Below are positions 1 to 32,000 of a stretch of 32,000 nucleotides of DNA, one piece after another; position 1 is the stretch's first letter; each line of letters starts with the position of its first letter. The stretch is from Thermodesulfobacteriota bacterium (GTDB taxonomy: Bacteria > Desulfobacterota > WTBG01 > JAGOGO01). The notes below the pieces were generated by a model, which was not told the origin of the DNA, did not search any database, and worked only from the letters and a program-made list of their open reading frames with translations. Position numbers and translations under genes: made by a program. The DNA lies in contig CP113000.1 in NCBI GenBank assembly GCA_026625185.1, positions 2,952,651 to 2,984,650 of the forward strand. Direction: 5' to 3'.

Positions 1-2321
1 CCGGTAGCTAAGATTACCACGCCGTGAGCTATTTCCTCTTCTTTACCCGGCGTGCGAATCCGGGTTTTAAACTTACCAACAAAGCCGGACAACTCTTCTA
101 TCTCGGCTTCAGTAAAGATTTTAATCTTCGGGTGTCCTTTTACCTTATCGATAAGATTTTCAAGGAATGACTTTGGGTCCTGCCCGTCAAGGGTATAGAA
201 TATGTTCCGGAGATTCCCCCCCAGTTCTTTTTCTTTTTCAATCAAGTAAGCATCAAAACCCTGCTCCGCCAGCGAGAGGGCCGCAGTCATCCCCGATACA
301 CCCCCACCAATAATGAGAGCAGATTGGTTTATGTCCATCAGGATCTCATGGATTGGTTCTAACCGGGTGGCTCGAGCCACCGCCATCCTGACCAAGTCAT
401 TAGCTTTTTCTGTGGCTTGCTTCGGGTTAGCAGCATGTACCCAGGAACACTGGTCACGGATATTAGCCATCTCAAAGAGGTACTTGTTGAGTCCGGCTTC
501 CCGAAGAGTATCCTGAAAAAGTGGCTCATGTGTGCGCGGGGAGCAAGAAGCCACAACCACGCGGTTCAATTGATGTTCCTTGAGGGCATTGATGATCTTA
601 AGCTGAGTGTCCGTGGAGCACGTATAAAGATTCTCTTCAGCGTAAGCAACAAAGGGAAGGGTTTTAGCATAGTCGGCAACCGAAGGAACATCAACCACCC
701 GAGCAATGTTGGTCCCGCAGCGGCATACGAATACCCCCACTCGCGGCTCCTCTTTGCTAATGTCCCTCTCTTGCGGATAGGTTTTCTCCCGAACCAAGCT
801 TCCCCGCACCTCTGATAACAGCTCCCCGGCAAGAGCTGCAGCGCTGCTGGACCCCATCACGGTCTCCGGGATATCCATGGGCGCTTCATAAGCACCCGCT
901 ACGTAAATTCCCGGTCGGGAAGTCTGATTAGGGGTGAATGTCTGGGTTTGACAGAATCCAAACCGGTTAACGTTAATTCCGATCATTTTAGCCAGCTCAA
1001 CAATCTCAGGATGAGGAACCAGTCCTACGGATAGGACTACGATATCAAACTCTTCCTCTTTGATCTCTCCGTTGTCGAGCGTATACGTGAGAAGGAGGTT
1101 TCCGCTCTGCTGAAGTTCTTTTATCCCCGATATAATCCCTTTGACATAACGAACCCCATAATTATTTTTGGCCGACTCGTAATAAAATTCAAAACCTTTT
1201 CCAAATGCCCGAATATCATTGTAAAAAATACTTGCCTCCAGCCCCGGCACATGATCAACCGCCATAATGGCTTCCTTGGTGGCATACATACAGCATACGG
1301 AGGAACAGTATTCATTTCCGCACAAGCTATCCCTCGAACCAACACACTGGATCCAAGCTATTTTTTTCGGTTCCTTATGATCCGAGGGTCTGATCACATG
1401 ACTCTGGTAAGGACCAGAGGATGAGAGAACTCGTTCAAATTGGATACTGGTCAGTACATTTTTCATCCGACCATGACCATATTCGTCCTTCAGTTGAGGA
1501 TTAAACTTTTCAAATCCTGGAGTAAGAATAATAGCCCCTACATCTACTTCATATATTTCGTCTTCCTGTTTATATTTAATAGCTTTAGCCTCACAGAAGC
1601 TCTCACACGCTTTACATGCATAATTTAAAAAATGCATACATGTCGTGCGATCAATAACCGGAGTTTTTGGTACTGCCTGGGGAAATGGTGAATAGATAGA
1701 TGGCCGCGAAACCAATCCCTCATCAAAAACAGAACTAATAGGTAGTGGTTTATTTTTGGAAAATTTTTCAAGATTAATAGCCCCAGTAGGGCAAATCATC
1801 TCACATGCTCCACAGGTGACACATATAGAGGAGTGCTCTCCGAATGGTGGAGAGACTATCCGGCTGGAACCGCGGTTTATAAAATTGATTGCGCCCACCC
1901 CCATAAGTTCCTGGCATACACGTACGCAGAGCCCGCATAGTACACACTTCTCCTCGTTTGGCTGAAAACGCTCATATCTTGATCTATCTATTCCAATTTC
2001 TTCAGCCAATTCCTTTATCTTAGGAACATCAGGACAACGCAATAGAAGTAATTCTATAACAAGTTTTCTTGCCTTGATTACCCGGTCCGAATTAGTTTTT
2101 ACTTCAAGTCCTTCTTCAACAACATAGGAGCAAGATGCGGATAGACCCTTTCGTGGACCACCCACAATCTCAACTACACATAGCCTGCAAGCTCCTTGAG
2201 GAGATAATGCCTTATAATAACAAAGGGTTGGGATCTTAATACGCAGCTTTTCTGCTGCTTGTAAGATTGTTGTACCCTCTTCTACCTCAAGCTTTTTACC
2301 GTCAATTGTTATATTAACCAT
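1..2321 (-). CDS. Multidomain Fe-S flavoprotein, partial (3' end off window). A NuoG/HydA-N-type [2Fe-2S] plus ferredoxin-like module is fused to the C-terminal portion of an HdrA FAD domain, followed by a second HdrA-like unit.
   Basis: Not in the ORF track, because there is no stop inside the window. Manual reverse-complement translation from the ATG at 2321-2319 gives MVNITIDGKKLEVEEGTTILQAAEKLRIKIPTLCYYKALSPQGACRLCVV (2Fe-2S, NuoG N-terminus type), then CVLCGLCVRVC and CVTCGACEMICPTGA cluster motifs. HdrA hallmarks follow: SIYSPFPQAVP, WIQCVGSRDSLCGNEYCSSVCCMYATKEA, DIRAFGKGFE. Next come VGVFVCRCGTNIARVVD, VVVASCSPRTHEPLF and ANIRDQCSWVH (HdrA N-domain type), and a second Rossmann motif ALIIGGGVSGMTAALSLAEQG. 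The frame is in register (2321-1343 is a multiple of 3) and must stay open to position 1; otherwise the track would have listed it. Confidence 0.85.
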   Translation of the reverse strand, partial: MVNITIDGKKLEVEEGTTILQAAEKLRIKIPTLCYYKALSPQGACRLCVVEIVGGPRKGLSASCSYVVEEGLEVKTNSDRVIKARKLVIELLLLRCPDVPKIKELAEEIGIDRSRYERFQPNEEKCVLCGLCVRVCQELMGVGAINFINRGSSRIVSPPFGEHSSICVTCGACEMICPTGAINLEKFSKNKPLPISSVFDEGLVSRPSIYSPFPQAVPKTPVIDRTTCMHFLNYACKACESFCEAKAIKYKQEDEIYEVDVGAIILTPGFEKFNPQLKDEYGHGRMKNVLTSIQFERVLSSSGPYQSHVIRPSDHKEPKKIAWIQCVGSRDSLCGNEYCSSVCCMYATKEAIMAVDHVPGLEASIFYNDIRAFGKGFEFYYESAKNNYGVRYVKGIISGIKELQQSGNLLLTYTLDNGEIKEEEFDIVVLSVGLVPHPEIVELAKMIGINVNRFGFCQTQTFTPNQTSRPGIYVAGAYEAPMDIPETVMGSSSAAALAGELLSEVRGSLVREKTYPQERDISKEEPRVGVFVCRCGTNIARVVDVPSVADYAKTLPFVAYAEENLYTCSTDTQLKIINALKEHQLNRVVVASCSPRTHEPLFQDTLREAGLNKYLFEMANIRDQCSWVHAANPKQATEKANDLVRMAVARATRLEPIHEILMDINQSALIIGGGVSGMTAALSLAEQGFDAYLIEKEKELGGNLRNIFYTLDGQDPKSFLENLIDKVKGHPKIKIFTEAEIEELSGFVGKFKTRIRTPGKEEEIAHGVVILAT

Positions 2322-2356
2322 GCGTTTCAACCCCATTTTTACTGCCTCAAGCTCAT

Positions 2357-4267
2357 CTACTTAACCATGATAGCGTTGGCTGGACAAGCTTCCCTACAAA
2401 GTCCACAATGGATACATTCGGTATAAACTATTTTGTGCGGCCTTTTTTTATCACCAGTAACCGCATTGGCTGGACAGTTCTTAAGGCATAGGCCACAACC
2501 ATTGCATTCGTCAGGATTGATCCAATATTCAAACAACCCCTTGCATACACCCGCCGGACACCTCTTATTTTTGATATGTTCTTCATATTCTTCCCGGAAG
2601 TAGCGAATAGTAGTTAATACTGGGTTCGGAGCAGTTCCTCCTAAAGCACACAAAGCGGAATCGATAATGATTTTGCTCATATCTTCTAAAAGTTCGATGT
2701 CGCCTTCCTTTCCACGGCCTTCGGTAATATCCATAAGAACCTCGAACATCCTCTTGGTACCTTCCCGGCAGGGTGTACATTTTCCACAAGACTCGTCTTT
2801 GGTAAAGGCGAGAAAATATTTTGCAACATTGACCATACAGGCAGTTTCGTCCATCACCACCATACCGCCTGATCCCATAATGGAACCAACCTCAGCCAAT
2901 TTATCGTAGTCAACCGGCAAATCCATAAGTGAATTCGGTATGCAGCCTCCAGAAGGGCCACCTGTCTGCACCGCCTTCAATTTTCTTTTGCCGGGAACTC
3001 CCCCTCCGATATCAAAAACCAATTCATTGAGGGTCATGCCCATAGGAACCTCTATCAAACCAGTGGTCTTAACATTTCCTACCATAGAAAAGATCATGGT
3101 TCCCTTACTCTTTTCCGTTCCAATTTCTGAGAACCAATCCGCACCACGGCTAATGATCAGTGGAATATTTGCCCAGGTTTTTACGTTGTTAATATTAGTA
3201 GGCTTACCCCACAGCCCCATCTGGGCAGGGAAAGGCGGACGCGGTCTGGGCTCGCCGGTAGTCCCTTCTATGGAGGCTATCAAAGCTGTTTCTTCACCAC
3301 ATACAAATGCCCCGGATCCACGTTCTATGGAAATATCAAAGTCGAAGCCAGAGCCAAGAATATTATTCCCCAGAAGCCCAAATTCACACGCCTGGCTCAA
3401 TGCCAGGATGAGTTTCTCGATTGCAAGGGGGTATTCGGCACGAACGTATATAATTCCATGCTGGGCGCCAATTGCATAAGCCCCGATAATCATTCCTTCT
3501 ATTACGAGATGAGGATTGCCCTCAAGGATGCTTCTATCCATATATGCACCCGGATCGCCCTCATCAGCATTACATATCACATACTTGGGGTCTCCCTTTG
3601 CTTCTCGAGCGAAACTCCATTTCCGCCCCGTCGGGAATCCAGCCCCTCCTCTACCTCTGATACCCGATCTCACAACTTCGTCAATAACCTTGTCCGGAGA
3701 AAGTTCTCCGAGCGCCTTAAACAGACCAAGGTATCCACCTGATGCAAAGTATTCCTCAATCTTATCCGGGTCTATGATTCCGCAATTTTGGAGCACCCTT
3801 TTATGTTGTTTCCTAAAAAACGGAATATCTTGATAAAATTGAACCTTCTCAAGTTCTTGAGGGAGGCCGTTCAGTTTGTATTTGTAGGTGATGTTTTCAA
3901 TTAGGTTGGGTTCCTCTTCAATTTTGCAAAGGGTATATTTAGGAATTATTTTACCCTCAGCAAGGGCCGAAATAATCTCTCGAGCTTTCTGAGTATCAAT
4001 TTGCTGATAAACTATTTTGGGCCATCCGAATTTCAAGATGTTAACCAAAGGCTCTTTTTGACAGATACCCATGCACCCGGTGGGAGTCACAATTATATTC
4101 AATCCTCGAGAACTAACTTCGTTACGGATCGCCTCTATAACCTCATCAGCGCCCGAAGCTCTGCCGCATGTGGCCATACCAATGGTCACTTTGGTTTCTG
4201 GTGGATAAATTGATTTAAGACCTTTTTCTTTGGCCTCAGAGAAATCTTTTTTGGCAGTAAGATGCAT
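2357..4267 (-). CDS. NuoF/HydB-like NADH-binding FMN Fe-S flavoprotein, with an N-terminal thioredoxin-like [2Fe-2S] domain and a C-terminal 2x[4Fe-4S] ferredoxin domain.
   Basis: 636-aa ORF with an ATG start and GAGGGG RBS. GIRGRGGAGFPTGRKW and CNADEGDPGA are NuoF FMN/NADH motifs, and ESCGKCTPCREG is the NuoF 4Fe-4S motif. The N-terminus has ATCGRASGA...GCMGICQKEP. The C-terminus has CNGCGLCLKNCP and CIHCGLCREACP. Confidence 0.9.
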   Translation of the reverse strand: MHLTAKKDFSEAKEKGLKSIYPPETKVTIGMATCGRASGADEVIEAIRNEVSSRGLNIIVTPTGCMGICQKEPLVNILKFGWPKIVYQQIDTQKAREIISALAEGKIIPKYTLCKIEEEPNLIENITYKYKLNGLPQELEKVQFYQDIPFFRKQHKRVLQNCGIIDPDKIEEYFASGGYLGLFKALGELSPDKVIDEVVRSGIRGRGGAGFPTGRKWSFAREAKGDPKYVICNADEGDPGAYMDRSILEGNPHLVIEGMIIGAYAIGAQHGIIYVRAEYPLAIEKLILALSQACEFGLLGNNILGSGFDFDISIERGSGAFVCGEETALIASIEGTTGEPRPRPPFPAQMGLWGKPTNINNVKTWANIPLIISRGADWFSEIGTEKSKGTMIFSMVGNVKTTGLIEVPMGMTLNELVFDIGGGVPGKRKLKAVQTGGPSGGCIPNSLMDLPVDYDKLAEVGSIMGSGGMVVMDETACMVNVAKYFLAFTKDESCGKCTPCREGTKRMFEVLMDITEGRGKEGDIELLEDMSKIIIDSALCALGGTAPNPVLTTIRYFREEYEEHIKNKRCPAGVCKGLFEYWINPDECNGCGLCLKNCPANAVTGDKKRPHKIVYTECIHCGLCREACPANAIMVK

Positions 4268-4283
4268 ATCAGTTTTCCCCTCA

Positions 4284-5177
4284 TCAGTACTTCATTAGAA
4301 TATCCATAACGGTATTATGTTTTACTCGAGAATAGACCCGCTGGTCAACTTTAATTACCGGGCTGAGTGCGCAACACCCGATACAACGTACCATTTCCAA
4401 GCTAAATTTTTTATCCTCAGTTGTTTGGCTTGGCTTAATACCCAATTCGTCTTCTAATTTCTGTAATATCCTCTCTCCACCCCGGACATAGCAGGCCGTG
4501 CCTATACAAACACTAAGCATATGTCGTCCGCGAGGCTTTAAACTAAAAAAGGCATAAAAAGTGGCCACCCTAAGGATATGGGCCAGTGGAATAAAAAGCT
4601 TAAAAGATATGTAAGTAAGGATCGGAGGTGGCAAATAATTAAATCTTCTATTTATATCCTGGAGGACTTTAATTAAAGGGTTTTTGTTTTCTTTATATTG
4701 ATTTAAAATTTCATCAACAACTGTCTTCTCCTCTCCAGGCAGGACAGGTTCGGGCACCTTTATCGAATCAATATACGCCCGGTTTCTAACAAGACAATGA
4801 TTGGAACACTCGCCGCAACCTGTGCAAAGTGATTCGTCAACTGACCGGGCCCCCCTTTTGATTGAAACCCTAAAATTACCTTTTTCCCCTTTGACATCAG
4901 AGAGATCTGAATATGTAAGATTCTCAATATTGGGATGTTTTCCACATTCCACAAGCTTGGGAGAGATGGTGCACATAGAGCAGTCATTGGTGGGAAAGGT
5001 CTTATCTAGCTGTGCCATCACCCCCCCAATAGCTGGCATATGTTCTACCAGATACACTTTGAATCCCGCATTGGCCAAATCCAAAGAGGCCTGCATCCCT
5101 CCAATCCCGCCTCCCACAACCATTACCGCTCCAACTTTGTTTCCGTTGTCTTTATTTGTATTGGACTCGATTACCAT
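4284..5177 (-). CDS. Fusion protein: HdrA N-terminal FAD-binding fragment (about 135 aa) joined to a NuoE/HydC-like thioredoxin-fold [2Fe-2S] domain.
   Basis: 297-aa ORF with an ATG start and GAGGGAAA RBS. The N-terminal part reads VMVVGGGIGGMQASLDLANAGFKVYLVEHMPAIGGVMAQLDKTFPTNDCSMCTISPKLVE...CTGCGECSNHC (canonical HdrA N-terminal motifs). The C-terminal part reads VATFYAFFSLKPRGRHMLSVCIGTACYVRGG...RCIGCCALSPV (NuoE Cx4C...Cx3C pattern). Confidence 0.85.
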   Translation of the reverse strand: MVIESNTNKDNGNKVGAVMVVGGGIGGMQASLDLANAGFKVYLVEHMPAIGGVMAQLDKTFPTNDCSMCTISPKLVECGKHPNIENLTYSDLSDVKGEKGNFRVSIKRGARSVDESLCTGCGECSNHCLVRNRAYIDSIKVPEPVLPGEEKTVVDEILNQYKENKNPLIKVLQDINRRFNYLPPPILTYISFKLFIPLAHILRVATFYAFFSLKPRGRHMLSVCIGTACYVRGGERILQKLEDELGIKPSQTTEDKKFSLEMVRCIGCCALSPVIKVDQRVYSRVKHNTVMDILMKY

Positions 5178-5193
5178 TTTCCCTCGCTATAAT

Positions 5194-6057
5194 TCACAAA
5201 CGTAATAATCCCTTTTCTTCAAGTAACCCACGGGGGTTTACGATATGCCGACCCAACCAAGAATCAATCCCGGATAGACCCATAGCCAGGCCCAAAAGTT
5301 CCGTGAAATAATAAACCGGAAGGTTGTAATTTTGTTGAAACACTTGGGCGGCCTCCGCTTCCCGGGTGTCGAGGTTAGCTTGACATAAAGGGCAGGCAGT
5401 TACAATACAATCTGCCCCAGCCTCCACGGCCATCAGAAAGAGCCGGTTAACCAAACGCCGAACTATATCAATCCGGGTAAGAGCCAAGCTCCCGCCACAG
5501 CAATCGGTTTTGAAGGACCACGGAATGGATTGAGCTCCTAACACCTCCATGAGCCTATCCATATTTTGAGGGTTTTCCGGATTCTTCGCATCAGTCATCT
5601 TAGGTGGACGAACGCTGAGGCATCCATAGTAACACGCTACCCGAAGACCATTAAGGGGCTTGGTAATCTTGTCTCTGATCTTCTTTAATAGTTCAGGATC
5701 ACAAAGATAATCCAAAAGATAATTTATTTTAATCCCCCCGGAATAGGTAAAGCCGAGATCAGGCTGAGAACCAGTTCCCTTCAACTTTTTCTCGGCAATT
5801 TTTAAGCGGACAAAACAGGCCGGGCAAGGCGTCACCATTTCGGTAGCTCCGATTTTTTCAGCTAATGCCAAGTTCCGACCCGGGAGTCCTATTGCCAGTG
5901 CCTCATTGGTAGTATGGCCTGAGCTAGCGCCGCAGCAGCTCCAATCGTCCAGATCTTCCAGCTGGATGTCTAAAATTTGACTAACCTCCTGAATCGACTC
6001 CCCATATTCCCGTCCGGTTCCATGGAGAGCGCATCCCGGATAAAAGCAGACCTTCAC
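5194..6057 (-). CDS. hdrB: Heterodisulfide reductase subunit B-like protein (two CCG domains).
   Basis: 287-aa ORF with a GTG start and GAGGT RBS. It contains FYPGCALHG, WSCCGASSGH, YYGCL and DCCGGS plus CPLCQANLD, the typical HdrB cysteine-rich CCG repeats. Confidence 0.85.
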   Translation of the reverse strand: MKVCFYPGCALHGTGREYGESIQEVSQILDIQLEDLDDWSCCGASSGHTTNEALAIGLPGRNLALAEKIGATEMVTPCPACFVRLKIAEKKLKGTGSQPDLGFTYSGGIKINYLLDYLCDPELLKKIRDKITKPLNGLRVACYYGCLSVRPPKMTDAKNPENPQNMDRLMEVLGAQSIPWSFKTDCCGGSLALTRIDIVRRLVNRLFLMAVEAGADCIVTACPLCQANLDTREAEAAQVFQQNYNLPVYYFTELLGLAMGLSGIDSWLGRHIVNPRGLLEEKGLLRL

Positions 6058-6063
6058 CTTATG

Positions 6064-6753
6064 CTACCTCGATTTTGTTTTTTTAAAAATGTTCCTAACC
6101 TCTTTAACCCTTCGGATGGACTTAGGCAATAGAGGAAGCTTTCCCTTAGTCAACATGGCCCAGCCAAGTTTAAGATCATTCATCAGTTCCCCTTTAGCCA
6201 TCTTATCTTTAAAGTCTCCGCTTTTTAAAGCGTAGGTTTGAAGCATACCTAATTCATAAACCCGACCTCGCCTCCAAATTGAATCTAAAAAAACCTGATG
6301 AAAAATTGGAGCGTTACGCTCTTTGTTCACGGTTTTTTCTTGCACCGATAATTGCCGAAGAGTGTCCATTACATGGGCAATGTCAATGTCATTGGGACAT
6401 CGCGTAGTACAGGTCTGGCATGACGCGCAAACCCATGGGGTAGAGCTACCGAGAATTTCATCTCTGAGCCCCATTTTAATGGCATGCATCAACTGATTGG
6501 GAAGAAAGTCCATGGCGAAAGTGACCGGGCATCCATTGGAACACTTTCGGCACTGGTAACAGACAGAAACTTTTTCCCGGCTTAGGGATTCCACTTCCTT
6601 TAAAAAAAAAGGTTTGGGTTCAAACCAAGGTTTGTTTTCTGTCCGCAGTGGTTTGATTGCTAAACTATTGAACCCTCTGGATGAACTTTCATCTTCCGGT
6701 GGAAGATTCGTCTTTTGAGACTTTTCTTCCTCTAAGCTGGTTTGTTCAGACAT
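6064..6753 (-). CDS. hdrC: Heterodisulfide reductase subunit C-like protein (2x[4Fe-4S]) with an acidic N-terminal extension.
   Basis: Motifs CYQCRKCSNGCPV and CASCQTCTTRCPNDIDI. The track ORF starts at a TTG (6774). I prefer the ATG at 6753 (MSEQTS...), which has a GAGGA RBS 5 nt upstream. Confidence 0.8.
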   Translation of the reverse strand: MSEQTSLEEEKSQKTNLPPEDESSSRGFNSLAIKPLRTENKPWFEPKPFFLKEVESLSREKVSVCYQCRKCSNGCPVTFAMDFLPNQLMHAIKMGLRDEILGSSTPWVCASCQTCTTRCPNDIDIAHVMDTLRQLSVQEKTVNKERNAPIFHQVFLDSIWRRGRVYELGMLQTYALKSGDFKDKMAKGELMNDLKLGWAMLTKGKLPLLPKSIRRVKEVRNIFKKTKSR

Positions 6754-6841
6754 AAAAATCCTCGTCTCAGGCAAGAAACAATTCTTGTCTGTCTCTTGGG
6801 GAGAGGCTATTTAAAGGCTCGGTTTAAATTTTCCCGGAGGC

Positions 6842-7732
6842 TTAAACTTCAAGCCAGGAATGAGAGTAAAGATTTTTACCCATCAACACGCGAGCGGTTT
6901 TAGCATAGTGGAGTTCTTTTTCACTTAATGAAGCGAGTGAAACTTCTTCACCATCCATAATTCTCCAGACCAAATTGTAAATTTCAGGCAAGCCATCATT
7001 CGCTAATTGAGCAAGCTCACTATCAAAAGCATCAACGATGGCTGAATAAAGGGTCTCGTATCTGTTCAACATAATCATATAGGTCCGATTGAGGATTCCC
7101 CTTAAATGATCGGGCGTGCCATTGGAAATATTCGATAACCCCACCGTGGTCTTAGACCCCGGGGCGATATCAGCGATCATGCTCATAAATTCGGTACACG
7201 AAAGCACCTGATTGATTTCCACGCAAATCGGAGAGGCGATCGGATCAACGTAAATGTCTTCATTGACCACTCCCGCCTGATTGGCAGCATACACCAATTC
7301 CGTGGCCATCAAAGCTCTTTCATTGGTATCCCGCGGCATGCCTTCTTTTCCCCAGAGCAGTGCGATCATCTGGGCGTTATACTTGGTTACCATCGGCAAC
7401 ATGATCGCCATGCGTTCGGGCTGCAAGGAGATGGAATTGATGATTGGTCTCGCTTTGGTTACCGCCTTAAGACCCGCTTCCATGGCCACGGGATTGGTGG
7501 TATCTAAGGATAAAGGAAGATCTGATACTTCTTCAACCGTCTTGACCATCCATTCCATGAGCTGGTCACCCTCTTTTCGCGCTGGCCCTATATTGATGTC
7601 AAGAACTTGGGCTCCATTTTGCTGTTGTTTAATCGCCATCTCTTGAATCGGCTTGGGGTCACGACCCTTCATGGCGGGGCCTAAAGTTTTAGACATCACA
7701 TTAATGCTTTCGGCAATTCGCGTTATTTTCAT
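6842..7732 (-). CDS. acsE: Methyltetrahydrofolate:corrinoid/iron-sulfur protein methyltransferase (pterin-binding domain).
   Basis: 296-aa ORF with an ATG start and AGGAGG RBS. The pterin-binding fold sequence is INVMSKTLGPAM...AQVLDINIGPA...SLDTTNP...INSIS, and the gene sits next to acsC/acsB. Confidence 0.85.
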   Translation of the reverse strand: MKITRIAESINVMSKTLGPAMKGRDPKPIQEMAIKQQQNGAQVLDINIGPARKEGDQLMEWMVKTVEEVSDLPLSLDTTNPVAMEAGLKAVTKARPIINSISLQPERMAIMLPMVTKYNAQMIALLWGKEGMPRDTNERALMATELVYAANQAGVVNEDIYVDPIASPICVEINQVLSCTEFMSMIADIAPGSKTTVGLSNISNGTPDHLRGILNRTYMIMLNRYETLYSAIVDAFDSELAQLANDGLPEIYNLVWRIMDGEEVSLASLSEKELHYAKTARVLMGKNLYSHSWLEV

Positions 7733-7758
7733 GAACGATTCCTCCTTTTGTCCTTATT

Positions 7759-9099
7759 TTAGTGCCAAGTTTTTAAATAGGCCGGGATATGGGCGCCTTC
7801 TCTCGGGCCGATTTGGATTTCCCAATCAGGCAATTCTTCTTCTAACTCACCGCTGATGCTCGCCGCATAACCAGGGATAACTAATTTTCGATGTTTCACT
7901 TTATCCAAAATGCCGGATTTTTTTAAAAACAGGGCGATTCGGTCAGCGGAAAATTTTCCTGCGGCCCAGCTGGTTAAAACGGAAAGCCCCTCGGTATCGA
8001 GTACCAACAGCCAAGAAGGAACGCGCGAGTTTTCAACCTCACCCGAAACAATAAAATAGGTAAGCGAAAAGTTCGACGTAATCAGGACCGGGGAATTTTC
8101 CGTGGGTAAATTAATTTCATAAATTCCTTGGGAAGTAGCCATCGGCCGCTGAGGGTCAGTATAAATATTCATCCGTTGAACCAAAAGCGGAAAAAGACTT
8201 TCACCCTGCAGATCGGAAAGAACCATGATCCCCGCGTATTTAGAAACCATGGTGGAGGCAATCAAGCTTTCTTCCAACAAGTCTTTGCTCATCTCACACG
8301 GGAACGCAATGGTCGGAAAACCTAAAGCCCGAACTCCCCCGACTAAGGCTGCCCTTCGAATACTTACCTGGTCAGTAAATACTTTATTTAAGGCCCGGCT
8401 CCCGGAGTCAATCACTAAATCCTTAAGGCCCATCTCGGTTAGTTTCGTGGTTAACTCCATCACCTCATCAATATCTTTTCCTTTAACCGCTAACGGGAGG
8501 TTTTTTTCTTTCGCCAATTTCCCCAGTGCGTCTACATTTTCCTTGGTGGCCGCGTAAAGCAGAGGCCGAATCGGAGCCGCAATTTCAGAGGCGGCCTGCA
8601 GGTTTTCCGCTTTATCGCTCATCAGGATTATTTTTTTGATCCCCGCATCCATTACTTTTTTAATTAAACTCAAAAATTTATCCTTATTTCCCGAAGTGTT
8701 TTGCAGGGCAACAAGATCAGGTTTAAGAATAAGGCCAACGCGTTCATATTTCAATTCTTGAAATCTTTTTAAGCGTCCCTCCACATCGTCATCGTTCATG
8801 TCATCAGCAATCAATACCGCGATACCAGCGGGGTTCACGAAAGTTTTTTCATGCCGAAATTGAACTGTTTCTCCTCCGCATTTAAACACGTCATCCGAGC
8901 CAATTACCACCGGTCTGATCGGCGGCGCAGATGCTTCAGCAAGCTGCGCTTTAGCCTCATCAGAAACATAGGGACAACTCTCCAGCTCGGCCTGCCCGGC
9001 AGCCAACTTCATCGCAAACGCCAAACACGTGGGGACGCCACATTCAGCACAGTTGGTTTTGGGAAGGAGTTTAAAAATTTGAATTCCGGTTAAACCCAT
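7759..9099 (-). CDS. acsC: Corrinoid iron-sulfur protein, large subunit (CFeSP gamma, CdhE type).
   Basis: 446-aa ORF. The N-terminal [4Fe-4S] motif is KTNCAECGVPTCLAFAMKLAAGQ...CPY. ATG start with a GGAGG RBS. Confidence 0.9.
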   Translation of the reverse strand: MGLTGIQIFKLLPKTNCAECGVPTCLAFAMKLAAGQAELESCPYVSDEAKAQLAEASAPPIRPVVIGSDDVFKCGGETVQFRHEKTFVNPAGIAVLIADDMNDDDVEGRLKRFQELKYERVGLILKPDLVALQNTSGNKDKFLSLIKKVMDAGIKKIILMSDKAENLQAASEIAAPIRPLLYAATKENVDALGKLAKEKNLPLAVKGKDIDEVMELTTKLTEMGLKDLVIDSGSRALNKVFTDQVSIRRAALVGGVRALGFPTIAFPCEMSKDLLEESLIASTMVSKYAGIMVLSDLQGESLFPLLVQRMNIYTDPQRPMATSQGIYEINLPTENSPVLITSNFSLTYFIVSGEVENSRVPSWLLVLDTEGLSVLTSWAAGKFSADRIALFLKKSGILDKVKHRKLVIPGYAASISGELEEELPDWEIQIGPREGAHIPAYLKTWH

Positions 9100-9139
9100 G
9101 GGGTTCCTCCTTTCAGCTTCCTGGGGTAATTATTTCTTC

Positions 9140-11350
9140 TTAAACGTTCATAATCGATTCCATAGAAAGAGCGGGATGCCCTTTTTCTTTAAGCCAGGGA
9201 AGAATTTCTTCCTGCGTAATGCCTACGGTCTCATCAGCAATCATATCCGCGAAGTTTTCAATGCCAAGCTCTTTGGCGCGGGCATTTATTTTATCCCGCA
9301 AGGTTTCTTTCAGGGCTTTCGGGAGCCATACCAGTCGCTTAATACCCCCTTCAGCATTGATAAATTTTTTTGAGGTGATGTAATGTTTGCTGTGGCCCAC
9401 AAACCCGGGAGTCACTTTCCCGCCGCCTACCTGGCCGGCCAGCGAGGTGAATTTCATTCCGCAAGGAGTATCAATTGAACTATCCCGATCAACAGTCATA
9501 ACTCCATTACATTGATCCAACACCGCCGCGATACACTCAAAGCACCCGCATGAGGTCATCGGAGTAACCATAATGCTATACGCGCTTGCTTCAAGAACAT
9601 TGCCACGAGAAGCTCGAGCAAGAAAATCGTTTACCCCATTCCATTTTCCCAGACGGGCATCAATAACCTCACCTTTCTGGATGGGTTGATTGGGTCCGGT
9701 CGGATTAATTTCTTTAGAGGCTTTGCAATCAAGCCAGTTATATGCGCCGCACAGCCCGGTTCGCTCCGGAGTTACCACACACACATGGGAAGGAGCAAAT
9801 GACTGACAGAGGGTGCAGGAATAGTATGTTTCTTCAGTTTCATCGGTCATTCCTGCAATCCGTTCGTCGCGAATCGTAAAAGTATGCCGTGCCTTCTGGG
9901 TAAGTTCTTTAACCTTATCTTCTTCTGTGTAAATCTGAACCTGGACCTTATCCAGGATCGCGCCAAAATCTTTGTGGTACATGGAATGAAGAATCTTACC
10001 AAGATCTTTTAACGTAAATCCTTTCTCCACCGCCTGCTTGGCGATCCGAATCCAGGCGACATCCCGCTGTCCGATATGCATCAATCCCTGGGCATAGTTG
10101 ATAAGATGGTGGATCTGCCGTTCCAAAATCGGAAGAAAGTCCTCTTGCATCTGACGACCGGCAACCATGACATAAATACCAAGGGGAATACGACTTCCCG
10201 CCGGAACATCAGTAATGTCGGGACCAAAAAGCTCAACTTTTCCGTCTTCAACTTCATTCATGTTTTTCATCTCAGAAAATTCGGTCATCTGACTCCGGCC
10301 ACCACCGCATTCAAGATGAATATCGGCCCCCCGAACCCGCTCACCTTCAAAGGCCGCTCCATACGCAAGCGGAATAGGAACCTCAGTAACCGCAACTTTA
10401 AGACCCCGCACTTCGATTGCTTTCTGCACCATTTCCTCATAGGGAACATTGGAGATAACATGCTCATAGGTGCAAATCCCGGTGGGAAGAACTTCAGGAA
10501 TCGGGGTATCAGCAATAACCGGAAACCCATAATTAATCGCTCCGGCCGCATTTGCATACCACTCATCCGATACAAACCCCATCGCCAAAACAAAGGCGAA
10601 AATCCGGTCTTTATTGTAGATAAGCACCTTACGAAAATCTCCTGGTTTTGCCCCTCCAAAGGACATGGCAGCGCGAGTGGCAAAACCCAGCGCAAAAACC
10701 GCGGCATTCACATTGGGACCAAAAGAAACCAAACGGGTGTTCCACCCGATTTGCACCCCTGCCTTTACCAGCTGCTCAGACATGCGCACCCCATTATTAT
10801 CTGAACCCATAAACACATAGAGATTTTTCAGCTGGAGCTCATGGGCGATTTTTGCCGCAATCTCTTCGCTGGGCGGAGCTCCAAGAATAGCCGCAAACCC
10901 GGGAGCGGTTCCATCAACAAATTCCACTCCTCTTTTTCGCATAATCACATCATCAGCCGCTCCGAGCCAAATATTGTTGTCGGTAACCTCTTCACCGCGG
11001 AGATAAAAGTCGGGATGCTCAAGATAACGGATGGCTTCTTCAATTTCCTCGACCCACAGGGTAGCCATTCCCGCATCAAGTGCCGGAGCTAAATAGGGTA
11101 AATGGTGTTGTTCTTTAACTGCAGGGGGTAAAATTTCCCGGCAGCGCCTTAAGACCCGCTGGCAATCACCTAAAGTTTTGACCGGTATTCCGGTAATTCC
11201 ATAAATTATCGGAAGATAATAGGCAGTATCCGGAAACCCGATTTCCTGATTCGGTCCATACTTTTCAAGTACTTCCTTATATTTTTTTTCAACTCGAGTA
11301 ATAATTTTATGAGCGCCACGAATGGCAGCTGAAGCAATAATTTTGGACAC
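9140..11350 (-). CDS. acsB: Acetyl-CoA synthase catalytic subunit (ACS, A-cluster protein).
   Basis: 736-aa ORF with a GTG start and AAGGAGG RBS. It has the typical ACS N-terminus (IIASAAIRGAHKII...FPDTAYYLP) and the A-cluster region YYSCTLCQSFAPSHVCVVTPERTGLCGA...SCGCFEC. Confidence 0.92.
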   Translation of the reverse strand: MSKIIASAAIRGAHKIITRVEKKYKEVLEKYGPNQEIGFPDTAYYLPIIYGITGIPVKTLGDCQRVLRRCREILPPAVKEQHHLPYLAPALDAGMATLWVEEIEEAIRYLEHPDFYLRGEEVTDNNIWLGAADDVIMRKRGVEFVDGTAPGFAAILGAPPSEEIAAKIAHELQLKNLYVFMGSDNNGVRMSEQLVKAGVQIGWNTRLVSFGPNVNAAVFALGFATRAAMSFGGAKPGDFRKVLIYNKDRIFAFVLAMGFVSDEWYANAAGAINYGFPVIADTPIPEVLPTGICTYEHVISNVPYEEMVQKAIEVRGLKVAVTEVPIPLAYGAAFEGERVRGADIHLECGGGRSQMTEFSEMKNMNEVEDGKVELFGPDITDVPAGSRIPLGIYVMVAGRQMQEDFLPILERQIHHLINYAQGLMHIGQRDVAWIRIAKQAVEKGFTLKDLGKILHSMYHKDFGAILDKVQVQIYTEEDKVKELTQKARHTFTIRDERIAGMTDETEETYYSCTLCQSFAPSHVCVVTPERTGLCGAYNWLDCKASKEINPTGPNQPIQKGEVIDARLGKWNGVNDFLARASRGNVLEASAYSIMVTPMTSCGCFECIAAVLDQCNGVMTVDRDSSIDTPCGMKFTSLAGQVGGGKVTPGFVGHSKHYITSKKFINAEGGIKRLVWLPKALKETLRDKINARAKELGIENFADMIADETVGITQEEILPWLKEKGHPALSMESIMNV

Positions 11351-11393
11351 TGTAATTCCTCCTTATTTTTTGCTTAAAAAATTGACGTGCCTA

Positions 11394-13388
11394 TTAAACC
11401 GCTTCCAATTCACGCCTCATTGCCATATCATAAAGTACTCGCTCTCGAGCTTTATCGATTCCGAGTGCTTTCCGTTTTTTATCGATATGGGTTATCATCT
11501 TCTTTGCCATCTCGATGGGATCGGTGGCAAAATCCCACATTCCCCCTACTTCTTGTTCTAAGCCTTTGAACAAATACTCCGTTAATACGTCACACCCCAC
11601 AGTAGGAAAAGTGGTCCCAAAAATCGTGTAGACGCCGGAGGCAACAAAATACTGGCCAATGGCAACCGCCTTTTCACTCATCCACTCGGGGGCGCACCCG
11701 GCGGCCGGCAAATCACTGATGTCATCTCCCAAACCGCCTTCTTTCACTACCGCAGTGGCGGCTATGAGGATTCGGCTGTTATCAACGCACGACCCCATGT
11801 GAAGTACCGGCGGAATACCCACCGCTTCACACACCTCTGCCAACCCGCTGCCCGCATATTGTGCTGCGGCTTCGGGAAGAAGCAGTCCCGCTTTTCCACA
11901 GGCCATGGCCGAACATCCGGTGGAAAGAACAATGACGTCGTTTTTAATCAACTCTTTAATCAAGGTCAAGTGGGCTTGGTCATGAACGGTCCGCGCATTG
12001 TTGCACCCTACCACACCAGCGATGCCGCGAATTCTTCCCCCGATAATATTATCATTGAGAGGTTTGTAAGAAGCTCTAAACATCCCCCCCAAGAGATAAT
12101 TAATCGTCTCATGGGCAAAACCTACGACGGTATCACATTTTTGACCGGGTATTTTGATTTTACTCGTGCGTTTTGGAAAATTTTCAATTGCCGCTCTCAC
12201 AATCTCTTTAGCCGTCTCAAGGGGATTGTGCTCTTCAAATTGGATATGCCGCGCCCCGCTAATTTTAGCTTTCGGAGAGGTTGTTATAATTTCGGTATGA
12301 TAGCACTGGGCAACATCATGAATGGACTGCATTTCACACTGAACATCCACCACCATTGCGTCAATCACTCCGGTCACGATTGCAAGCTCTTGCTGAAGAA
12401 AGTTCCCTGCAATCGGTATCCCGTGACGCATCAAGATCTCATTAGCCGTACAGCACATACCGGCCAGGTTGATCCCTTTAGCTCCTTTCGATTTGGCAAA
12501 GGCGATCATGTCTGGCTCTTGGGTCGCCACCACCACCATTTCGGAAAGAAGCGGATCATGACCATGAACAATAATGTTGATCTCATCTTCTTTTAAAACC
12601 CCCAGGTTGATAGATCCTTTGATGGGCACAGGGGTCCCAAACAAAATATCCTGGAGTTCAGTAGCCAGCATAGAACCTCCCCATCCGTCAGCCAGGGCTG
12701 CTCGGCTTCCCTGGGCGATGAGGTTTTTGTAGTCTTGATCTACCCCCATATGGGTACGGTGCATAAGTTCAACGATTTCACGATCGATCCCTCTGGGAAT
12801 CAGGTCGTATTTGCGCCAGATTTCCTGACGTTTCAGAGGAGCGCGTTTCATCATCACCAGCCCCCCTTCCTGTTTTCCCCACTCGGCACCTGCCAGTTCA
12901 CCTACTTTAATCGCAATCTCTTCAATCTCCATATCCTCGATGTCAATGCCAAAATCCAAGGCAAGTTGCAAGAGCTTAGGCACGTCTTTTACTCCATATC
13001 CGGGAATTTCTCCTTTGGCTGCTAATAAAAATACTTCTGCCACTCCCCGGCCGTGATCAGAGTGGGAAGCTGACCCGCCGGCGATCATCCTCACAAAGTT
13101 CCGGGCAGTGATAGTCTCGATGGTAGCCCCGCACACCCCAACCCGTTTTTTTTCTTCCCCTTCAGCTTTCTTTTTGGGTGCCGGAAGCCGGCACGGTCCC
13201 ATCGCGCAGGTTCGGCAACAGCTTCCTTCCACCCCAATCGGACAGGGCTTCATGGCCTCAGCCCGGTCGAATATTAAACTCACCCCATCGGCTTTAGCCT
13301 TTTCGATCATCTCCTGGCTCGCTTCGCAAACCGTCAGCAGAGAATTAACTTTTTCTTCTTTTGTTTTTTTCATTTCGTCTGCCATCAT
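11394..13388 (-). CDS. acsA: Carbon monoxide dehydrogenase catalytic subunit (Ni-Fe CODH, ACS-associated).
   Basis: 664-aa ORF. The B/D-cluster region reads CPIGVEGSCCRTCAMGPCRL, and HGHDPLL, CCTANE and GSCVDNSR are CooS-type C-cluster ligand contexts. Tandem ATG ATG start after an AGGAGG RBS. Confidence 0.92.
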   Translation of the reverse strand: MMADEMKKTKEEKVNSLLTVCEASQEMIEKAKADGVSLIFDRAEAMKPCPIGVEGSCCRTCAMGPCRLPAPKKKAEGEEKKRVGVCGATIETITARNFVRMIAGGSASHSDHGRGVAEVFLLAAKGEIPGYGVKDVPKLLQLALDFGIDIEDMEIEEIAIKVGELAGAEWGKQEGGLVMMKRAPLKRQEIWRKYDLIPRGIDREIVELMHRTHMGVDQDYKNLIAQGSRAALADGWGGSMLATELQDILFGTPVPIKGSINLGVLKEDEINIIVHGHDPLLSEMVVVATQEPDMIAFAKSKGAKGINLAGMCCTANEILMRHGIPIAGNFLQQELAIVTGVIDAMVVDVQCEMQSIHDVAQCYHTEIITTSPKAKISGARHIQFEEHNPLETAKEIVRAAIENFPKRTSKIKIPGQKCDTVVGFAHETINYLLGGMFRASYKPLNDNIIGGRIRGIAGVVGCNNARTVHDQAHLTLIKELIKNDVIVLSTGCSAMACGKAGLLLPEAAAQYAGSGLAEVCEAVGIPPVLHMGSCVDNSRILIAATAVVKEGGLGDDISDLPAAGCAPEWMSEKAVAIGQYFVASGVYTIFGTTFPTVGCDVLTEYLFKGLEQEVGGMWDFATDPIEMAKKMITHIDKKRKALGIDKARERVLYDMAMRRELEAV

Positions 13389-13426
13389 TTACCTCCTAAA
13401 CTTTCATTGAGTAAAAAATTTACCCA

Positions 13427-14956
13427 TCAGGCCGGTGTTTTTCTTTTTTCACTACCATATACTTCGGCAGAATACCAGTAACGCAAGCCTGTCTTTAGAT
13501 ATTGAATCATTTCTTCCTTATCTCTCAGTTTTTGTCTCCAGTCTTCTTTCCTTTCGGGCGTTCCTGCTTCATAACTCGCACCCAAAAGCTCAACCTGTTT
13601 GCCGGAGAAATCCTGCTTCTTTTCTTTTTGATAATTAAATTCCCCAATATTATCATCCGGCGCTGCCCAGGAATCCAGAATTTTAACCGGGGGAACTTCT
13701 TTGGCTTTCTTTTTCTTTTTTTCTTTTACACCCGCTTCTTCCGAAACCACGGCAGGCTGGACTTCAGCCTTTTTAGCTTCCAAAAATGCGGAGAAGGTCT
13801 TCACCGCGTCGGGTGAGAGCGTTATTCCACCTTCTCCTTCCTCAGAAACCTTGACCAGCGCAAGCACATGGTCTGAGCCGACGGTCAAAGGAGCATTCAT
13901 GATTTTAGCAATATCAATATCAAGTTTAATTCCCCGGGGCAGGTTGGCAACCGCAGCAACCGCACCAGGAACAGCTTTTGAAACCTCTTTAGAAACCGCA
14001 ACCAACGCAGGTCGGGAAACTCCACTCATATCAGCAATATAGTTTCTCACCGACTCAATCGCTTTCGGATGACGCATTACCAAAATGTCAGCCCCGGCAA
14101 GCAATAACGTTACCGCGGTCATCGCTTCGAGAGTAACCCCTCGGTTTAAAGCTTTTCCCATGAGGGGATTATCTGCAAGTTTAGCTTCTTTGGTTTTCCA
14201 AACTTCATCCGCCAAATTAGAAATCATCGGAAACTGCAATTTTTCATCTTGCTGGGTAAGCGCGGCCTGACGGATCCGTTCCATAACCGAATAGCTGTAT
14301 TCAATCCCGTATCCGATAGCTCCGGTAGTGGGATCAATGAGAATATTTTCCGGCGGCACTCCCAGGTTGCCGAGTAAGATATTAAGCTGCTTCGCTAAGT
14401 TAATATCAATCGGAGAACTGGCGACTACCATATGGTTATAGGCAAGCGCTTGAGCGCCAATTTGTTTATGGTTTCCTTCTTGCACGGGTCCTAAAGCCAC
14501 CTTTTTACCTGAGCATGCCATGGCAACCTTGCGAAGCACTTCCGCATCTTTCTCCACGTTGGTTGATCCCCACACGATAAGCGGAATATCAATTGCTTCC
14601 AGCACTTGTTTGGCAGTTTCAGCAGCCTCATCAGCGCTTCGGTTGAGCCCATTGGGGTCAGTGCTTTTTAACCACAAGAATATGATATCAGCCTTATAAA
14701 CATCCTGGGCTTTTTTCGCCCACCCTACCGGATTTCCTAAAACATCTTTATAAGGCTCCAAGCAGGCGTCCGCCCATTCTTCAGGAGTAAAGTCCGGAAC
14801 CTGAATAGCTATCTTGGGTACATGAGGTATTTCCCCTTCAAAGGCGTAAAAGGGATACGAATCCCCCCCACCTACAATCACTTTTTTTCCGTTTTTTTCC
14901 AAGGTAATGGGACGAATGCTGCCAGTATAAGCCAGCGTCGGTATTTTAAAAGCCAT
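13427..14956 (-). CDS. acsD: Corrinoid iron-sulfur protein, small subunit (CFeSP delta, CdhD type), with a roughly 195-aa C-terminal extension.
   Basis: 509-aa ORF with an ATG start and GGGAGG RBS. Residues 1 to about 312 match the AcsD pattern (VGGGDSYPFYAFEG, SPIDINLAKQLNILL, DPTTGAIGYGIEYSYSVMERIR, LVMRHPKA). The remainder is an extra Lys/Glu-rich region. Confidence 0.85.
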   Translation of the reverse strand: MAFKIPTLAYTGSIRPITLEKNGKKVIVGGGDSYPFYAFEGEIPHVPKIAIQVPDFTPEEWADACLEPYKDVLGNPVGWAKKAQDVYKADIIFLWLKSTDPNGLNRSADEAAETAKQVLEAIDIPLIVWGSTNVEKDAEVLRKVAMACSGKKVALGPVQEGNHKQIGAQALAYNHMVVASSPIDINLAKQLNILLGNLGVPPENILIDPTTGAIGYGIEYSYSVMERIRQAALTQQDEKLQFPMISNLADEVWKTKEAKLADNPLMGKALNRGVTLEAMTAVTLLLAGADILVMRHPKAIESVRNYIADMSGVSRPALVAVSKEVSKAVPGAVAAVANLPRGIKLDIDIAKIMNAPLTVGSDHVLALVKVSEEGEGGITLSPDAVKTFSAFLEAKKAEVQPAVVSEEAGVKEKKKKKAKEVPPVKILDSWAAPDDNIGEFNYQKEKKQDFSGKQVELLGASYEAGTPERKEDWRQKLRDKEEMIQYLKTGLRYWYSAEVYGSEKRKTPA

Positions 14957-14977
14957 AATGCACCTCCCTAAGGATTC

Positions 14978-15865
14978 TTATTTTAAACCCGCGGCTAATT
15001 TAGCTGCTTTAACCGTATTCATCATTAACATGGTAATGGTCATAGGACCAACTCCTCCAGGAACCGGCGTAATCATGCTTGCCTTTTCCTTCACTCCCTC
15101 AAAATCAACATCACCGCAGAGCAGGGCCTTACCCGATCCGCTCATGCCGATTCGGTTAACCCCCACATCAATAACCACTGCCCCTTCCTTAACCATATCC
15201 GCGGTGATTGCTTTTGCTTTGCCGGCGGCAACAATCAAAATATCCGCTCTTTTGGTATGAAATGCGGTATCTCGAGTAGCGGTATGACAGATGGTAACCG
15301 TGGCATTAGCGCCCTTCTGTTTTTGGAGAAGAATATTAGCGATCGGTTTACCCACAATGTTGCTTCGACCAATCACAACTACCTCCGCTCCTTTAGTTTC
15401 AACCCCGGAGCGGATCAAAAGCTGCTGAATCCCTGCCGGCGTGCAAGGAAGGTAATCAGCTTCTCCAATCATAAGTTTTCCCACGTTTACCGGGTGAAAT
15501 CCATCAACATCTTTTCTGGGATCGATTGCATAGAGTATTTTATTTTCGTCAATATGCTTAGGTAGGGGCAGCTGCACTAAGATGCCGTGAATTTTCGGAT
15601 CATGATTATATGAATCTATTAATTTAAGAAGTTGATCTTCGGAAATGTCTTGAGGCTGGTTGTCTTGAATCGAATAAAATCCAAGGTCTTTTGAAGTCTT
15701 TTGTTTTGCGGTTACATAACTAACCGAGGCCGGATTTTCCCCAACGAGAATAGTAACCAGACCGGGGACTACGCCGGTTTTCTCTTTCAGGATTGCAACG
15801 TCCTTCTTTAATTCTTCCCGAATCTCCTTTGCAACTTCATTTCCGCTTATGATTTTTGCTGCCAT
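14978..15865 (-). CDS. folD: Bifunctional methylenetetrahydrofolate dehydrogenase / methenyltetrahydrofolate cyclohydrolase.
   Basis: 295-aa ORF containing PGLVTILVGENPASVSYV, GILVQLPLP, VVIGRSNIVGKP and TPVPGGVGPMT, the classic FolD motifs. Confidence 0.93.
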   Translation of the reverse strand: MAAKIISGNEVAKEIREELKKDVAILKEKTGVVPGLVTILVGENPASVSYVTAKQKTSKDLGFYSIQDNQPQDISEDQLLKLIDSYNHDPKIHGILVQLPLPKHIDENKILYAIDPRKDVDGFHPVNVGKLMIGEADYLPCTPAGIQQLLIRSGVETKGAEVVVIGRSNIVGKPIANILLQKQKGANATVTICHTATRDTAFHTKRADILIVAAGKAKAITADMVKEGAVVIDVGVNRIGMSGSGKALLCGDVDFEGVKEKASMITPVPGGVGPMTITMLMMNTVKAAKLAAGLK

Positions 15866-15883
15866 TGCCTTACCCTCCTCTTT

Positions 15884-16627
15884 CTATAGTAATGAGTCCA
15901 AAATAGCTTTCATTCCTCTTACCGCGGGTGAAGATTCCGGCAAGTTATACGTCGGCTCCCCTTCACGGTCCCTTTGAGAAATATTGTCGTCATAAGGGAT
16001 ATAACCCGCAACTTCCAGGTGGAGCCTTTTTGCTTCTTCTTCTAAACGAGGATCACCATCCTTTTCAAACTTGCTGATAAGCACCACCTTCCGGAAAACG
16101 GCAAGTTTTAATTCTTCAATAAGGTCAAAAATTCGCCGCACCGCTTGGAGACCACGAACACTATGATCAGAAACAATAAAGAGAAGATCAATATTCTGAG
16201 TCGTTAAACGACTGAAGTGCTCCATTCCGGCTTCGTTATCAATAATAATATATTGATAATTTTTAGTAAGGACCTCAATAAAATGTCGCGCCAGGGAATT
16301 CGCAACACAATAACATCCCGGCCCTTCCGGCCTTCCCATAACCAAAAGGTCATACTTATCAGTTTCCACCAGGGTTTCTTCGGCTTTCATCTCGAACCAA
16401 ATATCTTTGGTCATCCCCGAAGGAACGTCAGTGCGGATTTTTTCCCTGATTCCCCCAATCGTTTGGCTAACCGAAATCCCTAACACCTCATTGAGGTTAG
16501 CATTCGCATCAGCGTCAACCGCTAAAATCGGCGATTTTCCTCTACGAATAAGATATCCAATAATTAAGCCCGCAATTGTGGTCTTACCCGTGCCCCCTTT
16601 TCCAGAAACTGCGATTTTAAAACCCAC
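15884..16627 (-). CDS. cooC: CODH/ACS nickel-insertion accessory ATPase (CooC/AcsF family).
   Basis: 247-aa ORF with a GTG start. It has a deviant Walker A (SGKGGTGKTT) and the CooC metal-binding motif GPGCYC, and it lies inside the acs operon. Confidence 0.88.
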   Translation of the reverse strand: MGFKIAVSGKGGTGKTTIAGLIIGYLIRRGKSPILAVDADANANLNEVLGISVSQTIGGIREKIRTDVPSGMTKDIWFEMKAEETLVETDKYDLLVMGRPEGPGCYCVANSLARHFIEVLTKNYQYIIIDNEAGMEHFSRLTTQNIDLLFIVSDHSVRGLQAVRRIFDLIEELKLAVFRKVVLISKFEKDGDPRLEEEAKRLHLEVAGYIPYDDNISQRDREGEPTYNLPESSPAVRGMKAILDSLL

Positions 16628-16648
16628 ATCAACATACCTATCAAATGA

Positions 16649-18412
16649 TTAAAAAAGCCCCGTCACCTTTCCGGTATTAACATCGACATCAACTTTTCTA
16701 AAGGCCGGGTCGGAACTCGTTCCCGGCATCAGGCTGATCGTGCCAGCGCAGGGACATAAAAACTTGGCGCCCGAGTAAATTAAAACGTCTCGGATCGGCA
16801 AGGTCCAACCCTTAGGAACACCTTTCACAGCCGGATCATGAGTTAGGCTGAGATGGGTTTTAACCATCATCGTGGCATAATCATTATATTTGGAATCACT
16901 TTCGAGCATCTTCGCTTTAGCCTCAGCATCCGGCAACCAGGAAACCCCATCCGCACCGTAGACCTCTTTGGCGATCAAATCAACTCGTTCCCTAAGTTTC
17001 ATCTCCAAAGGATACAAAAATTTAAAATGGGATTCATCTTTACAAGCCTCAATTATTGCATCAGCAAGCTCCAAAGCTCCTTCTCCTCCTTTGAGCCAGT
17101 GTTCTGACTCCGCGCACCTTGCTCCAGCAGCTTCTGCGGCCTTCCTTACCATTGTTACCTCTGCATCCGTATCAGTATGGAAGCGATTAACGCACACTAC
17201 AGGATTTATCCCTGATTTGCGGATGGTATTGATATGGTGCACCATATTCTCCACACCTTTTTCCAATAATTTCAGGTTTTCTTTCTTGTAGTCTTCAGGA
17301 AGGGGAATTCCTGCTACCACCTTTGGTCCACCTCCATGCATTTTAAGGGCTCGAATGGTACTGGTGAGCACTGAAACATGGGGCTTAAGCCCACTGTATC
17401 GGCACTTTACGTTCCAAAATTTTTCAAATCCAATATCCGCCGCAAAACCGCTTTCGGTAACATGGTAATCAAACATTTTCAACCCGATCCGGTCGGCGAT
17501 AATCGATGATTGCCCCACAGCTATATTGGCAAAAGGTCCGGCATGAACCATGCACGGCTGATACTCGGCACTGCTCATCAAAGTAGGATTAATGGTGTTT
17601 CGCATCCAAGCGGTCATGGCACCACCCACTCCCAGGTCACCAGTAGTTACCGGTTTCCCACTTTTATCAAAAGCGACGGTAATGTTATTCAGTCTCTCCC
17701 TTAGGTCAGCCAAGTCTCGAACAATAGAAAGAATAGCCATACACTCCGAACTCACGGCAATCCCGAATTTGGACTGCATACAAAAGCCGTCCATGCGACC
17801 GCCTAATCCAATTATAATATTTCTCAAGCTCTGAGCACAAAAATCCATGATCCATCCCATTTCAACCCTGGTAGGATCAACATCCAAACGCCGCATCTTG
17901 GTAAGCCTTTGGAGCTGCTCATCATTGTAATTACGCTCATGTTGCATCCTAGACGTAAGAGCAACCATGGCAAGGTTATGGGCGTTCACAATGTCATTGA
18001 TATCACCCGTAAGACCTAAGGAAAATTCGGTCATGGGTATAAGAAGAGCATTGCCGCCGCCAGCGGCTGTGCCTTTAATATTCATGGTCGGGCCACCGGA
18101 TGGCTGCCTAATACACCCACCAACATTTTTACCGCGTTTGCCAAGTCCTTCAAGAATTCCCAGGGTGGTTGTACTCTTTCCTTCTCCGAGAGGAGTCGGT
18201 GTAATCGCAGTAACTTCGATGTACTTACCATCGGGCTTGTCCTTCAACCGATTGATGATTTTCATGAAATCAAGCTTACAAAGCTTCCCCATCGGAATAA
18301 TCTCATCCTTTTGAAGGCCTAATTTTTCTTTCCATACGTCCGGTGTGGGCATATTTACTTCAGCGACTTCTGATATTTGCCAATCGGCCATTTTAGTTGC
18401 ATCATATGACAT
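16649..18412 (-). CDS. fhs: Formate-tetrahydrofolate ligase.
   Basis: 587-aa ORF with an ATG start and AGGAGGGA RBS. It contains [13 protein letters not shown], plus a length and C-terminus typical of Fhs. Confidence 0.93.
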
Positions 18413-18456
18413 AAGTATCCCTCCTCTTAGGTTAAAAAAAGTTTTAGTAAAAAAAA

Positions 18457-18700
18457 TTGATCACGTGGTTATTTCGATCAAAATTTGTGATCATTAGTTA
18501 TTATGACATTAATTATTATGACCTAAATTATTATGACATAAGTTATTATGATAATAAAGTTATTAGCTAATTTAATCCCATTCATAAAAAAGGCAAAAAA
18601 TTCAACAAAATTTATTACTTTAAAACCTAACAGTGCAAAATTTATTATGATTTTTGTCATTATAGATAATGATTTTTGTCATTTTAAGATAACATTGTCG
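18457..18700 (-). promoter_or_regulatory. Repeat- and palindrome-rich 5' control region of the fhs/acs operon.
   Basis: Seen directly. Four exact-core 15-bp tandem units (AGTTATTATGACATT, AATTATTATGACCTA, AATTATTATGACATA, AGTTATTATGATAAT at 18496-18555) are followed by a degenerate unit running to 18570. A fifth TTATTATGA core lies at 18642-18650. ATGATTTTTGTCATT occurs twice (18647-18661 and 18669-18683). TGATCA occurs at 18458 and 18488, CACGTG at 18462, and TTGATC-N13-GATCAA at 18457-18481. Confidence 0.5.
18659..18687 (-). promoter_or_regulatory. Candidate sigma70-type promoter for the fhs operon: -35 TTAAAA, 17-nt spacer, -10 TATAAT.
   Basis: The minus strand reads TTAAAA-TGACAAAAATCATTATC-TATAAT. 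The -10 hexamer is perfect and the -35 is weak. The two AATGACAAAAATCAT repeats overlap the spacer and the region just downstream of the -10. This implies a leader of about 240 nt. Hexamer matches in AT-rich DNA are weak evidence. Confidence 0.3.
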
Positions 18701-18750
18701 TCAGTCCCATTTAAAACAGGTTGACATCCTGGGCATAAAGAACAAATTCA

Positions 18751-18798
18751 AATTTTAAAAAAGTAAATCCCGTTAGAAGACTTTCTAACGGGATTTAC
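18751..18798 (-). terminator. Rho-independent terminator downstream of the PEGA lipoprotein gene.
   Basis: A perfect 16-bp stem (GTAAATCCCGTTAGAA at 18763-18778 pairing with TTCTAACGGGATTTAC at 18783-18798) with a 4-nt loop. On the minus strand it is followed immediately by TTTTTTAAAATT. Confidence 0.7.
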
Positions 18799-18860
18799 TT
18801 GCTATTAAACTTTAATTCCCGTCCCCTTCTAACCAGGCAAGCGGGGACTTTCTAACGGAG
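18765..18860. repeat. Intergenic repeat element, copy A (about 96 bp, inverted ends CCGTTAGAA(A)G / CTTTCTAACGG).
   Basis: Copy A shares its 5' module AAATCCCGTTAGAARRCTTT with copy B. It also shares the 3' module CCCGTCC..CTT..AC.AGG.AA..CGGGG.CTTTCTAACGGAG.AAA.AAAAC. The middle differs. Confidence 0.6.
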
Positions 18861-18889
18861 TAAACAAAAACAGTTTAATGCGACAAGTT

Positions 18890-19426
18890 TTATTCTGCTT
18901 CTAATATAGGGAAAAATTCTTGTTCAGAACCCGGCGTTATTTGAATTTTCTCGGTCCATTGTTTAAATCCTTGTTTGCGCACTTCCAAAATGTAGGTATC
19001 AGGTTTAATTTTCTTTTTGGTAAGAGGAGAGGTTCCAATCATTTCATTATTCAGGTAGACTTCAGCTTCACTGGGCACTGATTTTATTTTAATACTCGCA
19101 AAATCTTCCAGGTTTTGCGGAACAGAAGGCGTTTCTCCACCTGCTGCATCTTCCCCTGGTTCTAATTCAAAAAAGATTTCTTTTTTAACCCCTCTTATAT
19201 ATCCACACCCAATATCTTTTGTTTGTGTTTGGTATCCGGGACAAGAAATTGTGATCTTATAATCCTTTGTTTTGTCACAGTCTAATTTAATCTCTAGAGG
19301 AGTTACTCCTTTAGGAATCTCGTTTATAGAAACAAAGGCTGTGGGAGGTTCAGATCGAATAATAGTTTTCCCTCCAGAACATGCAGCAATACCGATCAAT
19401 AAAAGCCAAATTATGTGTTTCATCAT
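18890..19426 (-). CDS. Lipoprotein with two PEGA-like beta-sandwich domains.
   Basis: 178-aa ORF. The signal peptide with lipobox is MMKHIIWLLLIGIAAC. There are two repeats of the type S.P.GA.V..N....G.TPL (IRSEPPTAFVSINEIPKGVTPLEI and IKSVPSEAEVYLNNEMIGTSPLT). RBS AGGGAGA. Confidence 0.65.
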   Translation of the reverse strand: MMKHIIWLLLIGIAACSGGKTIIRSEPPTAFVSINEIPKGVTPLEIKLDCDKTKDYKITISCPGYQTQTKDIGCGYIRGVKKEIFFELEPGEDAAGGETPSVPQNLEDFASIKIKSVPSEAEVYLNNEMIGTSPLTKKKIKPDTYILEVRKQGFKQWTEKIQITPGSEQEFFPILEAE

Positions 19427-19508
19427 TGCTTTTTTCTCCCTTTGTTTGGTTTCCGATCAACACAAATATTTTAACGGGTTCCTGTCGGAACCTATTGGTT
19501 TTAATTAT

Positions 19509-19874
19509 TTATCTGGATAATTCAAAAGCATTGCGTATCAACTCGATTCTTTTTTCCCTTGAATCAAATTCAATTGCAACAACATCAAAGCGTGCGGCTC
19601 GGTCAAACAATCGATTTTTCTGAAGATAGAAAAAGGCTACTTTAGTCAACTGATATCTTTTCCTTGCTGTAACACTGGCTTGAGGGCACCCATACTCAAG
19701 CGAAGAACGAGTTTTAACCTCAACAAAAACCAACGTATTCCCCTGAAGCGCAATGATATCAATCTCTCCGAATTTACAACGGAAGTTTTTTTCTAATATT
19801 TTATAGCGAAGTTTTTTAAGAAAACCAATAGCTAACTTTTCCCCTCTCTTTCCCATTTCTATACGAGAACCCAT
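19509..19874 (-). CDS. yraN: YraN-family (UPF0102) endonuclease-like protein.
   Basis: 121-aa ORF containing GEKLAIGFLKKLRYKILEKNFRCKFGEIDIIA....LVFVEVKTR, the characteristic UPF0102 pattern. The position after rnhB is the conserved synteny. Confidence 0.8.
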   Translation of the reverse strand: MGSRIEMGKRGEKLAIGFLKKLRYKILEKNFRCKFGEIDIIALQGNTLVFVEVKTRSSLEYGCPQASVTARKRYQLTKVAFFYLQKNRLFDRAARFDVVAIEFDSREKRIELIRNAFELSR

Positions 19875-19918
19875 GGTTTTGCCTCACCCTACAAACAATT
19901 GCTTTAATTAACCTTAGG

Positions 19919-20030
19919 AAATCCCGTTAGAAAGCTTTAACAAGAGGTATCATTTACCCCGCATGAAAAAGTGTAAAAAAATAATGTTACCCGTCCATCT
20001 TACAGGTAAAACGGGGCCTTTCTAACGGAG
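19919..20030. repeat. Intergenic repeat element, copy B (about 112 bp), between rnhB and yraN.
   Basis: AAATCCCGTTAGAAAGCTTT at 19919-19938 and CCCGTCCATCTTACAGGTAAAACGGGGCCTTTCTAACGGAG ending at 20030. The ends are inverted repeats of each other (TCCCGTTAGAAAG versus the reverse complement CTCCGTTAGAAAG). Confidence 0.6.
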
Positions 20031-20052
20031 CAAAAAAACAATTCCCGGTCAT

Positions 20053-20685
20053 TCAGAACAACTCGGGGATCGGAATAACCCCCCTAAAGGTTTTCCGATG
20101 AAGAGAGCAAAAACCATACTTACGCAGAGCCTTAAGGTGTTCTGGGGTTCCGTATCCTTTGTTGTTTTTAAAATTATAATAGGGATAAATATGATGATAT
20201 TTTTCCATTATTCGATCACGGATGATCTTGGCTATTACTGAGGCTGCTCCAATTAAAGGGCTCAGGAGGTCCCCATGAATAATGGGTTTTTGAGGAGTGC
20301 TATTGTTAATGGGGTGGGCGCCATCAATTAAGAGGTACTCCACTGGTGGAGGCAAATGATTCACGGCTAAGGCCATTGCTTTTAAGCTTGCTTGATGGAT
20401 GTTTATACAGTCAATCTCCCATTGATCCACAATCCCAAAACTAAAAGCAATAGAGCGGTCAAGAACCATTTCGAAAACTTTTTCCCGCGTAGTCGGAGAA
20501 AGCTTTTTTGAATCTAAAGGTCTTTTTATCGAATGGTCAGCGGGAAGAATGATAGCAGCAGCAACCACCGGACCTGCTAAGGGGCCTCGCCCCACTTCAT
20601 CAACGCCTGCTACATAGCGATAACCTTGAGCGTACAAGGCATTTTCAGGAGGGGATGAATACGAGGCGGGCAAAAGTTTTCCCAT
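20053..20685 (-). CDS. rnhB: Ribonuclease HII.
   Basis: 210-aa ORF containing AGVDEVGRGPLAGPVVAAA, DSKKL, ASVIAK and GYGT motifs. Confidence 0.9.
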   Translation of the reverse strand: MGKLLPASYSSPPENALYAQGYRYVAGVDEVGRGPLAGPVVAAAIILPADHSIKRPLDSKKLSPTTREKVFEMVLDRSIAFSFGIVDQWEIDCINIHQASLKAMALAVNHLPPPVEYLLIDGAHPINNSTPQKPIIHGDLLSPLIGAASVIAKIIRDRIMEKYHHIYPYYNFKNNKGYGTPEHLKALRKYGFCSLHRKTFRGVIPIPELF

Positions 20686-20721
20686 TCCTAAGGTTCCAAA
20701 GTTAGTAACGGGATTATTAAT

Positions 20722-21069
20722 CTAACTTTTCTTTTTTTCTTTAATCCGCGCCGCTTTTCCTTTAAGGTCGCGGATATAGTAAAGCCTAGACCGCCGAACG
20801 CGTCCGCGTTGGACAACCTCAACCTTATCTATTATCGGTGAATTAATGGGAAAAATTCGTTCAACCCCAACCCCATAAGAAACTTTTCGCGCGGTAAAAC
20901 TTGCTCCCATACCACCTTTCCGTTTCCTGATAACCAAGCCTTCAAAAACTTGTATCCGCTCTTTTTCGCCTTCCTTTATTTTCACATGGACACGAACGGT
21001 ATCCCCACCTTTAAACTGGGGTAACCCCATTTTTACGTGTTCCCTTTCAATTATCTCCAACGCTTTCAT
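20722..21069 (-). CDS. rplS: 50S ribosomal protein L19.
   Basis: 115-aa ORF containing [31 protein letters not shown] and [20 protein letters not shown]. The start overlaps the trmD 3' end by 23 nt. Confidence 0.93.
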
Positions 21070-21820
21070 ATCGTATTTCCTGTAAACCGGTTAACTCTTT
21101 TTTAATATCTTTTAATAACTCACTTTCCTCAGAAGAAAGTTTTTTGTTTTCCAACAAATCTGGTCGTCTCAATAAAGTCCTTTTCAGCGATTCCCGAAGT
21201 CTCCAGCGCGTTATTTCTTTATGATGTCCGGATATAAGCACATCAGGCACTGTGAAGCCCCGGAAATCTCTTGGCCGCGTGTAATGGGGATATTCAAGCA
21301 GGCCAGCGGAAAAACTATCACTGCGACTGGATTCTTCTTTTCCCAATACCCCGGGGATAAAACGGCTGACCGATTCAATGATTACCAGTGCCGCTGCTTC
21401 CCCTCCATTAATAATAAAATCTCCTAATGAAATTTCTTGATCAACAAAATTTCTTATCCTTTCATCAACCCCTTCATATCTACCGCAGATAAGGATGATC
21501 TGAGTAAAATTAACTAAATCTTCGGCAACTTTTTGGGTAAAAATCTTGCCTTGCGGGGTTAACAAAATAGATTGAGATCCTCTTTGAAAATCTTTGGTTT
21601 TTTCAAGCGCCTCTACCACCGGCTCAGGTTTTAAGACCATGCCTGCCCCTCCCCCAAAAGGGGTATCATCCGTCATGTGGTGTTTATCCTTTGCAAAATC
21701 ACGGATATTATGAACTCTAACCTGAATTAACCCTTTTTCCTGTGCCTTTCCTAAAATACTTTCATTTAAAGGAGATGTAAAAAAATCAGGAAATAGGGTT
21801 AAAATATCAAAGGTAGTCAT
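21047..21820 (-). CDS. trmD: tRNA (guanine37-N1)-methyltransferase.
   Basis: 257-aa ORF containing [52 protein letters not shown] and [12 protein letters not shown]. Confidence 0.93.
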
Positions 21821-21897
21821 GATCTTAGGATTCCCTCTCGTGAGCCTTTCTTCCCTCTCCCCTTATTCTCCAGCCTGAAACAACCCTTTCTGCTGAT

Positions 21898-22128
21898 TTA
21901 CTCCATGATTTCCAGTACTACTCGTTTGTTAATTTTAGCTGAGGCAGCTGCCAAAATAGTTCTTATCGCTCTGGCAGTCCGGCCTTGTTTTCCGATGATT
22001 TTCCCCAAATCTTCTTTAGCAACTTTAAGTTCGAGAACTGATGTCCTTTCGCCTTCAACCTCATTTACCTCAACGTGATTAGGTTGATCAACCAGTGCTT
22101 CAGCAATAAATTTTATCAACTCTTTCAT
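21898..22128 (-). CDS. KH-domain RNA-binding protein (UPF0109, YlqC/KhpA-like).
   Basis: It contains [56 protein letters not shown]. The track start (GTG at 22143) lies inside the GGAGGA RBS, so I prefer the ATG at 22128 (MKELIKF). Confidence 0.85.
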
Positions 22129-22162
22129 CGCTCTATCCTCCACCCAAACAAAAACTAAAGAT

Positions 22163-22450
22163 TCACATCTCTTCCCGATAAACTATGCCGCCTGATTTTT
22201 CTTTATTTTTTTGCCAAATTCCCTCTTTTTTTAACAAAGAAAGTACTGTCTCTGTCGGTTGGGCGCCTTTTTTAATCCAGGAAATAATTCTCTCTGATTT
22301 TAGGTTAACCACTATAGGATTGCTTCGGGGAGAATAAAACCCCAAAATTTCCAAAAACCGACCATCCCTTGGAGCCCTCGAGTCAGTTGCGATAATTCGA
22401 TAAAATGGTTTCTTGTTTGTTCCAAAACGCGTAAGTCGAATTTTTACCAT
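22163..22450 (-). CDS. rpsP: 30S ribosomal protein S16.
   Basis: 95-aa ORF containing [53 protein letters not shown]. Confidence 0.93.
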
Positions 22451-22504
22451 GCCCTCACATCACCTCCTTTTTGATTTCTGAAAAATACAATTGATTAGCA
22501 AGCA

Positions 22505-23836
22505 TTAAAGGCCGGGAATCATTCCTTTGGGAAGACCTTTCATTCCAAAATTTTTAAATTTTTTGATCATTTTACTCGCCATAAAATATTTTTTCAAGAG
22601 TTGATTAACGTCTTTAACTTCTGTCCCGCTCCCCCGGGCAATCCGTCGCCTTCGACTCCCATCAATGATGTGGTGCTTTCTTCTTTCTTCTTTGGTCATA
22701 GAATTAATAATGGCTTCAATTTTTACCAGTTCCTTTTCGTCAACATTGACTCCCTTTAACACCTTGGGACTAAAGCCGGGAATCATACTAAGAAGTTGTT
22801 CTAATGAACCCATTTTTCTTATTTGCTGAAGTTGCTCCAAAAAATCTTCCAAAGTAAAAACTCCTTTGTGAAGTTTTTTTTCCATTTCCCGGGTCTTGCG
22901 TTCATCCAACGTTGCTTCAGCTTTCTCAATCAGGGAAAGCACATCCCCCATCCCCAGGATTCGAGAAGCCATCCGATCAGGATAAAAAGCTTCCAGATCT
23001 TCCATCTTCTCTCCCATCCCGACAAATTTAATCGGTTTTTTGGTAACCGTTTTAATGGATAGGGCTGCACCCCCCCGGGCATCACCATCCATTTTTGTCA
23101 AAATAACTCCCGTAAGATCCAAAACCTCATCAAATTTGAGGGCCACACTGACTGCCTCTTGGCCAGTCATAGCATCAGCCAGCAAAAGAATCTCTTGAGG
23201 TTTAATAGTGAGTTTAATCTCTTGGAGCTCATTCATTAAAGGTTCATCAATATGCCATCTTCCTGCAGTATCAATTAAAATAGTATCATAGTTGCTCTCG
23301 CGAGCTTTATTGAGCCCTTTTTTGCATATTTCTACCGGCCTTTCCCCTTTCTGCGGAAGGTAAACCGGGAGCTTTAGTGATTCTCCTATCTGTCGGAGCT
23401 GCTCAATCGCTGCCGGCCGATAAATGTCAACCGGGATTAAAAAAGGGCGCCGGTTTTTCTGCAAAAGTAGTCGTGATAATTTTCCAACGGTCGTAGTTTT
23501 CCCTGATCCTTGAAGTCCAACAAACATCAAGGAAACGGGAGGTTGTCCGGTTAGATTTAAATCTGTCTTTTCACCACCCAGGAGCTGAATCAATTCCTGG
23601 TGAACTATTTTAATTACCTGTTGGGCTGGGGTAAGGCTTTCAAGCACTTCCTGCCCGATCACTCTTTTCCGCAAAACCTCAATAAAGTCTTTTACTACTC
23701 GAAAATTGACATCTGCTTCCAATAAAGCTAGCCGGATTTCCCGTAAAACCTCCTTGATGTTATCTTCAGAGAGTTTTCCGTGCCCTTTTAGCTTTTTAAA
23801 AACAAGACCGAGTTTTTCGCTAAGATTATCGAACAT
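22505..23836 (-). CDS. ffh: Signal recognition particle protein Ffh.
   Basis: 443-aa ORF containing MFDNLSEKL, LLEADVNFRVV, GLQGSGKTTT, DTAGR, TKMDGDARGGAALS and a Met-rich M domain. Confidence 0.95.
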   Translation of the reverse strand: MFDNLSEKLGLVFKKLKGHGKLSEDNIKEVLREIRLALLEADVNFRVVKDFIEVLRKRVIGQEVLESLTPAQQVIKIVHQELIQLLGGEKTDLNLTGQPPVSLMFVGLQGSGKTTTVGKLSRLLLQKNRRPFLIPVDIYRPAAIEQLRQIGESLKLPVYLPQKGERPVEICKKGLNKARESNYDTILIDTAGRWHIDEPLMNELQEIKLTIKPQEILLLADAMTGQEAVSVALKFDEVLDLTGVILTKMDGDARGGAALSIKTVTKKPIKFVGMGEKMEDLEAFYPDRMASRILGMGDVLSLIEKAEATLDERKTREMEKKLHKGVFTLEDFLEQLQQIRKMGSLEQLLSMIPGFSPKVLKGVNVDEKELVKIEAIINSMTKEERRKHHIIDGSRRRRIARGSGTEVKDVNQLLKKYFMASKMIKKFKNFGMKGLPKGMIPGL

Positions 23837-24063
23837 AGTGAAATAAAATAAAATTTAAAATTCGGGATATCGTATTTTAAAATCTTTTATCAAAATATTT
23901 TTTTTACATTTTGTCAAGAAAAATCAACTAATTTCAATTTTTTCTTTGCCCTTTCTTACAAACTTTTCTTCCCATTCTTTCATTGGGAAGACCTTAAACA
24001 AGGCAAGGAATCCTTTGTTTTGAAATCATCAACCATTTTTAATTAACAACCTTATTTCTTTTT

Positions 24064-25578
24064 TTAACTATGCGAGAGGTGGGCCAAGCGGTTCAAAGCG
24101 TTGATATAAGCTTTGGCGCTCGCCAAAATTATATCCGTATGCGCGCCCTGGCCGGTAGCCACCAGACCGTTTTCCTCCAGACGGACGGTAACTTCACCCT
24201 GGGCGTCAGTTCCTCCGGTAATTGCGTTCACTAAAAATTTAAGGAGTTTACTTTTTGTTCCGGTAATCTTGGCAATTGTCTTAAACGCGGCATCAACCGG
24301 ACCGTCACCGAAACCGGCCTCCTTCACAACCATTCCGTCAACCTCCATCTCCACCGTGGCCGTAGGAATAGCACCAGTGCCGCTGATGGCGTTTAAATTA
24401 ATAAGCTTATACTTTTCGGGAATCCTCAAAAATTCCTCGGCAATGAGGGCTTCTAAGTCTTCATCAAAAACTTCTTTTTTTTTGTCGGCCAAGTCTTTAA
24501 ATTGTTTAAACAGGATATTAACCTCCTCATCGCTCAGCTCATATCCAAGTTTTTTCAAACGGTCCTTGAAAGCATGTCTTCCCGAATGTTTTCCCAGCAC
24601 TAACGTGGACTGAGAAATACCAATTGACTCCGGGGTCATAATTTCGTAGGTAATCTTTTCCTTGAGCAACCCATCCTGATGAATGCCGGATTCATGTGCG
24701 AAAGCATTGCTTCCCACAATCGCTTTATTCGGCTGAACGCTGATCCCGGTGATCTGAGTCAGCAGACGACTGGTGGGATGAATCTGTTCGGTAACAATCT
24801 GGGTATAGAGATGTTTGAAAAAATCCTTCCGGGTTCGGATGGACATCACAATTTCTTCCATCGAAGCATTTCCGGCCCGTTCACCGATTCCATTAATCGT
24901 ACATTCCACTTGACGAACGCCGTATTGCACTGCCGCCAACGCATTTGCGACCGCAAGCCCCAGATCATTGTGGCAGTGGACACTCAAAATGGCCCGGTGG
25001 ATATTTGAAACATTTTTCATGAGATGGTTGATCAAATCACCAAACTCCTGGGGAATAGCATACCCCACGGTATCCGGGATATTAATCGTCACGGCGCCGG
25101 CTTTAATCGCCTCCTCAACCACCCTGCAAAGATACTCCCGGTCGGTCCGGGTGGCATCCATGGCTGAAAATTCTACATAGGGAGTATACGATTTAGCGCG
25201 TTTTACCGCATGAATCGCTTTTTCAAGCACCTCCTCCTGGGATAAGTAAAGCTGATATTTGAGGTGAAGCTCCGAGGTTGAAATAAAGGTGTGAATCACC
25301 GGGTGAGCAGCCTCTTTAATGGCTTCCCATGCGCGATCAATGTCTTTATCTTCCGTCCGGGCGAGGGCGGCGATTTTTGAGTGCTTAATATTTTTGGCGA
25401 TTGCCCGAACGGCCTGGAAGTCACCCTCGGATGCAATCGGGAAGCCGGCTTCCATAATATCCACATTCAACTTTTCCAGTTGTTTGGCAACCTGCATCTT
25501 CTCTTGAATATTCATGCTGAAACCCGGAGATTGTTCTCCGTCCCTCAGCGTAGTATCGAAAATTAAAATTTTTTCCAT
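24064..25578 (-). CDS. leuA: 2-isopropylmalate synthase (short bacterial LeuA form with a C-terminal regulatory domain).
   Basis: 504-aa ORF containing IFDTTLRDGEQSPG, HCHNDLGLAVAN, GIGERAGNA and FAHESGIHQDG. A citramalate synthase paralogue cannot be excluded from sequence alone. Confidence 0.85.
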   Translation of the reverse strand: MEKILIFDTTLRDGEQSPGFSMNIQEKMQVAKQLEKLNVDIMEAGFPIASEGDFQAVRAIAKNIKHSKIAALARTEDKDIDRAWEAIKEAAHPVIHTFISTSELHLKYQLYLSQEEVLEKAIHAVKRAKSYTPYVEFSAMDATRTDREYLCRVVEEAIKAGAVTINIPDTVGYAIPQEFGDLINHLMKNVSNIHRAILSVHCHNDLGLAVANALAAVQYGVRQVECTINGIGERAGNASMEEIVMSIRTRKDFFKHLYTQIVTEQIHPTSRLLTQITGISVQPNKAIVGSNAFAHESGIHQDGLLKEKITYEIMTPESIGISQSTLVLGKHSGRHAFKDRLKKLGYELSDEEVNILFKQFKDLADKKKEVFDEDLEALIAEEFLRIPEKYKLINLNAISGTGAIPTATVEMEVDGMVVKEAGFGDGPVDAAFKTIAKITGTKSKLLKFLVNAITGGTDAQGEVTVRLEENGLVATGQGAHTDIILASAKAYINALNRLAHLSHS

Positions 25579-25598
25579 GGTAATCCATCAAAAAAACA

Positions 25599-26393
25599 TT
25601 ACACTTTCAATTCCCTCGTTTTTTTTTCTCGCGCGCTCTTCCAAAAAGATACCAGCTTGCCAAATAAAGCTAACACCGGACCGGAAAAAACATAAAGGAA
25701 AAAAATCACAAAGAGAGTAATTTGGGGTTCGGCAGCTACTAAAATAATCACACATAAGGTGATCACCAAAATTTGAAACGGTATCGTGCTGGTCAATTCA
25801 AGCTTTTTAAGGCTGTGATACCGAATTTTACTCACCATCATAAAAGAAAGAAAAAACGTCAAAAGCAGGATAGTGATATGTTTGCTGGAATCCACCCATC
25901 CCGCATGATAAGCAATGATAATGGTGGTAGCGATCATCACTCCTGCTCCGGGGCTGGGTAATCCTTGAAAATATCTGGTTTCCACGCTCCCGAAATTGAC
26001 ATTAAACCGGGCAAGTCGCAAGGCGGCGCAGGCAACATAAAGAAATGCTGCCAGCCAACCAATCCTTCCAAAAGGGGTCAATGCCCAAGTATAGATTAAG
26101 AGGCCCGGAGCTAAGCCAAAGGCGATAAGGTCGGAGAGAGAATCATATTCCATCCCAAACTGACTCATAGAATTACTGAGGCGCGCGATCTTTCCGTCAA
26201 GCCAATCAAAACCGGCAGAAAATAAGATCGCCCACGCGGCTTTGGTAAAATCACTGTGGAAAGAAGCAATAATTGAATAAAACGCACAAAAAAGACTGCA
26301 GGTAGTAAAAAAATTCGGCAAAATATAAATTCCCTTCCGCAGGTCTCTTGCTTGTTTAATCTTTTTTCTGTTTCCAAAGAATTGTCGTTTCAC
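25599..26393 (-). CDS. pssA: CDP-diacylglycerol--serine O-phosphatidyltransferase (CDP-alcohol phosphatidyltransferase family).
   Basis: 264-aa polytopic membrane ORF with a GTG start and AAGGAG RBS. The motif DWLDGKIARLSNSMSQFGMEYDSLSD matches DGx2ARx8Gx3Dx3D. Confidence 0.8.
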   Translation of the reverse strand: MKRQFFGNRKKIKQARDLRKGIYILPNFFTTCSLFCAFYSIIASFHSDFTKAAWAILFSAGFDWLDGKIARLSNSMSQFGMEYDSLSDLIAFGLAPGLLIYTWALTPFGRIGWLAAFLYVACAALRLARFNVNFGSVETRYFQGLPSPGAGVMIATTIIIAYHAGWVDSSKHITILLLTFFLSFMMVSKIRYHSLKKLELTSTIPFQILVITLCVIILVAAEPQITLFVIFFLYVFSGPVLALFGKLVSFWKSAREKKTRELKV

Positions 26394-26471
26394 TCGTTAC
26401 TCCTTTCACCGTTTTGGTTTTGAGTACTGCGATTCATTGGTGTAATCACCCAAAACACTAGGAGCGGGCAT

Positions 26472-27479
<1,008 letters not shown>

Positions 27480-27499
27480 TCACAATCGCAATGTACCTG

Positions 27500-27988
27500 T
27501 TAGCCCTTTTGTTTAGTTCCTCGCATCATGGCAACTTTTCCGGTCCTGGCAACTTCTTTAATGCCCATCGGCTTACATAAGTTGATGATCGCATCCAGTT
27601 TTCCTCCATCTCCGGTCACTTCAACCACGTAAGCGTCAGGACCTACATCTACCACCTTTCCCCGAAATATGTCAACAATGTTGAGAAGCTCAGACCGATT
27701 CTCATCAGCCACAGTCACCTTAATCAACGCCATTTCCCGATTCACGAAATCACCATTAACAAAATCAATCACCTTGATGACATTGACCAGCTTGTTAAGC
27801 TGTTTAATAATCTGTTCGAGAATCTGGTCATTGCCCCGGGTAACGATAGTCATTCGGGAAATCGTAGCATCAAGCGTCTCTGCCACCGAAAGACTCTCAA
27901 TGTTAAACCCCCGGCCGCTGAAAAGTCCCGCAATCCGTGAAAGAACTCCCGGTTTATTTTCAACTAAAATCGAAAGGGTGTGTTGCAT
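27500..27988 (-). CDS. ilvN: Acetolactate synthase small (regulatory) subunit.
   Basis: ACT-domain N-terminus MQHTLSILVENKPGVLSRIAGLFSGRGFNIESL. The track ORF (to 28084) begins at an upstream start that overlaps the ilvB 3' end. The ATG at 27988 has a GAGGA RBS and lies 19 nt after the ilvB stop. Confidence 0.88.
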   Translation of the reverse strand: MQHTLSILVENKPGVLSRIAGLFSGRGFNIESLSVAETLDATISRMTIVTRGNDQILEQIIKQLNKLVNVIKVIDFVNGDFVNREMALIKVTVADENRSELLNIVDIFRGKVVDVGPDAYVVEVTGDGGKLDAIINLCKPMGIKEVARTGKVAMMRGTKQKG

Positions 27989-28007
27989 AGTGATCCTCGA
28001 AAATAAA

Positions 28008-29756
28008 TTAAACCAATAACATCTTATTAATAGGAGATCCGGACGGGACCATCGGATAAACACATTCTTCCGGCTCCACCACAAAATCCATTATCACCAG
28101 CCGAGGTGTTGAGAGCGCTTTTTGGATAAGGGGCACAACTTCGTCGGGTTTAACTGCTCGAAGTCCCACCGCACCATATGCCTCCGCCAGCTTAATAAAA
28201 TCGGGTGCCGTGTTCATATGAGTCTGAGAATATCGTCGGTCATAAAAAAGCTCCTGCCATTGCCTGACCATCCCAAGATATCCATTATTAAGAATGGCGA
28301 TTTTTATCGGAAGACCGTGTTGAACAGCGGTTGCCATTTCCTGAATGTTCATCTGAATGCTCCCATCCCCGGCAATATCGATAACCAATCGATCAGGAAA
28401 AGCGATTTGTGCGCCGATTGCGGCAGGAAATCCATATCCCATCGTTCCCAGCCCACCCGAAGTAAGAAGTGTGCGCGGTCGGGTAAATTTATAATACTGG
28501 GCAGTCCACATCTGGTTTTGACCAACTTCAGTGGTAACAATAGCTTCACCCTTAGTGAGTTCGGAAATTTTTTCCACGACAAACTGGGGTTTAATAACGT
28601 TTTTCTGCACATACGAGAGAGGATAGGTTATCTTCCACTCGGCAATTTGATCAAGCCATTCTTTCCTTTTCTTTTTTCCCTCCTTTCCCTTATCTTCCTT
28701 TTTAAGAATCTCGGTCATCTGTTTAAGGGTGGTTTTAACATCCCCCACAATCGGAATATCAACCTTAACATTCTTACTGATGGAGGTGGGATCAATATCA
28801 ATATGGATAATCTTCGCTAACGACGCAAACTCATCAAGCTTGCCGGTAACCCGATCATCGAATCGGGCCCCAACGGAAATTAAAAGGTCACAATTCGTTA
28901 TCGACATATTTGCCGGATAGGTTCCATGCATCCCCAGCATCCCCAGCGAAAGATCATCGTTTTCCGAAAAAGATCCCAAACCCATCAATGTCGTGGCAAC
29001 CGGTATTTTAAATTTTTGAGCGATAAAGCGAAACTCTTCGGCACCATTGGAACTGATAACTCCACCTCCGCCAAGCAGCACCGGTTTTTCAGCGTTGAGA
29101 ATTTCAGTAACTGCCCGCTTAATTTGGCCAACGTGTCCTTTAACGGTTGGATTATAACCCCTCAGATGAATTGTCTCGGGAAAATCATACTCACAAAAAC
29201 TATTCATCACGTCCTTGGGCAAATCAATCAGAACGGGACCAGGACGACCGGTCCGGGCAATATAAAAAGCCTCCCGGATAACTTGGGCTAATTCTACAAT
29301 ATCTTTAACTAAATAATTATGCTTGGTGCAGGGTCGGGTAATCCCCACAATATCTGCTTCCTGAAACGCATCATTTCCAATGAGCATCGTTGGTACCTGC
29401 CCCGTTAAGATAACGATAGGAATGGAGTCCATATAGGCGGTAGCAATACCAGTTACCGTATTGGTTGCTCCCGGACCGGAAGTCACCAACGCTACGCCAA
29501 TTCTGCCTGAAGAGCGTGCATACCCATCCGCTGCATGAACTGCTGCCTGTTCATGACGAACCAAAACATGCCGAATCGGGTAGTTAGGAAGTTCATGATA
29601 AATATCGATTACCGCTCCTCCGGGGTATCCGAAAATAACATCCACCCCTTCTTTAACTAAAGTCTCTAATAAGATTTGAGATCCTTTCAGTCGCAAACTT
29701 TTACCCCTTTCATAACGCTGTGCCTTTGATTCGATATTTACACAAAATTGCTTCAA
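28008..29756 (-). CDS. ilvB: Acetolactate synthase large (catalytic) subunit, TPP-dependent.
   Basis: It contains [38 protein letters not shown] and [11 protein letters not shown]. The longest ORF starts at the ATG at 29756, inside the DUF465 gene. An alternative TTG at 29696 ([11 protein letters not shown]) follows an AAAGGGG RBS and lies just after the DUF465 stop. Confidence 0.9.
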
Positions 29757-29946
29757 TCCGGTCTTTACCTCGAAGTTTTAGTTTTTTTAAATTTTTTCTT
29801 TCCGTTTCTTCCTCAGTTGTGAGAAAGGTCCTTTTTTCAAGCTCCTCCAGTTTTCGCTCAAATTCACGGTGCTCTTCCACATGTTGTTTGAGCTCAGTAT
29901 CCTTATCAATCCATTGGGAGATCAACTCCTCATCATATTTTTCCAT
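29710..29946 (-). CDS. Small coiled-coil protein, DUF465 (YdcH-like).
   Basis: 78-aa ORF with a GGGAG RBS. The sequence pattern is [42 protein letters not shown], typical of DUF465. Confidence 0.65.
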
Positions 29947-30038
29947 AGCACTTTCTCCCTCACATCCTCTGTTCCTAAAGTTAACTAAAACTCCTTAGTT
30001 TGCATATTTATCTATTTTTATCATTTTCTTTAAAAAAA

Positions 30039-30725
30039 TCAACTCTTCTTATTACGCTCATCATCAAAAGGCCGAATATAAAGAGGGGTCACATTGTTGA
30101 TCGCAAGAGTATTTCCCTCTTTCAGTTCTTCAAGTCCTAGACAAGCGATGGTAGCCGCCCGGGGATGCCTTAAATGGGGAGGGGCAAATAAGGCTTTTGA
30201 GCCAAGAAATTCCTTTATGAGAGACTCATAAACCTGGCTTCCATCTCCAAGAAATATAACCCTTTCGTTGATTTTTTGCAGGAGTTTTTGGGGAGCAATG
30301 GCCAAGTCGGTGGTTATTTTTTGGAGTTCAAATGACGCATTCCAACGATAAAGTGCCGCAAATACTTCTTTTTTCTTTGCATCTAACATTGGACAAACCA
30401 AAGTCTCTGCACAAGGATAATGATGCGCTAAACCATCGAGGGTTGATATCCCCACTACTGGTTTTGCACTGGCTAAAGAAAGTCCCTTTATGGTACTAAT
30501 GCCGATCCTTAACCCGGTAAAAGACCCTGGACCTATAGAAACAACTAAACCGTCAATGCGGGAAAAAAGAATATCACTATTTTTTAATAATTGGTCAATA
30601 ATGGGAAGAAGACGTTCCGAATGGTTGAGACTCACATTGAGAGTACACTCGCCAATTACTCCTTCATCATTTACTATCGCAACACTTCCAACTCCGGTAG
30701 CGGTTTCAATTCCTAAGACTATCAT
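30039..30725 (-). CDS. tsaB: tRNA threonylcarbamoyladenosine (t6A) biosynthesis protein TsaB.
   Basis: 228-aa ORF containing ILGIETATGVGSVAI, HSERLLP and VSIGPGSFTGLRIG. Confidence 0.88.
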   Translation of the reverse strand: MIVLGIETATGVGSVAIVNDEGVIGECTLNVSLNHSERLLPIIDQLLKNSDILFSRIDGLVVSIGPGSFTGLRIGISTIKGLSLASAKPVVGISTLDGLAHHYPCAETLVCPMLDAKKKEVFAALYRWNASFELQKITTDLAIAPQKLLQKINERVIFLGDGSQVYESLIKEFLGSKALFAPPHLRHPRAATIACLGLEELKEGNTLAINNVTPLYIRPFDDERNKKS

Positions 30726-30779
30726 AAAAGCTCTATCCCTCCTTACTGACCACGGACTAATTGTCTTACGTTTTTTTGT

Positions 30780-32000
30780 CTATTTCCAAGGGAAAAAGTC
30801 TTTAATGTTGCCGGGAAGAACCCGCATTACGTCGTTATACGTTACCGTTACCATTAAAAAAATAAGGATCGCCAACCCAACTTGTTGTGCTATCTCCATC
30901 TTTTTAACCTCGATGGGTTTTCCTTTAATAAGTTCAAAAAATAAAAATAAAATGAAACCACCATCTAACACCGGAATAGGAAATAGGTTTATTATCCCTA
31001 AACTTAATGACAAAAAGGCCATAAACGAAAGGAAGTCCGTAAGGCCGGATTGAGCGGCCTGGCCGCTAAGCTTGGCGATCATAATCGGGCCTCCGAGAGC
31101 CTTAACCGAAAGATTAAAAGTGATCAAATCCTTGAGCATCTTTAGCGTGGACCACGCCATCTCGCCGGTTCTTTGCGCTCCTTTTTTGAGCGACTCAAAA
31201 AACCCGTATTGCTCATTGATGGTTTTTATAAGCGGCATGACGCCAATGAACGGTCTTTTTTCACCGGATATCTCCTGAATCTCCGGCTTTATTAAAAAAA
31301 ACAGCTTTTTATCATTCCTTTGAATTTCAAACTCAATCTCCTTTTCTTTATTATTTTTGATCAGTTGGGGAACTTGATTCCAGTGAAAAATAGGAGTGTT
31401 AGCAATTGAAAGTATTCTATCCCCTGGTTTTAAACCAGCTTTTTCCGCCGGAAACTGAGGAGTGAGGCTTCCAATGATCGGATCAAAAGAGCATTCCCAG
31501 CCCACATATCCTGCGCCAAAGTCCTTATTGGTCAAGGGGGTTAATACGCTTCCCCTCATTGTTCCGTCGCGTAAAAATGAAACCCGCAGATCCTTTTCCG
31601 GATGAGTCAAGATAGTATTTTGCAACTCTTCCCAGTTTTTGATCGTTGCACCATCAATGCTTTTAATAAGGTCTCCTACCTCAAAGCCAGACTTAGCTGC
31701 CGGTGACCCTTCCTCAATCCATCCAATAGTCGGAGCATCTTTCAGGTATTGTGGAACCTGAACCCCGATCATAAAAACAAGAGGGAAAAGCAAAAAAGCA
31801 AGGATTATGTTCATCACTGGACCGGCAACTACAATTTTAAACCGGTCGCCTACTTTTCGGGAAGTAAATTCCGATGGATCATTTTTTAATTCTTCCCCGG
31901 GGTTTTCACCTTTGAGCTTTACATACCCCCCAAGCGGGAGAAGAGAAATGAGATACTCGGTTCCATCGTTTCTTCTCTTAAACCCAACAATCTTTGGCCC
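30780..32000 (-). CDS. rseP: RseP-type site-2 zinc metalloprotease (M50 family, PDZ domains), partial; N-terminus off window.
   Basis: The track ORF starts at an internal Met (31817). The frame stays open to 32000 and reads GPKIVGFKRRNDGTEYLISLLPLGGYVKLKGE...RFKIVVAGPVMNIILAF. It has two PDZ-like segments (GSPAAKSGFEVGDLI and PAEKAGLKPGDRIL) and NLFPIPVLDGG near the C-terminus. Confidence 0.88.
   Translation of the reverse strand, partial: GPKIVGFKRRNDGTEYLISLLPLGGYVKLKGENPGEELKNDPSEFTSRKVGDRFKIVVAGPVMNIILAFLLFPLVFMIGVQVPQYLKDAPTIGWIEEGSPAAKSGFEVGDLIKSIDGATIKNWEELQNTILTHPEKDLRVSFLRDGTMRGSVLTPLTNKDFGAGYVGWECSFDPIIGSLTPQFPAEKAGLKPGDRILSIANTPIFHWNQVPQLIKNNKEKEIEFEIQRNDKKLFFLIKPEIQEISGEKRPFIGVMPLIKTINEQYGFFESLKKGAQRTGEMAWSTLKMLKDLITFNLSVKALGGPIMIAKLSGQAAQSGLTDFLSFMAFLSLSLGIINLFPIPVLDGGFILFLFFELIKGKPIEVKKMEIAQQVGLAILIFLMVTVTYNDVMRVLPGNIKDFFPWK

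Follow-up and report, generated by a model that had tools for sequence, protein, structure and literature searches.

The acs operon of a sulfate-reducer-type Thermodesulfobacteriota bacterium appears to encode an Hdr–Bfu hybrid methylene-tetrahydrofolate (THF) reductase, in which a Bfu trio (NuoE, NuoF and NuoG-N) is spliced into a tandem HdrA and two bifurcation modules are coupled. We regard this reading of the sequence as moderately probable. It would place a Bfu module inside the HdrA of a Wood–Ljungdahl methylene-THF reductase, that is, two bifurcating machines in one putative enzyme. The idea of coupling a Bfu-type to an HdrA-type module is already known from class II benzoyl-CoA reductase; neither the splice topology nor MetVF as the output appears to have been described previously.

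Operon layout and contig integrity

The genes lie on the minus strand of the window, the 32,000-nucleotide stretch of DNA that was analysed. The acsE gene (methyl-THF:corrinoid methyltransferase, 6842..7732; Pterin_bind in the identical gene of JGI contig L001) stands immediately upstream, 67–88 nt from hdrC, and is followed by genes for five proteins: HdrC, HdrB, a 297-aa HdrA-fragment/NuoE fusion (P3), a NuoF/HydB-like protein and a 1088-aa NuoG-N/HdrA/HdrA fusion (P5). Domains were called with Pfam and NCBIfam, and structural relatives were taken from PDB matches. These searches confirm the five-protein set claimed after acsE in the initial annotation and reproduce every one of its domain assignments, and they reveal genuine fusions rather than ordinary unfused homologues of HdrA and NuoEFG.

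The 145-kb contig L001 matches the window with 100% identity over 15,177 nt and continues leftward of it. There the last gene reaches its full 1088 aa, and behind it lie mvhD, metV, metF and a DUF3786 gene, with FlpD, DUF5981 (MetV) and MTHFR domains directly downstream of the 1088-aa gene and gaps or overlaps of 4–37 nt at the mvhD–metV–metF joins. The gene set had initially been placed at the end of the operon, which instead goes on through these four genes, and the predicted link to methylene-THF is borne out by mvhD–metV–metF immediately downstream. The mvhD reading frame contains an in-frame TGA that is probably read as selenocysteine, which would make MvhD a selenoprotein. Domain searches found no AFOR domains (the tungsten BamB type) in the operon or the window, and the gene content of L001 includes no hydrogenase genes in the operon.

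A chimeric contig, a concern raised at the outset, is ruled out because L001 is identical and because P3 is present on at least five independent contigs, one of them a 3.3-Mb NCBI MAG contig. The P3 gene has no NCBI protein accession (numbering passes from WAC07329 to WAC07330), which suggests that it was treated as a pseudogene and would fit either a mis-assembled contig or a non-functional hdrA broken by insertion. This explanation, to which we attach a negligible probability, is refuted by conservation and purifying selection. Specifically, the sequence is identical across at least five independent assemblies, the fusions occur in more than 100 protein clusters from bacterial and archaeal phyla, more than 120 clusters share the same fusion, dN/dS values are 0.078 and 0.084 (about 0.08) relative to an orthologue that is 75% identical, and the cofactor ligands are all invariant in 14 and 44 homologues.

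HdrC, HdrB and the NuoF/HydB-like protein

The HdrC-like protein (6064..6774, minus strand) carries Fer4_8/Fer4_17 domains for two [4Fe-4S] clusters and matches TIGR03290 (HdrC) with E=5e-19, below the curated cut-off, as all NCBIfam Hdr matches in the operon fall far under theirs. JGI uses an alternative ATG start at 6753, and in the 229-aa form of the protein the two CxxCxxCxxxC motifs are at residues 65 and 109. The HdrB-like protein (5194..6057, minus strand) has two CCG domains (E=1.9e-24) and aligns to 5odc_B with E=2e-37; in this alignment all ten of ten Cys residues that ligate both non-cubane [4Fe-4S] clusters are kept.

The 636-aa NuoF/HydB (BfuB) protein (2357..4267, minus strand; WAC07329.1) contains the FMN/NADH domain (Complex1_51K, E=7e-46; NADH_4Fe-4S, E=2e-33; both Pfam) and is similar over its full length to the bifurcating A. 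mobile NiFe-HydB 7t2r_B (E=6e-230). The ESCGKC..C motif of the B1 [4Fe-4S] cluster aligns to 7t2r_B, and the B2 [2Fe-2S] ligands C477, T515, H564, C570 and C575 stand at the positions aligned with those of A. mobile (C438, C476/T, H525, C531 and C536), among which the His is missing in non-bifurcating homologues (PMC9304861). Clusters B3 and B4, two [4Fe-4S] clusters of the ferredoxin-interacting type, are represented by two C-terminal CxxCxxCxxxC motifs at residues 588 and 618. The N-terminal thioredoxin-like [2Fe-2S] domain (B5) gives a weak Pfam 2Fe-2S_thioredx match at 25–102, and its ligand set was judged by alignment alone, the 7t2r_B alignment beginning at residue 31/12. Equivalents of A202/M204 are also present (7t2r_B alignment, hallmarks of PMC9304861). 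As judged by these alignments, NuoF/HydB keeps every Bfu-specific hallmark cluster and residue.

A Bfu trio spliced into a tandem HdrA

The two remaining proteins divide one HdrA unit between them. P3 (4284–5177, minus strand) opens with the N-terminal piece of HdrA unit 1 (4779..5129; residues 17–133), which matches residues 146–258 of 5odc_A HdrA (E=6e-40) and 141–258 of HdrA2 (E=1.4e-44). Within this piece lie the GxGxxG motif for FAD, the DKTFPTNDCSMC motif and, from the inserted ferredoxin domain, the first Cys motif (C118/121/124/128); the ligands of the piece are invariant across 44 homologues. In an AF2 monomer model it folds poorly (pLDDT 34–60), as expected because the domain is incomplete. 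The rest of P3 is a NuoE/HydC (BfuC)-like domain (4287..4718; residues 154–297; 2Fe-2S_thioredx, E=4.4e-45) modelled at pLDDT 80–94, whose top PDB match is HydC 8a6t_C (E=1e-39) and whose four [2Fe-2S] ligands (C224, C229, C265 and C269) are all invariant in homologues.

P5 (1–2336 in the window, minus strand) runs 931 nt past the left window end. It begins with a NuoG-N/HoxU-like (BfuA) domain (1767..2336; residues 1–190; Fer2_4, E=3e-20; HoxU, E=8e-38), in which the matches span residues 5–190 and comprise one [2Fe-2S] cluster (C39, C50, C53 and C69) and two [4Fe-4S] clusters. Its Cys map includes no His-ligated cluster, which is the Type 2 pattern, and its best PDB match is 9mqx_A, the BfuA of WorABCSL (E=1e-42). 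Next comes the C-terminal piece of HdrA unit 1 (825..1760; residues 193–504; 5odc_A 253–562, E=2e-76), where the inserted ferredoxin domain has its second Cys motif (C233/241/244/248); the remaining FAD domain, E301/K354 and the HA4 cluster motif CVGSRD..YCSSVCC are also found there. HdrA unit 2 then opens at residue 529, at HdrA residue 2; its start in the window (1..752) covers the N-terminal MvhD-binding and FAD domains (5odc_A 2–236), and in L001 it reaches residue 1088.

P3 covers approximately 146–258 and P5 covers 253–562 of HdrA unit 1, leaving no gap between them. The Bfu trio interrupts the inserted ferredoxin domain, separating its two Cys motifs, with the result that two genes are needed to encode unit 1. 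Unit 1 comprises the FAD and inserted ferredoxin domains but neither the N- nor the C-terminal domain. Unit 2, which aligns to HdrA 4–243 and 323–654 and skips about 244–322, has the MvhD-docking N-terminal, FAD and C-terminal ferredoxin domains without the inserted one. On the evidence of these alignments, the two HdrA units in tandem complement each other. Markers of a bifurcating flavin, taken as equivalents of E356/K409 from the 5odc_A alignment under the criterion of PMC9430772, are found in both units.

Physical coupling of the Hdr and Bfu modules, as initially suggested, is strongly implied by this division of one HdrA unit over P3 and P5 and its fusion to NuoE and NuoG-N. Adjacent genes are not in themselves proof of a complex, and an Hdr complex and a NuoEFG-type enzyme could in principle be independent, with interleaved genes. 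We consider this very unlikely, given that neither HdrA fragment of unit 1 constitutes a complete FAD domain by itself, that both are covalently joined to Bfu subunits, that the fragment alone has no confident fold in the AF2 monomer model and that the arrangement is kept across phyla.

Comparison with known enzymes

Neither the PDB nor the literature searched yielded a characterised enzyme built in exactly this way, in agreement with the initial annotation. The operon resembles that of the MetFV-HdrABC-MvhD complex of Moorella thermoacetica (Mock et al. 2014; HdrA domain map, PMC9430772) in its hdrC, hdrB, hdrA, mvhD, metV, metF order beside acs genes, in a tandem HdrA in whose N-terminal unit an NAD(P)H module breaks up the ferredoxin domain, in a C-terminal unit without the inserted ferredoxin domain and in E/K flavin markers in both units. 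In Moorella, however, the interrupting module is a single GltD [4Fe-4S]/FAD/NAD(P)H domain, whereas here it is NuoE plus NuoF plus NuoG-N; the insertion lies about 30 residues earlier, right behind the first Cys motif; and hdrA is broken into separate genes instead of encoding one polypeptide. Relative to Moorella, the operon adds FMN, about nine Fe-S clusters and a potential ferredoxin site, and its MvhD is probably a selenoprotein. The Fer4_20/GltD domain was absent from the operon in Pfam and NCBIfam searches. The relatives L017, L062, L047 and L048 have a single 1509-aa HdrA of the Moorella type, with Fer4_20 and Pyr_redox_2 between the two Cys motifs.

This comparison bears on the role of the trio, which might be a non-bifurcating NADH diaphorase that replaces the GltD input. 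Bifurcation or confurcation would then occur at the HdrA flavin only, with a further partner acting at HdrB or MvhD and without ferredoxin as a substrate. Consistent with this possibility, the insertion site nearly equals that of GltD in Moorella-type HdrA, the relatives L005, L085 and L087 carry a GltD-like module in place of the ferredoxin-binding NuoF C-terminus, and NADH alone reduced 68% of the clusters in the BamGHI subcomplex. NuoF here nonetheless retains the B2 His/Cys/Thr ligands, B3/B4 and the N-terminal [2Fe-2S] domain, and such features are missing from non-bifurcating homologues (PMC9304861), and we judge a diaphorase rather unlikely.

Confurcation and then bifurcation in series has a precedent in class II benzoyl-CoA reductase (BCRII), Bam[(BC)2DEFGHI]2 of Geobacter metallireducens (PMC9304861; cryo-EM preprint, 2026, bioRxiv 10.64898/2026.04.10.717634). 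Like the present system, it brings together a HydBC/Bfu-type module (BamGH plus BamI) and HdrA, here the fused dimer BamE, while BamF serves as an MvhD-like selenoprotein adaptor and BamD provides an HdrBC-like arm. Its output is the tungsten enzyme BamBC rather than MetVF. BamI stands alone as a small subunit and feeds into the C-terminal ferredoxin domain and MvhD entry arm, whereas in the present operon NuoG-N and NuoE are joined to HdrA within its inserted ferredoxin domain. In BamD the HdrBC-like parts are fused and the distal cluster is degenerate, whereas the operon has HdrB and HdrC as separate proteins with all Cys residues intact.

With the Bfu enzymes HydABC, NiFe-HydABCSL, NfnABC/Stn and WorABCSL, the operon shares a BfuBC core with all conserved clusters and a Type-2 BfuA (A1, A2 and A4) that is closest to WorA 9mqx_A. 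Unlike in those enzymes, BfuC and BfuA are each joined to half an HdrA flavoprotein domain, and on the ‘third substrate’ side stands a second bifurcating flavoprotein instead of a simple catalytic subunit. The terms MetF, methylene and tetrahydrofolate do not occur in the accessible main text and supplement of the 2022 Bfu catalogue (Schut et al. 2022), which to that extent holds no MTHFR-type class. The canonical heterodisulfide reductase MvhADG-HdrABC differs in its single complete HdrA, which comprises N-terminal, thioredoxin-reductase (TrxR), inserted ferredoxin and C-terminal ferredoxin domains, and in its MvhAG hydrogenase, which has no counterpart here.

Genomic descriptions offer further parallels. 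In the accessible part of Yi et al. 2021 (PMC8515935), an uncharacterised ‘X type’ MTHFR of Dethiosulfatarculus sandiegensis, said there to be widespread in Desulfobacterales and Chloroflexi, has NuoEFG-homologue genes upstream of metFV. NuoEFG homologues likewise lie directly upstream of metV–metF here, under a definition that is loose and genomic only, and the fusion proteins are found in the same phyla. The likeness rests on that description, which in its accessible part speaks of ‘NuoEFG homolog’ genes and makes no mention of Hdr parts or fusions. Two Desulfobacterota systems bring HdrA together with MvhD and a module that oxidises NAD(P)H: HdrL of Desulfobacterium autotrophicum, an HdrA/glutamate-synthase fusion (PMC2702500), and the nuoEFG-mvhD-hdrA operons of Desulfotignum phosphitoxidans, reported as gene neighbourhoods only (PMC4046663); selenocysteine-containing MvhD and HdrA are common in this phylum (same sources). 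HdrL has GltD where the present operon has NuoEFG, and neither system has the metVF link.

Proposed mechanism

In the hybrid reductase that we favour, both [4Fe-4S] clusters of the inserted ferredoxin domain would be ligated jointly by P3 and P5, clamping the NuoG-N cluster chain directly onto the inserted-ferredoxin arm of HdrA, a low-potential electron carrier in solved Hdr complexes. The Bfu core would provide an NAD(H) site at FMN and a ferredoxin site through B2–B4, MvhD and the N-terminal domain of unit 2 would link to MetVF, and HdrC/HdrB would form a third arm able to carry out thiol/disulfide chemistry. The most likely function, proposed with lower confidence from this analysis, is to convert methylene-THF and methyl-THF into one another with coupling to both NAD(H) and ferredoxin. 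With similar caution, the two bifurcation modules may act in series, as in BCRII, with the reversible net reaction 2 NADH + Fd(ox) + CH2=THF <-> 2 NAD+ + Fd(red) + CH3-THF.

The series model cannot be transferred unchanged, because the fusion places Bfu on the inserted-ferredoxin arm and not on the entry arm: Bfu feeds the entry arm in BCRII, and the inserted-ferredoxin arm is the low-potential exit in both MvhADG-HdrABC and BCRII. Nor is ferredoxin coupling constant in the family, because the GltD-like module takes the place of the NuoF C-terminus in L005, L085 and L087.

MetVF and alternative partners among relatives

The set mvhD–metV–metF always comes directly next, with overlapping genes, both in the lineage of the window and in L089/L090, L005, L017 and L062. 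The relatives L089/L090 keep the 8-gene core with metVF outside any acs operon. These gene orders, and the purification of the M. thermoacetica homologue as MetFV-HdrABC-MvhD (Mock et al. 2014, as relayed in PMC5861303 and PMC8515935), argue against the view that the Hdr–Bfu core is a general NADH/ferredoxin:disulfide hub like FlxABCD-HdrABC, which would act mainly on a (protein) disulfide at HdrB, with MetVF as one of several loose clients or merely co-located. We judge this role for the operon distinctly improbable, even though both non-cubane clusters of HdrB are intact, the MetVF of S. ovata is bound to Hdr proteins only loosely and, in L085 and L091, a [NiFe] hydrogenase follows the core in place of metVF. 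The loose binding in S. ovata and the exchange for a hydrogenase in some relatives, which marks the Hdr–Bfu core as a general hub, also count against the hybrid reductase that we favour.

Gene set downstream of acsE

All genes of this region are encoded on the minus strand. The genes fhs, a cooC-type ATPase gene, folD, acsD, cooS/acsA, acsB, acsC and acsE (6842–7732) lie upstream of five tightly spaced ORFs, which are separated from one another by gaps of 6–20 nt and from acsE by 67–88 nt. Domain calls with Pfam and NCBIfam identify the first two products as HdrC (6064–6774), carrying two CxxCxxCxxxC motifs, and HdrB (5194–6057), carrying two CCG domains. The third product is a 297-residue protein called P3 (4284–5177), in which residues 17–133 match HdrA2 residues 141–258 (E=1.4e-44) and residues 154–297 constitute a NuoE-type thioredoxin-like [2Fe-2S] domain (E=4.4e-45). 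It is followed by the 636-residue P4 (2357–4267), a NuoF homologue that ends in a 2x[4Fe-4S] domain, and by P5 (1–2336), which runs off the window. P5 carries Fer2_4 and 2x[4Fe-4S] domains of the HoxU/NuoG-N type at residues 5–190, then HdrA residues 253–562 at residues 193–504, and finally a second HdrA from residue 529 that begins at HdrA residue 2. PDB searches confirmed these boundaries against solved HdrA, HydB, HydC and BfuA chains. The description in the initial annotation of five proteins (HdrC, HdrB, an HdrA′-NuoE fusion, NuoF and a NuoG-N::HdrA fusion) is correct in every item by Pfam, NCBIfam and PDB comparison, and the fusions contradict the alternative that these are ordinary, separate HdrA and NuoEFG homologues. 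Either TTG at 6774 or ATG at 6753 could be the start codon of HdrC, and positions 6600–6774 of the minus strand encode an acidic, Ser-rich N-terminal extension of roughly 60 residues ahead of the first cluster motif.

Over 15,177 nt, the window matches a 145-kb JGI contig (L001) at 100% identity; the window's left end lies at L001 position 15177, and L001 extends leftward from there. On L001, the last gene ends at a full length of 1,088 codons for P5, and the neighbours that the initial annotation had raised as possible, mvhD, metV and metF, indeed come next. The full order after P5 is an MvhD/FlpD gene, metV (DUF5981), metF (MTHFR), a DUF3786 gene and pgk. A PDB sequence search returned no solved relative of MetV. 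The DUF3786 gene (L001 18166–18807) follows metF after a 13-nt gap, has no NCBIfam match and may belong to the operon. The exact 297-residue P3 sequence is present on several independent assemblies; these assemblies, together with orthologues, contradict the possibility of a chimeric contig.

A split HdrA fused to Bfu subunits

The two HdrA copies complement each other. Unit 2, located in P5, aligns to HdrA residues 4–243 and 323–654 and thus comprises the N-terminal, FAD and C-terminal ferredoxin domains without the inserted ferredoxin domain. Unit 1 comprises the FAD domain and the inserted ferredoxin domain, without the N- or C-terminal domains, and is split over two chains: P3 holds HdrA residues 146–258 and P5 holds residues 253–562. 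The inserted domain is broken immediately after its first Cys motif, such that this motif (C118/121/124/128) resides in P3 and the second (C233/241/244/248) in P5. In a 2x[4Fe-4S] ferredoxin fold, both motifs contribute ligands to each cluster, and therefore P3 and P5 should share both clusters of the inserted domain. In an AlphaFold2 monomer model of P3, the NuoE half is predicted confidently (pLDDT 80–94) and the HdrA fragment is not (pLDDT 34–60), a pattern that is consistent with, though not proof of, half of a split domain. Alignment to solved HdrA reveals that the HA4 cluster motif and a Glu/Lys pair are kept in both units. This pair (E356/K409 in M. thermolithotrophicus) is the recognition mark of bifurcating HdrA flavins (Kremp et al., PMC9430772).

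Judged from its residues, the NuoEFG part belongs to the bifurcating (Bfu) type. P4 and the NiFe-HydB chain of A. mobile (7t2r_B, E=6e-230) align over their full lengths, and the residues that separate bifurcating BfuB from non-bifurcating NuoF homologues have been listed by Schut et al. (PMC9304861). The hallmarks present in P4 include the B2 ligands C477, T515, H564, C570 and C575, the B3/B4 motifs, an N-terminal Trx-like domain and equivalents of A202/M204 in the alignment to 7t2r_B. The NuoG-N domain of P5 carries one [2Fe-2S] and two [4Fe-4S] clusters and lacks the His-ligated cluster, and is therefore ‘Type 2’. Its closest solved relative in a PDB search is WorA of WorABCSL (9mqx_A).

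The mvhD gene (L001 16146–16595), just left of the window, contains an in-frame TGA (VAG-TGA-MEGECHF), owing to which the JGI call consists of two ORFs of 66 and 82 codons. The TGA aligns with Cys (VAG-C-xxG-x-CH) in six homologues, and the best NCBIfam match of MvhD is VhuD, a selenoprotein. MvhD is probably a selenocysteine-containing protein, a call that rests on the Cys alignment because the hairpin 3′ of the TGA is not distinctive: in a check for a SECIS element, the 62 nt that follow scored no better in folding than shuffled sequences (z=−0.49). BamF of class II benzoyl-CoA reductase (Bam) and several D. autotrophicum MvhD paralogues are reported as selenoproteins.

Relatives and conservation

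This gene arrangement is genuine; it is conserved and subject to purifying selection. The HdrA′-NuoE fusion is found with near-full coverage in >120 clusters at 90% identity, and in about eight full-length representative clusters of a 50%-identity library of 1.84 billion proteins. The NuoG-N::HdrA fusion occurs in many bacterial and several archaeal phyla, and carriers of the fusion proteins include uncultured Desulfobacterota, Planctomycetota, Chloroflexota, Aminicenantes, and Asgard and other archaea. Every ligand is invariant throughout 14 and 44 homologues. Relative to contig L089 from a Deltaproteobacteria metagenome-assembled genome (MAG), dN/dS is 0.078 for P3 and 0.084 for P4. L089 and L090, from the same MAG (75% identity), retain the eight-gene core including metVF outside any acs operon.

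Four Planctomycetota MAG contigs (L017, L062, L047 and L048) carry the cluster hdrC-hdrB-hdrA-mvhD-metV-metF with HdrA as a single 1,509-residue protein. In that protein, a GltD/NfnB-like module (Fer4_20 and Pyr_redox_2) breaks up unit 1; it is inserted between the same two Cys motifs, roughly 30 residues further on than the break in the window. Downstream of metF, these contigs have nuoE and a nuoF-GltD fusion. This plan agrees with the published domain plan of M. thermoacetica HdrA (Kremp et al., PMC9430772) and also matches the D. autotrophicum ‘HdrL’ type (PMC2702500). In the window lineage, NuoE, NuoF and NuoG-N stand in place of GltD. The split is shared by L005 (Pirellulaceae), L085 and L087/88 (Dehalococcoidia), where NuoF is fused to GltD.

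Several further layouts were observed among the relatives. In NuoF homologues of about 1,066 residues (L005 10903–14103, L085 10872–14072, L087 3292–6495 and L017 ~10640–13936), a GltD/NfnB-like module (Fer4_20 and Pyr_redox_2) substitutes for the C-terminal 2x[4Fe-4S] ferredoxin-like domain. This fusion recalls the Stn/NfnABC transhydrogenases, but its fusion partner differs. Two contigs, L085 (17315–20848) and L091 (9832–13491), the latter from a Promethearchaeota (Asgard) MAG, share the split-HdrA/NuoEFG core and mvhD; there, genes for the small and large subunits of a [NiFe] hydrogenase take the position that metVF holds in L001. From their gene order, this core looks like a modular hub serving different client enzymes. 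L092 (Chloroflexota; 463–7062 and 8745–11160) encodes NuoE, NuoF, a 507-residue NuoG-N::HdrA fusion, a separate 561-residue HdrA, MvhD and an HdrC-like protein, adjoining a gene of the aldehyde:ferredoxin-oxidoreductase family that is accompanied by a polyferredoxin. The contig breaks off a short way upstream and, as far as it reaches, shows no partner N-terminal HdrA fragment. This layout resembles the Bam system, except that NuoG-N is fused to an HdrA part in L092 whereas it is a separate small subunit (BamI) in Bam.

Proposed electron paths

Among the redox steps of the Wood–Ljungdahl pathway, that of methylene-THF reductase is, to our knowledge, the least understood; we know of no second redox partner named for the Hdr-type enzyme since 2014, nor of a settled route for methyl-THF oxidation in organisms that run the pathway in reverse. 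The sequences themselves show which cofactors can be bound, where HdrA is split, what each half is fused to and which gene neighbours are conserved. We propose that the Hdr, Bfu, MvhD and MetVF proteins form one complex around a three-armed HdrA hub. The first arm would connect MvhD, with its putative selenocysteine, and the N-terminal domain of unit 2 to MetVF; the N-terminal HdrA domain takes electrons from MvhD in the solved enzyme. The second would run through HA4 and the C-terminal ferredoxin domain to HdrC and HdrB, in which 10 of the 10 Cys residues of two non-cubane clusters are present. The third would lead from the inserted ferredoxin domain through the NuoG-N cluster chain to the Bfu core, where the NAD(H) site and a candidate site for ferredoxin lie.

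Several net reactions were considered, including some with a thiol/disulfide partner at HdrB. The best thermodynamically balanced appears to be 2 NADH + Fd(ox) + methylene-THF ↔ 2 NAD+ + Fd(red) + methyl-THF, in which NADH and ferredoxin, both soluble partners, would each have a built-in site. Published work has long put forward the same reaction for the Moorella enzyme. The arms could have either polarity, because in both solved Hdr-type systems low-potential electrons leave through the inserted ferredoxin domain and the entry is on the side of MvhD, whereas the Bfu module feeds the entry side in benzoyl-CoA reductase and is fused to the inserted-ferredoxin arm in the window enzyme.

If the arms instead keep the polarity of the solved systems, methyl-THF would be the mid-potential donor, the HdrB disulfide the exergonic branch, and transfer through Bfu to NAD+ and/or ferredoxin the endergonic branch. 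MetVF, via MvhD, does occupy the hydrogenase position of the canonical enzyme and of L085 and L091. This assignment would call for a new flavin-based bifurcation from methyl-THF at about −200 mV and for HdrBC with a working disulfide site, its acceptor possibly a DsrC-like disulfide, and we regard it as unlikely. Were it true, it would explain how acetate-oxidising anaerobes pass the barrier of methyl-THF oxidation and, in reverse, attribute the failure of NADH alone in Hdr-type methylene-THF reduction to a missing thiol co-reductant; the split HdrA::Bfu would then be a widespread, unrecognised redox hub of bacteria and archaea.

Comparison with known systems

The window enzyme fits best as a Moorella-type Hdr-MetVF reductase in which Bfu takes the place of GltD and which probably works in the manner of the two-module benzoyl-CoA reductase. 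It shares the full set of defining features with no characterised enzyme family and is not an established member of one. Coupling of a HydBC/Bfu-type module in series with an HdrA-type one was put forward in 2022 for Bam-Bfu (PMC9304861), and a 2026 preprint reports it for Bam from cryo-EM and enzymatic analyses (bioRxiv 10.64898/2026.04.10.717634). NuoEFG genes upstream of metFV define the uncharacterised ‘X type’ MTHFR of 2021 (PMC8515935), a source whose passages on these genes mention no Hdr fusions, and nuoEFG-mvhD-hdrA neighbourhoods were noted in D. phosphitoxidans (PMC4046663). The words MetF, methylene and tetrahydrofolate are absent from the main text and supplement of the Bfu catalogue (Schut et al. 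2022), and therefore no MetVF-linked class is described there. A search of open-access text found no paper on HdrA split at the inserted ferredoxin domain with Bfu subunits on both halves, and no solved structure of this arrangement was found.

The window variant has its own NAD(H) site, together with a candidate site for ferredoxin, fused in place, and these built-in sites yield a concrete, testable proposal for the partners and wiring of a long-debated step, which makes it relevant to specialists in anaerobic bioenergetics. It would be the second natural case, after benzoyl-CoA reductase, of two different bifurcation modules in one enzyme, and its topology is unusually readable because a gene fusion links the modules at a defined point.

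Annotation and other features of the window

Annotation is wrong for the fusion proteins, which are named simply ‘NuoE’, ‘2Fe-2S protein’ or ‘FAD-dependent oxidoreductase’. Exact look-ups place the deposited NCBI proteins of the window genome at WAC07329–WAC07349, and the numbering jumps from WAC07329 (NuoF) to WAC07330 (HdrB), skipping the fusion gene at 4284–5177. The HdrA′-NuoE gene apparently lacks a protein record in the deposited genome, where it was probably handled as a pseudogene, and metabolic reconstructions consequently miss it. When the operon was scanned for promoters and terminators, hits were about as many as expected by chance and no site was informative; Rfam and tRNA scans found no RNA family or tRNA in the window. 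Between fhs and rnhB, GC content falls to ~36% within 18000–20000, around a PEGA-domain gene and a UPF0102/NERD gene.

Follow-up and report, generated by a model that had tools for sequence, protein, structure and literature searches.

Closest described systems

HdrA is known from structures of the methanogen HdrABC-MvhAGD complex (5ODC, 8RVU), where the canonical protein is one chain forming a homodimer. Two residues beside the flavin, E356 and K409 (M. thermolithotrophicus numbering), serve as a marker of bifurcating versus non-bifurcating HdrA (PMC9430772, PMC12054007). The locus described here resembles this complex in its FAD domain, at approximately 50-60% sequence identity, and shares its Fe-S ligands, the E356/K409 pair and the HdrB, HdrC and MvhD partners; in contrast, its first HdrA unit is split, and CoM-S-S-CoB is not expected in this bacterium. 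Moorella thermoacetica produces MetFV-HdrCBA-MvhD, with a HdrA of 1487 aa, and here the gene set (hdrC, hdrB, tandem hdrA, mvhD, metV, metF) as well as the Wood-Ljungdahl context are common to both organisms (PMC9430772). The resemblance extends to the domains: in the C-terminal unit of the Moorella HdrA an MvhD-like N-domain is followed by a TrxR domain and a C-terminal ferredoxin (Fd) domain, with no inserted Fd domain, whilst in its N-terminal unit an NAD(P)H-oxidising module breaks up the TrxR domain between the two ferredoxin motifs (PMC9430772; homologues L069, L039 and L079). However, the Moorella module is one GltD domain, whereas here it is the three-subunit HydCB/NuoEF plus NuoG-N assembly (FMN and approximately seven Fe-S clusters), and because it is such an assembly the host domain is split into two polypeptides. 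The insertion also precedes the Moorella one by about 25 residues, falling immediately behind ferredoxin motif 1 and before FDxGL..PFPQAVP. The tandem HdrA of the Sporomusa type runs through the junction without a break (e.g. L080, in which A1N and A1C overlap by 8 nt).

Archaeal type III HdrA and the HdrL of Desulfobacterium autotrophicum likewise carry an NAD(P)H-binding module at the inserted ferredoxin domain, and it has been proposed for type III HdrA that GltD turns the site of ferredoxin reduction into an entry for NADH (PMC12054007, PMC2702500). Their module differs in being a single-chain GltD insertion from a different flavoprotein family, which leaves the FAD domain unsplit. HdrA-type and HydBC/Bfu-type NADH/ferredoxin modules are also combined in one complex in the class II benzoyl-CoA reductase (BCRII) of Geobacter metallireducens (BamBCDEFGHI), where the HdrA-type side consists of the fused HdrA dimer BamE, the HdrBC-like BamD and the MvhD-like, Sec-containing BamF, and the Bfu-type side of BamGHI (bioRxiv 10.64898/2026.04.10.717634; PMC9304861). 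In BCRII, however, the modules are separate polypeptides joined via BamI and BamF, the HdrA FAD domains are unsplit and the output is the tungsten AOR-type BamBC, whereas MetVF are neighbours at the present locus. The BfuB- and BfuC-like subunits of the present locus match solved members of the HydABC/Bfu family over their full length, and its BfuA-like domain, with [2Fe-2S] and two [4Fe-4S] clusters, resembles the reduced BfuA set reported for the Bfu clade to which Bam-Bfu belongs; unlike in that family, one half of a HdrA FAD domain is attached to BfuC and one to BfuA. The 2022 Bfu catalogue (PMC9304861) and its supplement include no such HdrA-fused type, and no paper on this split was found in the literature.

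A FAD domain encoded in two pieces

In the window, the whole 32,000-nucleotide stretch of Thermodesulfobacteriota DNA that was analysed, all genes of the split-HdrA system lie on the minus strand. A sequence-only reading had proposed that a hdrA frame is interrupted by a nuoE/nuoF/nuoG-N-like stretch, and this is confirmed by domain matches to solved HdrA, HydC and BfuB; the motifs that it quoted (GGGIGG, DKTFPTNDCSMC, CTGCGECSNHC, PFPQAVP, CVGSRD..CC and CVTCGACEMICP) were all found. The interrupted gene can be defined more closely as the first unit of a tandem HdrA (unit 1).

The first piece of unit 1 is part of a 297-aa protein encoded by a fusion gene (4284..5177, minus strand) for which profile and structure matches identified the beginning of HdrA's FAD domain followed by NuoE/HydC. 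This N-part (aa 1-137; 4767..5177, minus strand) contains the Rossmann GxGxxG motif and DKTFPTNDCSMC together with the opening half of the inserted ferredoxin domain. Residues 18-130/137 of the protein match residues 146-258 of 5odc_A (E 5.8e-40), and aa 18-137 match residues 154-273 of 8rvu_a (E 5.3e-42), both at approximately 60% identity; the fragment is colinear with the second piece and is not an unrelated self-sufficient domain, the outcome that would have counted against the original proposal. Across 20 diverse N-part::NuoE homologues G22/G24/G27, C66 and C69 are invariant, as are all four cysteines of ferredoxin motif 1 (CTGCGECSNHC, C118/C121/C124/C128; 4794..4826, minus strand), which aligns to C245/C248/C251/C255 of 5ODC. 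The second piece, the C-part, spans aa 188-499 of the large downstream fusion protein (825..1760, minus strand), supplies the other half of the inserted Fd domain as well as the remaining FAD domain, and matches residues 253-562 of 5odc_A (domain E 2.5e-76). Ferredoxin motif 2 lies within it (C228-x7-C236-x2-C239-x3-C243; 1593..1640, minus strand), aligns to C290/C293/C296/C300 of 5ODC and is 100% conserved in 119 homologues, all of which also keep E296 and K349 (equivalent to E356 and K409) and C326/339/343/344. The C-part lacks a Rossmann beta-alpha-beta of its own, and the downstream protein has no GxGxxG ahead of PFPQAVP, as had been noted.

When aligned to 5ODC using MAFFT, the two pieces jointly tile residues 146-562 in a colinear and gapless manner, which supports the suggestion that one FAD domain is drawn from two polypeptides. 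No FAD-domain segment is present twice; the sole duplicate is the ferredoxin-type CxxCxxCxxxC motif that, as originally described, ends both junctions, the first copy belonging to the HdrA inserted ferredoxin domain and the second to the NuoG-N-like domain. In the same alignment unit 1 retains E356, K409, C197/C200, C386/399/403/404 and all eight ferredoxin cysteines. The inserted 2x[4Fe-4S] Fd domain occurs in unit 1 only, with motifs 1 and 2 on separate polypeptides and eight of its eight cysteines invariant. One statement required correction: the 297-aa protein had been said to carry the HdrA N-terminus, but the true N-terminal domain is absent from unit 1 and the protein opens with the FAD (thioredoxin-reductase-like) domain. 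The N-terminal, TrxR, inserted Fd and C-terminal Fd domains of a single-chain HdrA are thus not found together here, and the thioredoxin-reductase-like FAD domain itself, comprising an N-terminal GxGxxG and a C-terminal half, is contiguous in unit 2 and comes from two genes in unit 1. The FAD domain of unit 1 is encoded as two parts, and each of them is joined to a subunit of a second flavoenzyme, of the HydBC/NuoEF type.

The second HdrA unit

The large fusion gene (1..2321, minus strand) is cut by the window edge, up to which the reading frame from 2321 stays open for 773 codons; these represent 773 of 1083 aa of a protein identical to P0001 / WAC07328.1. A complete second HdrA unit, with its own C-terminal half included, occupies aa 506-1083 of the full protein. 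Its start lies in the window (aa 517-773; 3..773, minus strand; remainder beyond the window) and consists of the N-terminal MvhD-like 4-Cys domain and a Rossmann GGGVSG motif, with aa 524-757 matching residues 2-236 of 5odc_A (domain E 1.6e-66). The downstream protein as a whole does contain a GxGxxG, namely the GGGVSG at aa 672-677, which belongs to unit 2 and does not serve the orphan C-part. In the full protein, unit 2 continues with a second TrxR domain (TrxR2) that lacks the inserted Fd domain, followed by a fully conserved C-terminal 2x[4Fe-4S] domain (C1014-C1054). E798 of unit 2 is found in 109/119 homologues (D in the other 10) and K840 in 118/119. With this second HdrA unit, the large protein counts as a tandem HdrA of the Moorella/Sporomusa/BamE type.

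The NADH module

Three domains related to NuoE, NuoF and the N-terminus of NuoG lie between the HdrA pieces. The NuoE/HydC/BfuC-like [2Fe-2S] domain (aa 150-297 of the 297-aa protein; 4287..4730, minus strand) was recognized through PF01257, the NuoE/HydC-type [2Fe-2S] thioredoxin-like domain (aa 154-297, E 4.4e-45), and HydC (8a6t_C, E 1.1e-39), and its C224, C229, C265 and C269 do not vary among 20 diverse homologues. The nuoF/hydB/bfuB-like gene (2357..4267, minus strand) encodes a 636-aa protein with an N-terminal Trx-like domain, an FMN/NADH core and a C-terminal 2x[4Fe-4S] domain (Pfam Complex1_51K, NADH_4Fe-4S and Fer4 twice). Residues 31-633 match residues 12-594 of 7t2r_B, the BfuB of the NiFe-HydABCSL enzyme, over the full length (E 5.8e-230); StnB, NfnB and HydB are also matched, with full-length matches at ~1e-200 to 1e-230, whereas complex I NuoF matches in the core only (~1e-110). 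The NuoG-N/HydA-N/BfuA-like Fe-S domain (aa 1-183 of the large protein; 1773..2321, minus strand; PF13510, Fer4_7) has one [2Fe-2S] and two [4Fe-4S] motifs, matches 9mqx_A (E 2.6e-42) and lacks the His-ligated cluster motif; C34/45/48/64, C126/129/132/136 and C167/170/173/177 are 100% conserved in 119 homologues. Neither HdrA piece has a Pfam match to Fer4_20/GltD; the NuoE/F/G-N-like genes are there instead. Judged by its full-length BfuB/HydB matches, terminal Fe-S domains included, the module appears to be of the bifurcating type, and its Bfu-type core would be expected to react with NAD(H) and ferredoxin simultaneously. Both tethers between this module and the HdrA pieces are approximately 20 residues long and variable or of low confidence (pLDDT <50 at aa 178-182).

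Operon and Wood-Ljungdahl context

Upstream of the split gene are a hdrB-like gene with two CCG domains (5194..6057, minus strand; PF02754 twice, E 1.9e-24) and a hdrC-like gene for a 2x[4Fe-4S] ferredoxin subunit (6064..6774, minus strand; Pfam Fer4_8/Fer4_17), hdrC being immediately upstream of hdrB in every related locus. Further upstream, Pfam identified the Wood-Ljungdahl genes fhs, cooC, folD, acsD, cooS, acsB, acsC and acsE (6842..18412, minus strand). The downstream side was read from another assembly of the same organism (L009), which is 100% identical to the window across the overlap: mvhD, metV, metF and a DUF3786 gene follow directly, outside the window, and mvhD has an in-frame TGA at a conserved Cys and probably encodes selenocysteine. 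Via L009, therefore, metV and metF are clustered with hdrC, hdrB, tandem hdrA and mvhD, the gene set of a Hdr-type methylene-tetrahydrofolate reductase (MTHFR); metV/metF also flank the module in L006, L007, L014, L016, L017 and L026. The AOR-type tungsten subunit BamB with BamC was not found in the 32-kb window or the L009 flanks.

Possible routes for electrons

On balance, when the architecture is taken together with the proposed assembly and function, the products of the locus probably form a single flavo-iron-sulfur complex of several subunits, which would be a variant of the Hdr-type MTHFR MetFV-HdrCBA-MvhD. In unit 1 a three-subunit HydCBA-N/Bfu-type NADH module is inserted between the halves of the inserted ferredoxin domain, with the N-part fused to the NuoE N-terminus and the C-part to the NuoG-N C-terminus; the FAD domain is made as two polypeptides because the inserted module has several subunits. 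The N-part and C-part would reassemble into one FAD site, and each [4Fe-4S] cluster of the inserted Fd domain would probably take three cysteines from one chain and one from the other. NADH would be oxidised at the NuoF-like FMN, and electrons would pass through the NuoG-N clusters and the adjacent inserted-ferredoxin clusters to the unit-1 FAD, which bears the E/K signature of bifurcating HdrA, and then via HdrC/HdrB and MetV/MetF to methylene-THF, with ferredoxin as the coupled low-potential partner; the reaction would be reversed during acetate oxidation. A contact between the N-terminal helix bundle of BamG, a NuoE homologue, and BamI, a NuoG-N homologue, in BCRII (bioRxiv 10.64898/2026.04.10.717634) makes the geometry plausible by analogy. 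Adjacency of the NuoG-N and inserted-ferredoxin clusters is not forced, as both tethers are variable or of low confidence, and it counts against this path that the inserted ferredoxin domain of canonical HdrA is a low-potential exit and not an entry. The C-terminal ferredoxin domain and MvhD, which form the BCRII route from the Bfu module to HdrA, are both retained, which likewise speaks against it.

A stronger version of the same proposal, which we regard as possible but doubtful, is a hard-wired double-bifurcation machine in which a Bfu-type FMN/Fe-S site and a HdrA-type FAD site are connected via a ferredoxin domain in which each of the two [4Fe-4S] clusters takes its ligands from two different polypeptides; this machine would couple the oxidation of NADH, the reduction or oxidation of ferredoxin and the reduction of methylene-THF. 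If true, this would be the energy coupling long sought for the methylene-THF reductase step of many uncultured organisms with a Wood-Ljungdahl pathway, and different NAD(P)H modules (GltD, NuoEFG-like, polyferredoxin) would have been fitted time and again into an insertion site that acts as a general socket.

The same complex may instead be wired as in BCRII, an alternative that we hold to be rather unlikely: NuoG-N clusters would pass electrons to the C-terminal ferredoxin domain of unit 2, the MvhD [2Fe-2S] (Sec/Cys redox site) and then the unit-1 FAD, leaving the split inserted Fd domain as the low-potential exit to ferredoxin and the fusions only as tethers fixing stoichiometry and proximity. 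The path drawn in the preprint runs from BamI through the BamE C-terminal Fd domain and BamF to the bifurcating FAD (bioRxiv 10.64898/2026.04.10.717634), and its counterparts are kept here, namely MvhD with its in-frame TGA at the conserved Cys and the fully conserved C1014-C1054 domain; the tethers look flexible, and in L040, L064, L065, L068, L080 and L084 an unsplit tandem HdrA is followed by mvhD-nuoE-nuoF-nuoG-N. However, the insertion falls between the same two motifs as GltD in Moorella-type and type III HdrA, structure prediction of the latter put GltD beside the inserted Fd clusters, blocking ferredoxin access (PMC12054007), and a module in the middle of an exit domain is expected to impede ferredoxin docking.

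It is improbable that the NuoEF-like module is a plain NADH dehydrogenase as in complex I, replacing GltD with no ferredoxin coupling at the Bfu core. Moorella-type HdrA does receive NADH electrons via a simple GltD domain (PMC9430772), and an Acidobacteriota split form and a GltD form share a scaffold that is 86.5% identical over 874 aa, which suggests that the two NADH inputs are functionally interchangeable; yet the NuoF-like protein keeps the N-terminal Trx-like and C-terminal 2x[4Fe-4S] domains that mark HydB/BfuB against complex I NuoF (Bfu definition, PMC9304861).

Conservation and distribution

HdrABC-MvhD and NuoEFG are given as distinct complexes in published MAG analyses, the only point in favour of an assembly chimera or of a hdrA broken by a nuoEFG cassette, with a dead N fragment and Hdr and NuoEFG as separate enzymes, and this explanation is extremely improbable and was rejected, being contradicted by three other, independent assemblies (L009, L010 and L011) that show 100% identity through both junctions along stretches of up to 15 kb, by two in-frame fusions, by cluster cysteines and other cofactor residues that are all kept in >119 homologues at 52-65% identity, by the presence of the architecture in many phyla, and by the C-part never being found as an orphan among loci whose contig is long enough to tell. 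The junction artefact that the earlier reading had asked about was thus looked for and not seen.

That reading had also described an unusual split/insertion event; the split and insertion are real, but they are not a one-off. The N-part::NuoE layout of ~290 aa recurs in >120 homologous 90%-identity clusters, and in a survey of the best 80 species-level loci the split layout was present in approximately 25, in phyla of both Bacteria and Archaea. The order hdrC-hdrB-[N-part(::)nuoE]-nuoF-[nuoG-N::C-part::unit 2]-mvhD was seen in all loci long enough to show it. Among the loci fetched, no cultured host was identified. Split HdrA with its NADH module is conserved, widespread and apparently undescribed, and would probably serve to wire NADH into the methylene-tetrahydrofolate reductase step. 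Dehalococcoidia have the N-part as a separate protein of ~143 aa, which suggests that assembly in trans is tolerated. Other lineages have the same module beside [NiFe]-hydrogenase or FrhB-like genes, and MTHFR is therefore only one of its partners.

Gene organization of the divided HdrA

All genes of the region lie on the minus strand. An ORF of 297 aa (4284-5177) matches both HdrA and PF01257: its residues 18-130/137 align with solved HdrA at ~60% identity (5odc_A residues 146-258, E 5.8e-40; 8rvu_a residues 154-273, E 5.3e-42), and its residues 153-297 are NuoE/HydC (PF01257, E 4.4e-45; 8a6t_C, E 1.1e-39). A NuoF-like gene (2357-4267, 636 aa) begins 16 bases downstream, and 35 bases after it begins a large fusion gene, which runs from 2321 to the window end with 773 open codons and is identical, as far as it goes, to the 1083-aa protein P0001 (NCBI WAC07328.1). 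Residues 1-183 of the large protein form a NuoG-N/HydA-N-like Fe-S domain (PF13510 plus 2x[4Fe-4S]; 9mqx_A, E 2.6e-42), residues 188-499 match 5odc_A residues 253-562 (domain E 2.5e-76) and residues 524-757 match 5odc_A residues 2-236 (domain E 1.6e-66). The sequence-only reading had described an HdrA frame interrupted by a NuoEFG-like insertion; every motif that it quoted is present and the observation is confirmed, as are the lack of a GxGxxG motif ahead of the PFPQAVP segment in the downstream protein and the CxxCxxCxxxC motif that closes both junctions. Selenocysteine read-through, considered for the large ORF because it was unlisted, is superfluous, since the ORF is unlisted only because it leaves the window.

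A tandem HdrA with one FAD domain on two chains

The 5ODC HdrA was aligned using MAFFT with the two pieces joined (residues 1-140 of the 297-aa protein, hereafter the N-part, and residues 187-505 of the large protein, the C-part) and with the remainder of the large protein (residues 506-1083). The joined pieces tile residues 144-562 of the solved protein and are colinear with it. E356, K409, C197/C200 and the [4Fe-4S] ligands C386/399/403/404 are all kept, as are the two motifs of the inserted ferredoxin domain: motif 1 (C118/121/124/128) on the 297-aa protein and motif 2 (C228/236/239/243) on the large protein. In clostridial-type 2x[4Fe-4S] ferredoxin folds, each cluster is bound by three Cys from one motif and a fourth from the other.

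The remainder is a second HdrA unit, which makes the host gene a tandem HdrA. In unit 2, an N-terminal MvhD-like 4-Cys domain and a C-terminal 2x[4Fe-4S] domain flank a complete FAD domain, which has a GGGVSG and an E/K pair of its own; this unit is without the inserted ferredoxin domain (5ODC residues 237-316), and unit 1 is without the HdrA N- and C-terminal domains. The FAD domain of HdrA is reportedly built, following Wagner et al. in 2017, from the segments before and after the inserted ferredoxin domain, which agrees with the absence of residues 237-316 from unit 2. The earlier reading was right to take the downstream polypeptide as the continuation of HdrA, and overlooked the second unit, which runs past the window edge. 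It had also allowed for a missed dinucleotide-binding motif: GGGVSG does exist downstream, but a circular permutation in which it serves the orphan C-part is excluded, as unit 2 has a complete C-terminal half of its own. When the large subunit was predicted alone (59-sequence alignment; mean pLDDT 80.6, pTM 0.74), confidence was high across the C-part and unit 2 and low at residues 118-182, comprising a cofactor-dependent Fe-S part and a linker; the best Foldseek matches of the model were the HdrA chains 8rvu_A and 5odc_A (TM 0.76-0.78, target-normalised). This tandem layout, with the same domains missing from each unit, has been reported for the HdrA of the Hdr-type methylene-THF reductase (MTHFR) of Moorella and Sporomusa (PMC9430772), and also for BamE of class II benzoyl-CoA reductase (BCRII) (bioRxiv 10.64898/2026.04.10.717634).

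The inserted NADH module

The NuoF-like protein matches the solved bifurcating BfuB/HydB proteins over its full length, including the N-terminal Trx-like and the C-terminal 2x[4Fe-4S] domains (7t2r_B, E 5.8e-230; StnB 8oh5_B, E 1e-216; NfnB 9n5u_B, E 8.5e-215; HydB 8a6t_B, E 1.1e-200), whereas complex I NuoF matches only the core (~1e-110). The NuoG-N-like domain is predicted to hold one [2Fe-2S] and two [4Fe-4S] clusters and is without the motif for the His-ligated cluster, a set that resembles the reduced BfuA set of the Bam-Bfu clade (Bfu catalogue, PMC9304861). The inserted module is of the HydCB(A-N)/Bfu type rather than a respiratory NuoEFG.

Operon context and partner genes

Within the window, fhs, cooC, folD, acsD, cooS, acsB, acsC, acsE, hdrC and hdrB lie upstream in the same orientation. 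On a contig of the same population that reaches past the window edge (L009), the large gene is followed by mvhD, metV (PF12225), metF (PF02219) and a DUF3786 gene. In mvhD (L009:16146-16595), codon 67, where the ..VAG[C]xxGxCH (GC..GxCH) motif has its conserved Cys, is an in-frame TGA, because of which the source annotation gives two ORFs (66 and 82 aa); with Cys substituted at the TGA, the protein matches FlpD (E 6.7e-45). The TGA probably encodes selenocysteine, as in BamF and the MvhD proteins of D. autotrophicum. HdrC (6064-6774) has a TTG start and an acidic, Ser-rich N-terminal extension of ~60 aa; its true start is uncertain, as homologues align only from about residues 50-70 and the source annotation begins 7 aa later (229 aa).

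The same gene order, with metF, metV and mvhD, recurs in relatives at 66% identity. In other lineages the five-gene module adjoins different partners: an FrhB-like gene in Thermoplasmata and, in Phycisphaerae and one further locus, mvhD with the small and large subunits of a [NiFe]-hydrogenase, with NuoF carrying an additional GltD-like domain and regulatory genes occupying up to 4.3 kb between nuoF and the large gene. Split loci with a GltD/NfnB-like extension of NuoF, giving proteins of 1022-1043 aa (L004/L005:4117-10004; L008, L020, L029, L031), pair with [NiFe]-hydrogenase subunit genes, not metVF; in L004/L005 the genes separating nuoF from the large gene, over up to 4.3 kb, are of the DRTGG, CBS-HATPase and PHP types. 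In one Thermoplasmata MAG (L002:5247-7308), two tandem DUF1016/YhcG-like (nuclease-family) genes were observed between hdrB and the fused N-part and nuoE.

Proposed electron path

The pieces very probably belong to a single complex in which the FAD domain is reassembled: they share one operon, co-occur strictly and are fused in frame on both sides, the cofactor sites are all conserved, each of the two modules has solved homologues and metVF are adjacent. In such a complex the two polypeptides would rebuild a single FAD domain, and two inter-chain [4Fe-4S] clusters would serve as staples, thereby fixing the Bfu module at the inserted ferredoxin domain. For the path of the electrons, a direct route from the NuoG-N clusters to the FAD of unit 1 is put forward tentatively, as a possibility approaching an even chance. 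NADH would be oxidised at FMN and the electrons passed via the NuoG-N clusters to the FAD of unit 1, the unit with the E/K signature of bifurcating HdrA, and from there to HdrC/HdrB and on to MetV/MetF, with ferredoxin as the coupled low-potential partner; the reaction would be reversible, for acetate oxidation. This route parallels the proposal made for the GltD-inserted type III HdrA (PMC12054007) and the NADH-oxidising role of Moorella HdrA (PMC9430772). The main rival, held to be somewhat less likely, is a BCRII-like wiring, in which electrons would pass from NuoG-N to the C-terminal ferredoxin domain, MvhD and then FAD, and the inserted ferredoxin domain would be the low-potential exit; the flexible tethers fit this wiring equally well, as does the retention of MvhD and of the C-terminal ferredoxin domain.

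Conservation of the architecture

The architecture is real, conserved and under selection. The window is 100% identical over 4-15 kb, both junctions included, to contigs of three other assemblies (two JGI metagenomes and one Logan run), and the large subunit has >119 full-length homologues at 52-65% identity in which each predicted cluster ligand, along with E296 and K349, is 100% conserved; an assembly artefact, which the earlier reading had entertained for the junctions, or a pseudogene is contradicted by this identity and this ligand conservation. The fusion of N-part and NuoE (~290 aa) has >120 homologous 90%-identity clusters, and among 20 diverse members GxGxxG, DKTFPTxDCxMC, the four Cys of motif 1 and the four Cys of NuoE are invariant and the ~20 residues joining the HdrA part to NuoE are variable. 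At 50% identity, the split large subunit accounts for 2-3 representatives amid several thousand tandem or single HdrA relatives, a count that measures diversity and not abundance.

Distribution and origin of the split layout

One genome per GTDB species was scanned with N-part patterns, and 13 query segments were mapped by tblastn onto all 91 loci. Besides the canonical single HdrA (V0), an unsplit tandem HdrA was found in which the N-part runs straight into the C-part (V1), followed at several loci by mvhD-nuoE-nuoF-nuoG-N as separate genes in a bamEFGHI-like order (L040, L064, L065, L068, L080, L084). The Moorella type (V2) is a tandem HdrA with a ~1.5-kb insertion between the ferredoxin motifs, which in Desulfotruncus arcticus (L069) is a GltD-type Fer4_20 plus Pyr_redox_2 module (Pfam). 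Three loci (V2b; L049, L050, L059) have an insertion of a ~180-aa polyferredoxin, partly like the 2x[4Fe-4S] segment of NuoG-N; it follows ferredoxin motif 1 in a single-chain tandem HdrA (e.g. L050:7965-11615), and all three loci are flanked by metF, hdrCB, mvhD and metVF. V2b may be either an intermediate or a split layout that has collapsed.

The split layout of the window (V3) makes up ~25 of the best 80 species-level loci. By record titles it occurs in Spirochaetes, Sedimentisphaerales, several Desulfobacterota, Melioribacter, Eubacteriales and Altiarchaeales, and further in Acidobacteriota, Latescibacterota, Thermoplasmata, Cloacimonadota and Dehalococcoidia; the layout is present in Desulfobacterota, Dehalococcoidia, Planctomycetota, Acidobacteriota, Spirochaetota, Thermoplasmata, Altiarchaeales and others. 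Wherever the contig is long enough, the orphan C-part has an N-part upstream. In two Dehalococcoidia MAGs (L001:7166-8050 and L037:8001-8880) a free-standing ORF of ~143 aa encodes the N-part alone and nuoE is a gene of its own, beginning in L001 with an ATG immediately after the stop in the same frame and lying in L037 in a different frame; the NuoE fusion is therefore not required and the N-part can exist untethered.

Relationships were drawn from pairwise identities, the topology of the neighbour-joining tree, which had no bootstrap support, not being used. In a Thermoplasmata MAG (L032, 214-1494 and downstream), nuoE-nuoF-nuoG-N splits a single, non-tandem HdrA at the same site; this HdrA keeps its N-terminal domain and its C-part groups with canonical HdrA, both by pairwise identities and in the tree without support values, which suggests a second origin of the split. 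V3 proteins share a mean of 53.5% identity among themselves. The Acidobacteriota V3 locus L027 and the V2 loci of related MAGs (L078/L054) share 83-86.5% identity over a scaffold of ~870 aa (86.5% over 874 aa) but only 72% in the N-part, reflecting either a recent module replacement or gene conversion between paralogues. The insertion points also differ, lying directly after motif 1 in V3 and after the PFPQAVP segment in V2, from which it follows that either the inter-motif loop took up different NAD(P)H modules repeatedly or V2 and V3 paralogues recombine.

Relation to known systems

The gene set is shared with the Moorella Hdr-type MTHFR, whose unit 1 is likewise interrupted, but by a single-chain GltD domain. 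BCRII also pairs an HdrA dimer with a Bfu module and has a Sec-MvhD; its polypeptides are separate, however, with a tungsten enzyme as the output. That these two bifurcation modules occur together in one complex was previously unreported according to the BCRII preprint of April 2026 (bioRxiv 10.64898/2026.04.10.717634). A full-text literature search, the HdrA-module review of Appel et al. 2021 lying outside its scope, gave no description of an HdrA FAD domain split between fusions to BfuC and BfuA, and the type is absent from the Bfu catalogue and its supplement (PMC9304861). The architecture is apparently undescribed so far, though it is no new principle.

It is relevant to energy coupling in the reaction of methylene-THF reductase, where the second electron acceptor of the Moorella enzyme is unknown (PMC9430772). 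A full HydBC/Bfu-type module here takes the place of the simple GltD NADH domain and, as Bfu relatives react with both NAD(H) and ferredoxin, a coupling of NADH, ferredoxin and methylene-THF becomes a concrete, testable proposal. The gene fusions reveal which subunits must be neighbours, a structural clue to a class of enzymes whose purification is difficult, and one FAD domain can probably come from two chains stapled by shared Fe-S clusters. MAG studies handle Hdr and NuoEFG as separate complexes, and annotation as 'HdrABC-MvhD' and 'NuoEFG' can mislead at such loci; given its presence in many phyla, the split layout matters for models of carbon and electron flow in anoxic sediments.

Other features of the window

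A scan for promoters and terminators gave no signal above shuffled expectation, and an Rfam search gave no matches. The AcsD/CdhD-like ORF (13427-14956, 509 aa) has a CdhD Pfam match restricted to residues 18-296, with no match at E<=1e-5 in its C-terminal ~200 aa. A stretch of low GC (18413-20052; 0.36, vs ~0.45 elsewhere) divides the Wood-Ljungdahl cluster from rnhB, trmD and ffh, and contains a 178-aa PEGA-domain ORF (18890-19426) and long non-coding gaps.
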